A stretch of 47,170 nt of DNA from an uncultured Planctomycetia bacterium (lineage in GTDB: Bacteria; Omnitrophota; Gorgyraeia; 2-02-FULL-51-18): assembly GCA_964447745.1 (NCBI GenBank), contig CAYUTV010000001.1:20356-67525 (forward strand), given 5' to 3'. Below are positions 1-47,170 of the stretch, piece after piece. Below the pieces are notes generated by a model that made no database searches, was not told the origin of the DNA, and was given only the letters and a program-made list of their open reading frames with translations. Within the stretch, counting starts at the first letter, position 1; each line of letters opens with the position of its first letter. Position numbers and translations under genes: made by a program.

Positions 1-1389
1 GGAGAAAAGCGTGATGCCCTGCGCGGAGGCGACAGGCCGGAGTTTTAACTTTTGGATGTCCGCCAGCAGTTCATCCATGCTACGGTCTTTGATCAGCACA
101 TAAAAAGAACCCGCCGCTTGAGCTTGGGCAAGAAAAGCGGGTCGGTCGTCCAGATAACGAACGGTGCCATCGGGTTTTTCAAAGTAAAAAAGAGACGCGG
201 GAATCTCGTGGTAATTATAGAGATACACTCTTTGGTCGTGCGGAATCTCTTGCCGGACGGCAGTGCTTATCGCCTTGATGTCCCGGCTGTAATCATGATC
301 CCAGATGTGGGATTCATACACATGCAGGATCATTGCGCCGATGAAGGCCAGCTTAATCCAGTCCTTTCGCTCCTCGGGTAACCATTTGGCCAAGAAATAA
401 CCCACGCTGATAGAGATCGCCGGATATGCCGGAATGATGTACCACGCCAATTTTGTTTTGACGAGTGTGGCGACGATAAAAATAAAAAACATCCAGGTGG
501 TGGGGAAAATAAATTCCTCATAGCGCTTCTTGAGAGATTTATAGAGAAAATAAGGCGCTGAGATAACGCCCACGAGAATCCAGGGGTGGTATTTATTGAT
601 TAGTGTCCGTATATAAAAATAATAATTGCCGACGTGTCCCTCCAACGCCGTGGATGTCCTCTCGAACAAATGCCTCCTGATGACATCCTGCATGAACACA
701 TCCTGATGCGCCAGCGTTTGATACAGGTGCCATGGCAGCGCGATGGCCGCGGCGATCATAAGACCGATCCAATAATTCGGCCGGCCGAGAAGAGACGTTT
801 CTCTCGCCCAAAAGCAATAGATCCAGCAGATCAACGGGATAAAAAATCCGGCAAATCCCTTGGTCATGACCGCCAGCCCCAGCGCGATGCCGGAAAAAAT
901 AAAGTACCGATTTTTCTCTCTCCCCATCCAAAAGAAGTACAGGGCCGCGCTGACAAAGAAAGTCAGCGCCGAGTCCAGCTGACCGAATCGCGCAAAGTGA
1001 ATAAAGTGGGACGAGCTGAGGAGTACCAGGGCGCTAAGGAAGCCTATCCAACGGCTAAAAAGCCGTGAGGCAAAAAGGTAAGTGACGATGACCGTGCCGA
1101 TACCGCACAAAGCCGAAAATAGCCGTGCGGAAAATTCATGCACACCGAAAATTTTGTAGAAAACGGCGGTGATCCACATCTGCAGGGGCGGCTTGTCGAA
1201 CCAAGGTTGTCCGCCGTACGTGAGATCCAGCCAGTTTTTTGAATTCAGAAGTTCCCGCGCCGATGTAGCATAAAGCGCCTCATCCCAGCTCGCCAATGAG
1301 CCATAGCCCAACTGGACAAGCAGAAAAAACGCGGATAGAAGAAATAGATAGAGGAAATCCCCGAAAGGGCTATTTCTTTGAAGAGGCAA
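1..1389 (-). CDS. ArnT / PMT_2-like (GT39-type) polytopic membrane glycosyltransferase; the 3' end runs off the window
   Basis: Absent from the ORF track because there is no stop inside the window. Manual minus-strand translation is open from 1389 to base 1. It reads ..FLYLFLLSAFFLLVQLGYGSLASWDEALYATSARELLNSKNWLDLTYGGQPWFDKPPLQMWITAVFYKIFGVHEFSARLFSALCG..MTKGFAGFFIPL.., the N-terminal loop motif of ArnT/PMT_2 enzymes. There is no in-frame ATG. TTG at 1389-1387 lies two codons after the in-frame TAA that also ends pdaD, so the start is uncertain. Confidence 0.7.
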   Translation of the reverse strand, partial: MPLQRNSPFGDFLYLFLLSAFFLLVQLGYGSLASWDEALYATSARELLNSKNWLDLTYGGQPWFDKPPLQMWITAVFYKIFGVHEFSARLFSALCGIGTVIVTYLFASRLFSRWIGFLSALVLLSSSHFIHFARFGQLDSALTFFVSAALYFFWMGREKNRYFIFSGIALGLAVMTKGFAGFFIPLICWIYCFWARETSLLGRPNYWIGLMIAAAIALPWHLYQTLAHQDVFMQDVIRRHLFERTSTALEGHVGNYYFYIRTLINKYHPWILVGVISAPYFLYKSLKKRYEEFIFPTTWMFFIFIVATLVKTKLAWYIIPAYPAISISVGYFLAKWLPEERKDWIKLAFIGAMILHVYESHIWDHDYSRDIKAISTAVRQEIPHDQRVYLYNYHEIPASLFYFEKPDGTVRYLDDRPAFLAQAQAAGSFYVLIKDRSMDELLADIQKLKLRPVASAQGITLFS

Positions 1390-1395
1390 AGCCGC

Positions 1396-2001
1396 TTAAA
1401 AAATGAATACGCCCGCGGCGACGACGGTGGTGTGCCCGCCTTTTTCAACCATCGCCGATTGCGTGACGTTGGTCGTTTTGACGATCTTATCCGAAATGCG
1501 GAAGATCTCTTCTTTTTCGTCCCAGCTCTTATCTTCGTCTATGTCCAAGCCGAGTGTCGAGGCGAGCATGGCCGCGGCTAAGTCTTCCGCCGTGTCCCCC
1601 GCTTCTTTTTCGGTTTGACCGAAAGCGAAGTACTCACTGAGATAACCGTACGTGTTGGGATCGGACGGGATGGCGCAGCCGATGGAGGCCGCGATAAGCC
1701 GGCGATTCTCGTTGGATGACAGACGCGCCGTCACCGCAAAAGTAATCATGCCGGGATAAATATATTTGACACCTTCGTTCTTGGAGATCAATTCGCAATT
1801 CGGAGGAAATATGCTCGAGACGTGAACGATATTGCATTTTTCGATTCCCGCGTCTCTCAGAGCAAGCTCAAAGGACCGCAGTTCATGCTTGTGGGAGCCG
1901 ACACCCTTCGTGAAAAACATTTTCTTGGGTACCAGAAGCTGCTGACCATTTTGCATATGCTGCTGCAGACCCGTTGTTGCCACACCTGGAACGACACCCA
2001 T
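1396..2001 (-). CDS. pdaD: Pyruvoyl-dependent arginine decarboxylase
   Basis: 201 aa. FFTKGVGSHKHELRSFELALRDAGIEKCNIVHVSSIFPP contains the PvlArgDC self-cleavage Ser-Ser region. GGAGGA sits 8 nt upstream of the ATG. Confidence 0.85.
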   Translation of the reverse strand: MGVVPGVATTGLQQHMQNGQQLLVPKKMFFTKGVGSHKHELRSFELALRDAGIEKCNIVHVSSIFPPNCELISKNEGVKYIYPGMITFAVTARLSSNENRRLIAASIGCAIPSDPNTYGYLSEYFAFGQTEKEAGDTAEDLAAAMLASTLGLDIDEDKSWDEKEEIFRISDKIVKTTNVTQSAMVEKGGHTTVVAAGVFIF

Positions 2002-2015
2002 CCGAATTTTCCTCC

Positions 2016-2076
2016 TTGAAAAATCAAAAAATTGTTATAATACGTTTAATATACGTTTCTCTATTTTCAAAGTCAA
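2016..2076. promoter_or_regulatory. Back-to-back candidate sigma70 promoters for pdaD (minus) and the small Zn-ribbon gene (plus)
   Basis: Minus strand: TTGACT (2076-2071), 17 nt spacer, TATATT (2053-2048), then AAGGAGGA before pdaD. Plus strand: extended -10 TGTTATAAT (2033-2041) with a poorly spaced TTGAAA (2016-2021, 14 nt). ATACGTTT occurs twice, at 2040-2047 and 2051-2058. Confidence 0.4.
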
Positions 2077-2090
2077 GAGGGATTTGGCCA

Positions 2091-2243
2091 ATGAAATGCG
2101 ATACCTGCGGCAAGGATGTCAAAGAAGTCCGGCGCGTCATTGTGGATACGGGCTACGACAGAACACTTGCCAAGCCGATGTATAACTGCCCGGACTGCTA
2201 CGACAAAAAAGAAGCAGCCAAGAAATCTCATAAACCGAATTAA
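2091..2243 (+). CDS. Small CxxC..CxxC zinc-ribbon protein (50 aa), function unknown
   Basis: MKCDTCGKDVKEVRRVIVDTGYDRTLAKPMYNCPDCYDKKEAAKKSHKPN. AGAGGGA lies ~9 nt upstream of this internal ATG of track ORF 1974-2243. It is the only convincing plus-strand gene. Confidence 0.5.
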   Translation: MKCDTCGKDVKEVRRVIVDTGYDRTLAKPMYNCPDCYDKKEAAKKSHKPN

Positions 2244-2247
2244 TCTT

Positions 2248-2970
2248 TTAACTTTTTGATGCGACCGCGCATGGCGACGCCCATGCCGGGTCCGAATAAC
2301 GCTCATCTTCAATCGCGTACGCTTTTTCAAGCTCTGAAGCCGTCAGCGCCTCTTCACGGAACTCCACTTTCCACTTCTCACGAAAACCCGTTACGATACC
2401 CTCGATCGTATCGGCCAAAGAAATCCCCGTTTGCAAACTGGATTGATGAAGAAGAATACCGCCCTTCCGGCGCTGGCTGGCGCCGACCACTTTTCTGCCC
2501 CTCACCAGCAAGTCGTAACAGGCGGGCGCCTCAAAACACACGCGCGCGTCCGAGTGTCTGTTTTTTTGACCGATGGCGGGAACGGTCTTGCAATCGGCGT
2601 ATTCCAATTCACTCTGGTAACTGCGTAGACCGTGTCGAAGAGCTTCATTAATTTTTAAATACGACGTCTTCACGTCTTTTAGAAAAAAAGAATTATGTTC
2701 TTTTATGTTCAGCGAGAAGGTCACGTCGTTTCCGTGGCGAACCAATCCACCCCCCGTCAATCGGCGAATCAGCTTGGCATCCCGGCTCAGGCGTTTTGTC
2801 TGTTCATCGATGGACTGAAAGTAACCGAGCGTATAGCAGGTCTCGTTCCAGCCATATATCCGCAACGTAGGCGCGGCATTAGCGGAACGCTGCGTTTCCA
2901 TGAGCATTTCGTCGATGGCCATGTTCAGAGTACCTCGCCGGACGTTATCTAAAATCAAACGAAATGTCAT
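2248..2970 (-). CDS. Lipoate-protein ligase / octanoyltransferase family protein (LplA/LipM-like catalytic domain only, 240 aa)
   Basis: The RRLTGGGLVRHGNDVTFSL motif fits the BPL_LplA_LipB fold. It sits directly downstream of the glycine-cleavage genes, whose H protein needs lipoylation. Confidence 0.75.
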   Translation of the reverse strand: MTFRLILDNVRRGTLNMAIDEMLMETQRSANAAPTLRIYGWNETCYTLGYFQSIDEQTKRLSRDAKLIRRLTGGGLVRHGNDVTFSLNIKEHNSFFLKDVKTSYLKINEALRHGLRSYQSELEYADCKTVPAIGQKNRHSDARVCFEAPACYDLLVRGRKVVGASQRRKGGILLHQSSLQTGISLADTIEGIVTGFREKWKVEFREEALTASELEKAYAIEDERYSDPAWASPCAVASKS

Positions 2971-2982
2971 CGGGAAAAGGTG

Positions 2983-4521
2983 TTACGGCTTTTTATAGCG
3001 GAGATTCGGCTGGCGCGCGGCCTGCACTTCGTCAATGCGGCTGACAGGCGTTGAATGCGGCGCGTCGAGTACTTTGGACGGGTTCTCCGCGATCTCCCGG
3101 TCAATGGCTTCTAAGATTTGGACAAAACGGTCCAGCGTTTCCTTGGATTCCGTTTCGGTTGGCTCAACCATCATCGCCTCATCAACGATCAGCGGGAAAT
3201 AAATCGTCGGCGCGTACACACCGTAATCCAAAAGGCGCTTGGCGATGTCCAGCGCTTTAACGCCCTTTTTCTTTTGTTTGGATGCGGACATCACAAATTC
3301 ATGCATACAATACCCGCCGTACGGAACATCGAACATCTTGAGAAGCTTCGCCTTGAGGTAATTGGCGTTCAATATAGCGTGTTCTGAGACGTTTTTAAGG
3401 CCCTGGGCGCCCAGAAGCCGGATATAGCCATACGAACGTATCACCGCTCCGAAATTACCGTAAAACGTCCTCAGCTTGCCGATGGAGTCCTTCGAATCCC
3501 GGTCAAATCCATACCCCGTCCCCTTTTTGACGATCCGCGGAGAAGGCAGAAAAGGAATCAGTTCTTTTTTAACTCCCACGGGACCGGATCCGGGCCCTCC
3601 GGAGCCATGCGGCACAGCGAACGTTTTATGAAGATTCAGATGCACGATATCGAAGCCCATGTCTCCGGGTCTGCAGATGCCCAGGAGCGCATTCATATTG
3701 GCGCCGTCATAATAGACAAGAGCACCCGCCTTGTGCACCGCTTGGGCAATTTCCAAGATCTCTTCTTCAAAGAGGCCCAGCGTGTTGGGGTTGGTCATCA
3801 TGAGACAGGCCACGCGGTCATCCAGATGCGCTTTGAGATCCGCGAGATCCACATGCCCCTTTGCGTCAGTCTTTATCTGAACCACCTCATAACCGCAGAG
3901 GGCCGCCGTGGCGGGATTGGTGCCGTGAGCCGAGTCCGGAATCAAAACCTTGGTCTTTGTATGTTTCTTGGCGCGGTGATAGGCCCCGGCAATCAAGAGT
4001 CCGCAGAGCTCTCCGTGCGCACCGGCCGCAGGCTGCAGCGTAAACTCATCCATGCCTGTGATTCCCGCCAGATACCCCTGCATATCGTATAACAGCCGCA
4101 GCGCACCCTGAACCTGGGATTCGTCTTCGTAGGGGTGAATCTTCGCGAATGGCGCACTGAGAACCACGGCATCAAGAACCTTGGGATTGTACTTCATTGT
4201 GCAAGAACCCAATGGATAAAAGTTCGCATCCACGCACTGATTCTTTTTGGATAAATTGATAAAGTGCCGCACGACGTCGAGTTCGGACAGCGAAGGAAGC
4301 TCGGGCTCCGTCTTTCTCAAAAATTCGGACGGGATCCTCTTAAGCACCGCCTTCTCGTCGGACTCAAGATCCGGCAGCCATTCGGCGTCGTTCAGCGAAT
4401 GCTTTTCAAATATCAGTTTGGTAACAGGATCCATGAGAGGTTTTTCCTTTGAAACGTTTACGACCGAATCCACGCGCTTATTTTCGCGTTCCAGAAGTTC
4501 GGCATCCGGCGGCGGGTTCAT
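2983..4521 (-). CDS. gcvPB: Glycine dehydrogenase (decarboxylating) subunit 2
   Basis: 512 aa. Motifs LIFEKHS..LPSLSELDVVRHF and NLHKTF (PLP lysine region). An ATGA overlap with gcvPA supports the 4521 start. An alternative ATG at 4434 (MDPVTKLIFE) would give a more typical N-terminus. Confidence 0.9.
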   Translation of the reverse strand: MNPPPDAELLERENKRVDSVVNVSKEKPLMDPVTKLIFEKHSLNDAEWLPDLESDEKAVLKRIPSEFLRKTEPELPSLSELDVVRHFINLSKKNQCVDANFYPLGSCTMKYNPKVLDAVVLSAPFAKIHPYEDESQVQGALRLLYDMQGYLAGITGMDEFTLQPAAGAHGELCGLLIAGAYHRAKKHTKTKVLIPDSAHGTNPATAALCGYEVVQIKTDAKGHVDLADLKAHLDDRVACLMMTNPNTLGLFEEEILEIAQAVHKAGALVYYDGANMNALLGICRPGDMGFDIVHLNLHKTFAVPHGSGGPGSGPVGVKKELIPFLPSPRIVKKGTGYGFDRDSKDSIGKLRTFYGNFGAVIRSYGYIRLLGAQGLKNVSEHAILNANYLKAKLLKMFDVPYGGYCMHEFVMSASKQKKKGVKALDIAKRLLDYGVYAPTIYFPLIVDEAMMVEPTETESKETLDRFVQILEAIDREIAENPSKVLDAPHSTPVSRIDEVQAARQPNLRYKKP

Positions 4522-5852
4522 GCCGTTTCTACCGCCTTGACGAGACGCTCGTTTTCATCGGCAGTGCGGCATTCCGTGACGGCAACGAGATAACCGTTCC
4601 GGATCTCCGGATAAAAAGGCGCCAATGATAAGGGCCCCAAAATCTTTTGTGATTCAAGGCTCTGCCTCAATCGAGCGGAGTCCTTTTCGATGGTAACCGC
4701 AAATTCATTGAAAAATGGTTTTCCGGAGAACGGCTTAACACCTTTGATTTTGGTGATTTTCTCGTACACGTTGTGCGCGTTCTCAAGGTTCAGGAGTGCG
4801 AGCTTACGCAGACCCTTCTTACCGAGCATTGTCAGATAGATCGCCCCCTTTAGAGCGCACAATCCGTGATTGGTGCAAATATTGGAAGTCGCTTTTTCTC
4901 TGCGAATGTGCTGCTCGCGAGCCTGCAGCGTCAGAACAAACGAGCGGCGTCCCACCTTGTCCACCGTAGCCCCCGCGATTCTTCCCGGTATTTTTCTTAA
5001 AAGCGGCTCACGAACAGTAAAAAATCCGAAATGCGGGCCGCCAAATGCCACGGGATTACCCAAGGGCTGGCCTTCTCCGACCGCGATATCCGCGCCGTAC
5101 TCGCCGGGCGTTTTCAGAACCCCCAGCGAAACAGGATTCACGCATGCGATAAATAAGGCCCCCGCTTGATGGGTCAGCCGTGAACACTCTTCCATGTTCT
5201 CCAATATTCCAAAAAAATTGGGGTGTTGGATCAATACCGCCGATACATCGGCGTTGAGTCTCACGGCAAGATCCTTGGCGTCCAACGCGCCTTCTTTCAA
5301 CGGCAATTCTTCCACTTCAACACCGATGCATGACGTGTATGTTTTCACGATGCTGCGGTATTCGGGGTGAATGGACCCCGCGACAAGAATCTTGCGCCGG
5401 CCGTTAAACCTCAGCGCCAAAAGGGCGGCCTCCGCGAGACTTGAGCCCCCGTCGTACATAGAGGCGTTGGAGTAGTCCATCCCGGTTAATTCGCAGATGA
5501 GACTCTGGTATTCATAAATCGATTGAAGCGTCCCTTGGCTCGCCTCACCCTGATAGGGCGTATAAGAAGTGATGAATTCACTCCGATGCGCCAGATGCCC
5601 CACGACCTCGGGTGCAAAATGATCGTACACGCCGCCGCCAAGGTAACAGGCATAGTCATCAAAATTTTCATTGTGGCTCCCCAGCTCGCGCATTTCACGA
5701 GTAAGCTCGAGCTCTGAGATGCCCGCCGGCACCTTCATGTCAAACTGACGCAGGCGCTTGGGCACCTTCGCAATTAGGTCGTCGAACGAACCGACGCCGA
5801 TCACTTCGAGCATTTGTTTTACGTCTTGGGGATTATTGGAAATATATTGCAT
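4518..5852 (-). CDS. gcvPA: Glycine dehydrogenase (decarboxylating) subunit 1
   Basis: 444 aa. YTPYQGEASQGTLQSIYEYQ is typical of the P-protein alpha subunit. It sits between gcvH and gcvPB. Confidence 0.9.
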   Translation of the reverse strand: MQYISNNPQDVKQMLEVIGVGSFDDLIAKVPKRLRQFDMKVPAGISELELTREMRELGSHNENFDDYACYLGGGVYDHFAPEVVGHLAHRSEFITSYTPYQGEASQGTLQSIYEYQSLICELTGMDYSNASMYDGGSSLAEAALLALRFNGRRKILVAGSIHPEYRSIVKTYTSCIGVEVEELPLKEGALDAKDLAVRLNADVSAVLIQHPNFFGILENMEECSRLTHQAGALFIACVNPVSLGVLKTPGEYGADIAVGEGQPLGNPVAFGGPHFGFFTVREPLLRKIPGRIAGATVDKVGRRSFVLTLQAREQHIRREKATSNICTNHGLCALKGAIYLTMLGKKGLRKLALLNLENAHNVYEKITKIKGVKPFSGKPFFNEFAVTIEKDSARLRQSLESQKILGPLSLAPFYPEIRNGYLVAVTECRTADENERLVKAVETA

Positions 5853-5857
5853 TCGTT

Positions 5858-6244
5858 TTAATGTGCCTGGCCCTTCACACTATTGTAATCGGCTTCACTT
5901 AGAAGCGCGTTAAACTCCTGCGCATTCTCGGTTTCAATCTGGAAGAGCCAGCCCTTTTCATAAGGCGATTGGTTGACCAGCTCAGGGCGCGCCTTCAGCT
6001 CTTCGTTGACCTTCACGATTTTCCCGCTGAGCGGCGCGTAGATATCAAACGCTGCCTTTACGGATTCGATCACCATTGCGGCGTCCTTCTGCTTAACGCC
6101 TTTATTCATCGCCGGCAGCTCAATAAATACCACGTCTGAAATCTCTTTTTGGGCATGATCGGTGATACCGACAGTGGCTGTCTTGCCGTCCAGCTTAACC
6201 CACTCATGGGTTTCCGTGTATTTCAGCTTTGATGTATCCGCCAT
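5858..6244 (-). CDS. gcvH: Glycine cleavage system H protein
   Basis: 128 aa with the lipoyl-lysine motif VIESVKAAFDIYAPLSG. Confidence 0.92.
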   Translation of the reverse strand: MADTSKLKYTETHEWVKLDGKTATVGITDHAQKEISDVVFIELPAMNKGVKQKDAAMVIESVKAAFDIYAPLSGKIVKVNEELKARPELVNQSPYEKGWLFQIETENAQEFNALLSEADYNSVKGQAH

Positions 6245-6246
6245 AG

Positions 6247-7380
6247 CTATCGCCTTTCTTTTTTCTTATGATTTAAAGGAACAAACGGCGTCTTGACCAC
6301 CTCGGCCGGAACCGGTTTTCCATGAATTTCGATCTCAATACGATTTCCCGGCGCTTCCTGCCCGGTTTGAACATAGCCCATGCCGATATTTGCACCGACC
6401 GTCGGGGCGTAAGAACCGCTGGTCACTTGACCGATTTTTTTACCGTCTTTCAAGATCGTGTACTTATCTCGGGCAACCGGCTTATCGAGCACTTTAAATC
6501 CGACGAGCTTTCGCCGCAAGCCTTTTTCACGCTGCACCATCAGCATATCGCGTCCTACGAATCCGCCCTCTTTATCGAAACTGACCACCCAAGGCAGACC
6601 CGCTTCGAGCGGCGTGGTTGTGGCATTCATTTCATTGCCGAATAACCCGTTCCCCGCTTCCAGTCTCAGCGTATTGCGCGCGCCCAGACCCGCGGGCAAA
6701 ATTCCTTTGGATGCACCGCCCTCAATCAGGCGGTCCCAGATCAGCGGTGCAACTTCATTGGACGAAAAGATTTCAAATCCGTCTTCACCGGTATAACCGC
6801 TCCGAGATATCCAGACCGGCTGCCCCTTAAACTCCGCTTCACGAAACGAGTAATACGCCATCGAAGGTGTGTCAAAACCAAAGAGTGTCTGAACTGTTTT
6901 TTCCGACTCCGGACCTTGGATGGCAACGCAGGCCGTGCGCTCACTCTGATCCTCAATCGACAGGCCGTCGGGGGCATAAAACTTTAACGCTTCCAGATCT
7001 CTTTCGATATTCGCCGCGTTCACGATCAGGTAGAAATCCGATTCGTTGACCCGGTAAATCAAAATGTCATCCAGCGTATAACCCTGTTCATCGCACAGCA
7101 GGTTATAGAGCATCCGGCCGTCCGATAGCTTGCGCATATCGTTGGTCAGGCGGTACTGAAGAAATTTCTCAGCCCCCGCACCCTTCACCCGGATTTCGCC
7201 CAAATGCGAGACGTCAAAAATACCGCAGGATTTTCTCACCCACTGATGCTCCGCGATAATACCGGAATAATAAACGGGCAGCATCCAGCCGTGAAAATCG
7301 ATGATTTTAGCGTTTAGAGAGACGTGACGGTCGTAGAGTGGGGTTTTCTTTATCGAGTGGGATTCTTGCAAAAGAGTCAT
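6247..7380 (-). CDS. gcvT: Aminomethyltransferase (glycine cleavage T protein)
   Basis: 377 aa with KTPLYDRHVSLNAKIIDFHGWMLPVYY and SRSGYTGEDGFEI motifs. Confidence 0.92.
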   Translation of the reverse strand: MTLLQESHSIKKTPLYDRHVSLNAKIIDFHGWMLPVYYSGIIAEHQWVRKSCGIFDVSHLGEIRVKGAGAEKFLQYRLTNDMRKLSDGRMLYNLLCDEQGYTLDDILIYRVNESDFYLIVNAANIERDLEALKFYAPDGLSIEDQSERTACVAIQGPESEKTVQTLFGFDTPSMAYYSFREAEFKGQPVWISRSGYTGEDGFEIFSSNEVAPLIWDRLIEGGASKGILPAGLGARNTLRLEAGNGLFGNEMNATTTPLEAGLPWVVSFDKEGGFVGRDMLMVQREKGLRRKLVGFKVLDKPVARDKYTILKDGKKIGQVTSGSYAPTVGANIGMGYVQTGQEAPGNRIEIEIHGKPVPAEVVKTPFVPLNHKKKERR

Positions 7381-7431
7381 TAATTCAATGTTTAAAAGAC
7401 CGTGTGATAATTAAATTCGAATGACCGTAAT

Positions 7432-8103
7432 TTAACATAAAATTTTTTCTAAATCTATATGTTTTATGAAAGCTTTTCCGAGACAATCAACGCCGCAATC
7501 CTTAATAAAAGGAAATGTGCCCAGATTCGCCGCGCGGCCGAACTTCGACACCACATCCGGGTTCGTTTTTTCGGGAATCGAGACGCTCCCCGGTTTCAGC
7601 CGGTTAAAAATGACGCCCAGCGGTTGAATGCCGCGGTGACGAAGCGCTTCGAGACTGAGGAGCGAGTGGTTGATCGCCCCAAGACCCGACCGCGATACCA
7701 AGATCGCTTTTGATCGAAGCCTCGGGATAAGATCCACAACCATATTCTTGTCGTCAATAGGAACTAGCAGCCCACCGCAGCCCTCCACAACAAGAACGTC
7801 AAAGTGATCACTCATTTTTTTAACAGCGCGGTCTATCAGCGTAAGATCAATGGTGACGCGCTCCATTTTGGCGCCAACATTTGGCGACAAGGGTTGTTTC
7901 AACGCAATTGGATTCACAACGTTCATCGGCAGCTTCACCCCGGCAGCCTCCATCAAGAGAGACGCGTCTTCGGTGCCTCCGCAAGAAATAGGTTTCATGA
8001 CGCCTGTTTTTACACCCTGCAATCGCAAGGCCGACGCCAATGCAGCCGCGACCATGCTTTTGCCGACACCGGTATCCGTTCCCGTGACAAACAAGACCTT
8101 CAT
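7432..8103 (-). CDS. bioD: Dethiobiotin synthetase
   Basis: 223 aa. N-terminal P-loop FVTGTDTGVGKS plus VVEGCGGLLVP. Overlaps the bioA stop by 4 nt. Confidence 0.88.
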   Translation of the reverse strand: MKVLFVTGTDTGVGKSMVAAALASALRLQGVKTGVMKPISCGGTEDASLLMEAAGVKLPMNVVNPIALKQPLSPNVGAKMERVTIDLTLIDRAVKKMSDHFDVLVVEGCGGLLVPIDDKNMVVDLIPRLRSKAILVSRSGLGAINHSLLSLEALRHRGIQPLGVIFNRLKPGSVSIPEKTNPDVVSKFGRAANLGTFPFIKDCGVDCLGKAFIKHIDLEKILC

Positions 8104-9461
8104 ACGCCCTCCGTTACGCGCCGAATCCCCTCACAAACCACACGACACAACTGCTTTAATTCGTTCGTGGAAACGGACAACGGCGGCATCAGCACAACCA
8201 CGTTACCCAGCGGACGAAGCATCACCCCGTGTTTTCTTGCCCAGGCCGTGACTGCGAAGCCGCGCTTTTCTGAGAGAGGATAAGCTTTTTTGGTTTTTTT
8301 ATCGGCGACCAGTTCAATTCCTGCCATAAAACCCGCTTGCCGTACGTCCCCCACATGTAACAAGCGGTTTATTTTCCACAATTCACGTTCCAGGATTTTT
8401 ATTTTTGGTTGAAGTTTGGCGAGGGTTTTATTTTTTTCGAACAATCGAAGATTCGCCAGCGCCGCCGCGCACGCCAACGGATTCGCCGAATACGTATGTC
8501 CGTGGTAGAAGGCCTTAAAATCTTCGTATTTGCCGAGGAACGCCTTATAGACCCTCTCCGTCGTCAGCGTCGCGGACAACGGCAGGTAACCGCCCGTCAA
8601 ACCTTTGGCCACGCACAAAAAATCCGGAGAAACGGATTCGTGTTCACAGGCGAACATCTTTCCCGTTCGACCAAAACCCGTGGCAACTTCATCCACGATC
8701 AAGAGCACGTCGTATTTACGGCTTAGACGGTGAACGGCGCGAAGGTATCCCTTGGGCTGTGAGAGCATTCCCGCGGCCCCCTGCATCAACGGCTCCAACA
8801 CAATCGCGGCAATCGAACGGTGATGTTTCTCTAAAATAACCTCCACCTTGCGCGCGCAAAAGCGAGCGTACGCGGCTTCACTTCCCTGAAAACCGTCGCG
8901 GTAACGGTAAGGCGCGTCCGCTTTAAATGTTTTAAACAACAACGGGTGAAAAATATCGTGAAACAACTGTATGCCCCCCACGCTGACGGAGCCCAGCGTG
9001 TCTCCGTGATAGGCGTTGTTGAGTTTCAGAAAATGTTTTTTGCCGGGTTTGCCGCTCTGCTGCCAGAACTGATAGGCCATTTTCAACGCCACCTCCACCG
9101 AAGCGGATCCTGAATCCGAATAAAAAACGCGCGAGAGCCCTTTGGGTGCGATCGCCGTCAGTTTATGCGAGAGCTCTATTGCCGGAACGTTGGACAACCC
9201 GAGGAATGTGGAGTGCGCGATTTTTTTGAGCTGTCGCTCAATCGCCGCATCTATTTCCGGGACGCAATGTCCGTGTACATTGCACCACAACGAAGATACG
9301 CCGTCGAGGTAGCGGCGACCCAGTGTATCGATGAGATAATTGCCGCGGCCCTTTTCAATGACCACCAGAGGATCCTCACACCACTCCTTCATCTGTGCGA
9401 ACGGGTGCCATACATGGCGCTTATCCAGCCGTTCCAATCGCAGGGCTTCTGATTTATTCAT
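8100..9461 (-). CDS. bioA: Adenosylmethionine-8-amino-7-oxononanoate aminotransferase
   Basis: 453 aa class-III aminotransferase with LIVDEVATGFGRTGKMFA. Sits in the bio operon. Confidence 0.9.
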   Translation of the reverse strand: MNKSEALRLERLDKRHVWHPFAQMKEWCEDPLVVIEKGRGNYLIDTLGRRYLDGVSSLWCNVHGHCVPEIDAAIERQLKKIAHSTFLGLSNVPAIELSHKLTAIAPKGLSRVFYSDSGSASVEVALKMAYQFWQQSGKPGKKHFLKLNNAYHGDTLGSVSVGGIQLFHDIFHPLLFKTFKADAPYRYRDGFQGSEAAYARFCARKVEVILEKHHRSIAAIVLEPLMQGAAGMLSQPKGYLRAVHRLSRKYDVLLIVDEVATGFGRTGKMFACEHESVSPDFLCVAKGLTGGYLPLSATLTTERVYKAFLGKYEDFKAFYHGHTYSANPLACAAALANLRLFEKNKTLAKLQPKIKILERELWKINRLLHVGDVRQAGFMAGIELVADKKTKKAYPLSEKRGFAVTAWARKHGVMLRPLGNVVVLMPPLSVSTNELKQLCRVVCEGIRRVTEGV

Positions 9462-10669
9462 GAGGACAATCCCTTCAGCGCGCGAATCAACGATTCCACG
9501 TCTTCTTCGGAATGGGCCGCAGAAACGGAGATGCGCAAACGATCCGTGTGCTTCGGAACCGTCGGCGGACGGATGGCCACCACACAGTGGCCTTTGCTCC
9601 TTAGATAATCCTGAGCTCTCACGGCTGCTGCGGTATTCTTCATTTTTACAGGAATGATAGGCCCTTCGGAGCCCATCAGGTCAAATCCCATATCCGCCAG
9701 GGCCGCGCGAAGACGCGTCGTGTTTTTCCAGAGAGTCTGTCTGAGAGACGGATTGGCGCGCAACACTCGCACAGCCGCCAAAGCGGCGGCCGAAGCTACC
9801 GGTGAAGGTGCGGTAGTATAGATGAATTGGCGCGCACGGTTCACAAGATAGTTCTTCATCGCTTGAGAGCCGCACACATACCCTCCGACACTGCCCAGCA
9901 TTTTGCTGAGAGTTCCCATTACAAAATCAATCTTACCCTGCAATCCAAAATACTCGGTGAGACCCGCGCCCGTATCGCCAAATACCCCCATGGAATGTGC
10001 TTCATCGACCAAGAGATAGCTGTCGGTTTCTTTGCAGATGCGCACCAAGTCCGGCAACGGCGCCAAATCTCCGTCCATACTAAAGTAGGCGTCGGTAATC
10101 ACGAGTTTTTTGCCGAAACCCGAGGCCTTAAGAAGCAAGCGTCTGAGCTCCTCCATGTCCTTATGAGGATAAACCCAGAGCTTGGCCTTGGATAATTTTG
10201 CGGCATCGATGAGACTCGCGTGATTAAAGCGATCCACCAACACCAGGTCTTTTTCTGATAAAAAAGCGCTCACGGCACCCAAATTGGCGAGATACCCGGA
10301 CGAGAAAACAATCGTGTCCTGTTCCTTTTTAAAAAGGGCTAGCTCTCTCTCGAGATCTCTGTGCACCTCGAGATCACCCGTGATCAATCGGGATGCGCCG
10401 CTTCCGGCTCCCCAAAGATCCAGAGCCGCATGAGCGGCGGCGATCACATCCGGGTGATGAGTTAATCCCAGGTAATTATTCGAAGAAAAATTGACGAGGT
10501 CCTGACCGTTCAGCGTCAACCTTGCCGGCATTGTCCGCGTGACCGGTTTTAAAACACGCAGCAAATCCCTGTCTTCAAGGTCGTTCAGAGGAAAAACTGC
10601 TTCAGGGGCAGGCACAGCCGTGTGAGGCCACAGACTCGGGTTTAGGGGCTGTTTGGGGTCCCGTGACAT
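9458..10669 (-). CDS. bioF: 8-amino-7-oxononanoate synthase
   Basis: NFSSNNYLGL and the GTLSKMLGSVGGY PLP-lysine motif. The track start overlaps bioB by 68 nt. An in-frame GTG about 10 nt upstream of the bioB stop (near 10613-10615) would give a more typical N-terminus, so the start is uncertain. Confidence 0.88.
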   Translation of the reverse strand: MSRDPKQPLNPSLWPHTAVPAPEAVFPLNDLEDRDLLRVLKPVTRTMPARLTLNGQDLVNFSSNNYLGLTHHPDVIAAAHAALDLWGAGSGASRLITGDLEVHRDLERELALFKKEQDTIVFSSGYLANLGAVSAFLSEKDLVLVDRFNHASLIDAAKLSKAKLWVYPHKDMEELRRLLLKASGFGKKLVITDAYFSMDGDLAPLPDLVRICKETDSYLLVDEAHSMGVFGDTGAGLTEYFGLQGKIDFVMGTLSKMLGSVGGYVCGSQAMKNYLVNRARQFIYTTAPSPVASAAALAAVRVLRANPSLRQTLWKNTTRLRAALADMGFDLMGSEGPIIPVKMKNTAAAVRAQDYLRSKGHCVVAIRPPTVPKHTDRLRISVSAAHSEEDVESLIRALKGLSS

Positions 10670-11636
10670 GAAAGCCCAGGTCTTTGAGCATTTGGATGTC
10701 CTGCCCGGGGTTACGGCCCATGGTGGTCAGATAATTGCCGATAATGAGGCCGTTGGCGCCGGCGGCCATGGCCATCGCTTGAAGGTCGCGGAGATTAACT
10801 TCGCGGCCACCCGCGATTTTTAACGTGCTGGTCGGCAAAATCAACCGGAAAAGCGCGATGTACTTGATGATCTCCATAGGCTGAAGACTCTCGACATCTC
10901 CCAGCGGCGTGCCGCGCCGCGGATTTAAAATATTGATGGGCACGCAGTGAGCGTTGAGTTTTTTCAGCTCAAACGCGAGATCAATGCGGTCCTTCGGTGA
11001 TTCCCCCATCCCCAGGATTCCTCCGGAGCAAGGGTGAATCCCGTAATGACGCACCATCTCCACATGGTTCACTCTGTCTTCATGCTTATGAGTCGTGCAA
11101 ATTTTATCAAAGAATCCCTTGGAGGCCTCAAGGTTATGGTTGTTACGGTACAAGCCGGCTTCCTTCAACCGCTTCATTTGATCGGCGTTCATAAACCCCA
11201 ACGATACATCGGCGTACATTTTAGTTTCTGTGGAAATTCTGCGTACGGCCTCCACCACCACCTCAAATTCCCGCTCGTTGGTCGCGCCCCAGCCGCTAGA
11301 GACCATGCAGAATTCGTTGGCTCCCATTTTTTCGGCGGCCTTCGCCTGGGCCATAATCTCTTCGACCGTGACCTGGGGATAAACGGGGCTGTCGGTTTTA
11401 TAGTGGCCGGACTGACTGCAAAATTTGCAGTCTTCGCTGCAATTGCCGCTTTTGATATTGGATAGTGCGCAGGATTCGATGGCATTGCCCACAAACTTCT
11501 CGCGGACCTCATTGGCCGCCGAGGCCAGGTAAGGGATATCAGTTCCGGCGGTCCCGGTGAGAGCGATCGCATCCTCATAAGAAATGGGATGCCCCTGCAA
11601 AACCTCTTCGCGGACCTTCAGAATCAATGAAAGCAT
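10602..11636 (-). CDS. bioB: Biotin synthase (radical SAM)
   Basis: 344 aa with the CSEDCKFCSQS CxxxCxxC cluster motif and a BioB-like N-terminus. Confidence 0.9.
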   Translation of the reverse strand: MLSLILKVREEVLQGHPISYEDAIALTGTAGTDIPYLASAANEVREKFVGNAIESCALSNIKSGNCSEDCKFCSQSGHYKTDSPVYPQVTVEEIMAQAKAAEKMGANEFCMVSSGWGATNEREFEVVVEAVRRISTETKMYADVSLGFMNADQMKRLKEAGLYRNNHNLEASKGFFDKICTTHKHEDRVNHVEMVRHYGIHPCSGGILGMGESPKDRIDLAFELKKLNAHCVPINILNPRRGTPLGDVESLQPMEIIKYIALFRLILPTSTLKIAGGREVNLRDLQAMAMAAGANGLIIGNYLTTMGRNPGQDIQMLKDLGFHVTGPQTAPKPESVASHGCACP

Positions 11637-11642
11637 TGGAGT

Positions 11643-11672
11643 AGTATACTGCGTCTAATTTTTAATTGTCAA
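11643..11672 (-). promoter_or_regulatory. Candidate sigma70 promoter immediately upstream of bioB
   Basis: Minus strand: TTGACA (11672-11667), 18 nt spacer, TATACT (11648-11643). Only 6 nt separate it from the bioB ATG, and there is no Shine-Dalgarno sequence. Confidence 0.35.
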
Positions 11673-11705
11673 CTGATGAAACAGATTTGGTTTACGTAGT
11701 ATGCT

Positions 11706-12086
11706 TCAGTTTGGCATCGCCCCGCCATTGGAAGGCGGAAGTGCCGTCGGAGGGGGTTCGTTTGTGGTCTTCTTCTTCTCACGATATCGCCGCATATACT
11801 CTTTCATGTACTGGCGGTATTCCACGCTGTGGTTCTCTCGGTAGGCGCGGACTTTCTCGGGGTTTTTCTCACGCCACTGCTTGGAACGGCGGCGCTGGGC
11901 CTCAAGCCAAACCATACCCTTGGATTCGTCGTATTTAAAATAATTGGGGTTTCTCTCGCGCCACTGACGCATGCTGTCCAGCTGACGCTTCTTCTGGCAC
12001 TCCGCGCCGGCGCAGATCTTCTGTCTCGGGGAATACTTGTTTGGCGTGAATATCGCTTTGCAATAAATACAGACTTTAGAGTCCAT
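11706..12086 (-). CDS. Hypothetical basic zinc-ribbon protein (126 aa)
   Basis: N-terminal CxxC-x15-CxxxxC (CIYC..CAGAEC), followed by a repeated basic helix motif (RQWRERNPNYF / KQWREKNPEKV). I recognise no family. Confidence 0.45.
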   Translation of the reverse strand: MDSKVCIYCKAIFTPNKYSPRQKICAGAECQKKRQLDSMRQWRERNPNYFKYDESKGMVWLEAQRRRSKQWREKNPEKVRAYRENHSVEYRQYMKEYMRRYREKKKTTNEPPPTALPPSNGGAMPN

Positions 12087-12096
12087 AGATCAGGCC

Positions 12097-13323
12097 TCAG
12101 ACGCTGATGAAATAATTCTGCGCCACCAATGCCGCGGCGCCCAAAGGAACTCCGTTTTCGCCCAGCTGCGAAGGAATAATTCTTAATTTTTCGGTGGCCT
12201 CGGGAATCGCAATCAGGCGGATGGTTTCGCGCAGTGAATCAAAAAACGGCGTTCCGCCCACTTCGATACCGCCACCGATGATGAGGATTTCAGGATTGAA
12301 TAAGTTGACGAGAAAAGCGGCCTTGCGTCCAAGAGCTACGCCCGCTTCTTTTAAGAGACGGATCGCGAACGCGTCGCCGGATTCCGCGGCCTTGACGACG
12401 GTCATAATCGTGACTTTTTTGATGTCGTTATCCACCAACTGATAAATTTTTGAGCCGGGGTTATCCTTCTTACCGCCCTGGGCGCGAAGAGCGATACCCA
12501 TATCCATACTCCAGGTCCCGGATTTATACGATTCCACGACGGCCGGCATCGGATTTTGTTCATTGATATCGAATAGCCATTCCCCCGCACAACCGTTGGC
12601 GCCGCGATAGATCTGGCCGTTAATCATAAAACCGCAGCCGTTGCCTGAATACAGATAAATGGCGTGTTGAACCCCCAGACCCTTACCGAACCACTCTTCT
12701 CCGAAAACAGCCGCATTGGCATCGTTATCCACCAACGTCGGAATGCCGAATCTTTCCTCAAAGATTCCGTGAATTGAAACAGAAATCGCCAAATCTTCCT
12801 CCAGGAGACCAATCGGCCAACGAACACTGCTGGTGTCTCGGTTAAATATTCCCGGAATACCTATGCCGATGCCGTGAACTTTACCGGTGTCGACTTTGGA
12901 CTTATCGATGAGCTCCTGAACCAGATCTGTCATAGAACGAACTAGCGCCTCGCCGGCCTGCAACGGGCGCTCTTTCTTCACGCTAAAAATAATTTCACCT
13001 TTGAGATTGCACAGAAGCGCAATCATGTCGACGACATTTAAACCCACGCCGATCACATACACGGCCTGAGGATTGAGATCCACGAGCGTGGGCTTGCGTC
13101 CCCCACTGGAGACATCGATGCCGGCCTCTTTAATAACGCTCTTCTTGATGTACTGATCCACGTAGCTCGTGACGGTGACAATATTCAAACCGATCAGTCG
13201 GGAGATTTCGGCGCGCGCGATGGGGCCTTTCTTGCGAATGGTGTCGAGGATTTGGAGATTCTTCTTCTCGTGATCGTTCAGCTCTATCTGATCAAGAAGG
13301 CGGCGTCGTGTCGCGATGGCCAT
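12097..13323 (-). CDS. ROK-family transcriptional regulator (wHTH + ROK sugar-kinase-like domain)
   Basis: 408 aa. N-terminal HTH (ILDTIRKKGPIARAEISRLIGLNIVTVTSYV). ROK motifs GIGIGIPG, DNDANAAVFGE and GCAGEW. I did not see the canonical CxCGxxGC zinc motif. Confidence 0.8.
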   Translation of the reverse strand: MAIATRRRLLDQIELNDHEKKNLQILDTIRKKGPIARAEISRLIGLNIVTVTSYVDQYIKKSVIKEAGIDVSSGGRKPTLVDLNPQAVYVIGVGLNVVDMIALLCNLKGEIIFSVKKERPLQAGEALVRSMTDLVQELIDKSKVDTGKVHGIGIGIPGIFNRDTSSVRWPIGLLEEDLAISVSIHGIFEERFGIPTLVDNDANAAVFGEEWFGKGLGVQHAIYLYSGNGCGFMINGQIYRGANGCAGEWLFDINEQNPMPAVVESYKSGTWSMDMGIALRAQGGKKDNPGSKIYQLVDNDIKKVTIMTVVKAAESGDAFAIRLLKEAGVALGRKAAFLVNLFNPEILIIGGGIEVGGTPFFDSLRETIRLIAIPEATEKLRIIPSQLGENGVPLGAAALVAQNYFISV

Positions 13324-13329
13324 AACCGG

Positions 13330-14559
13330 TTAAACCTCCGCAAAAAGCTCTTGGGTGACGAGACAAACGGAGCCGTAGGCCACCGCATCTTCCCCGAGGC
13401 GGGACAGAATGATCTTAACGATTCCCGAGGCCTCTTCCATGACGAGCTGCTTCACTACGCGGCGCACCACATTTAGAACAAGCTCTCCGCCCTGTTCGAT
13501 TCCTCCACCAAGAACAATGACTTCGGGGTTAAAAAAGTTGGTCAAATAGGCCACCTTCAGACCGAGGCGCGTGCTGGCTTCCTCGACGATGGTAACCGCC
13601 ACGGGATCCTGCCGCTTAGCTGCGTCAAAGATATGCGTAAGCGTGATATGCTCGGGGTTTTTCCCGGCCAAATCGAGAATCTTGGATTTGCCGCCGTCTT
13701 TCTTAACGGCCTCTTTGGCGCGGCGAATCATTCCAAGATCCAAACCTTCTGACTTAAAGAAATCTGTTTTCTCCACCCAAGGCTCAAGAGCCAGGCCTTC
13801 ACGGTTGTCAATGTTCAGCTGAAGCTCGCCCGCGCTCCAACTGGAACCCCAGAACAAATCATTGTTCGCGATGACGCCGCTGCCGACGTCAGAATAAAAA
13901 TAAAGGACATTTTCGTCGTCGATACGAAGACTGAGTTTCTTTTCGGCCAAAGCGGCCAAGCTCGCGTCGTTCCCCACGGAAACCGGCACCTTGAATTCTT
14001 TTTCCAGGATCGCCTTCGCGGTGGAGTAACTGCCGACCGTTTTACCGCGGGCATTATCCGTATCACGGATCGTTCCGGCGCCACGATCGATGACTCCCGA
14101 GATTCCCAAGCCGATTCCCTTGATCTTTTCATTCGGAACGCCGGACTCCTTGATCACGTTGCGGACGAGCTTTACGGCTTCCGCGATCACGACTTCCATG
14201 TGACCTTCGGGTCTTTTAATCTTTTGTTTGAATATGATGGTGGGATTTAAATTGGTGACGATCGCGAGGATATGTTCGGGGCCGATTTCGACGCCGACCA
14301 GATTTCCCCATTCAGCGTTCAGCTCGATCAGCTCCGGACGGCGGCCGCCGCTCGAGATGTCCAAGCCCTTTTCGGCGACCAGCTTTTGGTCAATATAATG
14401 CTCTACGTAGTTCGAGACCGTAACGATATTAAACTGAGTGATTCGGGAAATGTCCGTTTTGGCGATGGGGCCGTTTCTGCGAATGACATCCAACAGAATG
14501 ATGTTTTTCCGTTCTCTGTCAGTCAAATAATCGTTCTTGTAAAGCGATCTATAAGCCAT
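13330..14559 (-). CDS. ROK-family transcriptional regulator, paralog of 12097-13323
   Basis: 409 aa with the same architecture (LLDVIRRNGPIAKTDISRITQFNIVTVSNYV; GIGLGISG; GNDASLAALAE; SAGE). Confidence 0.8.
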   Translation of the reverse strand: MAYRSLYKNDYLTDRERKNIILLDVIRRNGPIAKTDISRITQFNIVTVSNYVEHYIDQKLVAEKGLDISSGGRRPELIELNAEWGNLVGVEIGPEHILAIVTNLNPTIIFKQKIKRPEGHMEVVIAEAVKLVRNVIKESGVPNEKIKGIGLGISGVIDRGAGTIRDTDNARGKTVGSYSTAKAILEKEFKVPVSVGNDASLAALAEKKLSLRIDDENVLYFYSDVGSGVIANNDLFWGSSWSAGELQLNIDNREGLALEPWVEKTDFFKSEGLDLGMIRRAKEAVKKDGGKSKILDLAGKNPEHITLTHIFDAAKRQDPVAVTIVEEASTRLGLKVAYLTNFFNPEVIVLGGGIEQGGELVLNVVRRVVKQLVMEEASGIVKIILSRLGEDAVAYGSVCLVTQELFAEV

Positions 14560-14602
14560 GGTTCCCTTCTATAATAAATGATGAATCCAGGTAACTCGCT
14601 GT

Positions 14603-14631
14603 ACTATACCGATTTGGATTACAAATTTCAA
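14603..14631 (-). promoter_or_regulatory. Candidate sigma70 promoter for the ROK regulator pair
   Basis: Minus strand: TTGAAA (14631-14626), 17 nt spacer, TATAGT (14608-14603). GAAGGGA precedes the ATG at 14559. Confidence 0.4.
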
Positions 14632-14690
14632 TAAAGAAACGATTCACAGACATTTACAAAACGTTAATGAACCTTTTAATAATGAGCCCG

Positions 14691-14750
14691 AAAAAATTCC
14701 TCGCCCCTCTCGCTTAACAGTTTTGGGTGTTAGGCGATAAGGGCGAGGGC
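14691..14750 (-). terminator. Rho-independent terminator after glnN (looks bidirectional)
   Basis: Minus-strand RNA: CCUCGCCCUUAUCGCCUAAC, 10-nt loop, GUUAAGCGAGAGGGGCGAGG (20 positions, 2 mismatches, 1 G.U), followed by AAUUUUUUCGGG. The plus-strand version is followed by GCGTTTTTT. Confidence 0.6.
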
Positions 14751-14755
14751 GTTTT

Positions 14756-16930
14756 TTAGAGTTTAAACAGCATTTCCGCGTAGGACGGAACCGGCCAAAT
14801 ATTCGCCGGAGTGATGCTCTCAAGCGCATCGATATCCGCACGGAGATCCGCCTGTGCCGTGAATACCTTGTCACGGTACGCGATGGCTTTTTGCTTCACA
14901 TTCTCGAGATCCTGCGCCTTTTTCAGCTGCGCCTCAAGAACGGTGAGCTTCTTATTGGCAGACTCAAGCAGATCAGTGACGTTGGACAGAAGTTGCTTCT
15001 GCACCACGCTCGTGGACCCGGCCGTTTTTTGCTTGGCGATGGATTCGGCGAGGTTATCCGCAAAACGGATGACCGCGGGAATATACTGCTTACTCACCAT
15101 ATCAACCGCGCAACGCGCTTCGATATTGATGTGCTTCGCATACTGCTCGAGATAGATCTCATAGCGTGAGTGCAGTTCCTTCTCGGAAAGCACCTTGTAC
15201 TTTTCGAACAGCGCTACGGCTTCGTGCGTCGCCATTTCAGCCAACGCGTCGACGGTGGAACTGATATTGGGAAGACCCCGCTTCTTGGCTTCCTTTACCC
15301 ATTCCGCAGAATAACCGTTGCCGTTGAAAATCACACGGCCGTGCTTGTTAACTGTTTCCTTAATGATGGCCGCCGCTTCTTTATTCACGTCTTTGGCCTT
15401 TTCGAGGCGGGTCGCGAATTTATCCAGCGATTCTGCCACAATCGTGTTCAGGATCGTGTTCGGACCGGCAATGGAAGCAGAAGAAGGCACCATGCGGAAC
15501 TCGAACTTATTACCCGTGAACGCGAACGGAGACGTTCTGTTACGGTCGGTGTTGTCCTTGGGAAGCTTCGGTAAGGAGTCGACGCCGATGTGCAGATAAT
15601 GTTGACCTTTACCTGAGGCCTTCTTGCCCTTTGCGAGGTCAAAAAGAATATCGGAGAGTTCCTCACCCATAAAGATGGAGATGATCGCCGGAGGCGCTTC
15701 ATTGGCACCCAAACGAAGATCGTTTCCGGGGTTAGCCGCACCGGCTCTGAGTTTGCCGGCGTGCAAATCCACGGCCGCGATTACCGCGCTCAAGAAGACG
15801 AGGAACTGCTCGTTATCATGCGGTGTCTTACCGGGTTCCAGGAGATTCTGACCGTCATCGGTGGCGAGGGACCAGTTGTTATGCTTACCGGAACCGTTCA
15901 CGCCCGCAAACGGCTTTTCATAGAGAAGGCAAACAAGGTCATGTCTCAATGCGACGCGCTGCATTGTTTCCATGACAAGCTGGTTGTGATCCGTGGCCAC
16001 GTTGGTCGTCGAAAAGATCGGCGCCATTTCATATTGCGCAGGGGCCACTTCGTTGTGTTTTGTTTTTGAAAGCACGCCCATTTTCCAAAGCTCCACATCC
16101 AGATCTCTCATGAACGCGGAGATTCTATCCTTGATGGCGCCGAAGTATTGATCTTCCAGTTCCTGACCCTTGGGAGCCGATGCTCCGAAAAGTGTTCTGC
16201 CGGTGGAAATAAGGTCAAGGCGCTTGTCGTAGTACTTTTTGTCGATAAGGAAATATTCCTGCTCAGGTCCAACCGTGGCTGTAACACGAGTGGCCACGCG
16301 ATTGCCGAGGGCTCTCAACACGCGGATCGCCTGCTTGGAGACGGCTTCCATGGAACGCAAAAGCGGGGTCTTTTTATCCAGCGTTTCGCCGGTGTAAGAA
16401 CAAAAGGCGGTAGGAATCGTTAACGTGACATTGCCCTGCCCGTCTTCCTTTAAGAATGCGGAAGAGGTGCAATCCCAGGCGGTATAACCGCGCGCTTCGA
16501 ACGTCGCACGCAATCCGCCGCTTGGAAACGAGGACGCATCCGGCTCGCCCTGAATCAGCTGCTTGCCAGAAAATTCCATCACCACGCCGCCATCAGAAGT
16601 AGGCGAAATAAAAGAGTCGTGCTTTTCGGCTGTTTTGCCGGTCAGGGGCTGAAACCAATGCGTATAGTGCGTCGCGCCCTTTTCAATCGCCCAATCCTTC
16701 ATGGCATTGGCAACGACATTGGCCACTTCCACCGTCAAAGGAGCGCCGGTTTCGATGGTCTCTCTCAATGCTCTATAAGTATCTTTCGGAAGGCGTTCCT
16801 TCATGACTTTGTCGCTGAAGACATTGCTTCCAAAAATTTTTGTCACGCTATCGGTCTTGCGCGTGTTCTTTGAATTACCGTTGCTGTTTGAAGCGATCAT
16901 TTGTTGAAACTCCTGCACGCCTGACGACAT
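14756..16930 (-). CDS. glnN: Glutamine synthetase type III
   Basis: 724 aa, the length class of GSIII. The N-terminus ([30 protein letters not shown]) and the [11 protein letters not shown] catalytic region are GSIII-like. Confidence 0.88.
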
Positions 16931-16996
16931 AGTGGCTCCTTTGTGTTTAAAATTTGGCGGTCATAATTCAGAGAGTTCATAAGAGGAATGCCGACT

Positions 16997-17025
16997 AACT
17001 TACTGCAGTTGCCGCGAACTGTCAA
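16997..17025 (-). promoter_or_regulatory. Candidate sigma70 promoter for glnN
   Basis: Minus strand: TTGACA (17025-17020), 17 nt spacer, TAAGTT (17002-16997). This predicts a ~58-nt leader ending in AAGGAG before the ATG. Confidence 0.4.
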
Positions 17026-17179
17026 GTAGGAGAAGTGCTGTCTTTACCCAAATCTATGAACAAGGTAAGTTTAATCGATACAAATAACGGGCTATTTTCG
17101 GAATTGTTAAGAACATGTTACGGAAATTTGACGGAACTGGTGATTGCTTCGAAGCATTGTTAATTCCTGATAGTTTCTG

Positions 17180-17953
17180 TTAAATATCGAGGATGATTCC
17201 GACCGGACAGTGATCCGACCCTGTAACATTCGGATAAATGAACGCCTCCTGAAGAGAGGTTCGTAGGCTTTCGCTGATGAAATGATAATCGATACGCCAA
17301 CCGATGTTGCGTGCCCGCGCGCCGGTGCGCATATCCCACCAACTATACTGTTCCGTTTTTTCGGGATACAGAAGACGGAACGTGTCGATAAAACCCTTCT
17401 GAACCAATTTGTCCATCCAAGCGCGCTCGATCGGAAGAAATCCCGACACGTCCTCGTTTTCCTTCGGTCTGGCAAGATCAATAGGTTTGTGAGCGGTGTT
17501 ATAATCTCCGCAAATGACGAGACGTTTTCCCGCCTTTTGAAGACGCATAAAATATTTGAGCGCTTCCTCATAAAAATCCATTTTGTACTGAAGCCGCTCT
17601 TCGCTCATTTTGCCGTTCGGGAAATAAATGTTTAGAAGTGTAAAATCTTTGAAAACTGTTTCCAGTACGCGCCCTTCACTATCAAAGGCTTCAATTCCAA
17701 AACCCCTCTTCTCTTCGACGGGTTTTATCCTGCTCAACGTCGCCACTCCGCTGTAGCCCAAGCGTTGTGCGGCATTCCATCCGATCGAATAATCCGTGTG
17801 ATGCAGTAACTCGGGAGGAACTTGGGTGGGCAATGCTTTGACTTCCTGCAGACACAAAACATCGGGTGCCTCGGCCTTCAGCCAATCGAGAAACCCTTTT
17901 TTTAAAACGGCACGCACACCGTTAACGTTCCAGGAAATGATTTTAACGCGCAT
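17180..17953 (-). CDS. xth: Exodeoxyribonuclease III
   Basis: 257 aa with IISWNVNGVRA, LCLQEVK and SDHCPV motifs of the ExoIII/AP-endonuclease family. Confidence 0.9.
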   Translation of the reverse strand: MRVKIISWNVNGVRAVLKKGFLDWLKAEAPDVLCLQEVKALPTQVPPELLHHTDYSIGWNAAQRLGYSGVATLSRIKPVEEKRGFGIEAFDSEGRVLETVFKDFTLLNIYFPNGKMSEERLQYKMDFYEEALKYFMRLQKAGKRLVICGDYNTAHKPIDLARPKENEDVSGFLPIERAWMDKLVQKGFIDTFRLLYPEKTEQYSWWDMRTGARARNIGWRIDYHFISESLRTSLQEAFIYPNVTGSDHCPVGIILDI

Positions 17954-17957
17954 TCGG

Positions 17958-18551
17958 TCAGTCTCTGAGCGCTTTAAGAAGAGCCTTGTAATTCGAGGCG
18001 AGTTTGAACTGCGGGTATTCTTTGATGATATTCTTCGGTGCGTTAAACAGGATGCCGCGGTCAGCCGCTTTTAGCATCGAGATATCATTATACGAATCGC
18101 CGGCGGCGCGCACGGATGCGCCCAGTTGCTTCAGGGCTTGTACGGCTTTTTGCTTTCCGTTGTCCTGCCGAAGCACGTAGTCCGAAATGTACCCCGCCCT
18201 GTCGATTTCCAGCGTATTGCAAAAGAGTGTGGGCCTGCCCAATTTTTCCATTAAAGGCATGGCAAATTCATAAAAAGTATCGGAGAGAATAATGACCTGC
18301 CGGGTGCGACGCAGTTCATCGAGGAAGGCCTTGGCGCCGGGAAGAGGCTGTAAACGGGAAATTACTTTTTGGATGTCCTTTAGCTTGATGTTCTCGTGGC
18401 GAATGATGCGCAAGCGCTGACGCATCAAAACATCGTAGTCGGAAATGTCTCTGGTGGTGAGGCGCAGCTCTTTAATGCCCGTCTTTTTGGCGACGTTGAT
18501 CCAGATTTCCGGAACCAGAACACCCTCTAAATCCAAACAACAAATATGCAT
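17958..18551 (-). CDS. thrH: Phosphoserine phosphatase / homoserine phosphotransferase ThrH-like HAD hydrolase
   Basis: 197 aa. CLDLEGVLVPEIWI..TTRDISDYDVLMRQRLRI..ILSDTFYEF..AAGDSYND closely parallels Pseudomonas ThrH as I recall it. Confidence 0.75.
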   Translation of the reverse strand: MHICCLDLEGVLVPEIWINVAKKTGIKELRLTTRDISDYDVLMRQRLRIIRHENIKLKDIQKVISRLQPLPGAKAFLDELRRTRQVIILSDTFYEFAMPLMEKLGRPTLFCNTLEIDRAGYISDYVLRQDNGKQKAVQALKQLGASVRAAGDSYNDISMLKAADRGILFNAPKNIIKEYPQFKLASNYKALLKALRD

Positions 18552-18608
18552 CGATTATTCCCTCTTCAGAGAAATCATTATGACATTCTATGGATTTTTT
18601 TCCAGCAT

Positions 18609-21600
18609 TTAATGCGGCTGATATTTGCCGCGCTCGAGCTTCGTAAACAGAAGATAGGCGGCCGGCACAACGAATAGCGTCAAAAATGTCGACAAGGCCA
18701 CGCCGCCGATAACGGCAACCGCCATGGGAATGCGCGTCTCCGCCCCCGGTCCTAAAGCCAAAGCGGGTGGAATCGCAGCGGCAATCGTCGCGAAAGACGT
18801 CATTAGAATCGGGCGCAGGCGAATCGGGCAGGCCTCTTGCAAGGCTTCTCTTGGCGGCATCCCTTTTTCCGTGCGTACGTGATTGGTGAACTCAACCAGC
18901 AAGATGGAATTCTTTTTGACGATACCCATTAAAAGAATAAATGCAATCATACTGTAAAGGTTGATTGATTGATTCGAAAGGAACAAACCCAGAAGACCTC
19001 CGGAAATGGCAAACGGCATGGCCAAAAGCACGGTCACCGGATGAATGTAGCTGTTAAACTGTGAAGCCAAAATCATGTACGCGATCACAAGGCCCATAAT
19101 AAATGCAAAACCAAAGCTTCCCATAGTTTCCTGCATGCTCTTGGCGCCACCCGTCATTTCAATGCGATAACCCTCAGGCAAAACCTCCTTGGCTATTTTT
19201 TGAACCGATTCCAACACATCTGCCTGCGATTTGCCCGGTACAATATTGGCAAAAACACCTATAGCGCGCTCGCGGTTTCGACGCGTAATGCTCAACAAAG
19301 ACGGCTTAAGATTCACATCAACCACGTCTGCCAGCTTCACGCGCTCACCCCGGTTATTCCATATCCAAATATTTTGAACGTCCTCCGGATTCATGCGATC
19401 CTCAGCCACCAAACGCACGCGCACATCGTAACGCCGGCCACCTTCCGTGTATTTTCCAACACGCTGACCGCCGATCAATGCGTTAACCGCGTTGCCGATG
19501 GAGGACATTTCTACACCGCGCTCCGTCGCCTTGGCGCGGTTGGGAATGATTTGAACTTCTGTCACACCGAGAAGATAATCAGTATCCACGTCGGTCATAA
19601 GCCCGGTGGCGCGCATTTTCTCCATGATGGTCTGAGAGTATTCCGAGAGCTTATCCCATTCCTTGCCCTGCACCGAGAATTCCACCGGAAATCCGCGTTG
19701 AGCGGTGAACCCGCGCATGGATAAATCCTGAATAAAGACTTTAACGTCAGGAATTTTAGATATCTCCTTTCGAAAAAGGTCCATCAAGTCCTGCTGGCTT
19801 AATTCCTTGGAGCTTCCTTTTCTGACACCACGCTCTCCTTTTTTCTTCATAGAAACAAAAATCATGCCCGTATTCACTTCGCCGCCACCAAATCCTCCGA
19901 TGGCCGCGAAATACCGGTCCACCTCGGGCAAACTCTGCACAAACGCTTCAGCTATTTTGAATCGTTCATTCGTAAACTCCAACGAAGACCCTACGGGCGT
20001 CTGAAGTCGTGCCAAGAAGTAACCCTGATCTTGCGCGGGCACAAATTCTTTTCTTAGCGGCTTAAATAAGAACAGCGACACCGCAAAAATGATTCCCGAG
20101 ATAATGACAACCGGAACAGGGTGCCGCAATGCCATTGAAAGTGACCGGCTGTAAGTGTGAGAAAGCTTTTCAAAACCGCGCTCGACGCCCTTTCCTAAAC
20201 GTGACTTGCGCTCACCCACATCCAGGAATTGAGAAGCGCGCATAGGCGTTAGCGTAAGAGCTTCTAATAATGAAATCAGAACAGCTCCTGAAATAGCGAC
20301 TCCGAATGCGAAAAAGAACTTACCGATAATTCCCGTCATAAATGCGACGGGCAAGAAAATGGCGACAAGGGCCAGTGTGGCTGCGATAGCGGCAAACGTG
20401 ATTTGCCGCGCTCCCGTACTCGCAGCATCCACACGGCTCAGACCTTTTTCACGGTAGCGAACGATGTTTTCCAACACCATGATCGCGTCGTCAACAACGA
20501 TACCGATCGCCAGCGATAACGCGAGTACCGTGAACGTATTCAGCGTGAAGTTCATGAAACGGAAAACAAGGAACGTTCCTATAATGGATGTTGGGATTGC
20601 CAAGAGAATATTAAATGTGGCGCTCCACGAACCGATAAAAAGCCAGCACACTATCGCGGTTAACAGCGCGGATAAAAGCAAGGCGAAGATCAGCTCGTGA
20701 ATGGATTCCTCAACAAACGTCGTGCTGTCAAAATTGACGCCCAGCTTCATGCCTTCCGGAAGGTCAGTCTGCACTTCCTTGAGCTTTTCTTTGACCTTAT
20801 GCGCGATTTCCACCGAGTTAGCGCCGATTTGTTTGCGAATACCCAGTCCGACGGCAGGCTTCCCGAGAACTCTTGAGAGACGCCTTTGATCCGCCAGCGC
20901 ATCTTCCACGGTCGCGACATCTTTCAGATAAATAGGCACGTAGATCGGTTGCCCGCCGCGTCTGGAAATCAGAATGTCGCCAAATTGCTCAACCGTCAGC
21001 GCCTCGCCCATCGCGCGTACATTCATTTCCTTTTCGGGGGTTTCGATGCGGCCGGCCGGTATTTCCACGTGATTGGCCTCAATGGCATCGATAATATCGC
21101 CGACCGTCAACTCATATTCATCCAGCTTTTTGGAAGAGACCCACACGCGTAGGTTGCGATCCACATATCCGCTGAGAATGATTTCGCCCACACCCGGAAT
21201 CGTTTGAAACCGATCCTTAAGGTGATCCTGGACGTAGGTAATCATGTCCCGCAGCGGCCGCTCTCCCGACAAACCGAGCCACATGATCGGCTGATCCGTG
21301 GGGTTCTGCTTGGATACAATAGGCGGATCAATGTCTATCGGAAGGCGTCTTTGCGCTTGTGCGACCCGAGACTGGACCTCCTGCAATGCCACGTCAATGT
21401 CGCGTTCCAACGTAAATTCGAGTTTGATGTCGGCGGTTCCCTGGCGCACCGTCGAGGTCACTTCGCGCAGGCCCTCAGAACTCATCACCGCGTCTTCAAT
21501 AATGTCCGCGACGTCACTCTCCATCACTTCCGGAGCGGCGCCCTCCCAGGTTACGGAGACGGTCAAAACGGGAAAATCCACTTCAGGCATCTGGCTGACA

Positions 21601-21698
21601 CCTAGGTCTCGATACGATATCCAACCGAATACAATGAGCCCGGCCATGAGCATCCAGGCGAAAACGGGATTTTTTATGGAAATATCGGATAGCGTCAT
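18609..21698 (-). CDS. RND-family efflux transporter (AcrB/HAE1-like inner-membrane pump)
   Basis: 1029 aa with a typical 12-TM RND layout. N-terminus IKNPVFAWMLMAGLIVFG; motif GIVVDDAIMVLENI. Confidence 0.9.
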   Translation of the reverse strand: MTLSDISIKNPVFAWMLMAGLIVFGWISYRDLGVSQMPEVDFPVLTVSVTWEGAAPEVMESDVADIIEDAVMSSEGLREVTSTVRQGTADIKLEFTLERDIDVALQEVQSRVAQAQRRLPIDIDPPIVSKQNPTDQPIMWLGLSGERPLRDMITYVQDHLKDRFQTIPGVGEIILSGYVDRNLRVWVSSKKLDEYELTVGDIIDAIEANHVEIPAGRIETPEKEMNVRAMGEALTVEQFGDILISRRGGQPIYVPIYLKDVATVEDALADQRRLSRVLGKPAVGLGIRKQIGANSVEIAHKVKEKLKEVQTDLPEGMKLGVNFDSTTFVEESIHELIFALLLSALLTAIVCWLFIGSWSATFNILLAIPTSIIGTFLVFRFMNFTLNTFTVLALSLAIGIVVDDAIMVLENIVRYREKGLSRVDAASTGARQITFAAIAATLALVAIFLPVAFMTGIIGKFFFAFGVAISGAVLISLLEALTLTPMRASQFLDVGERKSRLGKGVERGFEKLSHTYSRSLSMALRHPVPVVIISGIIFAVSLFLFKPLRKEFVPAQDQGYFLARLQTPVGSSLEFTNERFKIAEAFVQSLPEVDRYFAAIGGFGGGEVNTGMIFVSMKKKGERGVRKGSSKELSQQDLMDLFRKEISKIPDVKVFIQDLSMRGFTAQRGFPVEFSVQGKEWDKLSEYSQTIMEKMRATGLMTDVDTDYLLGVTEVQIIPNRAKATERGVEMSSIGNAVNALIGGQRVGKYTEGGRRYDVRVRLVAEDRMNPEDVQNIWIWNNRGERVKLADVVDVNLKPSLLSITRRNRERAIGVFANIVPGKSQADVLESVQKIAKEVLPEGYRIEMTGGAKSMQETMGSFGFAFIMGLVIAYMILASQFNSYIHPVTVLLAMPFAISGGLLGLFLSNQSINLYSMIAFILLMGIVKKNSILLVEFTNHVRTEKGMPPREALQEACPIRLRPILMTSFATIAAAIPPALALGPGAETRIPMAVAVIGGVALSTFLTLFVVPAAYLLFTKLERGKYQPH

Positions 21699-23026
21699 TG
21701 TGTTTCTCCGATCGCGACCATGAGACGCCAGAAATTACGCCTGGATTCATACCGCACTTGATTATACCGCCGTTGGATTTCCTGATACTGTCTCAAGGAG
21801 TCCAGCACCTGCAGGTTGTTGACGAGGGAAAGTCTGTATTCTTCCGTCAGCGTATTATAATTTTTATTCGATGCTTCGGCCGCTTCCTTCAACGCGTCTT
21901 CCTGAGCTTTCAATGATAAATAATTGCGGTGTGAATTTCGAACGTCCATGGACGCCAGGCGTTGCGTCTGCGACAGAAGAAGCTCGGCGCTTTTTTGATC
22001 CGCCGCCGCGAGCTTTATGTCTCCCCAAACTTTCGTGCCTTCAAAGATGGGGACATCGATACGCAGCAATACGTCCCAATCCACGTTCTCTACAAATCCT
22101 TCGCGTTTGGTGTAATAGTTCGCGTCAATGCCCACTTTGGGGAAAAGCCCGCCTCTGGCCACCACGACTTTTTGGTCCATCAGCATTTTATTTTCGCGGC
22201 TGGCGCGCACATCGGCGCGCCCATCCACTGCTTCCAGATGTGCTTCAATCGTATTCATTTCGCGGTTGGGGCTTTCCTCATCCACCAGGCCGCCGGCGAT
22301 CTCTCTTCCTATATAGAACTCGAGAAGCTCCTTCCACACGCCTTCCACTCGCCTGGCCTCTTCGGTATCCGCGATAACCACCTTATAATCGACTGTAGAC
22401 GTCAACATTTCGCTCTCGCGCGAGCGCCCTAACTTCAGGCGTCCTTCGAGCTCCTTAATACGGTCGCCCATGAGGCCCTGTGTTTTCTCGAGGATCTCCA
22501 AATCTTTCTGTGCCTGCAGCATTCCGTAGAAGGCTTCCATGACGCTCTGGAAAAGGAGCTGTCTTGCGCGTTCGAGCTCAAAACGGCGCTGACTCTTCTC
22601 CATGCCGCTCGCCTTGATCGCCGCGATGTCTTTAAAGCCTCCGAATAAAGGCTGCGTCAGAGAAAAATAGGCGTCGTCCGACGTTTCGCGCGTAAAGTTT
22701 CTGGAACTGCCGTCTTCGGAAGCCGCCTCCTCGTCGCTATCTTGGCGGAAATGTCCCGCATGAAAATTTACACTCGGCAATACACTGGAGAGAGATTGAT
22801 AGAAATGCGCCTGTGCAGCCTCTATAAACTCTTTTTTCATCCCGATCTCTTCACTTCGCACGAGAGCCATTTCAAAGGCCTGGGCGAGGGTTAACGGCTC
22901 AGAGATGGGTTCCGCCTGGATCGCCGGCTGGACTTTTTTGCCAAAAAACGCCTCTGCCGACGAAAGTGACGTAAATCCCAAAACCAAAGGAAAAATCAGA
23001 AAAGAAAATAGGATCTTTTTTAACAA
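21695..23026 (-). CDS. TolC-family outer-membrane efflux protein
   Basis: 443 aa with a signal peptide. LTLAQAFEMALVRSEEI and repeated OEP-type coiled helices. 4-nt overlap with the RND gene. Confidence 0.8.
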   Translation of the reverse strand: MLKKILFSFLIFPLVLGFTSLSSAEAFFGKKVQPAIQAEPISEPLTLAQAFEMALVRSEEIGMKKEFIEAAQAHFYQSLSSVLPSVNFHAGHFRQDSDEEAASEDGSSRNFTRETSDDAYFSLTQPLFGGFKDIAAIKASGMEKSQRRFELERARQLLFQSVMEAFYGMLQAQKDLEILEKTQGLMGDRIKELEGRLKLGRSRESEMLTSTVDYKVVIADTEEARRVEGVWKELLEFYIGREIAGGLVDEESPNREMNTIEAHLEAVDGRADVRASRENKMLMDQKVVVARGGLFPKVGIDANYYTKREGFVENVDWDVLLRIDVPIFEGTKVWGDIKLAAADQKSAELLLSQTQRLASMDVRNSHRNYLSLKAQEDALKEAAEASNKNYNTLTEEYRLSLVNNLQVLDSLRQYQEIQRRYNQVRYESRRNFWRLMVAIGETQ

Positions 23027-23481
23027 CCCGACCCCCGCACGATATTGTCTTTTACTTTATTGAGTACTGCCAGGTATTGTCCGCGCTCGGCGGCCGTGAG
23101 CGGGCGAAAAATCTCTTTGAACGTGTCTCTTTTTTGCTCGAGGATTTGCCCGACGACTTTGCGTCCTTTGGGAGTGACGCTGATCCAAACGATGCGGCGA
23201 TCGCGGTCATCGCGTTCTCGCTTAAGCATTTTCTCGCGGATAAGCCTGTCAACTAATACGGATGCGGAGCTGGTCTTTACGGAAAGGATTTTGGCGACTT
23301 CCGCCATGGGCACGCGGGTATGATGTGAAAGGTAGTCCAATACGACCATTTGGGGACAGCTGATTTTGCCGCGTGTCAGATGGTTGTCCTCGCGCTTGGC
23401 GAATTCACGCACGATGATGGGCATTATTTCCACCACCTGCTCGCTGAATTTCTCCAGTTCTTTCCCCATAACTCCCGCCAT
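23020..23481 (-). CDS. MarR-family transcriptional regulator
   Basis: 153 aa wHTH (CPQMVVLDYLSHHTRVPMAEVAKILSVKTSSASVLVDRLIREKMLKRERDDRDRR). The start could instead be the ATG at 23469. Confidence 0.85.
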   Translation of the reverse strand: MAGVMGKELEKFSEQVVEIMPIIVREFAKREDNHLTRGKISCPQMVVLDYLSHHTRVPMAEVAKILSVKTSSASVLVDRLIREKMLKRERDDRDRRIVWISVTPKGRKVVGQILEQKRDTFKEIFRPLTAAERGQYLAVLNKVKDNIVRGSGC

Positions 23482-23505
23482 TTAGTTAGATTAGCAAACT
23501 ATTTG

Positions 23506-23535
23506 ATTATAGAACTAATTGGCTGTTTGCGTCAA
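23506..23535 (-). promoter_or_regulatory. Candidate sigma70 promoter for the marR-OMF-RND operon
   Basis: Minus strand: TTGACG (23535-23530), 18 nt spacer, TATAAT (23511-23506). The short inverted repeat TTAGTT..AACTAA brackets the -10 region. Confidence 0.4.
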
Positions 23536-23544
23536 ATGAAGATT

Positions 23545-24168
23545 TTATGAAGTTTTTTTCGCGCGGTAGGCGTGGATCGCTTCGAAGACAATCGGCAAGA
23601 AAGAAACGGCGATGATACCGAGGATCACAAAATGCAGGTGCTTTTCGATGTCCGGAACCGTTTCACCAAGAAGGTACCCCGCCCCGGTCATAGAGCCGAC
23701 CCACAGGATACCCCCAAATACGTTATAGGAAATGAATTTCCGGTAGGTCATTCGGCCTACACCGGCTACCGTGGGCGCGAACGTGCGCACAATCGGAACA
23801 AACCTCGCAATGATAATGGTTTTTCCCCCATATTTCTCAAAGAAATCGTGCGTTTTTTTTACGTATTCTTTTTTAAAGAAGAAGGACTCTTCCTTATTAA
23901 AAAGCCTGGGACCCGCGTGATAGCCGATCCAGTACCCGACCGTATCCCCGATAATCGCCGCTGCCATCAAGAGCGCGTTTAATTTAAAGATATCGAGCTT
24001 GCCCTGCGACGCCACAAGCCCCGCGGTAACGAGCAGCGAGTCCCCCGGCAGAAAAAAACCGACCAAGAGGCCCGTTTCGCAGAAAACAATGATCGTGAGG
24101 CCCACATACCCGCCCCAAGCGATCAGTTCATCCAGATGATGTAGTTTTGAAAAAAATTCTTCGAGCAC
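23545..24168 (-). CDS. DedA / VTT-domain membrane protein
   Basis: 207 aa with FLPGDSLLVTAG and ARFVPIVRTFAP motifs of the DedA family. Confidence 0.85.
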   Translation of the reverse strand: MLEEFFSKLHHLDELIAWGGYVGLTIIVFCETGLLVGFFLPGDSLLVTAGLVASQGKLDIFKLNALLMAAAIIGDTVGYWIGYHAGPRLFNKEESFFFKKEYVKKTHDFFEKYGGKTIIIARFVPIVRTFAPTVAGVGRMTYRKFISYNVFGGILWVGSMTGAGYLLGETVPDIEKHLHFVILGIIAVSFLPIVFEAIHAYRAKKTS

Positions 24169-24183
24169 AGCGCCTCCGTAAAG

Positions 24184-24771
24184 CTATTTTATCATCTTTT
24201 GCATGGAAGCGATGGATTCCTTCACAATGCGGTTTAGTTTTGGCGACAATTCACGACACGCCTTGAGAAAATCATGGTCGGCGTTTTCATCCGCCACATC
24301 GGAAATCAGCTTGACCACATGGTAGCGACGCCCGGATTTCTGGCAAAAATGAGCCACGGCGTAGGACTCCATGTCGCACGCCGTCGGTCCCACCGCGCTA
24401 TCTTTATAGGGATTTTCCGTGAGAAAGCGGTCCTGGGTCAACATGGTGGCCTTTACTGAACCGTCCACCAACGGCCCGTGCACGGAAACCACTTTATTGG
24501 GAAATTTCTCAAAAGGCTCGGCAAAATAGTCCTGCTCTATGAACGTATGCGGCTCCACCACGTCTCCGATGCTTAAATCCCGGGTCAGACCTCCGGCAAA
24601 TCCTATCAGGAGCACCCCCTCGGCTTTATCGCGCGAAAATAGCTCGTGGCAGGCCCATGCCGCGCGCAGCTTGCCCATCCCCGAATGAATAAGCTTAACG
24701 CCCGTGTCCTCAATGTGGCTATGATGAAGCACGTCGTACTCAAAGGTGCTGGGACAGATCACTCCGATCAT
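24184..24771 (-). CDS. PNP_UDP_1 family nucleosidase (MTA/SAH nucleosidase-like or futalosine hydrolase-like)
   Basis: 195 aa with GFAGGL and ACDMESYAVA motifs. It is next to apt, consistent with adenine salvage. The exact substrate cannot be told from sequence. Confidence 0.65.
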   Translation of the reverse strand: MIGVICPSTFEYDVLHHSHIEDTGVKLIHSGMGKLRAAWACHELFSRDKAEGVLLIGFAGGLTRDLSIGDVVEPHTFIEQDYFAEPFEKFPNKVVSVHGPLVDGSVKATMLTQDRFLTENPYKDSAVGPTACDMESYAVAHFCQKSGRRYHVVKLISDVADENADHDFLKACRELSPKLNRIVKESIASMQKMIK

Positions 24772-24774
24772 GGC

Positions 24775-25302
24775 TTAATAGGTGATCAGCGAATGGATGG
24801 GATGCCGGCAGAGACGTTCGCGGCCTTTAAGTGCCAGGAGCTCTATCAGGAAATAAACGCCGCATAATTTGACACCAAATTTTTGGACGAGCTCTATCGC
24901 CGCCTCGACGGTGCCTCCGGTGGCAAGCACGTCGTCAATGATAATAACTTTGGAACCTTTCTTTATCGCATCCGAATGAATCTCGATCACAGCTCTGCCG
25001 TATTCCAACTCGTACGAAGTTTGGAATTTCTGATAAGGCAGTTTCCCCTCTTTACGGATTGGCACGAATCCGACGCCGAGCGCGTAAGCGAGCGCTGAAC
25101 CAAAAATAAAGCCGCGCGACTCCACGGATATAACGTAGTCGACTTTTTCCTTAGTGTGGCTTACGAAATTATCGATGCAGAGCTTGAACTGTTTCTTATC
25201 GAGAAGAAGCGGCGTGATATCGCGAAAGAGAATCCCCTTTTTGGGAAAATCAGGAATGGTGCGGATTTGGTCTTTCAAGGCCTGCAGTGCGTGTGCATTC
25301 AT
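24775..25302 (-). CDS. apt: Adenine phosphoribosyltransferase
   Basis: 175 aa with the PRPP-binding motif VIIIDDVLATGGT and N-terminal IRTIPDFPKKGILFRDITPLL. Confidence 0.92.
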   Translation of the reverse strand: MNAHALQALKDQIRTIPDFPKKGILFRDITPLLLDKKQFKLCIDNFVSHTKEKVDYVISVESRGFIFGSALAYALGVGFVPIRKEGKLPYQKFQTSYELEYGRAVIEIHSDAIKKGSKVIIIDDVLATGGTVEAAIELVQKFGVKLCGVYFLIELLALKGRERLCRHPIHSLITY

Positions 25303-25303
25303 T

Positions 25304-26119
25304 TCAGAATCGGCTGATCATATCCCCGATTTTAATGTCCTTTTTCGTCCACTCAGGCAGTGTGACGGCGGCAGCGGTGTTGTTCTTCAGCTTCTCAATG
25401 ATCGCCTTGCCGATAATCTCATTGTCGCGCACGATATTAACAACCGAGTTCTTGATCAATCCGTCGTCTTTTCCGGCGTTGACGATGATGAAACCGTACA
25501 ATTTGTTGATGTGCTGGATGCGCACCGCTTTACCGGTGTCTTTTTGCACCACAATCTGCCCCAGCTTCACTGTATCAAGGTTTTGAATGATTTCCGCTTC
25601 ATTGGCAAAGCTCTCTTCGCTGACGCTTGATGAACTCTCTTCCACCTGGACGGTAGCGGCTTGAGCGTTTCTTTCCTCTTCGTAATGCTGGATGGTTCCC
25701 TTTAATTCTTCTTTTTCTTTTTCCAAAGCCCGGATCTTTTTATTGAGAGAATCGGCCGTCGCCTTCGCAGAATCCAGTTCCGCCATCAGAGTTGCATTCA
25801 ACGCTTTGGCGCTGTCAAAATCTCTGGCCTGATTGGACCACTGACTCTCCAGTTCTTTCAATCTTTTTTGGACGCCTTCCAATTCCTGATTCTTCAGAGA
25901 CAAATCCGACGAAATCGCCTCTTTCTCCTGCGTCAATGCGGTGATCTGCTTTTGCAGTTCACCCATTTCCAGGAGTTTCTGGGAAAGTTCGTTCTCTTTT
26001 TGAATTCTTAATTGTTTTTCGCGTTTGGAAGAGGTGTAGAAAGATACAAAGGTAAAAAAGAAAATCAGGCCTGCGCAGAGCGCAAAGAACATCACCCAAG
26101 TTCGCCTCGGAACGGCCAT
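25304..26119 (-). CDS. Hypothetical membrane-anchored coiled-coil protein with a small C-terminal beta domain
   Basis: One N-terminal TM helix (WVMFFALCAGLIFFFTFVSFY), ~150 aa of heptad-like E/K/L-rich sequence, then a ~90-aa Gly/Val/Ile-rich domain. The track start (TTG 26131) was replaced by ATG 26119, which has GAGGAG 4 nt upstream. Confidence 0.5.
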   Translation of the reverse strand: MAVPRRTWVMFFALCAGLIFFFTFVSFYTSSKREKQLRIQKENELSQKLLEMGELQKQITALTQEKEAISSDLSLKNQELEGVQKRLKELESQWSNQARDFDSAKALNATLMAELDSAKATADSLNKKIRALEKEKEELKGTIQHYEEERNAQAATVQVEESSSSVSEESFANEAEIIQNLDTVKLGQIVVQKDTGKAVRIQHINKLYGFIIVNAGKDDGLIKNSVVNIVRDNEIIGKAIIEKLKNNTAAAVTLPEWTKKDIKIGDMISRF

Positions 26120-26160
26120 GGATCTCCTCAAATAAGGTAAGACGTTAACTAATGAAAATT

Positions 26161-26189
26161 AGTCTACCCGAAATGAGAAATTCTTTCAA
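26161..26189 (-). promoter_or_regulatory. Candidate sigma70 promoter for the coiled-coil protein/apt unit
   Basis: Minus strand: TTGAAA (26189-26184), 17 nt spacer, TAGACT (26166-26161). Confidence 0.35.
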
Positions 26190-26238
26190 GCGGAAACTAT
26201 TATTATTTATTACAGTTCAATGACTTGGAGCAATTTTA

Positions 26239-26676
26239 TCAGTCGGAAGAGTAGCTGGGCGGGGTGCCGCTACCAACGGCTTCCGGCATGGACTGTGTCA
26301 CATACCAGCTATTGCCGGATGGCGTGACCACATGGGCTCTAAACTTGGCATTAGAGCCATACCCCCCGTTGGAGGAAAGGAAGACCGTGTAAGACGCGGC
26401 CGAAAGATCGGCTTGAAAAATATTATTGATATTTGTTAGGCCGGACAGCGTACCTCCGCCCGAAGGAGCGTATGTGTTTTGATTCGCGCGATAGGCCTTC
26501 TGTTCGAGACGCAGCACATCCAAAATACGAAAGGCCTCACGATCCTCATTTTTCCTTATGAGGTTCTGGAAAGACGGTAGCGCGAGCCCCGTGATAATGG
26601 CGACTAGCGATATCGTCACCAGGAGCTCAACCAATGTCAAACCTCTGAACCGCTTTTTCATGAAGGAGCGCATCAA
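26239..26676 (-). CDS. Prepilin-type N-terminal cleavage/methylation domain protein (minor pilin/pseudopilin)
   Basis: KKRFRG/LTLVELLVTISLVAIITGLALP: class III signal with Gly-1 and Glu+5. ATGA overlap with the upstream gene. Confidence 0.75.
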   Translation of the reverse strand: MMRSFMKKRFRGLTLVELLVTISLVAIITGLALPSFQNLIRKNEDREAFRILDVLRLEQKAYRANQNTYAPSGGGTLSGLTNINNIFQADLSAASYTVFLSSNGGYGSNAKFRAHVVTPSGNSWYVTQSMPEAVGSGTPPSYSSD

Positions 26677-27074
26677 TCAAATCCTTTCGCTGCCATCGCG
26701 CGCACCCCGGAGGCATCAGGCAGGCCGATATCGATTCTGACGTCCGAACCGGGTTGCTGCGTCAAAGAAAACGTGGGCGGATTGGCGCCCATATCCAAAA
26801 AATAGACAGGCGGATCCCAACCGCTATTGGCAAAACTTAAACCTCCGCCCCAGTCGCTGGTCGTGTTTGTGCGAATGCGCCAATAAGCATCCACGATGCC
26901 GGCTTGAGCCGCATAAAAAGCCTTGAGCTTGGTAGAAGAAACACGATCGCTGAGACTGCGATAGTCAAACGACATATTTAAAAGAAGTGCAATAATACCC
27001 ATGGTTGCAATGATAAATATAATGGCTATGGTCAGGGCGATGCCTTTTTGCGAGTGAAGAGATATCGATCTCAT
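26673..27074 (-). CDS. PilX/GspK-like minor pilin (no Glu+5)
   Basis: HSQKG/IALTIAIIFIIATMGIIALL followed by KAFYAAQAGIVDAYWR, resembling the PilX N-terminal domain. It lacks the conserved Glu5. Confidence 0.6.
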   Translation of the reverse strand: MRSISLHSQKGIALTIAIIFIIATMGIIALLLNMSFDYRSLSDRVSSTKLKAFYAAQAGIVDAYWRIRTNTTSDWGGGLSFANSGWDPPVYFLDMGANPPTFSLTQQPGSDVRIDIGLPDASGVRAMAAKGFD

Positions 27075-27679
27075 TGCGTATTAATCCTTACAATAGAAAC
27101 CATTTCTGTCGAGGGCCCTTCCTGGTCCGTGGGACGCAGATTATAATAGTCTTGTTTTGATGCCAGTGTATAGGTAACCGTTAACTGCGATGTCGCATCG
27201 TTGTACACAAACGACGGCGAGATGGACTCCTGGCGCGAAAGCGGGTTTGAGGCCGTTGAGAAATCCGTTGTCGCTATAGTACTGGGGTCCGTCATAGGAC
27301 TGACCCCTAATATTCGTTCGTGGAGCCCGTTATTACTCCTTGTCGTAAAGGATATCCAGGTATCGTCTGAATAGTCATCGGCCGTATTTCTAGGATTTAA
27401 GTTGGAATCCACATCAAGACGCAGGTTGAGCTGTTGATAAGGCCATCCGCCGATTGTCTGCTCAATAACTGTGGCCCGGTTGGCCATTCTGGCCATCTTA
27501 AGCAATCTCTCTATGCCTATATGACCGTCCGCAAAATCCACACTGCTTGACCGTACGTCAAAATAATTGCGCGCGGCCGTCTCATAGGTGATTCCGGCGG
27601 CCAAAACGATCACACCAAAGAGCACCGTTGAAATAAGCATTTCTACGAGCGTTACGCCCTTCTGGTTTGATATTGTCAT
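27071..27679 (-). CDS. PilW-like minor pilin (prepilin-type N-terminal domain)
   Basis: MTISNQKG/VTLVEMLISTVLFGVIVLAAG. I prefer ATG 27679 (GGATGAG upstream, just after the upstream stop) over the track start at 27697. Confidence 0.65.
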   Translation of the reverse strand: MTISNQKGVTLVEMLISTVLFGVIVLAAGITYETAARNYFDVRSSSVDFADGHIGIERLLKMARMANRATVIEQTIGGWPYQQLNLRLDVDSNLNPRNTADDYSDDTWISFTTRSNNGLHERILGVSPMTDPSTIATTDFSTASNPLSRQESISPSFVYNDATSQLTVTYTLASKQDYYNLRPTDQEGPSTEMVSIVRINTQ

Positions 27680-27683
27680 ACGC

Positions 27684-28034
27684 TCATCCTGACCCATGCG
27701 TTGCGGCTGAGAAGGACCTATAATCTCTCCCTACCACGTCATTTGTCGTCCATTTTACCGGATACGACACCGTCCCATAACTGTCCACGGCATCAAATGA
27801 ATCCATTCCGTCCCGGATATACCATGAAGGATCTTCCCAATTTGCGGCGGTGACCTGCTGATATGCCGTCTCTAAAAGATTTCGACAGGAATTGTAACGC
27901 GCGACGTGTTCATTATTGATGAGCTGATTGACCGTGACGTCAATCGATGCATAAGTGGCAGCCATTCCGGCGATCAACACTCCGGCAATCATAATCTCCA
28001 TGAGCGAAAAACCGCGCTGGCTGCGTATCCTCAT
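27684..28034 (-). CDS. PilV-like minor pilin (prepilin-type N-terminal domain)
   Basis: MRIRSQRG/FSLMEIMIAGVLIAGMAATYA. ATGA overlap with the stop of fibre protein C. Confidence 0.7.
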   Translation of the reverse strand: MRIRSQRGFSLMEIMIAGVLIAGMAATYASIDVTVNQLINNEHVARYNSCRNLLETAYQQVTAANWEDPSWYIRDGMDSFDAVDSYGTVSYPVKWTTNDVVGRDYRSFSAATHGSG

Positions 28035-29260
28035 CGCGTCGTCTCCCGCGCCGCTTTGGCCTTTTCGAGCTCAACCAAACGGGTTTTTAAAACCTCGTTT
28101 CTCTGCTGCATTGCTTTGAGCGACGCTGCAAGAAACCCTACCGAGTCAGTAAGACTGATTCCTTTGCCATCCTCGCTCAATATCTCACGAGGCGCGTCCT
28201 CGGCAATAATACCCAAACGAAGTTTGTGGTTTTTGTCATCCGACAAATAATGGTAACGCACGACGTCGATGTTGCCTAGTTTTGTCAACAATGTGTTGTA
28301 GTCAGCCATACCTAAGGGCACGATGTCCTTTTTGTACTGAATGGAGCTAAACTGAGCCGCACCCTGCGCCTGAAGGTCACCATTCACGAGAAGCAATGTA
28401 TTCGCATTACCGGGCATGCCGCCGGTTCCGGGGGCACTTCTCGTACCGACAAGTACGGCCTGGGTTGATCCCGTCATAGATGCGCCGTCAACGCCCAAAT
28501 GGATCTCGCTGCCGTTAATGGTCAGCGGCACATAACTAACATCGCTGGGGTTTCCCATATATGCAACTCCGGTCTTAAACGCGCCGAAACAAGCTCTTTT
28601 CCCCGCATCGCCCACTTTGCTCGTATCATGTTCGGCGACAGCGTACACGTAGGCAATGTCACTACTTCCATAGGTGTAGGCGGGGCCGGGATTCGGACCT
28701 GTGTAATAGCCATGGTATGAAGGTAAAATATACAAATTCTTTAGCTTAATGCTCGGATCAACGCACCAGTCGCACACGCCCGGGCCTGCAACACCGCCGC
28801 CTCCTAATGGAAATTCGCTTTTACCGATGGTCACCTGGCCATACATATTTATTCGGAATGCATGCTGCCCGTTGGGACCTTTCATGCTCCCTGCTATAAA
28901 ATTAACGGGATTGGCGACAGCGTCTACAAAATTAGGTTCAACGCTAAGGTAGTGATCCCATTCGGGGAACCAGTCGAACCCTTCACCCTGCATATTCATG
29001 TTCCCCCAAATCACAACACTAACTGGCAATAGCGGTCCTCCGATAAACGACTCTCCGCTGGTTTCCGCGGGATAATCCGGATCAGTGTACCCCGGATGTA
29101 TTCCGGTATAATCCGTATCCACAAAAAAACGCTCGGCCGTAAGGTTCTCGTACTCCCCGTAAGGTATGGGATAGTAAGAAACGATACTCACATCATCGGC
29201 AAAGGCGCAGGATAGCGAAGTCATGAACATTAGAGTTAGCAAAAGGGTGCGCGGTGTCAT
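28031..29260 (-). CDS. Secreted fibre-like protein C with a C-terminal tail-fibre intramolecular-chaperone (Peptidase_S74-like) domain
   Basis: 409 aa. Signal peptide ..SLSCAFA/DDV. Gly/Pro/aromatic-rich body. C-terminal ~105 aa: SSIQYKKDIVPLGMADYNTLLTKLGNIDVVRYHYL..LGIIAEDAPREIL..VGFLAASLKAMQQRNEVLKTRLVELE. Confidence 0.7.
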   Translation of the reverse strand: MTPRTLLLTLMFMTSLSCAFADDVSIVSYYPIPYGEYENLTAERFFVDTDYTGIHPGYTDPDYPAETSGESFIGGPLLPVSVVIWGNMNMQGEGFDWFPEWDHYLSVEPNFVDAVANPVNFIAGSMKGPNGQHAFRINMYGQVTIGKSEFPLGGGGVAGPGVCDWCVDPSIKLKNLYILPSYHGYYTGPNPGPAYTYGSSDIAYVYAVAEHDTSKVGDAGKRACFGAFKTGVAYMGNPSDVSYVPLTINGSEIHLGVDGASMTGSTQAVLVGTRSAPGTGGMPGNANTLLLVNGDLQAQGAAQFSSIQYKKDIVPLGMADYNTLLTKLGNIDVVRYHYLSDDKNHKLRLGIIAEDAPREILSEDGKGISLTDSVGFLAASLKAMQQRNEVLKTRLVELEKAKAARETTR

Positions 29261-30300
29261 TTTTTTAAGTCCTCTATTCTTTTCTTGAGCTCCACGTTTT
29301 CTTCCTGTAGGGCCTTGGTCGATGCCATCAGGAAACCCATCGCGTCATTAATGCGTATAACTTTTTTGGAGTTGTCTGTCATTTCGTCAGGGGCTTCCTC
29401 GGCGATAAATCCCAGCGATTTCTTGGCGTCGGGAGAATCGCCTTTATAGCGAAAGGTCACCACATCAAGATTCTTTAATTTGCCGAGAATTTCATCATAG
29501 CCCTGTTTATCCAGGTAGGAAATGTCATACTTAGCGCTTCTGATGGAAGGCACGGTTAGACTCTGCGAGGCCACGTTTGTCGATGCATCCGATGCCTTGC
29601 CCACCACAACCCTCGCCGTATGGCCCGCGGGCAACGAAACGACCGGGTTTGCCTCTCCTCGAATGATCACCTGCCCTGCGATGGGGGCGTTGGTCTCGGG
29701 ATCCACCAAAAATCGAAGCGGCGCCCCGTCCAGATGCAGCGTTATATGCCTCTGATCTACCCCCGGCGTTCCCGTGACACCGGCAAAACCGTTATTCCTA
29801 TTATTGATATCATCGTTCGCATGAGTAATCTGGTAGGCGGCGCTATTAGGCAGATCGTTAGGGTTGCTGTAGCCTACTGCGCTTTTTGAGCGGATAGCCC
29901 ACGATGTTGAATTAAACGCAAAGTTGTCCGCATATTGCGACAATAGCGGAACAGCGTCCCATGAACCATTGACGCCATTTGCATCGGCCGTGACCCATCG
30001 CCTGGTTCCGCTTTCGTTATCCATCTCAGCAGAAGCACCATTGAATGAATACACGGAAAGATTTCCGCCTTGAGGGGATGCTAGGTTATCGTTATCACGA
30101 ACCTGAAGCTCGCCGTACATATGTATAGCGTTGTTTTTGACCTCTAATGCATTCCTGACCCTAAGGTCTTTATAAACACCGTTTGGCGAGGACATATATG
30201 TCGACACCTGCACATCATCCGCCATTGCATTGGGCGCCAGGAATAGAATGAATATGCTTATTTTGAGAACTCTTGAGATGTTAGTTAGCATAGGTGTCAT
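29257..30300 (-). CDS. Secreted fibre-like protein B with a C-terminal tail-fibre intramolecular-chaperone (Peptidase_S74-like) domain
   Basis: 347 aa. Signal peptide ..LAPNAMA/DDV. C-terminal ~96 aa: SIRSAKYDISYLDKQGYDEILGKLKNLDVVTFRYK..LGFIAEEAPDEM..MGFLMASTKALQEENVELKKRIEDLKK. An alternative start is ATG 30291. Confidence 0.7.
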   Translation of the reverse strand: MTPMLTNISRVLKISIFILFLAPNAMADDVQVSTYMSSPNGVYKDLRVRNALEVKNNAIHMYGELQVRDNDNLASPQGGNLSVYSFNGASAEMDNESGTRRWVTADANGVNGSWDAVPLLSQYADNFAFNSTSWAIRSKSAVGYSNPNDLPNSAAYQITHANDDINNRNNGFAGVTGTPGVDQRHITLHLDGAPLRFLVDPETNAPIAGQVIIRGEANPVVSLPAGHTARVVVGKASDASTNVASQSLTVPSIRSAKYDISYLDKQGYDEILGKLKNLDVVTFRYKGDSPDAKKSLGFIAEEAPDEMTDNSKKVIRINDAMGFLMASTKALQEENVELKKRIEDLKK

Positions 30301-31372
30301 CCTTTTTTAAAGATTTCTCCAAGCGACTGATCTCTTTTTCCATTTCCATGTTTTCTTGGATCAAACTTTTAATCGCCGCTATCACAAAAGCAATCTGATC
30401 GGACAAACTAACCGATTGATTGCTGTTTGAGAGAATCTCCGTTGGGGCTTCTTCGGCAATAATACCGGTATGCTTCTGCTCAGCTGCACTTTCATTTTTA
30501 TAGTGATACTGGACCATCTTGATATCCGCCATTTTCCTGGACATCAGAAGGTAATCGCCGGCATTCAACGGCTGAATATCTGTTTTTAAGGCGCGTGAAC
30601 TGGTATTGGTATAACTATGCGCCACAATATCCCCGTCAATATGAAGCTTGGACGTGGGCGCGGCCACACCCACACCTACGTTGCCCGTAGACGTGAGAGC
30701 CGGGACCGGGAGATATTCGCGATTATTCAATATAATGTACGGGCTTCCTTTGAAGAATATCGGCTGGAGAGCTCCTCCTTCCGTCGGGCGAGATTCAATG
30801 GTGGGAAACTCCTGATCAAGCGGATACCCATGCGCCCATGTGCCGGTATAATACCCGGTTTTAATCCTATAAACACCCGACAAATCAGTATTCGTGATTT
30901 GAAGCTCGTTAATAATAGCATCTTTTCTGATATCCAGCGGTGCACGAGGGCGATCTCCATTTGGCAGACCGACGCCCACCCAATGCTCGCCGGCCTCGGC
31001 GCCCGAGAAAGTTAATCCTTTGGCTACTTTTAAGCCCAGTCCTTGCTGTGCGCCGGCGTCCCGAGTGCCAACCATGAAATCATTATCGATAGTGACACTC
31101 GATCCATAGATGGACGCATATCCCAATGTGTAAAATTGCCCGCCGGAAATTTCGTTGTCGTAGAAAGTGAAACTACCCAAGGCGGCCTGAGCGGGGTTGG
31201 TCTCGTCCGGAGTCCGGCCGACTGTCAGGGAGTGAGTCACGCCAATAGTCTGATAATCGCCACTGGGCGAGGGGTGCAAATATTTTTGAACAACGTCGTC
31301 CGCGTACGCATTCACCGCAGCAAGCGTCACAATCAAACCAATGGTTAACTTAAAGGGTATATAGCGCATCAT
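30281..31372 (-). CDS. Secreted fibre-like protein A with a C-terminal tail-fibre intramolecular-chaperone (Peptidase_S74-like) domain
   Basis: Track ORF 30281-31558 trimmed to ATG 31372, which overlaps the upstream stop as TGATG and yields the signal peptide MMRYIPFKLTIGLIVTLAAVNAYA/DDV. C-terminal ~106 aa: SSRALKTDIQPLNAGDYLLMSRKMADIKMVQYHYK..GIIAEEAPTEIL..IAFVIAAIKSLIQENMEMEKEISRLE. Confidence 0.7.
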   Translation of the reverse strand: MMRYIPFKLTIGLIVTLAAVNAYADDVVQKYLHPSPSGDYQTIGVTHSLTVGRTPDETNPAQAALGSFTFYDNEISGGQFYTLGYASIYGSSVTIDNDFMVGTRDAGAQQGLGLKVAKGLTFSGAEAGEHWVGVGLPNGDRPRAPLDIRKDAIINELQITNTDLSGVYRIKTGYYTGTWAHGYPLDQEFPTIESRPTEGGALQPIFFKGSPYIILNNREYLPVPALTSTGNVGVGVAAPTSKLHIDGDIVAHSYTNTSSRALKTDIQPLNAGDYLLMSRKMADIKMVQYHYKNESAAEQKHTGIIAEEAPTEILSNSNQSVSLSDQIAFVIAAIKSLIQENMEMEKEISRLEKSLKKDDTYAN

Positions 31373-31779
31373 CAGTAACTCCCCGTTTCCGTGAGTACAC
31401 CGGCCTCGTTGATTGTGAATGTTTTGGTACCGCCTTCTCTCGTTGCGGTTGCCGTAAACGAATTCGAATCCGCCGTGATGTCGTAGGCATACGCCTGCCC
31501 CATCCCCAGCCAGCGGCTTGCGTAAGGATGATCGTAATTCGAATGATACTGTGCCCAATTCGAGCCTTCAAAAGGAACGTAACTGCCCGTTTCTTGGAAT
31601 GCCTTTTTCTCCACGCGATAAATAAACCAAAGCTTGTTGACAGCGTCCGCGGCTCTCGCCTGCTCCATGGATGCCGTATACACCGGGAACGATAAACCCG
31701 CGACAACTCCCAAAATAAGCAATGTCGCCATCAGCTCGGCTAGTGTATACCCCGTTCTGCTTATAAATAACTTAAGCAT
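31372..31779 (-). CDS. Type IV pilin-like protein (prepilin N-terminal domain), paralog 4
   Basis: Track ORF trimmed to ATG 31779: MLKLFISRTG/YTLAELMATLLILGVVAGLSFPVY. The C-terminus ..FTATATREGGTKTFTINEAGVLTETGSY parallels the other pilins. Confidence 0.75.
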   Translation of the reverse strand: MLKLFISRTGYTLAELMATLLILGVVAGLSFPVYTASMEQARAADAVNKLWFIYRVEKKAFQETGSYVPFEGSNWAQYHSNYDHPYASRWLGMGQAYAYDITADSNSFTATATREGGTKTFTINEAGVLTETGSY

Positions 31780-32194
31780 AGGTCCCCGATTCCGAAATAA
31801 CACCGGTTTGATTGATGCTAAATATTTTATTTCCCGGATTTCCGCGGGAAGCCGTTGCAGTGTAAGCGGTCGCGGGATTGCCCACAGTGGTAATCTGATA
31901 CGTATAGTATTGTGGGATGATATCGATGCGAAGCATCTGCTTGATATCTTCGATATCCGTTGTGGTCGCGCCCCAGCTCGGTTGATAAGCATCTTGGTTA
32001 AGCATGGTAATTTTTTGCGCGGCATGGATGGTCTGCAAAAAGGCTATCGCTTCACGGGAGCGGTTTCTCTCAATAACGCCCGTCAGCACCGGCACCGCAC
32101 AGGCCGTCATGATGCCCAGCGCCATCATCGTGACCAAGAGCTCCATGAGCGTAAAACCGTTTCTTTTTTTTCCGTTACTCATCATAATCTTCAT
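31772..32194 (-). CDS. Type IV pilin-like protein, paralog 3
   Basis: Track ORF trimmed to ATG 32194: MKIMMSNGKKRNG/FTLMELLVTMMALGIM. C-terminus ..YTATASRGNPGNKIFSINQTGVISESGTYA. Confidence 0.75.
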   Translation of the reverse strand: MKIMMSNGKKRNGFTLMELLVTMMALGIMTACAVPVLTGVIERNRSREAIAFLQTIHAAQKITMLNQDAYQPSWGATTTDIEDIKQMLRIDIIPQYYTYQITTVGNPATAYTATASRGNPGNKIFSINQTGVISESGTYA

Positions 32195-32612
32195 TGATGG
32201 TTCCGCCCTGGGTAATCCAATAAACTTTGTCTCCCCCCACACGCGTTGCGCTTGCCTCAAAACATTCGCCCGGCGGTCCGCATGTGGACGTTGTGATCGC
32301 GAAGTCGTAGTAATTTTCAACCAAATTCAAACCCATCGCAGCATTGATCGCGGAGATATCCGAGACGGTTGCGCTTGGGCTGGGCCAATACAGATCCGGT
32401 TGCATTTCACCAGCACCCGATCCGCTGGTTCTAAAACTCATTTCGGCGGAGTGAATCAGCATCAAAGCTGCGCGCGCTTCCTGTGCTCTCATGGATTCCA
32501 CATGACCGTGATACAGCGGGACGCTGGCTCCGGCCAGAATTCCCAGAACCGTCAATGTGATCACGACTTCCGTTAGATTAAATCCTCCGCTCATCAATTT
32601 TGGATAATTCAT
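32175..32612 (-). CDS. Type IV pilin-like protein, paralog 2
   Basis: MNYPKLMSGG/FNLTEVVITLTVLGILAGASVPLY. It has a short CGPPGEC loop. C-terminus ..ASATRVGGDKVYWITQGGTI. Confidence 0.75.
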   Translation of the reverse strand: MNYPKLMSGGFNLTEVVITLTVLGILAGASVPLYHGHVESMRAQEARAALMLIHSAEMSFRTSGSGAGEMQPDLYWPSPSATVSDISAINAAMGLNLVENYYDFAITTSTCGPPGECFEASATRVGGDKVYWITQGGTINEDYDE

Positions 32613-32736
32613 GCTTTTATCATAGTTTTAATTATTAGTTAAAGATACTTACTATATTTAAAATATACATTACTATACATATAAATACAAGATAATGCGT
32701 AAGTTAAGATATTTGAGGGATTTAAGATACAAATAA

Positions 32737-32769
32737 GAGCGGCCATAGCCTCTAAGGCCATGGCCGCTC
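32737..32769 (-). terminator. Rho-independent terminator (or attenuator) after the major pilin gene
   Basis: Minus-strand RNA: GAGCGGCCAUGGCC, UUAGA loop, GGCUAUGGCCGCUC (14-bp stem including one G.U), followed by UUAUUUGUAUCUU. It lies 35 nt past the pilin stop. Confidence 0.65.
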
Positions 32770-32804
32770 GCGGAAGAGAATAGAAAACGACTTTTTTACT
32801 GCTA

Positions 32805-33236
32805 TTACGTTAACGTTCCGCCCACTGTACCAGCTTGGTTCAGCGTCACGGTCTGCGCGTTAGTAGGACCGTTACCGGTACCGTTTCCGGTCGCCGTTAG
32901 CGTAAACGTCGTGGCATCAAGGTTACCGATGGTATAGGTAAAGTACTTGGTCTGACCGCCGGAGGCAGCCGCGTTGGGGCAATAATCAAGATTGCAACCA
33001 CCCGCAGAAACATCCGCGCCAACATAGGTACCGTTATTCTGCGCAAAATAACGAAGCAGTGCTTCTCTCGTCGTGCCCAGCGCCTGCAGCGCTTCCTGTC
33101 TGTATGCACGAGTCACCTGCGCCTGATACACAGGAACAGCCAACCCGGCAAGCACGCCAACGATGATGATAACGATTAGAATTTCGATGAGCGTAAAACC
33201 TTTTTGGTTTGCTCTTTTCTTATTACTAATTAACAT
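32805..33236 (-). CDS. Major type IV pilin / pseudopilin
   Basis: MLISNKKRANQKG/FTLIEILIVIIIVGVLAGLAVPVYQ is a canonical class III signal (GFTLIE). It has its own strong promoter, a GGAGGA RBS and a downstream terminator. It also has a CNLDYC loop. Confidence 0.85.
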   Translation of the reverse strand: MLISNKKRANQKGFTLIEILIVIIIVGVLAGLAVPVYQAQVTRAYRQEALQALGTTREALLRYFAQNNGTYVGADVSAGGCNLDYCPNAAASGGQTKYFTYTIGNLDATTFTLTATGNGTGNGPTNAQTVTLNQAGTVGGTLT

Positions 33237-33277
33237 TTCTATTATCCTCCGTTTAATTGAATATATTACATAGCATA

Positions 33278-33306
33278 ATTATATCATTCCATGTAATACT
33301 GTGCAA
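33278..33306 (-). promoter_or_regulatory. Near-consensus sigma70 promoter of the major pilin gene
   Basis: Minus strand: TTGCAC (33306-33301), 17 nt spacer, TATAAT (33283-33278). An 8-bp inverted repeat TATTACAT/ATGTAATA (33264-33271 and 33291-33298) brackets the -10 element. Confidence 0.55.
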
Positions 33307-33336
33307 GTGAATAACAAAATATTTAGTCTACTAATT

Positions 33337-34554
33337 TTACCTTATAGCCGAGCTCAAGTTCAGAATGGGCAAGAACATTGCCACCACCAACACGCCGACA
33401 ACGCTCCCTACAATAAGCATGATTGCCGGCTCAATCAGCGTGCTTAGGCGATTCACGAAAACCTCAACGCGGTCTTCATAGAGCTTACCCACGCGGGTTA
33501 ACATATCGGCTAAACGACCGCTTTCTTCACCTACCTTGATCATGTGGATCATGATAGGCGAAAAAACACTCTGCCTTTCTAAGGAATCCGAAAAAGGTTT
33601 ACCCTGCTGAACATCGTTGGCAGTCGCCACCAAAGCGTCCTCGTACAGCGTATTACCCGCCGCGCGCGAAACAATATTCAAACTTTCCAGCAAATTGACG
33701 CCGCTCTGCACGAGAGTAGCCAGATTCATACACACACGGGCTAAAATAGAATCATTGATCATATTTCCTACGACCGGGATTTTAAGCACAAAGCGATCCG
33801 CGTTGCGCTTCCCCTGCGGCGTCCGGACATATTGGTGCGTTAGGTAAACAGCGCCGGAAACCATGAGAAAAATGAGGATAAAATAGTGCTGAATGAATTC
33901 GCTCACGTCGATAACGCCTTGTGTCAGCGCGGGGAGCTTAGCGTTAAATTTCTTAAACAGATTCGCAAAAATCGGGATGATTTTAAGCAAAAACACAAGA
34001 ATGGATCCGATCGCGACAAAAACGAGCACCGCCGGATAGACCAGCGCGGAGACAATCTTCTTTTTAAGATTAATACTCGCTTCAAGGTGACTGGCCAGCT
34101 GATAAAGAATAACCGGGAGATTACCGCTGGCTTCGCCCGCTTCTATGAGAAAAGGCCAGAGCGAAGGAAACACTCGCGGATTTTTGGCAATCGCATCCTT
34201 AAACGAGGAACCGGCCTTGATATCCAAAGCCAAATCCTTGAGCGCGTCTTCCAAACGCAAGCTCTCGCATTGGGTGCCTATGATTTCCACCGAACGCAGA
34301 AGCGGAATACCCGCTTCGATCAAAATGGCTGTCTGACGGCAAAAGAACAAGAGATCTTCGGTCTTAATACGGCGGTGTTTTTTCTGTTTCTTGGCCGCGA
34401 TTTCCTTAGACTGCTCGCCGGTTTCGACAATTTTTGTAATAATCAGGTTGTGGCTTTGTAAAATTTTGATAGCCGCGTATTCGTTGACGGCATCCTGCGT
34501 GCCCTGAACTACCTTTCCGCTGGAATCTCTGGCGGTATAAACGTAGGAGCCCAT
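33337..34554 (-). CDS. PilC/GspF-family inner-membrane platform protein
   Basis: 405 aa with two GspF-type repeats (..LLFFCRQTAILIEAGIPLLRSVEI.. and ..ARVCMNLATLVQSGVNLLESLNI..) and three TM segments. Confidence 0.9.
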   Translation of the reverse strand: MGSYVYTARDSSGKVVQGTQDAVNEYAAIKILQSHNLIITKIVETGEQSKEIAAKKQKKHRRIKTEDLLFFCRQTAILIEAGIPLLRSVEIIGTQCESLRLEDALKDLALDIKAGSSFKDAIAKNPRVFPSLWPFLIEAGEASGNLPVILYQLASHLEASINLKKKIVSALVYPAVLVFVAIGSILVFLLKIIPIFANLFKKFNAKLPALTQGVIDVSEFIQHYFILIFLMVSGAVYLTHQYVRTPQGKRNADRFVLKIPVVGNMINDSILARVCMNLATLVQSGVNLLESLNIVSRAAGNTLYEDALVATANDVQQGKPFSDSLERQSVFSPIMIHMIKVGEESGRLADMLTRVGKLYEDRVEVFVNRLSTLIEPAIMLIVGSVVGVLVVAMFLPILNLSSAIR

Positions 34555-34555
34555 C

Positions 34556-36301
34556 TCACCCGCCTCCCAATGTAACGCGCATTACTTCCTCGATGGAAGT
34601 ATCCCCCGCCACGACACGCCTGTAGGCGCGGTCCTCGAGTGTTTGCATCCCGTCCTTTTCGGCGGCGACGCGGATTTCGCTGGTGGACGCTTTTTGAAGC
34701 GTCAGCCGCGCGATCTCATCCGTCATTGGCATCAACTCATAAATCGCGAAACGGCCCAGGTAGCCGGTTCTGGCACATTGCTCGCATCCGACGGCCTTAT
34801 AAATCGTTTTGAGTCCCGGCTGAATCTTCGACAACACAGGCGGAATTTTATCCGTTGCCTGTTTACATTTGGGACATAGGCGCCTCATCAGGCGCTGAGC
34901 GACAACCATCAAGAGGGATGACGAAACATAAAAGGATTCGATGCCTATATCGTTCAAACGTGTGATCGCCGAAGGCGCGTCGTTTGTGTGAAGGGTGCTA
35001 AACACCAAGTGACCCGTCAGAGCGGCTCGCACACAGATTTGCGCCGTCTCGAGATCACGGATTTCACCGACCAGCATGACATCCGGATCTTGGCGTAAAA
35101 ACGCGCGCAAACCCGTCGCAAACGTCAAGCCGATGCCCGGCTTTACCTGAACCTGATTGATCCCGGTGATCTGATATTCGACAGGATCCTCGATGGTAAT
35201 GATATTTTTGTCGACTCCCTTGATCTCGTTCAGCGCGGAGTATAACGTTGTGGTTTTACCGCTGCCCGTGGGACCGGTCAACAGAATCATCCCGTAAGGT
35301 TTGCGTATGATTTTCCTAAAGACATCCAACTCCTTGTCGTCGAAACCCAGGAGCTCCAGGTCCAACGCCAGCTTATTCCTGTCCAAAATACGCAGAACCA
35401 CTTTTTCACCGTGCACCGTCGGTATCGTCGAAACACGGAAATCGATTTGCTTGCGGTCAATGGTCGCGGAGAAACTGCCGTCCTGAGGAAGACGCTTTTC
35501 GGCGATATCCATGCGGCAGAGAATCTTGATGCGTGACACTAGCGGCAAGATCATGGACTTCTCCGGTGGCGGAATGGCGACCAAGACACCGTCAATACGG
35601 AATCGTATGCTGATTTTTTCTGAGAACGGTTCGATATGAATATCACTCGCCCTGTCCTTAATTGCCTGTCTTAATATCAGGTCTGTTAGTTTTACAACCG
35701 GTGCTTTTTCGGCGCTCGCTACGATATCATCAAGCGTCAAACGCTCTTGTTGGGGTGGCTGAGCGACCAACTCACGCGGCCCGTCCAACGATACATAGGA
35801 TGCGTCGATGGCGCTTTTTAACATGCCGCCTTCTCCATAGAACTCGCTGATCGCCTGCTCGATTTCAGACTGCGTGGAGATAAGACGGTTGATACGGTAA
35901 CCTGTCATTTTGTACAGATTATCCAACAGCACGATGTCCAACGGATCCGCGAAAGCAACCGTCAGCGTATTCGCGTGAAGCGAGATGGGAATCAGGCAGT
36001 TCTTACGGGCAAACTCTTCGGGGATAATCTTGTCGAGGGCCTGATCGGGGATGGGCTTAAGTAGCCCCTTATCCTTACCGGCATAGAGTATGTGTAGCTG
36101 TTTAGCCAGCACACTGGCGATGTTTTTATCGGAAACAAACCCCAGCCGGCATAGAATACCGCCCAGGGGTTCATGAGGCGATCGTTTTTGCTCCTCAAGA
36201 GCCTGCCCCAGCTGTTCTTTGGTGATTAATCCTTCCCGAAGCAGGATATCGCCCAGCTTAATATGCTGCTTGATATCCTCGGTCGGTTTATAAGCGCTCA
36301 T
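34556..36301 (-). CDS. PilB/GspE-family secretion ATPase with an MshEN-like N-terminal domain
   Basis: 581 aa. Walker A GPTGSGKTT, Asp box VGEIRD, His box GHLVFSTLHTN, tetracysteine CPKC..CEQC. The N-terminus carries a tandem xLGxxLxxxGxxxxxxLxxxLxxQ motif. Confidence 0.92.
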   Translation of the reverse strand: MSAYKPTEDIKQHIKLGDILLREGLITKEQLGQALEEQKRSPHEPLGGILCRLGFVSDKNIASVLAKQLHILYAGKDKGLLKPIPDQALDKIIPEEFARKNCLIPISLHANTLTVAFADPLDIVLLDNLYKMTGYRINRLISTQSEIEQAISEFYGEGGMLKSAIDASYVSLDGPRELVAQPPQQERLTLDDIVASAEKAPVVKLTDLILRQAIKDRASDIHIEPFSEKISIRFRIDGVLVAIPPPEKSMILPLVSRIKILCRMDIAEKRLPQDGSFSATIDRKQIDFRVSTIPTVHGEKVVLRILDRNKLALDLELLGFDDKELDVFRKIIRKPYGMILLTGPTGSGKTTTLYSALNEIKGVDKNIITIEDPVEYQITGINQVQVKPGIGLTFATGLRAFLRQDPDVMLVGEIRDLETAQICVRAALTGHLVFSTLHTNDAPSAITRLNDIGIESFYVSSSLLMVVAQRLMRRLCPKCKQATDKIPPVLSKIQPGLKTIYKAVGCEQCARTGYLGRFAIYELMPMTDEIARLTLQKASTSEIRVAAEKDGMQTLEDRAYRRVVAGDTSIEEVMRVTLGGG

Positions 36302-38034
36302 TTAGGTCTCGTTTTAAGATTTCCCTGGCTAAACATTTCCAATGCGTTGGCCATCTCCTGCTCCATTCCTTCCGGAGCCGCTGCGGCCGCTGTCTTGGCC
36401 TTTGTGCGGTATATACCCAGCTCATCGCCGATGACTACATGACGCTTAATCTCTGTCTGTTCCTGTGCGTTCAGGGTTCTTTCCAATTCACCGTCGCGGA
36501 ACGCATCCATCATTCTTGCGGAAGCGGGTTCTTTTCCGGCTGTCGTTATTTCCGAAGGAACGGTAAAGCTGTCATTTCCTTCGACGATGTGCGGCGTAAT
36601 AAAAATCAATAACTCTCTGTCCAAATCCCCGCGATCCTTGTAATTGAACGCCTTTCCGAAGATCGGCAAATCTCCCAAGCCCGGGATTTTCTTCATGGCT
36701 GTGCTGTAATCGCTGTCAATCAGACCGCCAAGAACAAGAGTCTCGTTATTTTTAACACGTGCCAGAGTGCGTACGGATCGTGTCGTGGGATCAAGGAATG
36801 TCGACGGAAAAAAGGAAGAGGCCACCGCCGTCGTGACGGAGGGCTCGACATAGAGATTGATGGATTGGTCTTGGTTGATCTGCGGTGTCATCTTGAGAAT
36901 GATGCCCGTAGGCGCTCTCTCGGCCGTATTGGTTGTCTGAGCACTCTGACCTTCGCTGGCGGTTGTCACCACCTGATTGGCGATGGCCGTATTCGTCACG
37001 AGCTTGATCTGCGCGGCTTCGTTATTCATCGTCAGAACGCGGGGGCGCGCCAGGATTTTGGTTTTTGTGTCTGATGTGATCATTCTTAATGTCACTGTGA
37101 GATTGCTCGCACTAACGGTGCCAAGCGTGATATCGCGGTTTTCGTTAACGCCCGTTCGGCTTCCTGACAAAACCTGGAAAGGAAAACCGGTTTCCTTGCT
37201 GCCGCCGGTTAAGGACCCCAGCGCACCGTTGCTGCCGCCCCAATCAAAACCGTGATCCTCCAGAAGATTTCGGCGGACCTCCATAATATGAACTTCAATC
37301 ATCACCTGTTTAGAGGGAACGTCGATTTTTTCCAAAACCTTTTCGATTTGTTTGAGTGTTTGAGGCGTGTCCGTGACGATCAGACTATTGGTGTTTAGAT
37401 CTATCGCTACTTTCCCCTTATCGGAAAGCATGCTACCAATCAAGGTATCCACGCCTCTTCCCGTGATAACGTTTTCTTTGGAAGAAGAACTCTTGGAACT
37501 GGCCCCGGTGGAAGATGAGGAACTCCCTCCTGAGTCGGAGCTCGCCGTTGCGGTCGTCGTGTCGATGGCGTTAATATCGCTGGCAGCCGTGAGCTCTTGG
37601 ATGATGCTGCCTCCGGCGAGGTCAATGGGCGACGATGACAGGCGTGTGTATTTCAGAGTAAATACGCGTGTCTCAGTGCCGGTATCGGTGATTCCTGCCG
37701 GATAAATAATATATAGGTTGTCGTTTTTCTTTTCATAGCGCAGGCCGTTCGCGTTAACGATGCTGTCGAGGGCGTCTTGCACCGTCACGTCTTCAAAGTA
37801 GACGGTAACTTTCTTCACCTCCACCCCCTCGCTGGTCACAAAGTTGAGAGCGGACTGTTGAGATAAAATCTTGAGGACGTTCTTAATAGGCGCGTCCTCA
37901 AAATCCATGGAGATGAGTTGTTCGGCGGGTTCCTCATACGCCACCGCAACGGGCGGCGCAACGCTCACGAGGCAAAACGCGACCAACGTTATCGCGGCTA
38001 TCTTTTGAAGTGATTTCATGGCATCCTCTCTCAT
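36298..38034 (-). CDS. Secretin (PilQ/GspD family)
   Basis: 578 aa with a signal peptide. N0-like domain ISMDFEDAPIKNVLKILSQQSALNFV. C-terminal secretin motif TLVLGGLIDS..IPGLGDLPIFGKAF..RELLIFITPHIV. Confidence 0.88.
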   Translation of the reverse strand: MREDAMKSLQKIAAITLVAFCLVSVAPPVAVAYEEPAEQLISMDFEDAPIKNVLKILSQQSALNFVTSEGVEVKKVTVYFEDVTVQDALDSIVNANGLRYEKKNDNLYIIYPAGITDTGTETRVFTLKYTRLSSSPIDLAGGSIIQELTAASDINAIDTTTATASSDSGGSSSSSTGASSKSSSSKENVITGRGVDTLIGSMLSDKGKVAIDLNTNSLIVTDTPQTLKQIEKVLEKIDVPSKQVMIEVHIMEVRRNLLEDHGFDWGGSNGALGSLTGGSKETGFPFQVLSGSRTGVNENRDITLGTVSASNLTVTLRMITSDTKTKILARPRVLTMNNEAAQIKLVTNTAIANQVVTTASEGQSAQTTNTAERAPTGIILKMTPQINQDQSINLYVEPSVTTAVASSFFPSTFLDPTTRSVRTLARVKNNETLVLGGLIDSDYSTAMKKIPGLGDLPIFGKAFNYKDRGDLDRELLIFITPHIVEGNDSFTVPSEITTAGKEPASARMMDAFRDGELERTLNAQEQTEIKRHVVIGDELGIYRTKAKTAAAAAPEGMEQEMANALEMFSQGNLKTRPK

Positions 38035-38357
38035 TTAAGTGTCAGCATAAATTCTTGATCTTGATCGATGTATTTCGCTCGAACGCCTTCCTTGGTGACT
38101 TCCAAAATTTTGACGTCGTTCAAAACACTGCCCGCCTGAACGACTTTGCCGTTAATAACGGCCTGTGGTTGCTTCGCATTCCACACAAGTCCCTGCAATA
38201 CGAGCGGACTCTTTCTGGTCGCTGTCTGTGATTGTTTGGGCTGGGGCTGGTTCACAAGTCCGAACGGGTCCCTGAACTTCTGTCCCGCGTATTCCACGGC
38301 ATAGACATCGCAAGCCAACAGAAGTCCCACAATCAATACCGCGGCAGCCCTCACCAT
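38031..38357 (-). CDS. PilP-like lipoprotein
   Basis: 108 aa with lipobox LLAC. DPF motif and a C-terminal beta domain LQGLVWNAKQPQAVINGKVVQAGSVLNDVKILEV. Sits between the PilO-like gene and the secretin. Confidence 0.55.
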   Translation of the reverse strand: MVRAAAVLIVGLLLACDVYAVEYAGQKFRDPFGLVNQPQPKQSQTATRKSPLVLQGLVWNAKQPQAVINGKVVQAGSVLNDVKILEVTKEGVRAKYIDQDQEFMLTLK

Positions 38358-38881
38358 TAGACGGTCACCATCGGCCGGTATCCGGCCAGTCTAATCACGA
38401 CTTTCAATACTCTCTCCTTCGTTTCGTTATCAATAATGGTGGTAACATCCAAATTCTGAATCTTGAGAAACTGCTGATAACTCTCAATGCGGCTGATAAA
38501 ATCTCCTATCAAATGGTATTTTCCAAATGCCTGCAATCCAAACGTAACACGTTCATAATCGCCCACGACCTCCACCTGACCCGGAGTCACCGAGTTCAGC
38601 GCCACGCCGGATTTCTGTGCCATCTGGTTCAAGTCCTGGATGATCACGGAAACTTGGTTTTTTTGGATGAATTGGGGCTCATAGGCCTTCATCGCATTTT
38701 GTATCGCCGAAATCTCGCCCAAGATCGCCGACTTGTTCCGCTCTTCTGAGAGCTGGTGAGCGACTCTCCTGGACCCCTTCAGGAACGGCTGCAATACAAA
38801 CCCGTTGGCAATAATCATGGCGAATATAAAAACGCCGATCAACAGAACCGTTATCTGATTGAGCTTGCGACTCATAATCAA
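38357..38881 (-). CDS. PilO/GspM-like bitopic assembly protein
   Basis: 174 aa with one N-terminal TM helix, a coiled segment and a ~90-aa C-terminal domain. The call rests on position and topology only. Confidence 0.5.
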   Translation of the reverse strand: MIMSRKLNQITVLLIGVFIFAMIIANGFVLQPFLKGSRRVAHQLSEERNKSAILGEISAIQNAMKAYEPQFIQKNQVSVIIQDLNQMAQKSGVALNSVTPGQVEVVGDYERVTFGLQAFGKYHLIGDFISRIESYQQFLKIQNLDVTTIIDNETKERVLKVVIRLAGYRPMVTV

Positions 38882-40446
38882 TAAGCCCTCGGTCTGGCGG
38901 GAGAGGCGCCTTCGATCTCAAAATCCGTGCCTGCCGCCGGCCCTTCCGTAGTCTTTTTGATGGAAGCGACTCGAAGCGCTTCCAAACCCTTCATAAAATC
39001 AGCGTCTTGCGACATCGAATTTAAAAATTTATCCACTTCCAGGAACCCCTGTTCGCCGCGTCCCAACACACTGCCCTGCAGCTCGACAAAAAGAACATTG
39101 GGCTGCTCTTTGTTATCCATGTCGCTGTAGACGAGGCGTTCCAACTGTACGCTTCTTGGCACGAGCTTGGCGACTTCGGTGAGTTTTGTGGTGCAATAGA
39201 TTCTATTTTTTATGAGATCATCGAGATAGGTCTTTTTCTTTTGGAGTTCATTTCGCTTCATTTCCAACTCAGGCACAGGCAAGGCCGCAAAGGCAGCCAT
39301 TTGGTCCGAATAACCGCGCTGAATCGCGTTAATTGCTTTTTGTTTGGACGAGAGATGGCTTTGGGTGGCGAATTGAAGAATACCGAACAACACGATAAAC
39401 ACCGCCGCCTCCGTCAGAACATATTTTTGAACGGTTTCTTTGTCAAAAGTGCTCACTGAGCTCAAACCGGATACAGCCGCTTTTTTCTTGCGCTCTGCGG
39501 GCTCAACCAGATTGATCTTCCAGTTCACGTTCGAAGAAAAGCCGGAGATTGCCGCGCCGGCCGCCGTGGCCACTTCCGGGTGATAATCCCCCGATATCCC
39601 ATACTTAAGAATCGGATTTTTGACATTCCCAAGGATTTCAAATTCACTCTTGGCAAGCTTGGTCCACGTCGCGGCATCCGGGCCGCCTTCTTCTCCGGCA
39701 ACAACAATGCTGATTACTTTCTGATCCTTAAAATTTTTGTAGAAATAGTTAAATGAGAGCTGGAGGTCGGGTAAAATCGCCTCGGGGATAGGGCGCGTTT
39801 TTTCCTGGGTCTCGCTAAAGCGCGTCACCACGCAATGACGCGCCATCAACATAAGATTGGGCTTGCCGATGACAATATTCACGGTGCCGTCGTTTTTGGG
39901 ATCGACGTAGGCCTGCACCGGCACATCATTTCGAGGTTTGTCCGGATAGAAGCACCGCATCATTGAGACCGAACTCGGCTCGACGGAGCGAACGTTGAAT
40001 CCCGCACCACGAATGGCTTCCAGACGACTCTCCAACACTTCCTTCCTCATGGCAAAAAACATGATCCTCATTTTGGAATTTCTTTTGTCGATGGAGATTT
40101 TGTAATCGGTGGCGAGCTCGCGCAAGTCAAAAGGAACGTACTTCTGTGCTTCAAACCTGACGGATGTCTTCCATTCCTTCTTTGGCAATAGAGGCATTTC
40201 AAAATAACGGACCATCGATTCATTTTCCGGAACCGACAATGTCACCGGACGGCGTTGAATTGCCGCCTTCGTGAATGCTTTTTTCATCGCCTGGGCCAAA
40301 GCCACATCCTCGCCCCCCGCGATTGCTCCGGGGATCGTTTCCTCAGCGGATTTAGTGATTTTATTTCTGCCGAATTGATTGACGACCTCGGCAATAAAGA
40401 CGGATCGCCCACTGGCATAAACCCCTATCGCTGTTGAAGTAAACAC
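38878..40446 (-). CDS. PilM-PilN fusion (actin-like assembly ATPase fold + TM + PilN-like region; GspL-like overall)
   Basis: 522 aa with a GTG start and GAGGAG upstream. PilM-like SVPENESMVRYFEMPLLPKKEWKTSVRFEAQKYVPFDLRELATDYKI. TM helix AAVFIVLFGILQFA at ~aa 345, followed by a periplasmic region. Confidence 0.65.
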   Translation of the reverse strand: MFTSTAIGVYASGRSVFIAEVVNQFGRNKITKSAEETIPGAIAGGEDVALAQAMKKAFTKAAIQRRPVTLSVPENESMVRYFEMPLLPKKEWKTSVRFEAQKYVPFDLRELATDYKISIDKRNSKMRIMFFAMRKEVLESRLEAIRGAGFNVRSVEPSSVSMMRCFYPDKPRNDVPVQAYVDPKNDGTVNIVIGKPNLMLMARHCVVTRFSETQEKTRPIPEAILPDLQLSFNYFYKNFKDQKVISIVVAGEEGGPDAATWTKLAKSEFEILGNVKNPILKYGISGDYHPEVATAAGAAISGFSSNVNWKINLVEPAERKKKAAVSGLSSVSTFDKETVQKYVLTEAAVFIVLFGILQFATQSHLSSKQKAINAIQRGYSDQMAAFAALPVPELEMKRNELQKKKTYLDDLIKNRIYCTTKLTEVAKLVPRSVQLERLVYSDMDNKEQPNVLFVELQGSVLGRGEQGFLEVDKFLNSMSQDADFMKGLEALRVASIKKTTEGPAAGTDFEIEGASPARPRAY

Positions 40447-40514
40447 AGTCTCCTCTGATTAAAATTGTGTATTTTTGCTAATTAAAGACATAAGGCTATA
40501 AAGCCATTATATAT

Positions 40515-40542
40515 ATTATCACATTCTATTGTTTATTGTTAA
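40515..40542 (-). promoter_or_regulatory. Candidate sigma70 promoter for the pilMN-to-pilC operon
   Basis: Minus strand: TTAACA (40542-40537), 16 nt spacer, TGTGATAAT extended -10 (GATAAT 40520-40515). The AT-rich spacer offers alternative hexamers. Confidence 0.3.
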
Positions 40543-40562
40543 GTAAATTTGTTAAAAAGGGG

Positions 40563-40991
40563 CTATTTTGTGACGGGGTCTGAGAGGATGGTTTCGTCGG
40601 GTTTCTCAAGGACAAATTCGGGGTCTATCAAGGGGTCGTAACCTCCACGAACGGGTATCGGGAACGTGACAGTCTCAAAAAGACCGGTCGCGGTTCTGGC
40701 GATCGCATTGCCTAAGCCATAAATAGGGCCCCAGCTCAACGCCGCCACCCCACCCTCTGTTTTATCGATGTGTTCTATGCCTTTAAAAATTTCTAGCCAA
40801 CCCATGGTCAGGTTAGACAAACCGCGCCCGAGCTTACGGTTCATTCCCGCCGAAGTCTCCGCTCTATCCGCTTTGGCGCCTTTGATGGCCGGCGGCGGCA
40901 TCTTAACGCTGTAATCGCTTGCCTGGGCGGGGCATGCAAAGAGAATTCCCACGACGACCATCACTGCCGGCAAATTAGCGAGATTCTTCAT
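40563..40991 (-). CDS. Secreted small protein resembling the exosortase-system-associated TIGR04073 family
   Basis: Signal peptide MKNLANLPAVMVVVGILFACPAQA. The KLGRGLSNLTMGWLEIFKGI motif is what I recall for TIGR04073. The start could be 41009 rather than 40991. The family call is from memory. Confidence 0.45.
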   Translation of the reverse strand: MKNLANLPAVMVVVGILFACPAQASDYSVKMPPPAIKGAKADRAETSAGMNRKLGRGLSNLTMGWLEIFKGIEHIDKTEGGVAALSWGPIYGLGNAIARTATGLFETVTFPIPVRGGYDPLIDPEFVLEKPDETILSDPVTK

Positions 40992-41580
40992 CGTCTTCCT
41001 CTTCATCATCCTCTTCGCCTTCTTCGCCCTCTTCCGCGTCGTACTCTTCAAAATCCTCGGCCGCATCGGCGCCGGGTTCCTGGGCCGGAGGCGCTTCCTC
41101 GAGACTCTTGAAAAATTGCTCGGGCGTCATCGTCTTTAAGGTTTCTTTGAATTTATCGATTTCTTCTTTGGTGATGGAGCTGTTAATGGCCGGGCATTTC
41201 GCCAAGACCTTTTCGTCGATGAATATAGGGCAATTAACTCGCACGGCTAGAGCCAGAGAATCCGACGGCCGGGCATCCAACGTCACGGATTTGCCTCCGA
41301 TATTCAAGTAAATGATCGCGTAGTAGCTGTTGTCTTTAAGATCGCTCACCGCGACTTTCTCGACGGTGGCGCCCATCACGTGAAGCATATTGACCATAAG
41401 ATCGTGAGTCAGCGGTCTGGGAAACTTTTCTCCCTGCATCTCAAGAGCGATGGCATTACCCTCGCTTACGCCTATCCAGATGGGAACCAGGCGCGTCTTT
41501 TCGAGGTCCTCCAACACCACAACGTATTGCGGCAGAGGAAATAGCGAGACCACTGAAGAAATTTTGGCTTCTTTCATCAT
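40975..41580 (-). CDS. Bifunctional nuclease family protein (DUF151/BFN) with a poly-acidic C-terminal tail
   Basis: VVLEDLEKTRLVPIWIG..EGNAIA and LDARPSDSLALAVR motifs. The last ~40 aa are EAPPAQEPGADAAEDFEEYDAEEGEEGEEDDEEEDDEESR. Confidence 0.75.
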   Translation of the reverse strand: MMKEAKISSVVSLFPLPQYVVVLEDLEKTRLVPIWIGVSEGNAIALEMQGEKFPRPLTHDLMVNMLHVMGATVEKVAVSDLKDNSYYAIIYLNIGGKSVTLDARPSDSLALAVRVNCPIFIDEKVLAKCPAINSSITKEEIDKFKETLKTMTPEQFFKSLEEAPPAQEPGADAAEDFEEYDAEEGEEGEEDDEEEDDEESR

Positions 41581-41589
41581 GAAATTATT

Positions 41590-42099
41590 CTAGACGCTTT
41601 GGTCTGAATTAGCAAGGCGGGGTGCGGCTTCTTTATCCGCCCAAATCCCCTTTTTTTGCCGTTTCGCCTCTGCCTCGGCCTGTTTGAGCTGCAGATAATA
41701 CTTTCCATTGGGCTTGTAGTACTTCGCACGCGCCAGCCCCTCCGACACCATCACGAGATTCACCAAGCGCCCGTCCTTCAGAAACACGTAGGCCAGATTC
41801 CTGCCGTAATCGTCCTCTTTTTTTACGTCATATTCCAGCGTCACGAGCTTCTCCTTGAGGAGCTTACGTGCAAATTGGAACGCCTCCTTACCATAAAACT
41901 GTACTTTTCCATGATTGGGATTATATTCCGGAGCATCCACTCCGATGAGCCGGACTTTTTCGCCGCCCGTAATAACAAACGTGTCGCCATCGATCACCCA
42001 TTCCACGATTCCCGACGCGGGGTGTGTGACACCAAGGACCGGACCTGACCACACCAATCCCGAGACCAATAGTAAGCAAACAGTGGCCCGTTTAAGCAT
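41590..42099 (-). CDS. Secreted thermonuclease (staphylococcal nuclease/SNase-like)
   Basis: Trimmed to ATG 42099 (GGAGG 5 nt upstream), giving signal peptide MLKRATVCLLLVSGLVWSGPVLG. Motifs VIDGDTFVI..VRLIGVDAPE and GRNLAYVF..EGLAR..A..EAEAKRQKKGIWA. Confidence 0.8.
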   Translation of the reverse strand: MLKRATVCLLLVSGLVWSGPVLGVTHPASGIVEWVIDGDTFVITGGEKVRLIGVDAPEYNPNHGKVQFYGKEAFQFARKLLKEKLVTLEYDVKKEDDYGRNLAYVFLKDGRLVNLVMVSEGLARAKYYKPNGKYYLQLKQAEAEAKRQKKGIWADKEAAPRLANSDQSV

Positions 42100-43228
42100 G
42101 CGAACCTCCGTGAGATAGTTTCTGTGCGTACCGGATTCTGCTATCGATGGAAGGATGATCATAAAACAAAAACTCTATCCACGGATGCGGCTTCTTTACG
42201 GCTAAATTCTGCTCGGCCAGCCGATTCATAAGGGAGGTGAAAGTCTCCTGAGAGTCGTATTTCTGCAACGCGTAGCGGTCCGCCTCTCTCTCCATCTGTC
42301 TCGAGACCGCGTTCTGGATGGGGGCGGAAAAAAGATTCACGAGAAACAAACCAAGTGATAACAGCGGAAACCAGCGCAAGTCACTGAGATCGTAGCCGCG
42401 CGTCAGAACGAAAAATATGAAAAAACCCGCCACAGTGGCCGCCGAGCCCATCAGAATGGAGCGCGAAATATGCTTCAGCGCGTGATGACCTATCTCGTGC
42501 GCCATCACCATTTCGATCTCGGGTTGAGTGAAGTTTTTTAGGAGCGTGTCCCCCAATAGAATCCTGCGCGACTTTCCTATTCCCACCAGCGCGGCATTGG
42601 CCTTTCTGGTTTTCTTGGACAGAGCGATCTCAAAAATACCGTTCACAGACACTCTGCAGCGCCTGCATAACTCGAGAAGCGTTTGCTTAAGCTCCCCTTC
42701 GGGCAAGGGTTTTGTGGAATAGAATATGGAGATTATAAGCGTGGGCATAATCCTCGAGAAGAATAGTGTCATCACTAGCCACGCAAGCGCAAGAATCCAC
42801 CACCAGGCATCCGGGTAATGCCGGACGACGTAATAAAAGAATCCTCCTGTCAGAAGAAACAGTCCGAGACCCAAAGCATAGCGCTTGGCAGCGTCGGCGA
42901 TCCATGCCGCGAGACTCTGGCGTGAGAGCGAGAACTTCTTCTCCGTAAGAAATCCGGAATAAAAACTGAGGGGCAGCGTCGCGAAAAACGTAATCTGATA
43001 AAAGAGCGCGAGGTATGTCAGGGTTGTAATCTCAAAACTTGCCTCCGCCCCAATCAAAGATGGCAACCATCGCAGAGGAAGCGCTGATTGATAAAGAAAA
43101 ATCAGAAGGGCCGCATGAAATGCGGAGCCGACAAAGAAAATGGTTAGTTTTCGGCGATGATAACTGTGGGCTTCAGCGCTGTCCAGAAAAATGGGACAAC
43201 CAAAGGAGGCCCAGAATCGTTTTGCCAT
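42092..43228 (-). CDS. M48-family zinc metallopeptidase (Ste24/HtpX-like, polytopic)
   Basis: HEXXH in MVMAHEIGHHALKH, several N-terminal TM helices and C-terminal READRYA. ATG 43228 is preferred to the track's GTG 43240. Either start overlaps the Nudix gene by more than 50 nt, so the start is uncertain. Confidence 0.8.
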   Translation of the reverse strand: MAKRFWASFGCPIFLDSAEAHSYHRRKLTIFFVGSAFHAALLIFLYQSALPLRWLPSLIGAEASFEITTLTYLALFYQITFFATLPLSFYSGFLTEKKFSLSRQSLAAWIADAAKRYALGLGLFLLTGGFFYYVVRHYPDAWWWILALAWLVMTLFFSRIMPTLIISIFYSTKPLPEGELKQTLLELCRRCRVSVNGIFEIALSKKTRKANAALVGIGKSRRILLGDTLLKNFTQPEIEMVMAHEIGHHALKHISRSILMGSAATVAGFFIFFVLTRGYDLSDLRWFPLLSLGLFLVNLFSAPIQNAVSRQMEREADRYALQKYDSQETFTSLMNRLAEQNLAVKKPHPWIEFLFYDHPSIDSRIRYAQKLSHGGSHA

Positions 43229-43724
43229 CCTGTATCTCACCCTTTCGTATCATTCGGTACGCCTTGGACAGCGTGACCTCCTGATGCTCTATCCATTCGT
43301 CGTGATCCAGGTTTTTACGCCCTTTGACGAGCGTTTCGGCCTTAAACATCGTCATAATCTCATTGCAGATGCCCGGAGCGGGATAGAATTGAGTCAGAAA
43401 AGTCCACTTTCTGGCCTTAAAACCGGTCTCCTCCTCTAGCTCGCGTTTGGCACAAACCAGAGGTTTTTCTTTGATTTCGCGAGTTCCGGCCGGGATTTCC
43501 CATAAATCGCCCTGTGCGGCGTAACGAAATTGACGGATCAGGAGAATCTTGGTTTTGTTGACCACAGGAATGATGACCACCGCCCCCGGGTGATGCACCA
43601 ATTCACGCGTCACGAGTTTGCCGGGCGCCACATCCAGATAAAACCGGTCTTTGACGAGCCGAATGATATGGCCCTGATAAATTAGATGGGATTCTTCGAC
43701 GCGGTAAGGAAGTCTTTTGGGCAC
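43173..43724 (-). CDS. Nudix hydrolase (ADP-ribose pyrophosphatase-like)
   Basis: 183 aa with Nudix box GTREIKEKPLVCAKRELEEETGF. Confidence 0.85.
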   Translation of the reverse strand: MPKRLPYRVEESHLIYQGHIIRLVKDRFYLDVAPGKLVTRELVHHPGAVVIIPVVNKTKILLIRQFRYAAQGDLWEIPAGTREIKEKPLVCAKRELEEETGFKARKWTFLTQFYPAPGICNEIMTMFKAETLVKGRKNLDHDEWIEHQEVTLSKAYRMIRKGEIQDGKTILGLLWLSHFSGQR

Positions 43725-43727
43725 CGC

Positions 43728-44807
43728 TTAATCGATTTCGATCACGGAGTCGACGCCGCCGTAGGGATTGGGTTCGAGGCGCTCGTTAAAGGGATCCGTG
43801 GCCCACTGGCCGTCGATGACAAACTTATAGCGATAGCGGCCGGGCTCAAGAAATACTCTTTTCTGCCACACGCCTTCTTCCTTCTGCCATAGAAGCGAAT
43901 TATTGGAAACACACCAGTTGTTGAAGTCACCCACCAGATGCACCTCTTTGGCGCCCGGGAGACGAACGACGAAATCTCTGAGCCGGTCGGCTTGGCGGCC
44001 CTCGGCACGCACCATGTCTGCCAGAGACAATGCGGGCTGAACGGGCGTCTTGCTCAGAATCTCCTGGCTAAGCATCAGATAATCCAGGGCTCCTTTAGAC
44101 TTGGAGTCATGTTTGATCACCGGAATCCCCTTTGCCTGAGACTCACGAATACTGACGGTCTGCCGGATAGGTGTGTTAAAAATATGTTCGCCGAACGCCG
44201 AACGAATCTCATCAATCATGTACTTGGAAAAGCGCGTACGCATATCCACCATTGTCGGTAATGCAAAAACCTTGGGCGAGTGCTGTAATTTAACGCGGAT
44301 CAACTCGATCATGCTCATGAGCTTGCTCACTCCCATCAGAGAGAAAGAACTAAGCTCTACCGGAACAATCACGGTCTGGCTCGCACGCAGTGCGTTGAAC
44401 GTCAGAAAACCCAAACTCGGCGGACAATCGATGATCACATACTGATAAGGAAACGTCACGTGCATCAAAACCTCGTGCAAACGCGACACAGCCTCATCCT
44501 TATTGGTGAATTCCTGCTCGATTGTACTCAGGAGAAGACTTGAAGGTACCAGATCAAATCCTTCATCCACGGAAATGATCGTATTTTCTAAAAAAGTTTT
44601 TCTGTCAGGTTGTTCGGTGAGGACGTTGTAGATGGAGTTAGAGCCGCGGTCACTGCGCACGCCAAGACCGAAGGTGGCATGGGCTTGAGGATCCAGATCA
44701 ATTAAGAGAGTTCTTTTTCCGAGAGACGCCAGCGACGCGGCGATGTTGATCGCCGAAGATGTTTTACCGCAGCCGCCTTTTTGATTCGACAACGCGATAA
44801 CGTGCAT
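43728..44807 (-). CDS. ParA/Soj-family ATPase fused to a C-terminal CBM48 (AMPK-beta glycogen-binding-like) domain
   Basis: Deviant Walker A NQKGGCGKTS plus LLIDLDPQ. The C-terminal ~85 aa, VVRLPGAKEVHLVGDFNNW..GVWQKRVFLEPGRYRYKFVIDGQWATDP, match the AMPK1_CBM/CBM48 pattern. Confidence 0.8.
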   Translation of the reverse strand: MHVIALSNQKGGCGKTSSAINIAASLASLGKRTLLIDLDPQAHATFGLGVRSDRGSNSIYNVLTEQPDRKTFLENTIISVDEGFDLVPSSLLLSTIEQEFTNKDEAVSRLHEVLMHVTFPYQYVIIDCPPSLGFLTFNALRASQTVIVPVELSSFSLMGVSKLMSMIELIRVKLQHSPKVFALPTMVDMRTRFSKYMIDEIRSAFGEHIFNTPIRQTVSIRESQAKGIPVIKHDSKSKGALDYLMLSQEILSKTPVQPALSLADMVRAEGRQADRLRDFVVRLPGAKEVHLVGDFNNWCVSNNSLLWQKEEGVWQKRVFLEPGRYRYKFVIDGQWATDPFNERLEPNPYGGVDSVIEID

Positions 44808-44834
44808 AGAGGTTGTGCGCTCTCCTTTTAAGGA

Positions 44835-45683
44835 CTACAGCGGAAGGATCTTGAGATCCCGTATATAGATCGTATCGTTAACCTTATTCTGTGTGTCTTT
44901 GGTGCCGAACTCAAAACGCATGCTCTGTACAAAGTTTTCGTCAAAACCTGCGGCCGTATCCATGAGGCTCACTTCAGCCTTCTGCCATTCTGTGGTCAAC
45001 GGCTTGGAGAATGGAAAAATCTTGCCATGATCAAAGGCCAGCACGTTATCTCTGTCCTTAAGCGCGAAGCCGAGATTCTCCCCACCCCTCTGCCCTTTGG
45101 CATAAAACACGATCTTGGTGCCGGCCAGATTCAGCGGCTTTTTGAAATTAATAACCGCGCGGGCAAACGGCGCCACGGAACTATTCGTCATCGTCAGCAT
45201 CACGGGATCCTTGGAGCTCTTGAGCTTGCCCGCACCCTCGAACTGAAACCCGTGAAACCGCACGGAATCTCCGTAAAGGCCGTCGTCAGTCGACGATGAA
45301 GGTGATTCGGTGGTTTCTGTCTCCTCGTCCTTCCAATTGGAAGCGCCCGCCTGCATAAACTTGTCGTCGATTACGCGGATATCGACAAAAATTCTCTTGG
45401 ATGAGAAAAGACTGAACGCTGCCATCAAAAACGCCAAAACTGCGATGATCCAAGGCAGCACCGAAACCGAGTGCGGCTTCTCAACAACCTTGATCACCAT
45501 CGGGTATTCGGACTTTTTGTTCTTCTCCCCGCTAGAGAAGTAAATATCGGCCAATTGATCCTGCGTCATTTCCTGCGCGCTCTTGGCTTGGGGCGCGGTG
45601 GACTGACGCTTGATAGCGGGCCGTGCTTGGTGACGCGAATATTCTTTAACGCTGGCCTTCAAAGCCTCAATCATCTTACTCAT
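44835..45683 (-). CDS. Hypothetical single-pass membrane protein with a C-terminal beta-rich (possible carbohydrate-binding jelly-roll) domain
   Basis: TM helix LPWIIAVLAFLMAAFSLF, an acidic/Ser linker, then ~170 aa ending ..EWQKAEVSL..FVQSMRFEFGTKD..NDTIYIRDLKILPL, a CBM-like pattern. The fold call is weak. The start is uncertain (ATG 45683 versus TTG 45710). Confidence 0.45.
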   Translation of the reverse strand: MSKMIEALKASVKEYSRHQARPAIKRQSTAPQAKSAQEMTQDQLADIYFSSGEKNKKSEYPMVIKVVEKPHSVSVLPWIIAVLAFLMAAFSLFSSKRIFVDIRVIDDKFMQAGASNWKDEETETTESPSSSTDDGLYGDSVRFHGFQFEGAGKLKSSKDPVMLTMTNSSVAPFARAVINFKKPLNLAGTKIVFYAKGQRGGENLGFALKDRDNVLAFDHGKIFPFSKPLTTEWQKAEVSLMDTAAGFDENFVQSMRFEFGTKDTQNKVNDTIYIRDLKILPL

Positions 45684-45741
45684 AACACCCACGACTCTCC
45701 GGTAAAACAAATTTCAAACAAAATTTTTATACGATGGGAAA

Positions 45742-45769
45742 ATTATATCAGATTTTACGGTGTGTGCAA
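45742..45769 (-). promoter_or_regulatory. Candidate sigma70 promoter for the membrane-protein/ParA-CBM48 operon
   Basis: Minus strand: TTGCAC (45769-45764), 16 nt spacer, TATAAT (45747-45742), just after the rmuC stop. Confidence 0.45.
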
Positions 45770-45778
45770 AAGCATTTC

Positions 45779-46960
45779 TCACTGCTGAAGCAGGTTTTCC
45801 TCATTCAGTGAACGCAGGTCCGTGTCTATCGGCGCGGGTTCATCAGCTTCTTTTAATTTGCCGCCCAAAAGTCTTGATCTTTCGATCTGCGGACTCACTT
45901 TTTTCTGCCAGGAGCCCACGGCCTTGTTCCAGCCGTCGGTCGTCTTTCGTATGCCCTGCTGAATCGACTGCAGATGCTCCATAAACGTGCATAAACGGTT
46001 ACCCAGCTCCTCGACGGATGCGCCGAGCTCGGCCGCATTATCTGCCAACTGCTTCTGCGCCCACGTATGAGCGACGAGTGACAGGAGCGGCAGGATGGTC
46101 ATGGGACTGGCGATAATGACCTTGCGGTCCATCGCCTCCTGAAAAAGGCCGATATCCAGCGAGAACGCGGCACGAATCACGGCCTCACTGGGAATAAACA
46201 TCACGACGTAAGGAATTTCAGGGTCGACGTGCGTTTGGTATTCTTTGCGGCTTAATTTAACGAGATTTGAGCGAATATTGACGAGCAAGCGGTCATAGTG
46301 CTCTTTTTGTTTCAGCGGATCATCCGTTTCCTGAGCTAAAATATATTCCGCGGCGACTTCCTTGGAATCGATCACGATTTTTTTGCCGTGGGGCAGATAG
46401 ACGATGAAATCCGGCCGGTTGGAGCTGTCAGAATCACCCATCGTGACCTGCGTGTCAAAATTGATCCCCTTCACGAGATTACTGCGCTCGAGAATCTGCT
46501 GGAGAACAGTCTCACCCCATTTACCGCGAACGCCCGAACTTGAAGTAAGCGCCCTTTTAAGTGAAGAGGTTTCCATACGAATCGCAGTTTCGGCGCTCAA
46601 CACCTGATTGAGCGAACTCTCAATCTTGCCGTACATCTCAAAGCGCTCCGTCTCAAATTTTTTGACGAGGGCCTGGTACTCCCCCAGCTTTTCCTTCATT
46701 TCTCGTACGCTCGAGGAAACTTCCTGCTTGTCTCTCTGGATCTCCTGCCCTGCTTCCGCTTTTACCTGGCGCAGCGCTTCAATGGCAGAGAGCTTGAATT
46801 CGTTTTGGAGCTGTTCGGTGGTGATTTTGGCTGTAGAGAGCTGACTCTCGTAGCCAGAGACTCGTTCGGCGAGTCGTGCGATCTGAGAGGCTCGGAGGAA
46901 GTACACTATAACCGCCCCGAGAACGAAGCTCAGAGCGGAGAAGATGAGGGTTTGGATCAC
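45779..46960 (-). CDS. rmuC: DNA recombination protein RmuC
   Basis: 393 aa with an N-terminal TM helix, a long coiled coil and a C-terminal RmuC nuclease-like core (..RPDFIVYLPHGKKIVIDSK..VMFIPSEA..). The GTG start overlaps the rpsU stop as TAGTG. Confidence 0.8.
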   Translation of the reverse strand: MIQTLIFSALSFVLGAVIVYFLRASQIARLAERVSGYESQLSTAKITTEQLQNEFKLSAIEALRQVKAEAGQEIQRDKQEVSSSVREMKEKLGEYQALVKKFETERFEMYGKIESSLNQVLSAETAIRMETSSLKRALTSSSGVRGKWGETVLQQILERSNLVKGINFDTQVTMGDSDSSNRPDFIVYLPHGKKIVIDSKEVAAEYILAQETDDPLKQKEHYDRLLVNIRSNLVKLSRKEYQTHVDPEIPYVVMFIPSEAVIRAAFSLDIGLFQEAMDRKVIIASPMTILPLLSLVAHTWAQKQLADNAAELGASVEELGNRLCTFMEHLQSIQQGIRKTTDGWNKAVGSWQKKVSPQIERSRLLGGKLKEADEPAPIDTDLRSLNEENLLQQ

Positions 46961-47136
46961 TAAAATCTTTTACGATTTTTGCTGCTGCGTGCTTTTCTTC
47001 GTTTGATTTCGCTGGGTTTTTCGTAGTGCTTCCTGGCCTTGAGAGTCTTCAGGATGCCTTCACGCTCGATTTTTTTCTTGAAACGCTTGAGCGCCCGTTC
47101 CAATGGCTCATTGGGGCCGACTTCCACTTTTGACAT
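46960..47136 (-). CDS. rpsU: 30S ribosomal protein S21
   Basis: Absent from the track because it is under 60 aa. Manual translation: MSKVEVGPNEPLERALKRFKKKIEREGILKTLKARKHYEKPSEIKRRKARSSKNRKRF. GGAAGGGA lies upstream of the ATG. Confidence 0.85.
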   Translation of the reverse strand: MSKVEVGPNEPLERALKRFKKKIEREGILKTLKARKHYEKPSEIKRRKARSSKNRKRF

Positions 47137-47170
47137 TAACTATCCCTTCCGTTTGTTATGGTTGAACTTG

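Follow-up and report, generated by a model that had tools for sequence, protein, structure and literature searches.

The occurrence, within a type IV pilin operon, of three consecutive genes whose predicted products end in a domain known chiefly from the tail fibres and tailspikes of phages raises the question of what these products do there: are they the remains of a phage, or do they serve the pilus machine with which they are encoded? This question was considered in a 47-kb window (47,170 nucleotides), i.e., the whole stretch of DNA analyzed. The three ORFs described in the initial annotation were all present in the ORF list on the minus strand, with the lengths and coordinates given there, namely, fibre protein A (30281-31372; 363 aa), fibre protein B (29257-30300; 347 aa) and fibre protein C (28031-29260; 409 aa), occupying positions 1, 2 and 3 of the trio, respectively. 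The overlapping junctions reported earlier were likewise found. The junction between the preceding pilin-like gene and A (31372) reads TGATG in the sequence itself, while the ORF coordinates place a 20-nt overlap between A and B (30281-30300) and 4-nt overlaps between B and C (29257-29260) and between C and the following minor pilin gene (28031-28034).

Examination of the surrounding region revealed ten overlapping or abutting genes running from 32612 to 26239 and comprising three pilin-like, three fibre and four minor pilin genes. This ten-gene operon is translationally coupled. The pilin-like products encoded first (31372-32612, minus strand; 145, 141 and 141 aa) present prepilin G↓[FY]xLxE motifs or N_methyl matches. 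The four minor pilins (26239-28034, minus strand), translationally coupled to fibre gene C, correspond to ORFs predicted to encode a GspI/PilV-sized protein of 116 aa (27684-28034), a GspJ/PilW-sized protein of 208 aa (27071-27697), a GspK/PilX-like protein of 133 aa (26673-27074) and a GspH/FimU-like protein of 145 aa (26239-26676). Scans of this group for N_methyl and prepilin motifs returned N_methyl matches and a weak GspH match, and the 133-aa protein lacks Glu5, a trait of GspK/PilX-type tip subunits. Beyond the operon lies a minus-strand gene (25304-26131) encoding a coiled-coil protein that is anchored in the membrane and has a small beta domain at its C-terminus, relatives of which were detected with phmmer (E 6e-52 and 2.9e-52); this gene ends the cluster in five related loci (L001, L002, L136, L142 and L144).

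The ten-gene operon sits downstream of genes encoding an assembly machine (33337-40446, minus strand) and a major pilin. On the basis of Pfam and NCBIfam matches, the machine includes a PilM-PilN-like fusion (38878-40446), a PilO/GspM-like protein (38357-38881), a PilB/GspE ATPase with a c-di-GMP-binding MshEN domain (34556-36301) and PilC/GspF (33337-34554), together with a secretin (36298-38034; Pfam) and a small protein of 108 aa (38031-38357). These are followed by the probable major pilin or pseudopilin (32805-33236, minus strand; 143 aa), with an N_methyl match, a ComP_DUS-type fold and a GspG-like N-terminus. Just 3' of this gene, a scan for consensus features only revealed a strong minus-strand hairpin (32737-32769) with a 15-bp stem, including 10 GC pairs, and a T-rich tail, likely a terminator or attenuator that parts high expression of the major pilin from the minor pilin and fibre operon. 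NCBIfam also gave weak matches to the Amuc_1098 and Amuc_1101 families within the machine. The PilB and GspE models both fell just under their NCBIfam equivalog cut-offs for the ATPase; indeed, the pilin, ATPase, platform and PilO proteins scored about equally against models of the type II secretion system (T2SS; GspG, GspE, GspF and GspM) and of type IV pili. Since, moreover, no retraction ATPase (PilT) was found in the 47-kb window, what the machine builds may be a short pseudopilus instead of a pilus at the surface.

All three fibre proteins follow one plan: a signal peptide with an AxA↓DD cleavage site, then an N-terminal motif rich in Tyr, then a beta-rich body that diverges between the copies, and finally a Peptidase_S74 domain at the C-terminus. 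As such, the cassette-like layout noted earlier, with conserved termini and divergent bodies, describes the trio well. The Sec signal peptides previously assigned to all three proteins were recognized by eye only, each consisting of a basic n-region and a hydrophobic core that ends in AYA↓DD in A (residues 1-24), AMA↓DD in B and AFA↓DD in C. The predicted processing would leave bodies computed to be about 225-285 residues long. The N-terminal motif, with the consensus E-x-ITITTYYPSPYGxY-x-x-L, is near-canonical in C (DDVSIVSYYPIPYGEYENL; motif HMM E 2.8e-10), recognizable in B (DDVQVSTYMSSPNGVYKDLRV; E 2e-4) and degenerate in A (DDVVQKYLHPSPSGDYQTIGV), where a loop motif (VGVGVAAPTSKL) also precedes the S74 domain.

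Peptidase_S74 (PF13884) domains had been expected at the C-termini, and a Pfam search placed all three proteins over the 22-bit gathering threshold, with 36.6 bits for A (residues 258-310), 31.0 bits for B (residues 256-308) and 26.6 bits for C (residues 305-363). The domains begin at Ser258 in A (30281-30601), Ser252 in B (29257-29547) and Ser305 in C (28031-28348; all minus strand). In A, Ser258 and Lys263 make up the Ser-Lys dyad, and a long helix (residues 323-362) lies at the C-terminus. The Ser-x4-Lys spacing described in the initial annotation is present in all three copies and invariant in nine orthologues, while S-x4-K-x-D-I is kept in 19 of the 21 members of seven trios (in the other two, Cys replaces Ser and the motif was not found, respectively). 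AF2 models of the S74 domain of A and of residues 300-409 of C reached pLDDT values of 87-97 and 95-98, respectively. The best PDB match of the module in Foldseek was the intramolecular chaperone (ICA) domain of MyRF (7dc3; probability 1.0, E 2.7e-4), and 56 matches were obtained in BFVD, mostly to S74, endosialidase-chaperone and tail-fibre proteins. PHROGs tail-fibre families aligned to residues 248-356 of A, mainly to the last 100 or so, and when C was compared with phages by tblastn, seven of eight matches lay inside residues 305-406, the best extending back to residue 239. The C-terminal module is, therefore, a genuine S74/intramolecular-chaperone domain, as had been proposed. By contrast, the bodies and N-terminal motifs were modelled at low confidence in the monomers (pLDDT 40-70), and A, B and C are thus putative trimeric fibres.

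The layout was found to recur in at least seven further loci of related uncultured bacteria (L001, L002, L003, L136/L137, L142, L143 and L144), such that the arrangement is more than chance. Order was judged where contigs extended past the fibre genes (five look-ups and three species genomes), and every such look-up gave the same order of machine, pilins, three fibre genes and three core minor pilins. Protein identity between the loci is 22-32%, and the genomic flanks differ in L143. Each locus contains exactly three fibre genes, and the first three minor pilins (I-, J- and K-like) follow the trio in every related locus. In a neighbor-joining tree, A groups with its position-1 orthologues and the three paralogues are positionally orthologous; the trio is ancient. 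Because variants of the N-terminal motif also differ by position in the trio, the three paralogues would appear to have non-redundant, selected roles. At the same time, the motif also characterizes many other secreted proteins, which form a large metagenomic family that is uncurated and in which the C-termini are swappable. In five metagenome loci, such a protein is encoded at most 650 bp from pilin genes on the same strand; in one locus the gene directly follows that encoding PilC, and in another (L034), three pilins precede a fibre with both the N-terminal motif and S74. Still, a pilin-like gene is present in just 6 of the 118 metagenome loci with this motif, and L145 has none. Because most of these genes are not beside pilin genes, the motif could serve something other than the pilus, for instance the nucleation of trimers or anchoring in the envelope.

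Taken with the above, the reading favored here, if tentatively and at somewhat short of an even chance, is that A, B and C pass through Sec as subunits of short trimeric fibres or spikes of the phage type; these would serve the co-encoded type IV pilus/T2SS-like machine, docked on its minor pilin tip. Signal peptidase cleavage at AxA↓DD would render the Tyr-rich motif the mature N-terminus. In the periplasm, the S74 domains would join three chains and fold the fibre, and would then cleave themselves off at the conserved Ser via the Ser-Lys dyad, uncovering the distal receptor-binding end. The mature fibre would next dock by its N-terminal motifs on the filament-priming and -capping complex of I-, J- and K-like minor pilins encoded directly downstream, and PilB-driven polymerization of pilins would push tip complex and fibre out through the secretin. 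There, the fibre would act as an adhesive tip, filling the role of PilY1 in canonical type IVa pili; consistent with the initial annotation, no PilY1-like gene was seen in the window in either the ORF list or the Pfam search. The proteins also have the polarity of phage fibres and of the mosaic adhesive trimeric (MAT) fibres considered below, in that the N-terminus, by which the fibre would attach, is conserved, the body varies and the chaperone at the C-terminus would be removable. The dimensions of secretin channels accommodate a trimeric beta-helix of about 40 Å, and because an S74-type helix is of that width, the size of the fibre seems compatible with passage. The width is that reported for Bd3182 (PMC10769870). 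How a fibre of three-fold symmetry would fit on the I-J-K tip, which is asymmetric, is not obvious, short of the fibre being a heterotrimer. Conserved synteny strengthens the case for display at the tip or export through the secretin, which we nonetheless infer.

Other explanations were weighed against this one. That a degraded prophage or tailocin tail-fibre module landed in the pilus operon might be supposed from the S74 domain itself and from the PHROGs tail-fibre families and few phage tail proteins that match the fibre C-termini. Phage relatives are, however, limited to the S74 module. The N-terminus and body of A matched nothing among 50,697 phage records, and scans of IMG/VR found neither a relative of the fibre proteins nor the N-terminal motif. 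No phage structural genes were seen in the 47-kb window, the rest of which is housekeeping (glycine cleavage, biotin synthesis, GS-III, AcrB/OEP and APRT), in keeping with the earlier view that this is not a prophage fragment; moreover, homologues, checked for travel with phage modules in the five look-ups and three species genomes, were instead found with pilin genes. Given this absence of phage genes, the Sec signals and the ancient, vertically conserved positional orthology, a phage or tailocin origin is effectively refuted. It is also improbable that the fibres have no physical link to the pilus, being instead MAT-like surface fibres that use another route and another surface anchor and are placed in the operon for co-regulation only, for example, for joint deployment with pili in attachment or predation. 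While the dispersal of most N-motif genes away from pilin genes would agree with this, as would the Bdellovibrio MAT fibres, whose anchor is not known and whose genes were not reported in pilus operons, co-regulation alone rarely keeps order, overlaps and copy number at 22-32% identity and in differing neighborhoods, and nearby genes encode no other dedicated exporter.

Two further readings keep the fibres with the machine. In one, judged unlikely though not remote, they are exoprotein cargo and not a tip adhesin, with a T2SS-like piston or secreting pilus expelling the matured trimers, possibly recognized in the periplasm via the same N-terminal signal and, once past the secretin, released or re-bound to the surface, in the manner of TcpF and CofJ or of classical T2SS substrates whose genes adjoin gsp genes. 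Such a role would accord with the near-equal fit to T2SS models, the lack of PilT in the window and the example of TcpF, a pilus-operon-encoded protein that loses its export signal on release. Also in its favor are an Aminicenantes locus (L008), where an unrelated triplet of S74 proteins adjoins the gene for a secretin in a stretch that shows no pilins, and the dispersed N-motif family, whose many C-termini resemble a repertoire with one export signal. Yet the coupled fibre genes lie between pilin and minor pilin genes, a PilY1-type position unusual for T2SS substrates, and the strict pairing of three fibres with three minor pilins everywhere would fit a stoichiometric complex better than it would enzyme-like cargo. 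In the other, the proteins never leave the cell and are periplasmic parts of the machine, such as a trimeric plug, a spacer or a secretin-associated factor. Sec export, a place inside the machine operon and the short bodies expected after processing would suit this role, but it is highly improbable: fast-diverging bodies between conserved ends typify exposed receptor-binding proteins, S74 is otherwise found in exposed fibres, spikes and MyRF, and other pilus and T2SS machines do without such a component.

Display at the minor pilin tip thus remains the preferred reading, and can be set beside known systems. Phage S74 proteins (K1F endosialidase, 3GW6; T5 L-shaped tail fibre pb1, 4UW8) and the MyRF ICA domain (7DC3) share with the trio the C-terminal position, the final 100 or so residues, the dyad spacing and the fold. 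Unlike the phage proteins, the trio has unrelated sequence upstream of the domain, Sec signal peptides and a chromosomal pilus operon instead of a tail module. A cellular precedent for S74 fibres is provided by the MAT fibres of Bdellovibrio bacteriovorus, where an S74 subgroup includes Bd3182 (Caulton et al., 2024; PMC10769870). These are also non-phage and Sec-exported (PMC10769870), with a signal peptide, a conserved N-terminal module, a variable fibre and tip, and a C-terminal S74 chaperone/protease domain bearing S-x4-K; the family includes non-S74 members with swapped tips, as does the N-motif family, and Foldseek gave weak matches to Bd1334 and Bd2133. MAT proteins, however, are of roughly 900-1,000 residues in the examples given, with an N-terminal domain of about 130 aa, as opposed to 330-410 aa and a motif of about 25 aa in trio-type proteins. 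No pilus operon is reported to carry their genes, their anchor is not known, and the link to type IV pili offered by the authors is that of a possible interplay (PMC10769870).

With the T2SS tip (GspK-I-J(-H)), the locus shares I-, J-, K- and H-like minor pilins, including a K-like subunit without Glu5, a GspG-like major subunit, a secretin and GspE/F- and GspM-like parts, and the expulsion of folded periplasmic proteins through the secretin resembles the export proposed for the fibres. No protein in the window, however, reaches a T2SS equivalog cut-off, the gene order is of the PilM/N/O type and GspK is a much larger protein than the K-like subunit. T2SS substrate genes are not normally inserted between pseudopilin genes. 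The PilY1/PilC tip adhesin that acts with FimU-PilVWX(E) in type IVa pili is, like the trio, a Sec-exported non-pilin encoded in a minor pilin operon, and is thought to sit where the fibres are proposed to, on the minor pilin priming complex. PilY1 is, however, a single protein of about 1,000 aa rather than the product of three small paralogous genes; the trio has no sequence or domain similarity to it, Pfam detecting no PilY1 beta-propeller or vWA domain, and its maturation would involve a self-cleaving chaperone. TcpF and CofJ are Sec-exported exoproteins encoded in type IVb pilus operons. As trimers they attach to the minor pilin at the tip via a mature N-terminal segment in which a Tyr is critical, and the extending pilus takes them out of the cell (PMC9565799, PMC10120004, PMC6048534). 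In addition to Sec export and pilus-operon genes, their N-terminal Tyr signal parallels the docking proposed for the N-terminal motif. Their sequences and folds are unrelated to those of the trio and lack S74, TcpF is released, and TcpB and CofB are homotrimeric minor pilins, as opposed to the three different small minor pilins at the tip proposed here. A literature search found no publication describing an S74 fibre trio in a pilus operon, and the arrangement suggests an adhesive fibre of a kind yet to be described, borne on the pilus or exported by it; if so, the trio would be a PilY1 substitute that acts in the manner of TcpF and CofJ.

Examination of the minus strand of the window revealed ten overlapping or abutting genes running unbroken from 32612 to 26239, namely, three pilin-like genes (32175-32612, 31772-32197, and 31372-31797), the three tandem fibre genes A (30281-31372; a 363 aa ORF), B (29257-30300; 347 aa), and C (28031-29260; 409 aa), and four minor-pilin-like genes (27684-28034, 27071-27697, 26673-27074, and 26239-26676). 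Of the overlapping junctions described for the trio in the initial annotation, TGATG, where the last pilin gene meets A, is visible in the sequence itself, and the others follow from the ORF coordinates. Upstream of this operon and on the same strand lies the gene for a probable major pilin (32805-33236). Between the two is a strong hairpin with a 15-bp stem and a T-rich tail (32737-32769, minus strand), probably a terminator or attenuator setting a high ratio of major to minor subunits. Continuing upstream, PilC/GspF, PilB/GspE, a secretin, a 108-aa protein, a PilO/GspM-like protein, and a PilM-PilN-like fusion are encoded in turn. At its other end, the cluster closes with a membrane-anchored coiled-coil protein bearing a small C-terminal beta domain (25304-26131), for which only weak SMC-like coiled-coil matches were obtained and which is also present in the related loci L001, L002, L136, L142, and L144.

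The cluster contains a type IV filament set, comprising extension ATPase, platform, alignment proteins, secretin, and prepilin-type subunits, with Pfam matches to T2SSE and MshEN, T2SSF, PilM_2, PilO, Secretin, and N_methyl, and with prepilin motifs detected in six ORFs by a pattern scan. No gene for PilT or a prepilin peptidase (PilD) was seen within the window. With scores just below threshold for both sets of NCBIfam equivalog models (PilB: 602.8 vs. a cut-off of 675.65; GspE: 593.4 vs. 630.25; GspF: 350 vs. 424), the machine falls between T4aP and T2SS and is assigned to neither subclass. In NCBIfam, two Akkermansia families, Amuc_1098 and Amuc_1101, were also matched weakly, as was a Verrucomicrobial cassette pilin; the Amuc matches suggest a PVC-type system and, together with the pilin match, are consistent with a PVC-group host. 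This placement of the host draws on such weak family matches and on the names given to related MAGs. At its N-terminus, the extension ATPase (34556-36301) bears a c-di-GMP-binding motif of the MshEN type (64.6 bits against NCBIfam NF053729, with a cut-off of 38). Filament assembly is probably under c-di-GMP control and, were this so, deployment of the fibres would be as well. Several of the pilins gave ComP_DUS-type Pfam matches. Directly upstream of PilM/N, genes for a secreted staphylococcal-type nuclease (SNase) and a bifunctional nuclease (BFN) were found (40975-42162), a position kept in L001 (668-1795); a DNA-related role of the filament, be it in uptake or degradation, is conceivable. 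Elsewhere in the window, 43728-44807 encodes a ParA/MinD-type ATPase fused to a C-terminal glycogen-binding CBM48/AMPK1_CBM domain, an unusual combination.

The C-termini of A, B, and C had been assigned to S74, the intramolecular chaperone auto-processing domain also termed ICA or CIMCD. Indeed, Pfam PF13884 matched all three proteins at this end with scores (36.6, 31.0, and 26.6 bits, respectively) above the curated gathering score of 22; no NCBIfam model matched A, B, or C. The Ser and the Lys five residues on were likewise present in each, as S258/K263 in A, S252/K257 in B, and S305/K310 in C, in the contexts SSRALK, SIRSAK, and SSIQYK, each followed by x-D-I. The Ser is the presumed nucleophile, and the spacing of the dyad equals that of the SDxxxK reported for S74 domains (PMC10769870). 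In A, the VG-x-G-x-x-P-x-x-x-L loop motif known in front of S74 domains (PMC10769870) is present as well. The dyad is invariant in an alignment of nine orthologues and occurs in 19 of the 21 members of seven trios. In the position-2 fibre of related locus L143 (10001-11026), a Cys replaces the Ser (TCSRAYK), and the chaperone of this protein would be inactive if it is not a Cys-Lys variant; in the second fibre gene of L144 (2630-3703), S-x4-K was not found by pattern search.

AlphaFold2 monomer models of A and C presented C-terminal domains with pLDDT values of 87-98, each with a long terminal helix, together with poorly defined bodies and N-termini (pLDDT ~40-70). The beta-rich core and long C-terminal helix of the ICA fold were both recognized, and fold searches were conducted with the model of A. 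Here, the top PDB match returned by Foldseek was the MyRF ICA domain 7dc3 (E 2.7e-4; probability 1.0; TM-target 0.60), followed by weak matches to the K1F endosialidase chaperone, the L-shaped tail fibre of T5 together with its chaperone, and fibre tips of Bdellovibrio. Among the predicted viral structures of BFVD, 56 matches at E<=1e-3 were obtained, mostly to S74, endosialidase chaperone, or tail fibre proteins, with compact alignments (~105-120 columns; rmsd 2.5-4.5 Å) spanning the C-terminal domain. PDB searches at the sequence level, using either a nine-sequence profile or the C-terminal domain of A, returned nothing meaningful, and the link of the domain to solved ICA structures came from fold comparison only. 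That A, B, and C carry an intact S74/ICA module is firmly supported.

A scan of one genome per species revealed full-length relatives of the fibres (28-30% identity) in two MAGs each named "uncultured Planctomycetia bacterium" (L001 and L002) and a relative on a 3.5-kb contig of a third MAG (L003). Synteny of L001 and L002 with the window begins at the genes for an M48 peptidase, SNase, and the BFN nuclease, and in all three the same order is seen, i.e., PilM/N, PilO, secretin, PilB, PilC, pilins, three S74 genes, three minor pilins, and the coiled-coil protein. L002 has two near-identical copies of the major pilin gene in tandem (8415-9337). A profile search of 1.84 billion representative proteins yielded 45 matches at E<=1e-30 and 1,050 at E<=1e-10, with many of the top matches being proteins of 300-420 aa that align at both termini; word-indexed homologue searches gave 3-5 matches each, and an exact search with the sequence of A retrieved no recorded contig. 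The expectation that such relatives adjoin pilin genes was borne out, the same arrangement being observed in all five look-ups whose contig showed flanking genes. At every related locus with visible flanks, the fibre genes number exactly three, encoding proteins of 332, 330, and 408 aa in L136/L137 (a close relative of the window), 372, 406, and 407 aa in L142, 381, 341, and 408 aa in L143 (where the genomic flanks differ), and 387, 357, and 366 aa in L144. These are always followed by three core minor pilins, termed I-like (~116-148 aa), J-like (~180-218 aa), and K-like (~115-151 aa), the last lacking Glu5 in each of the three loci read at the sequence level (the window, L001, and L002). In a neighbour-joining tree, the fibres group by position and not by genome, with positions 1 and 3 forming clean clades and position 2 two subclades. 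The triplication is therefore older than the divergence of these genomes, with each copy having been retained. That A, B, and C have long belonged, under selection, to a gene cluster for a type IV filament is firmly supported.

At their other end, the three proteins begin with Sec-type signal peptides, with cleavage sites judged by eye as AYA↓DD in A, AMA↓DD in B, and AFA↓DD in C. Directly after the cleavage site comes a Tyr-rich motif (the N-motif), with the canonical form E-x-[IL]-T-[IL]-T-T-Y-Y-P-[SA]-P-[YF]-G-x-Y-x-x-L. When examined with an N-motif HMM, C was near-canonical (E 2.8e-10), B weaker, and A degenerate. Each position of the trio has its own variant kept across loci, namely, [KRL]-S-T-E-Y-x-S-P-x-G-x-Y at position 1, T-x-Y-[FY]-x-A-P-x-G-x-Y at position 2, and Y-P-x-P-Y-G-E-Y at position 3. 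The N-motif was rejected as a prepilin signal, since a classical Sec AxA site precedes it and G↓FxxxE is missing from it. SLSC is not a lipobox, and a lipoprotein signal was on this ground rejected for C.

The wider distribution of the motif was considered by scanning metagenomes and IMG/VR for T-Y-Y-P-[SA]-P-[YF]-G-x-Y, written as a degenerate pattern at the DNA level. At least 120 metagenome contigs were retrieved, as compared to none of the 2.9 million IMG/VR viral contigs. Among the matches listed, the motif was recovered within an ORF in 119 of 120 metagenome loci (L016-L135; for example, L019 7261-8742, L022 78-1298, and L115 3821-7042). Positions left free in the search pattern are still strongly conserved across 122 distinct examples (E, 83%; [IL], 84% and 95%; T, 78% and 85%; L, 80%), and no model in Pfam or NCBIfam covers the N-motif. 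The ORFs reach ~630 aa, with the motif following a signal peptide in inspected examples, and many are tandem paralogues. Among the matches listed, their C-termini are highly diverse, with S74 in ~8%, YadA-head repeats in one, and Cys-rich tails (…CCR, …CCK, or …CCRF) ending ~30 of 134 proteins. Pilin-like genes were detected in 6 of 118 N-motif loci among the matches listed. In five of these six, the distance to a pilin gene on the same strand is no more than 650 bp; a reversed-sequence control gave none. The numbers behind this enrichment are small, and the background was estimated only roughly. At one further metagenome locus, an N-motif protein is encoded directly after PilB-PilC, and in L034, three pilins are followed by an N-motif/S74 fibre. 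An unrelated S74 family, of ~525-600 aa and with no N-motif, was encountered as three tandem paralogues in L008 (8846-15884; Aminicenantes UBA6072) and L012 (8415-13440; a Multivoraceae MAG). In L008, a TPR and secretin-like gene comes immediately after the triplet, with no pilins in view; here, S74 fibres may be associated with a secretin independently, and the triplet may be another instance of "always three."

Given the phage associations of S74, the origin of the trio was considered. Similarity to phage is almost wholly confined to the C-terminal region of the fibres. PHROGs tail-fibre families align mainly to residues ~248-356, the exceptions being a weak alignment to 225-259 of A and another that starts at 141 of B. 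In a tblastn search of C against 50,697 phage genomes, all matches fell within residues 239-406, with seven of eight in 305-406, and residues 1-258 of A found no match among the same genomes. A protein-profile scan of the IMG/VR viral contigs likewise revealed no relative of the fibres. The initial annotation had described the 47 kb as devoid of phage genes, and this held, with structural, terminase, and integrase genes all being absent from the window. The other ~30 kb instead comprises housekeeping genes, including those for arginine decarboxylase, lipoate ligase, the glycine cleavage system, BioD/A/F/B, ROK proteins, glutamine synthetase III, AcrB/OEP, APRT, RmuC, and others. With such flanks, with neither a relative nor the N-motif in IMG/VR, and with no phage match to A 1-258, a prophage remnant was rejected, and the chance that the genes derive from phage in this sense is next to negligible. 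The alternative, that A, B, and C are cellular, Sec-exported proteins and not phage debris, is firmly supported.

How such fibres might be employed can be framed in a single model. The chains would trimerise in the periplasm, where the S74 domain would cut itself off; the N-motifs would dock the fibre onto the minor-pilin tip; and the growing filament would carry the fibre out via the secretin, to be displayed as an adhesive tip. This model draws on the polarity of the fibres, on their PilY1-like place in an operon without PilY1 (the T4aP tip adhesin), and on the precedent of the T4b pilus exoproteins TcpF/CofJ. The dimensions of secretin channels accommodate a beta-helix of ~40 Å. Passage of the fibre is physically plausible, since the S74-type beta-helix is ~40 Å wide (PMC10769870). 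Taken as a whole, the model is advanced tentatively, as a reading that could well be correct yet stops short of being probable. Some of the same facts can be accommodated otherwise. TcpF and CofJ are themselves exoproteins and the machine lies between T4aP and T2SS; that the fibres are a released exoprotein or T2SS-like cargo is rather unlikely, although this is the alternative to be taken most seriously. A further reading holds that the fibres are co-regulated with pili and yet physically independent of them on the cell surface. Here, other N-motif/S74 genes, such as that of L145, have no pilin neighbour in view; such independence is considered less likely again. That the fibres serve as an internal, periplasmic part of the machine is very improbable.

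Within the tip-display model, a more elaborate version can be envisaged. A, B, and C would form an A:B:C heterotrimeric fibre, with each position-specific N-peptide plugging into a different I-, J-, or K-like tip subunit to create a symmetry-matched adaptor for a phage-type receptor-binding spike, and the N-motif would act throughout a large secreted family with interchangeable heads as a "load onto the pilus tip" signal. The heads seen in the N-motif family include S74 fibres, YadA-head repeats, and Cys-rich domains. The invariable succession of exactly three fibre genes and three core minor pilins fits this version without proving it, as do the ancient positional orthology, the translational coupling, and the tandem S74 triplets in the unrelated family of L008 and L012. 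By contrast, the lengths of the bodies argue against it, as in some trios they are as much as ~80 residues apart. This version is viewed as speculative and unlikely.

With this locus, two questions would become directly testable, namely, the surface route and anchor of bacterial S74 fibres and the nature of the tip of type IV filaments without PilY1; also at stake is how machines of the T4P/T2SS class recognise non-pilin passengers. A short and conserved Tyr-rich N-terminal signal lying beside its presumptive receptors, three small minor pilins, offers a compact and testable system despite the hosts being uncultured. Should the wider N-motif family take the same route, a new sorting signal and a modular adhesin/effector repertoire of environmental bacteria would be at hand. 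As such, the N-motif family is a second and broader lead, one that could outweigh the locus itself in importance.

In T4aP operons, the gene for the tip adhesin PilY1 sits between those for pilins and for priming minor pilins. A, B, and C occupy this very place, between pilins and I/J/K-like minor pilins and with overlapping junctions, and PilY1 is missing. Its reported absence from the window was upheld, as S74 is the sole Pfam/NCBIfam match of A, B, and C and the cluster contains no other large candidate ORF. None of the three is a large protein with a C-terminal beta-propeller, as defines PilY1/PilC, and the likeness is one of position and proposed function only. Pilus-tip adhesins and pilus-exported proteins, such as PilY1 and TcpF/CofJ, are already known, as are bacterial S74 fibres, namely, the mosaic adhesive trimeric (MAT) fibres of Bdellovibrio (PMC10769870). 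Searches of the full-text literature, in which Planctomycetes were also considered, brought up no account of S74 fibres that a T4P/T2SS-class system either encodes or uses. The study of MAT fibres left their anchor open and raised a possible interplay with type IV pili (PMC10769870); in the present cluster, the genetic link between the two is hard-wired and conserved. Phage and MAT fibres alike attach by the N-terminus and bind their target by the distal end (PMC10769870), and the layout of A, B, and C, with a conserved N-terminus, a fast-evolving body, and a predicted removable C-terminal chaperone, has the same polarity. However, whereas MAT proteins combine a signal peptide with a conserved beta-rich N-terminal domain of ~130 aa, A, B, and C combine theirs with a shorter conserved motif, and were not filed as MAT family members, of which the PDB holds C-terminal parts only. 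The closest mechanistic precedent for the trio is TcpF/CofJ. These pilus-operon-encoded proteins are exported via Sec, a mature N-terminal segment with a critical Tyr hooks the exoprotein trimer onto a trimeric tip minor pilin, and pilus extension carries the exoprotein through the secretin (PMC9565799, PMC10120004, PMC6048534). By analogy alone, the trio presents the counterparts of this arrangement, with its Tyr-rich motif at the predicted mature N-terminus and its location in a pilus operon.
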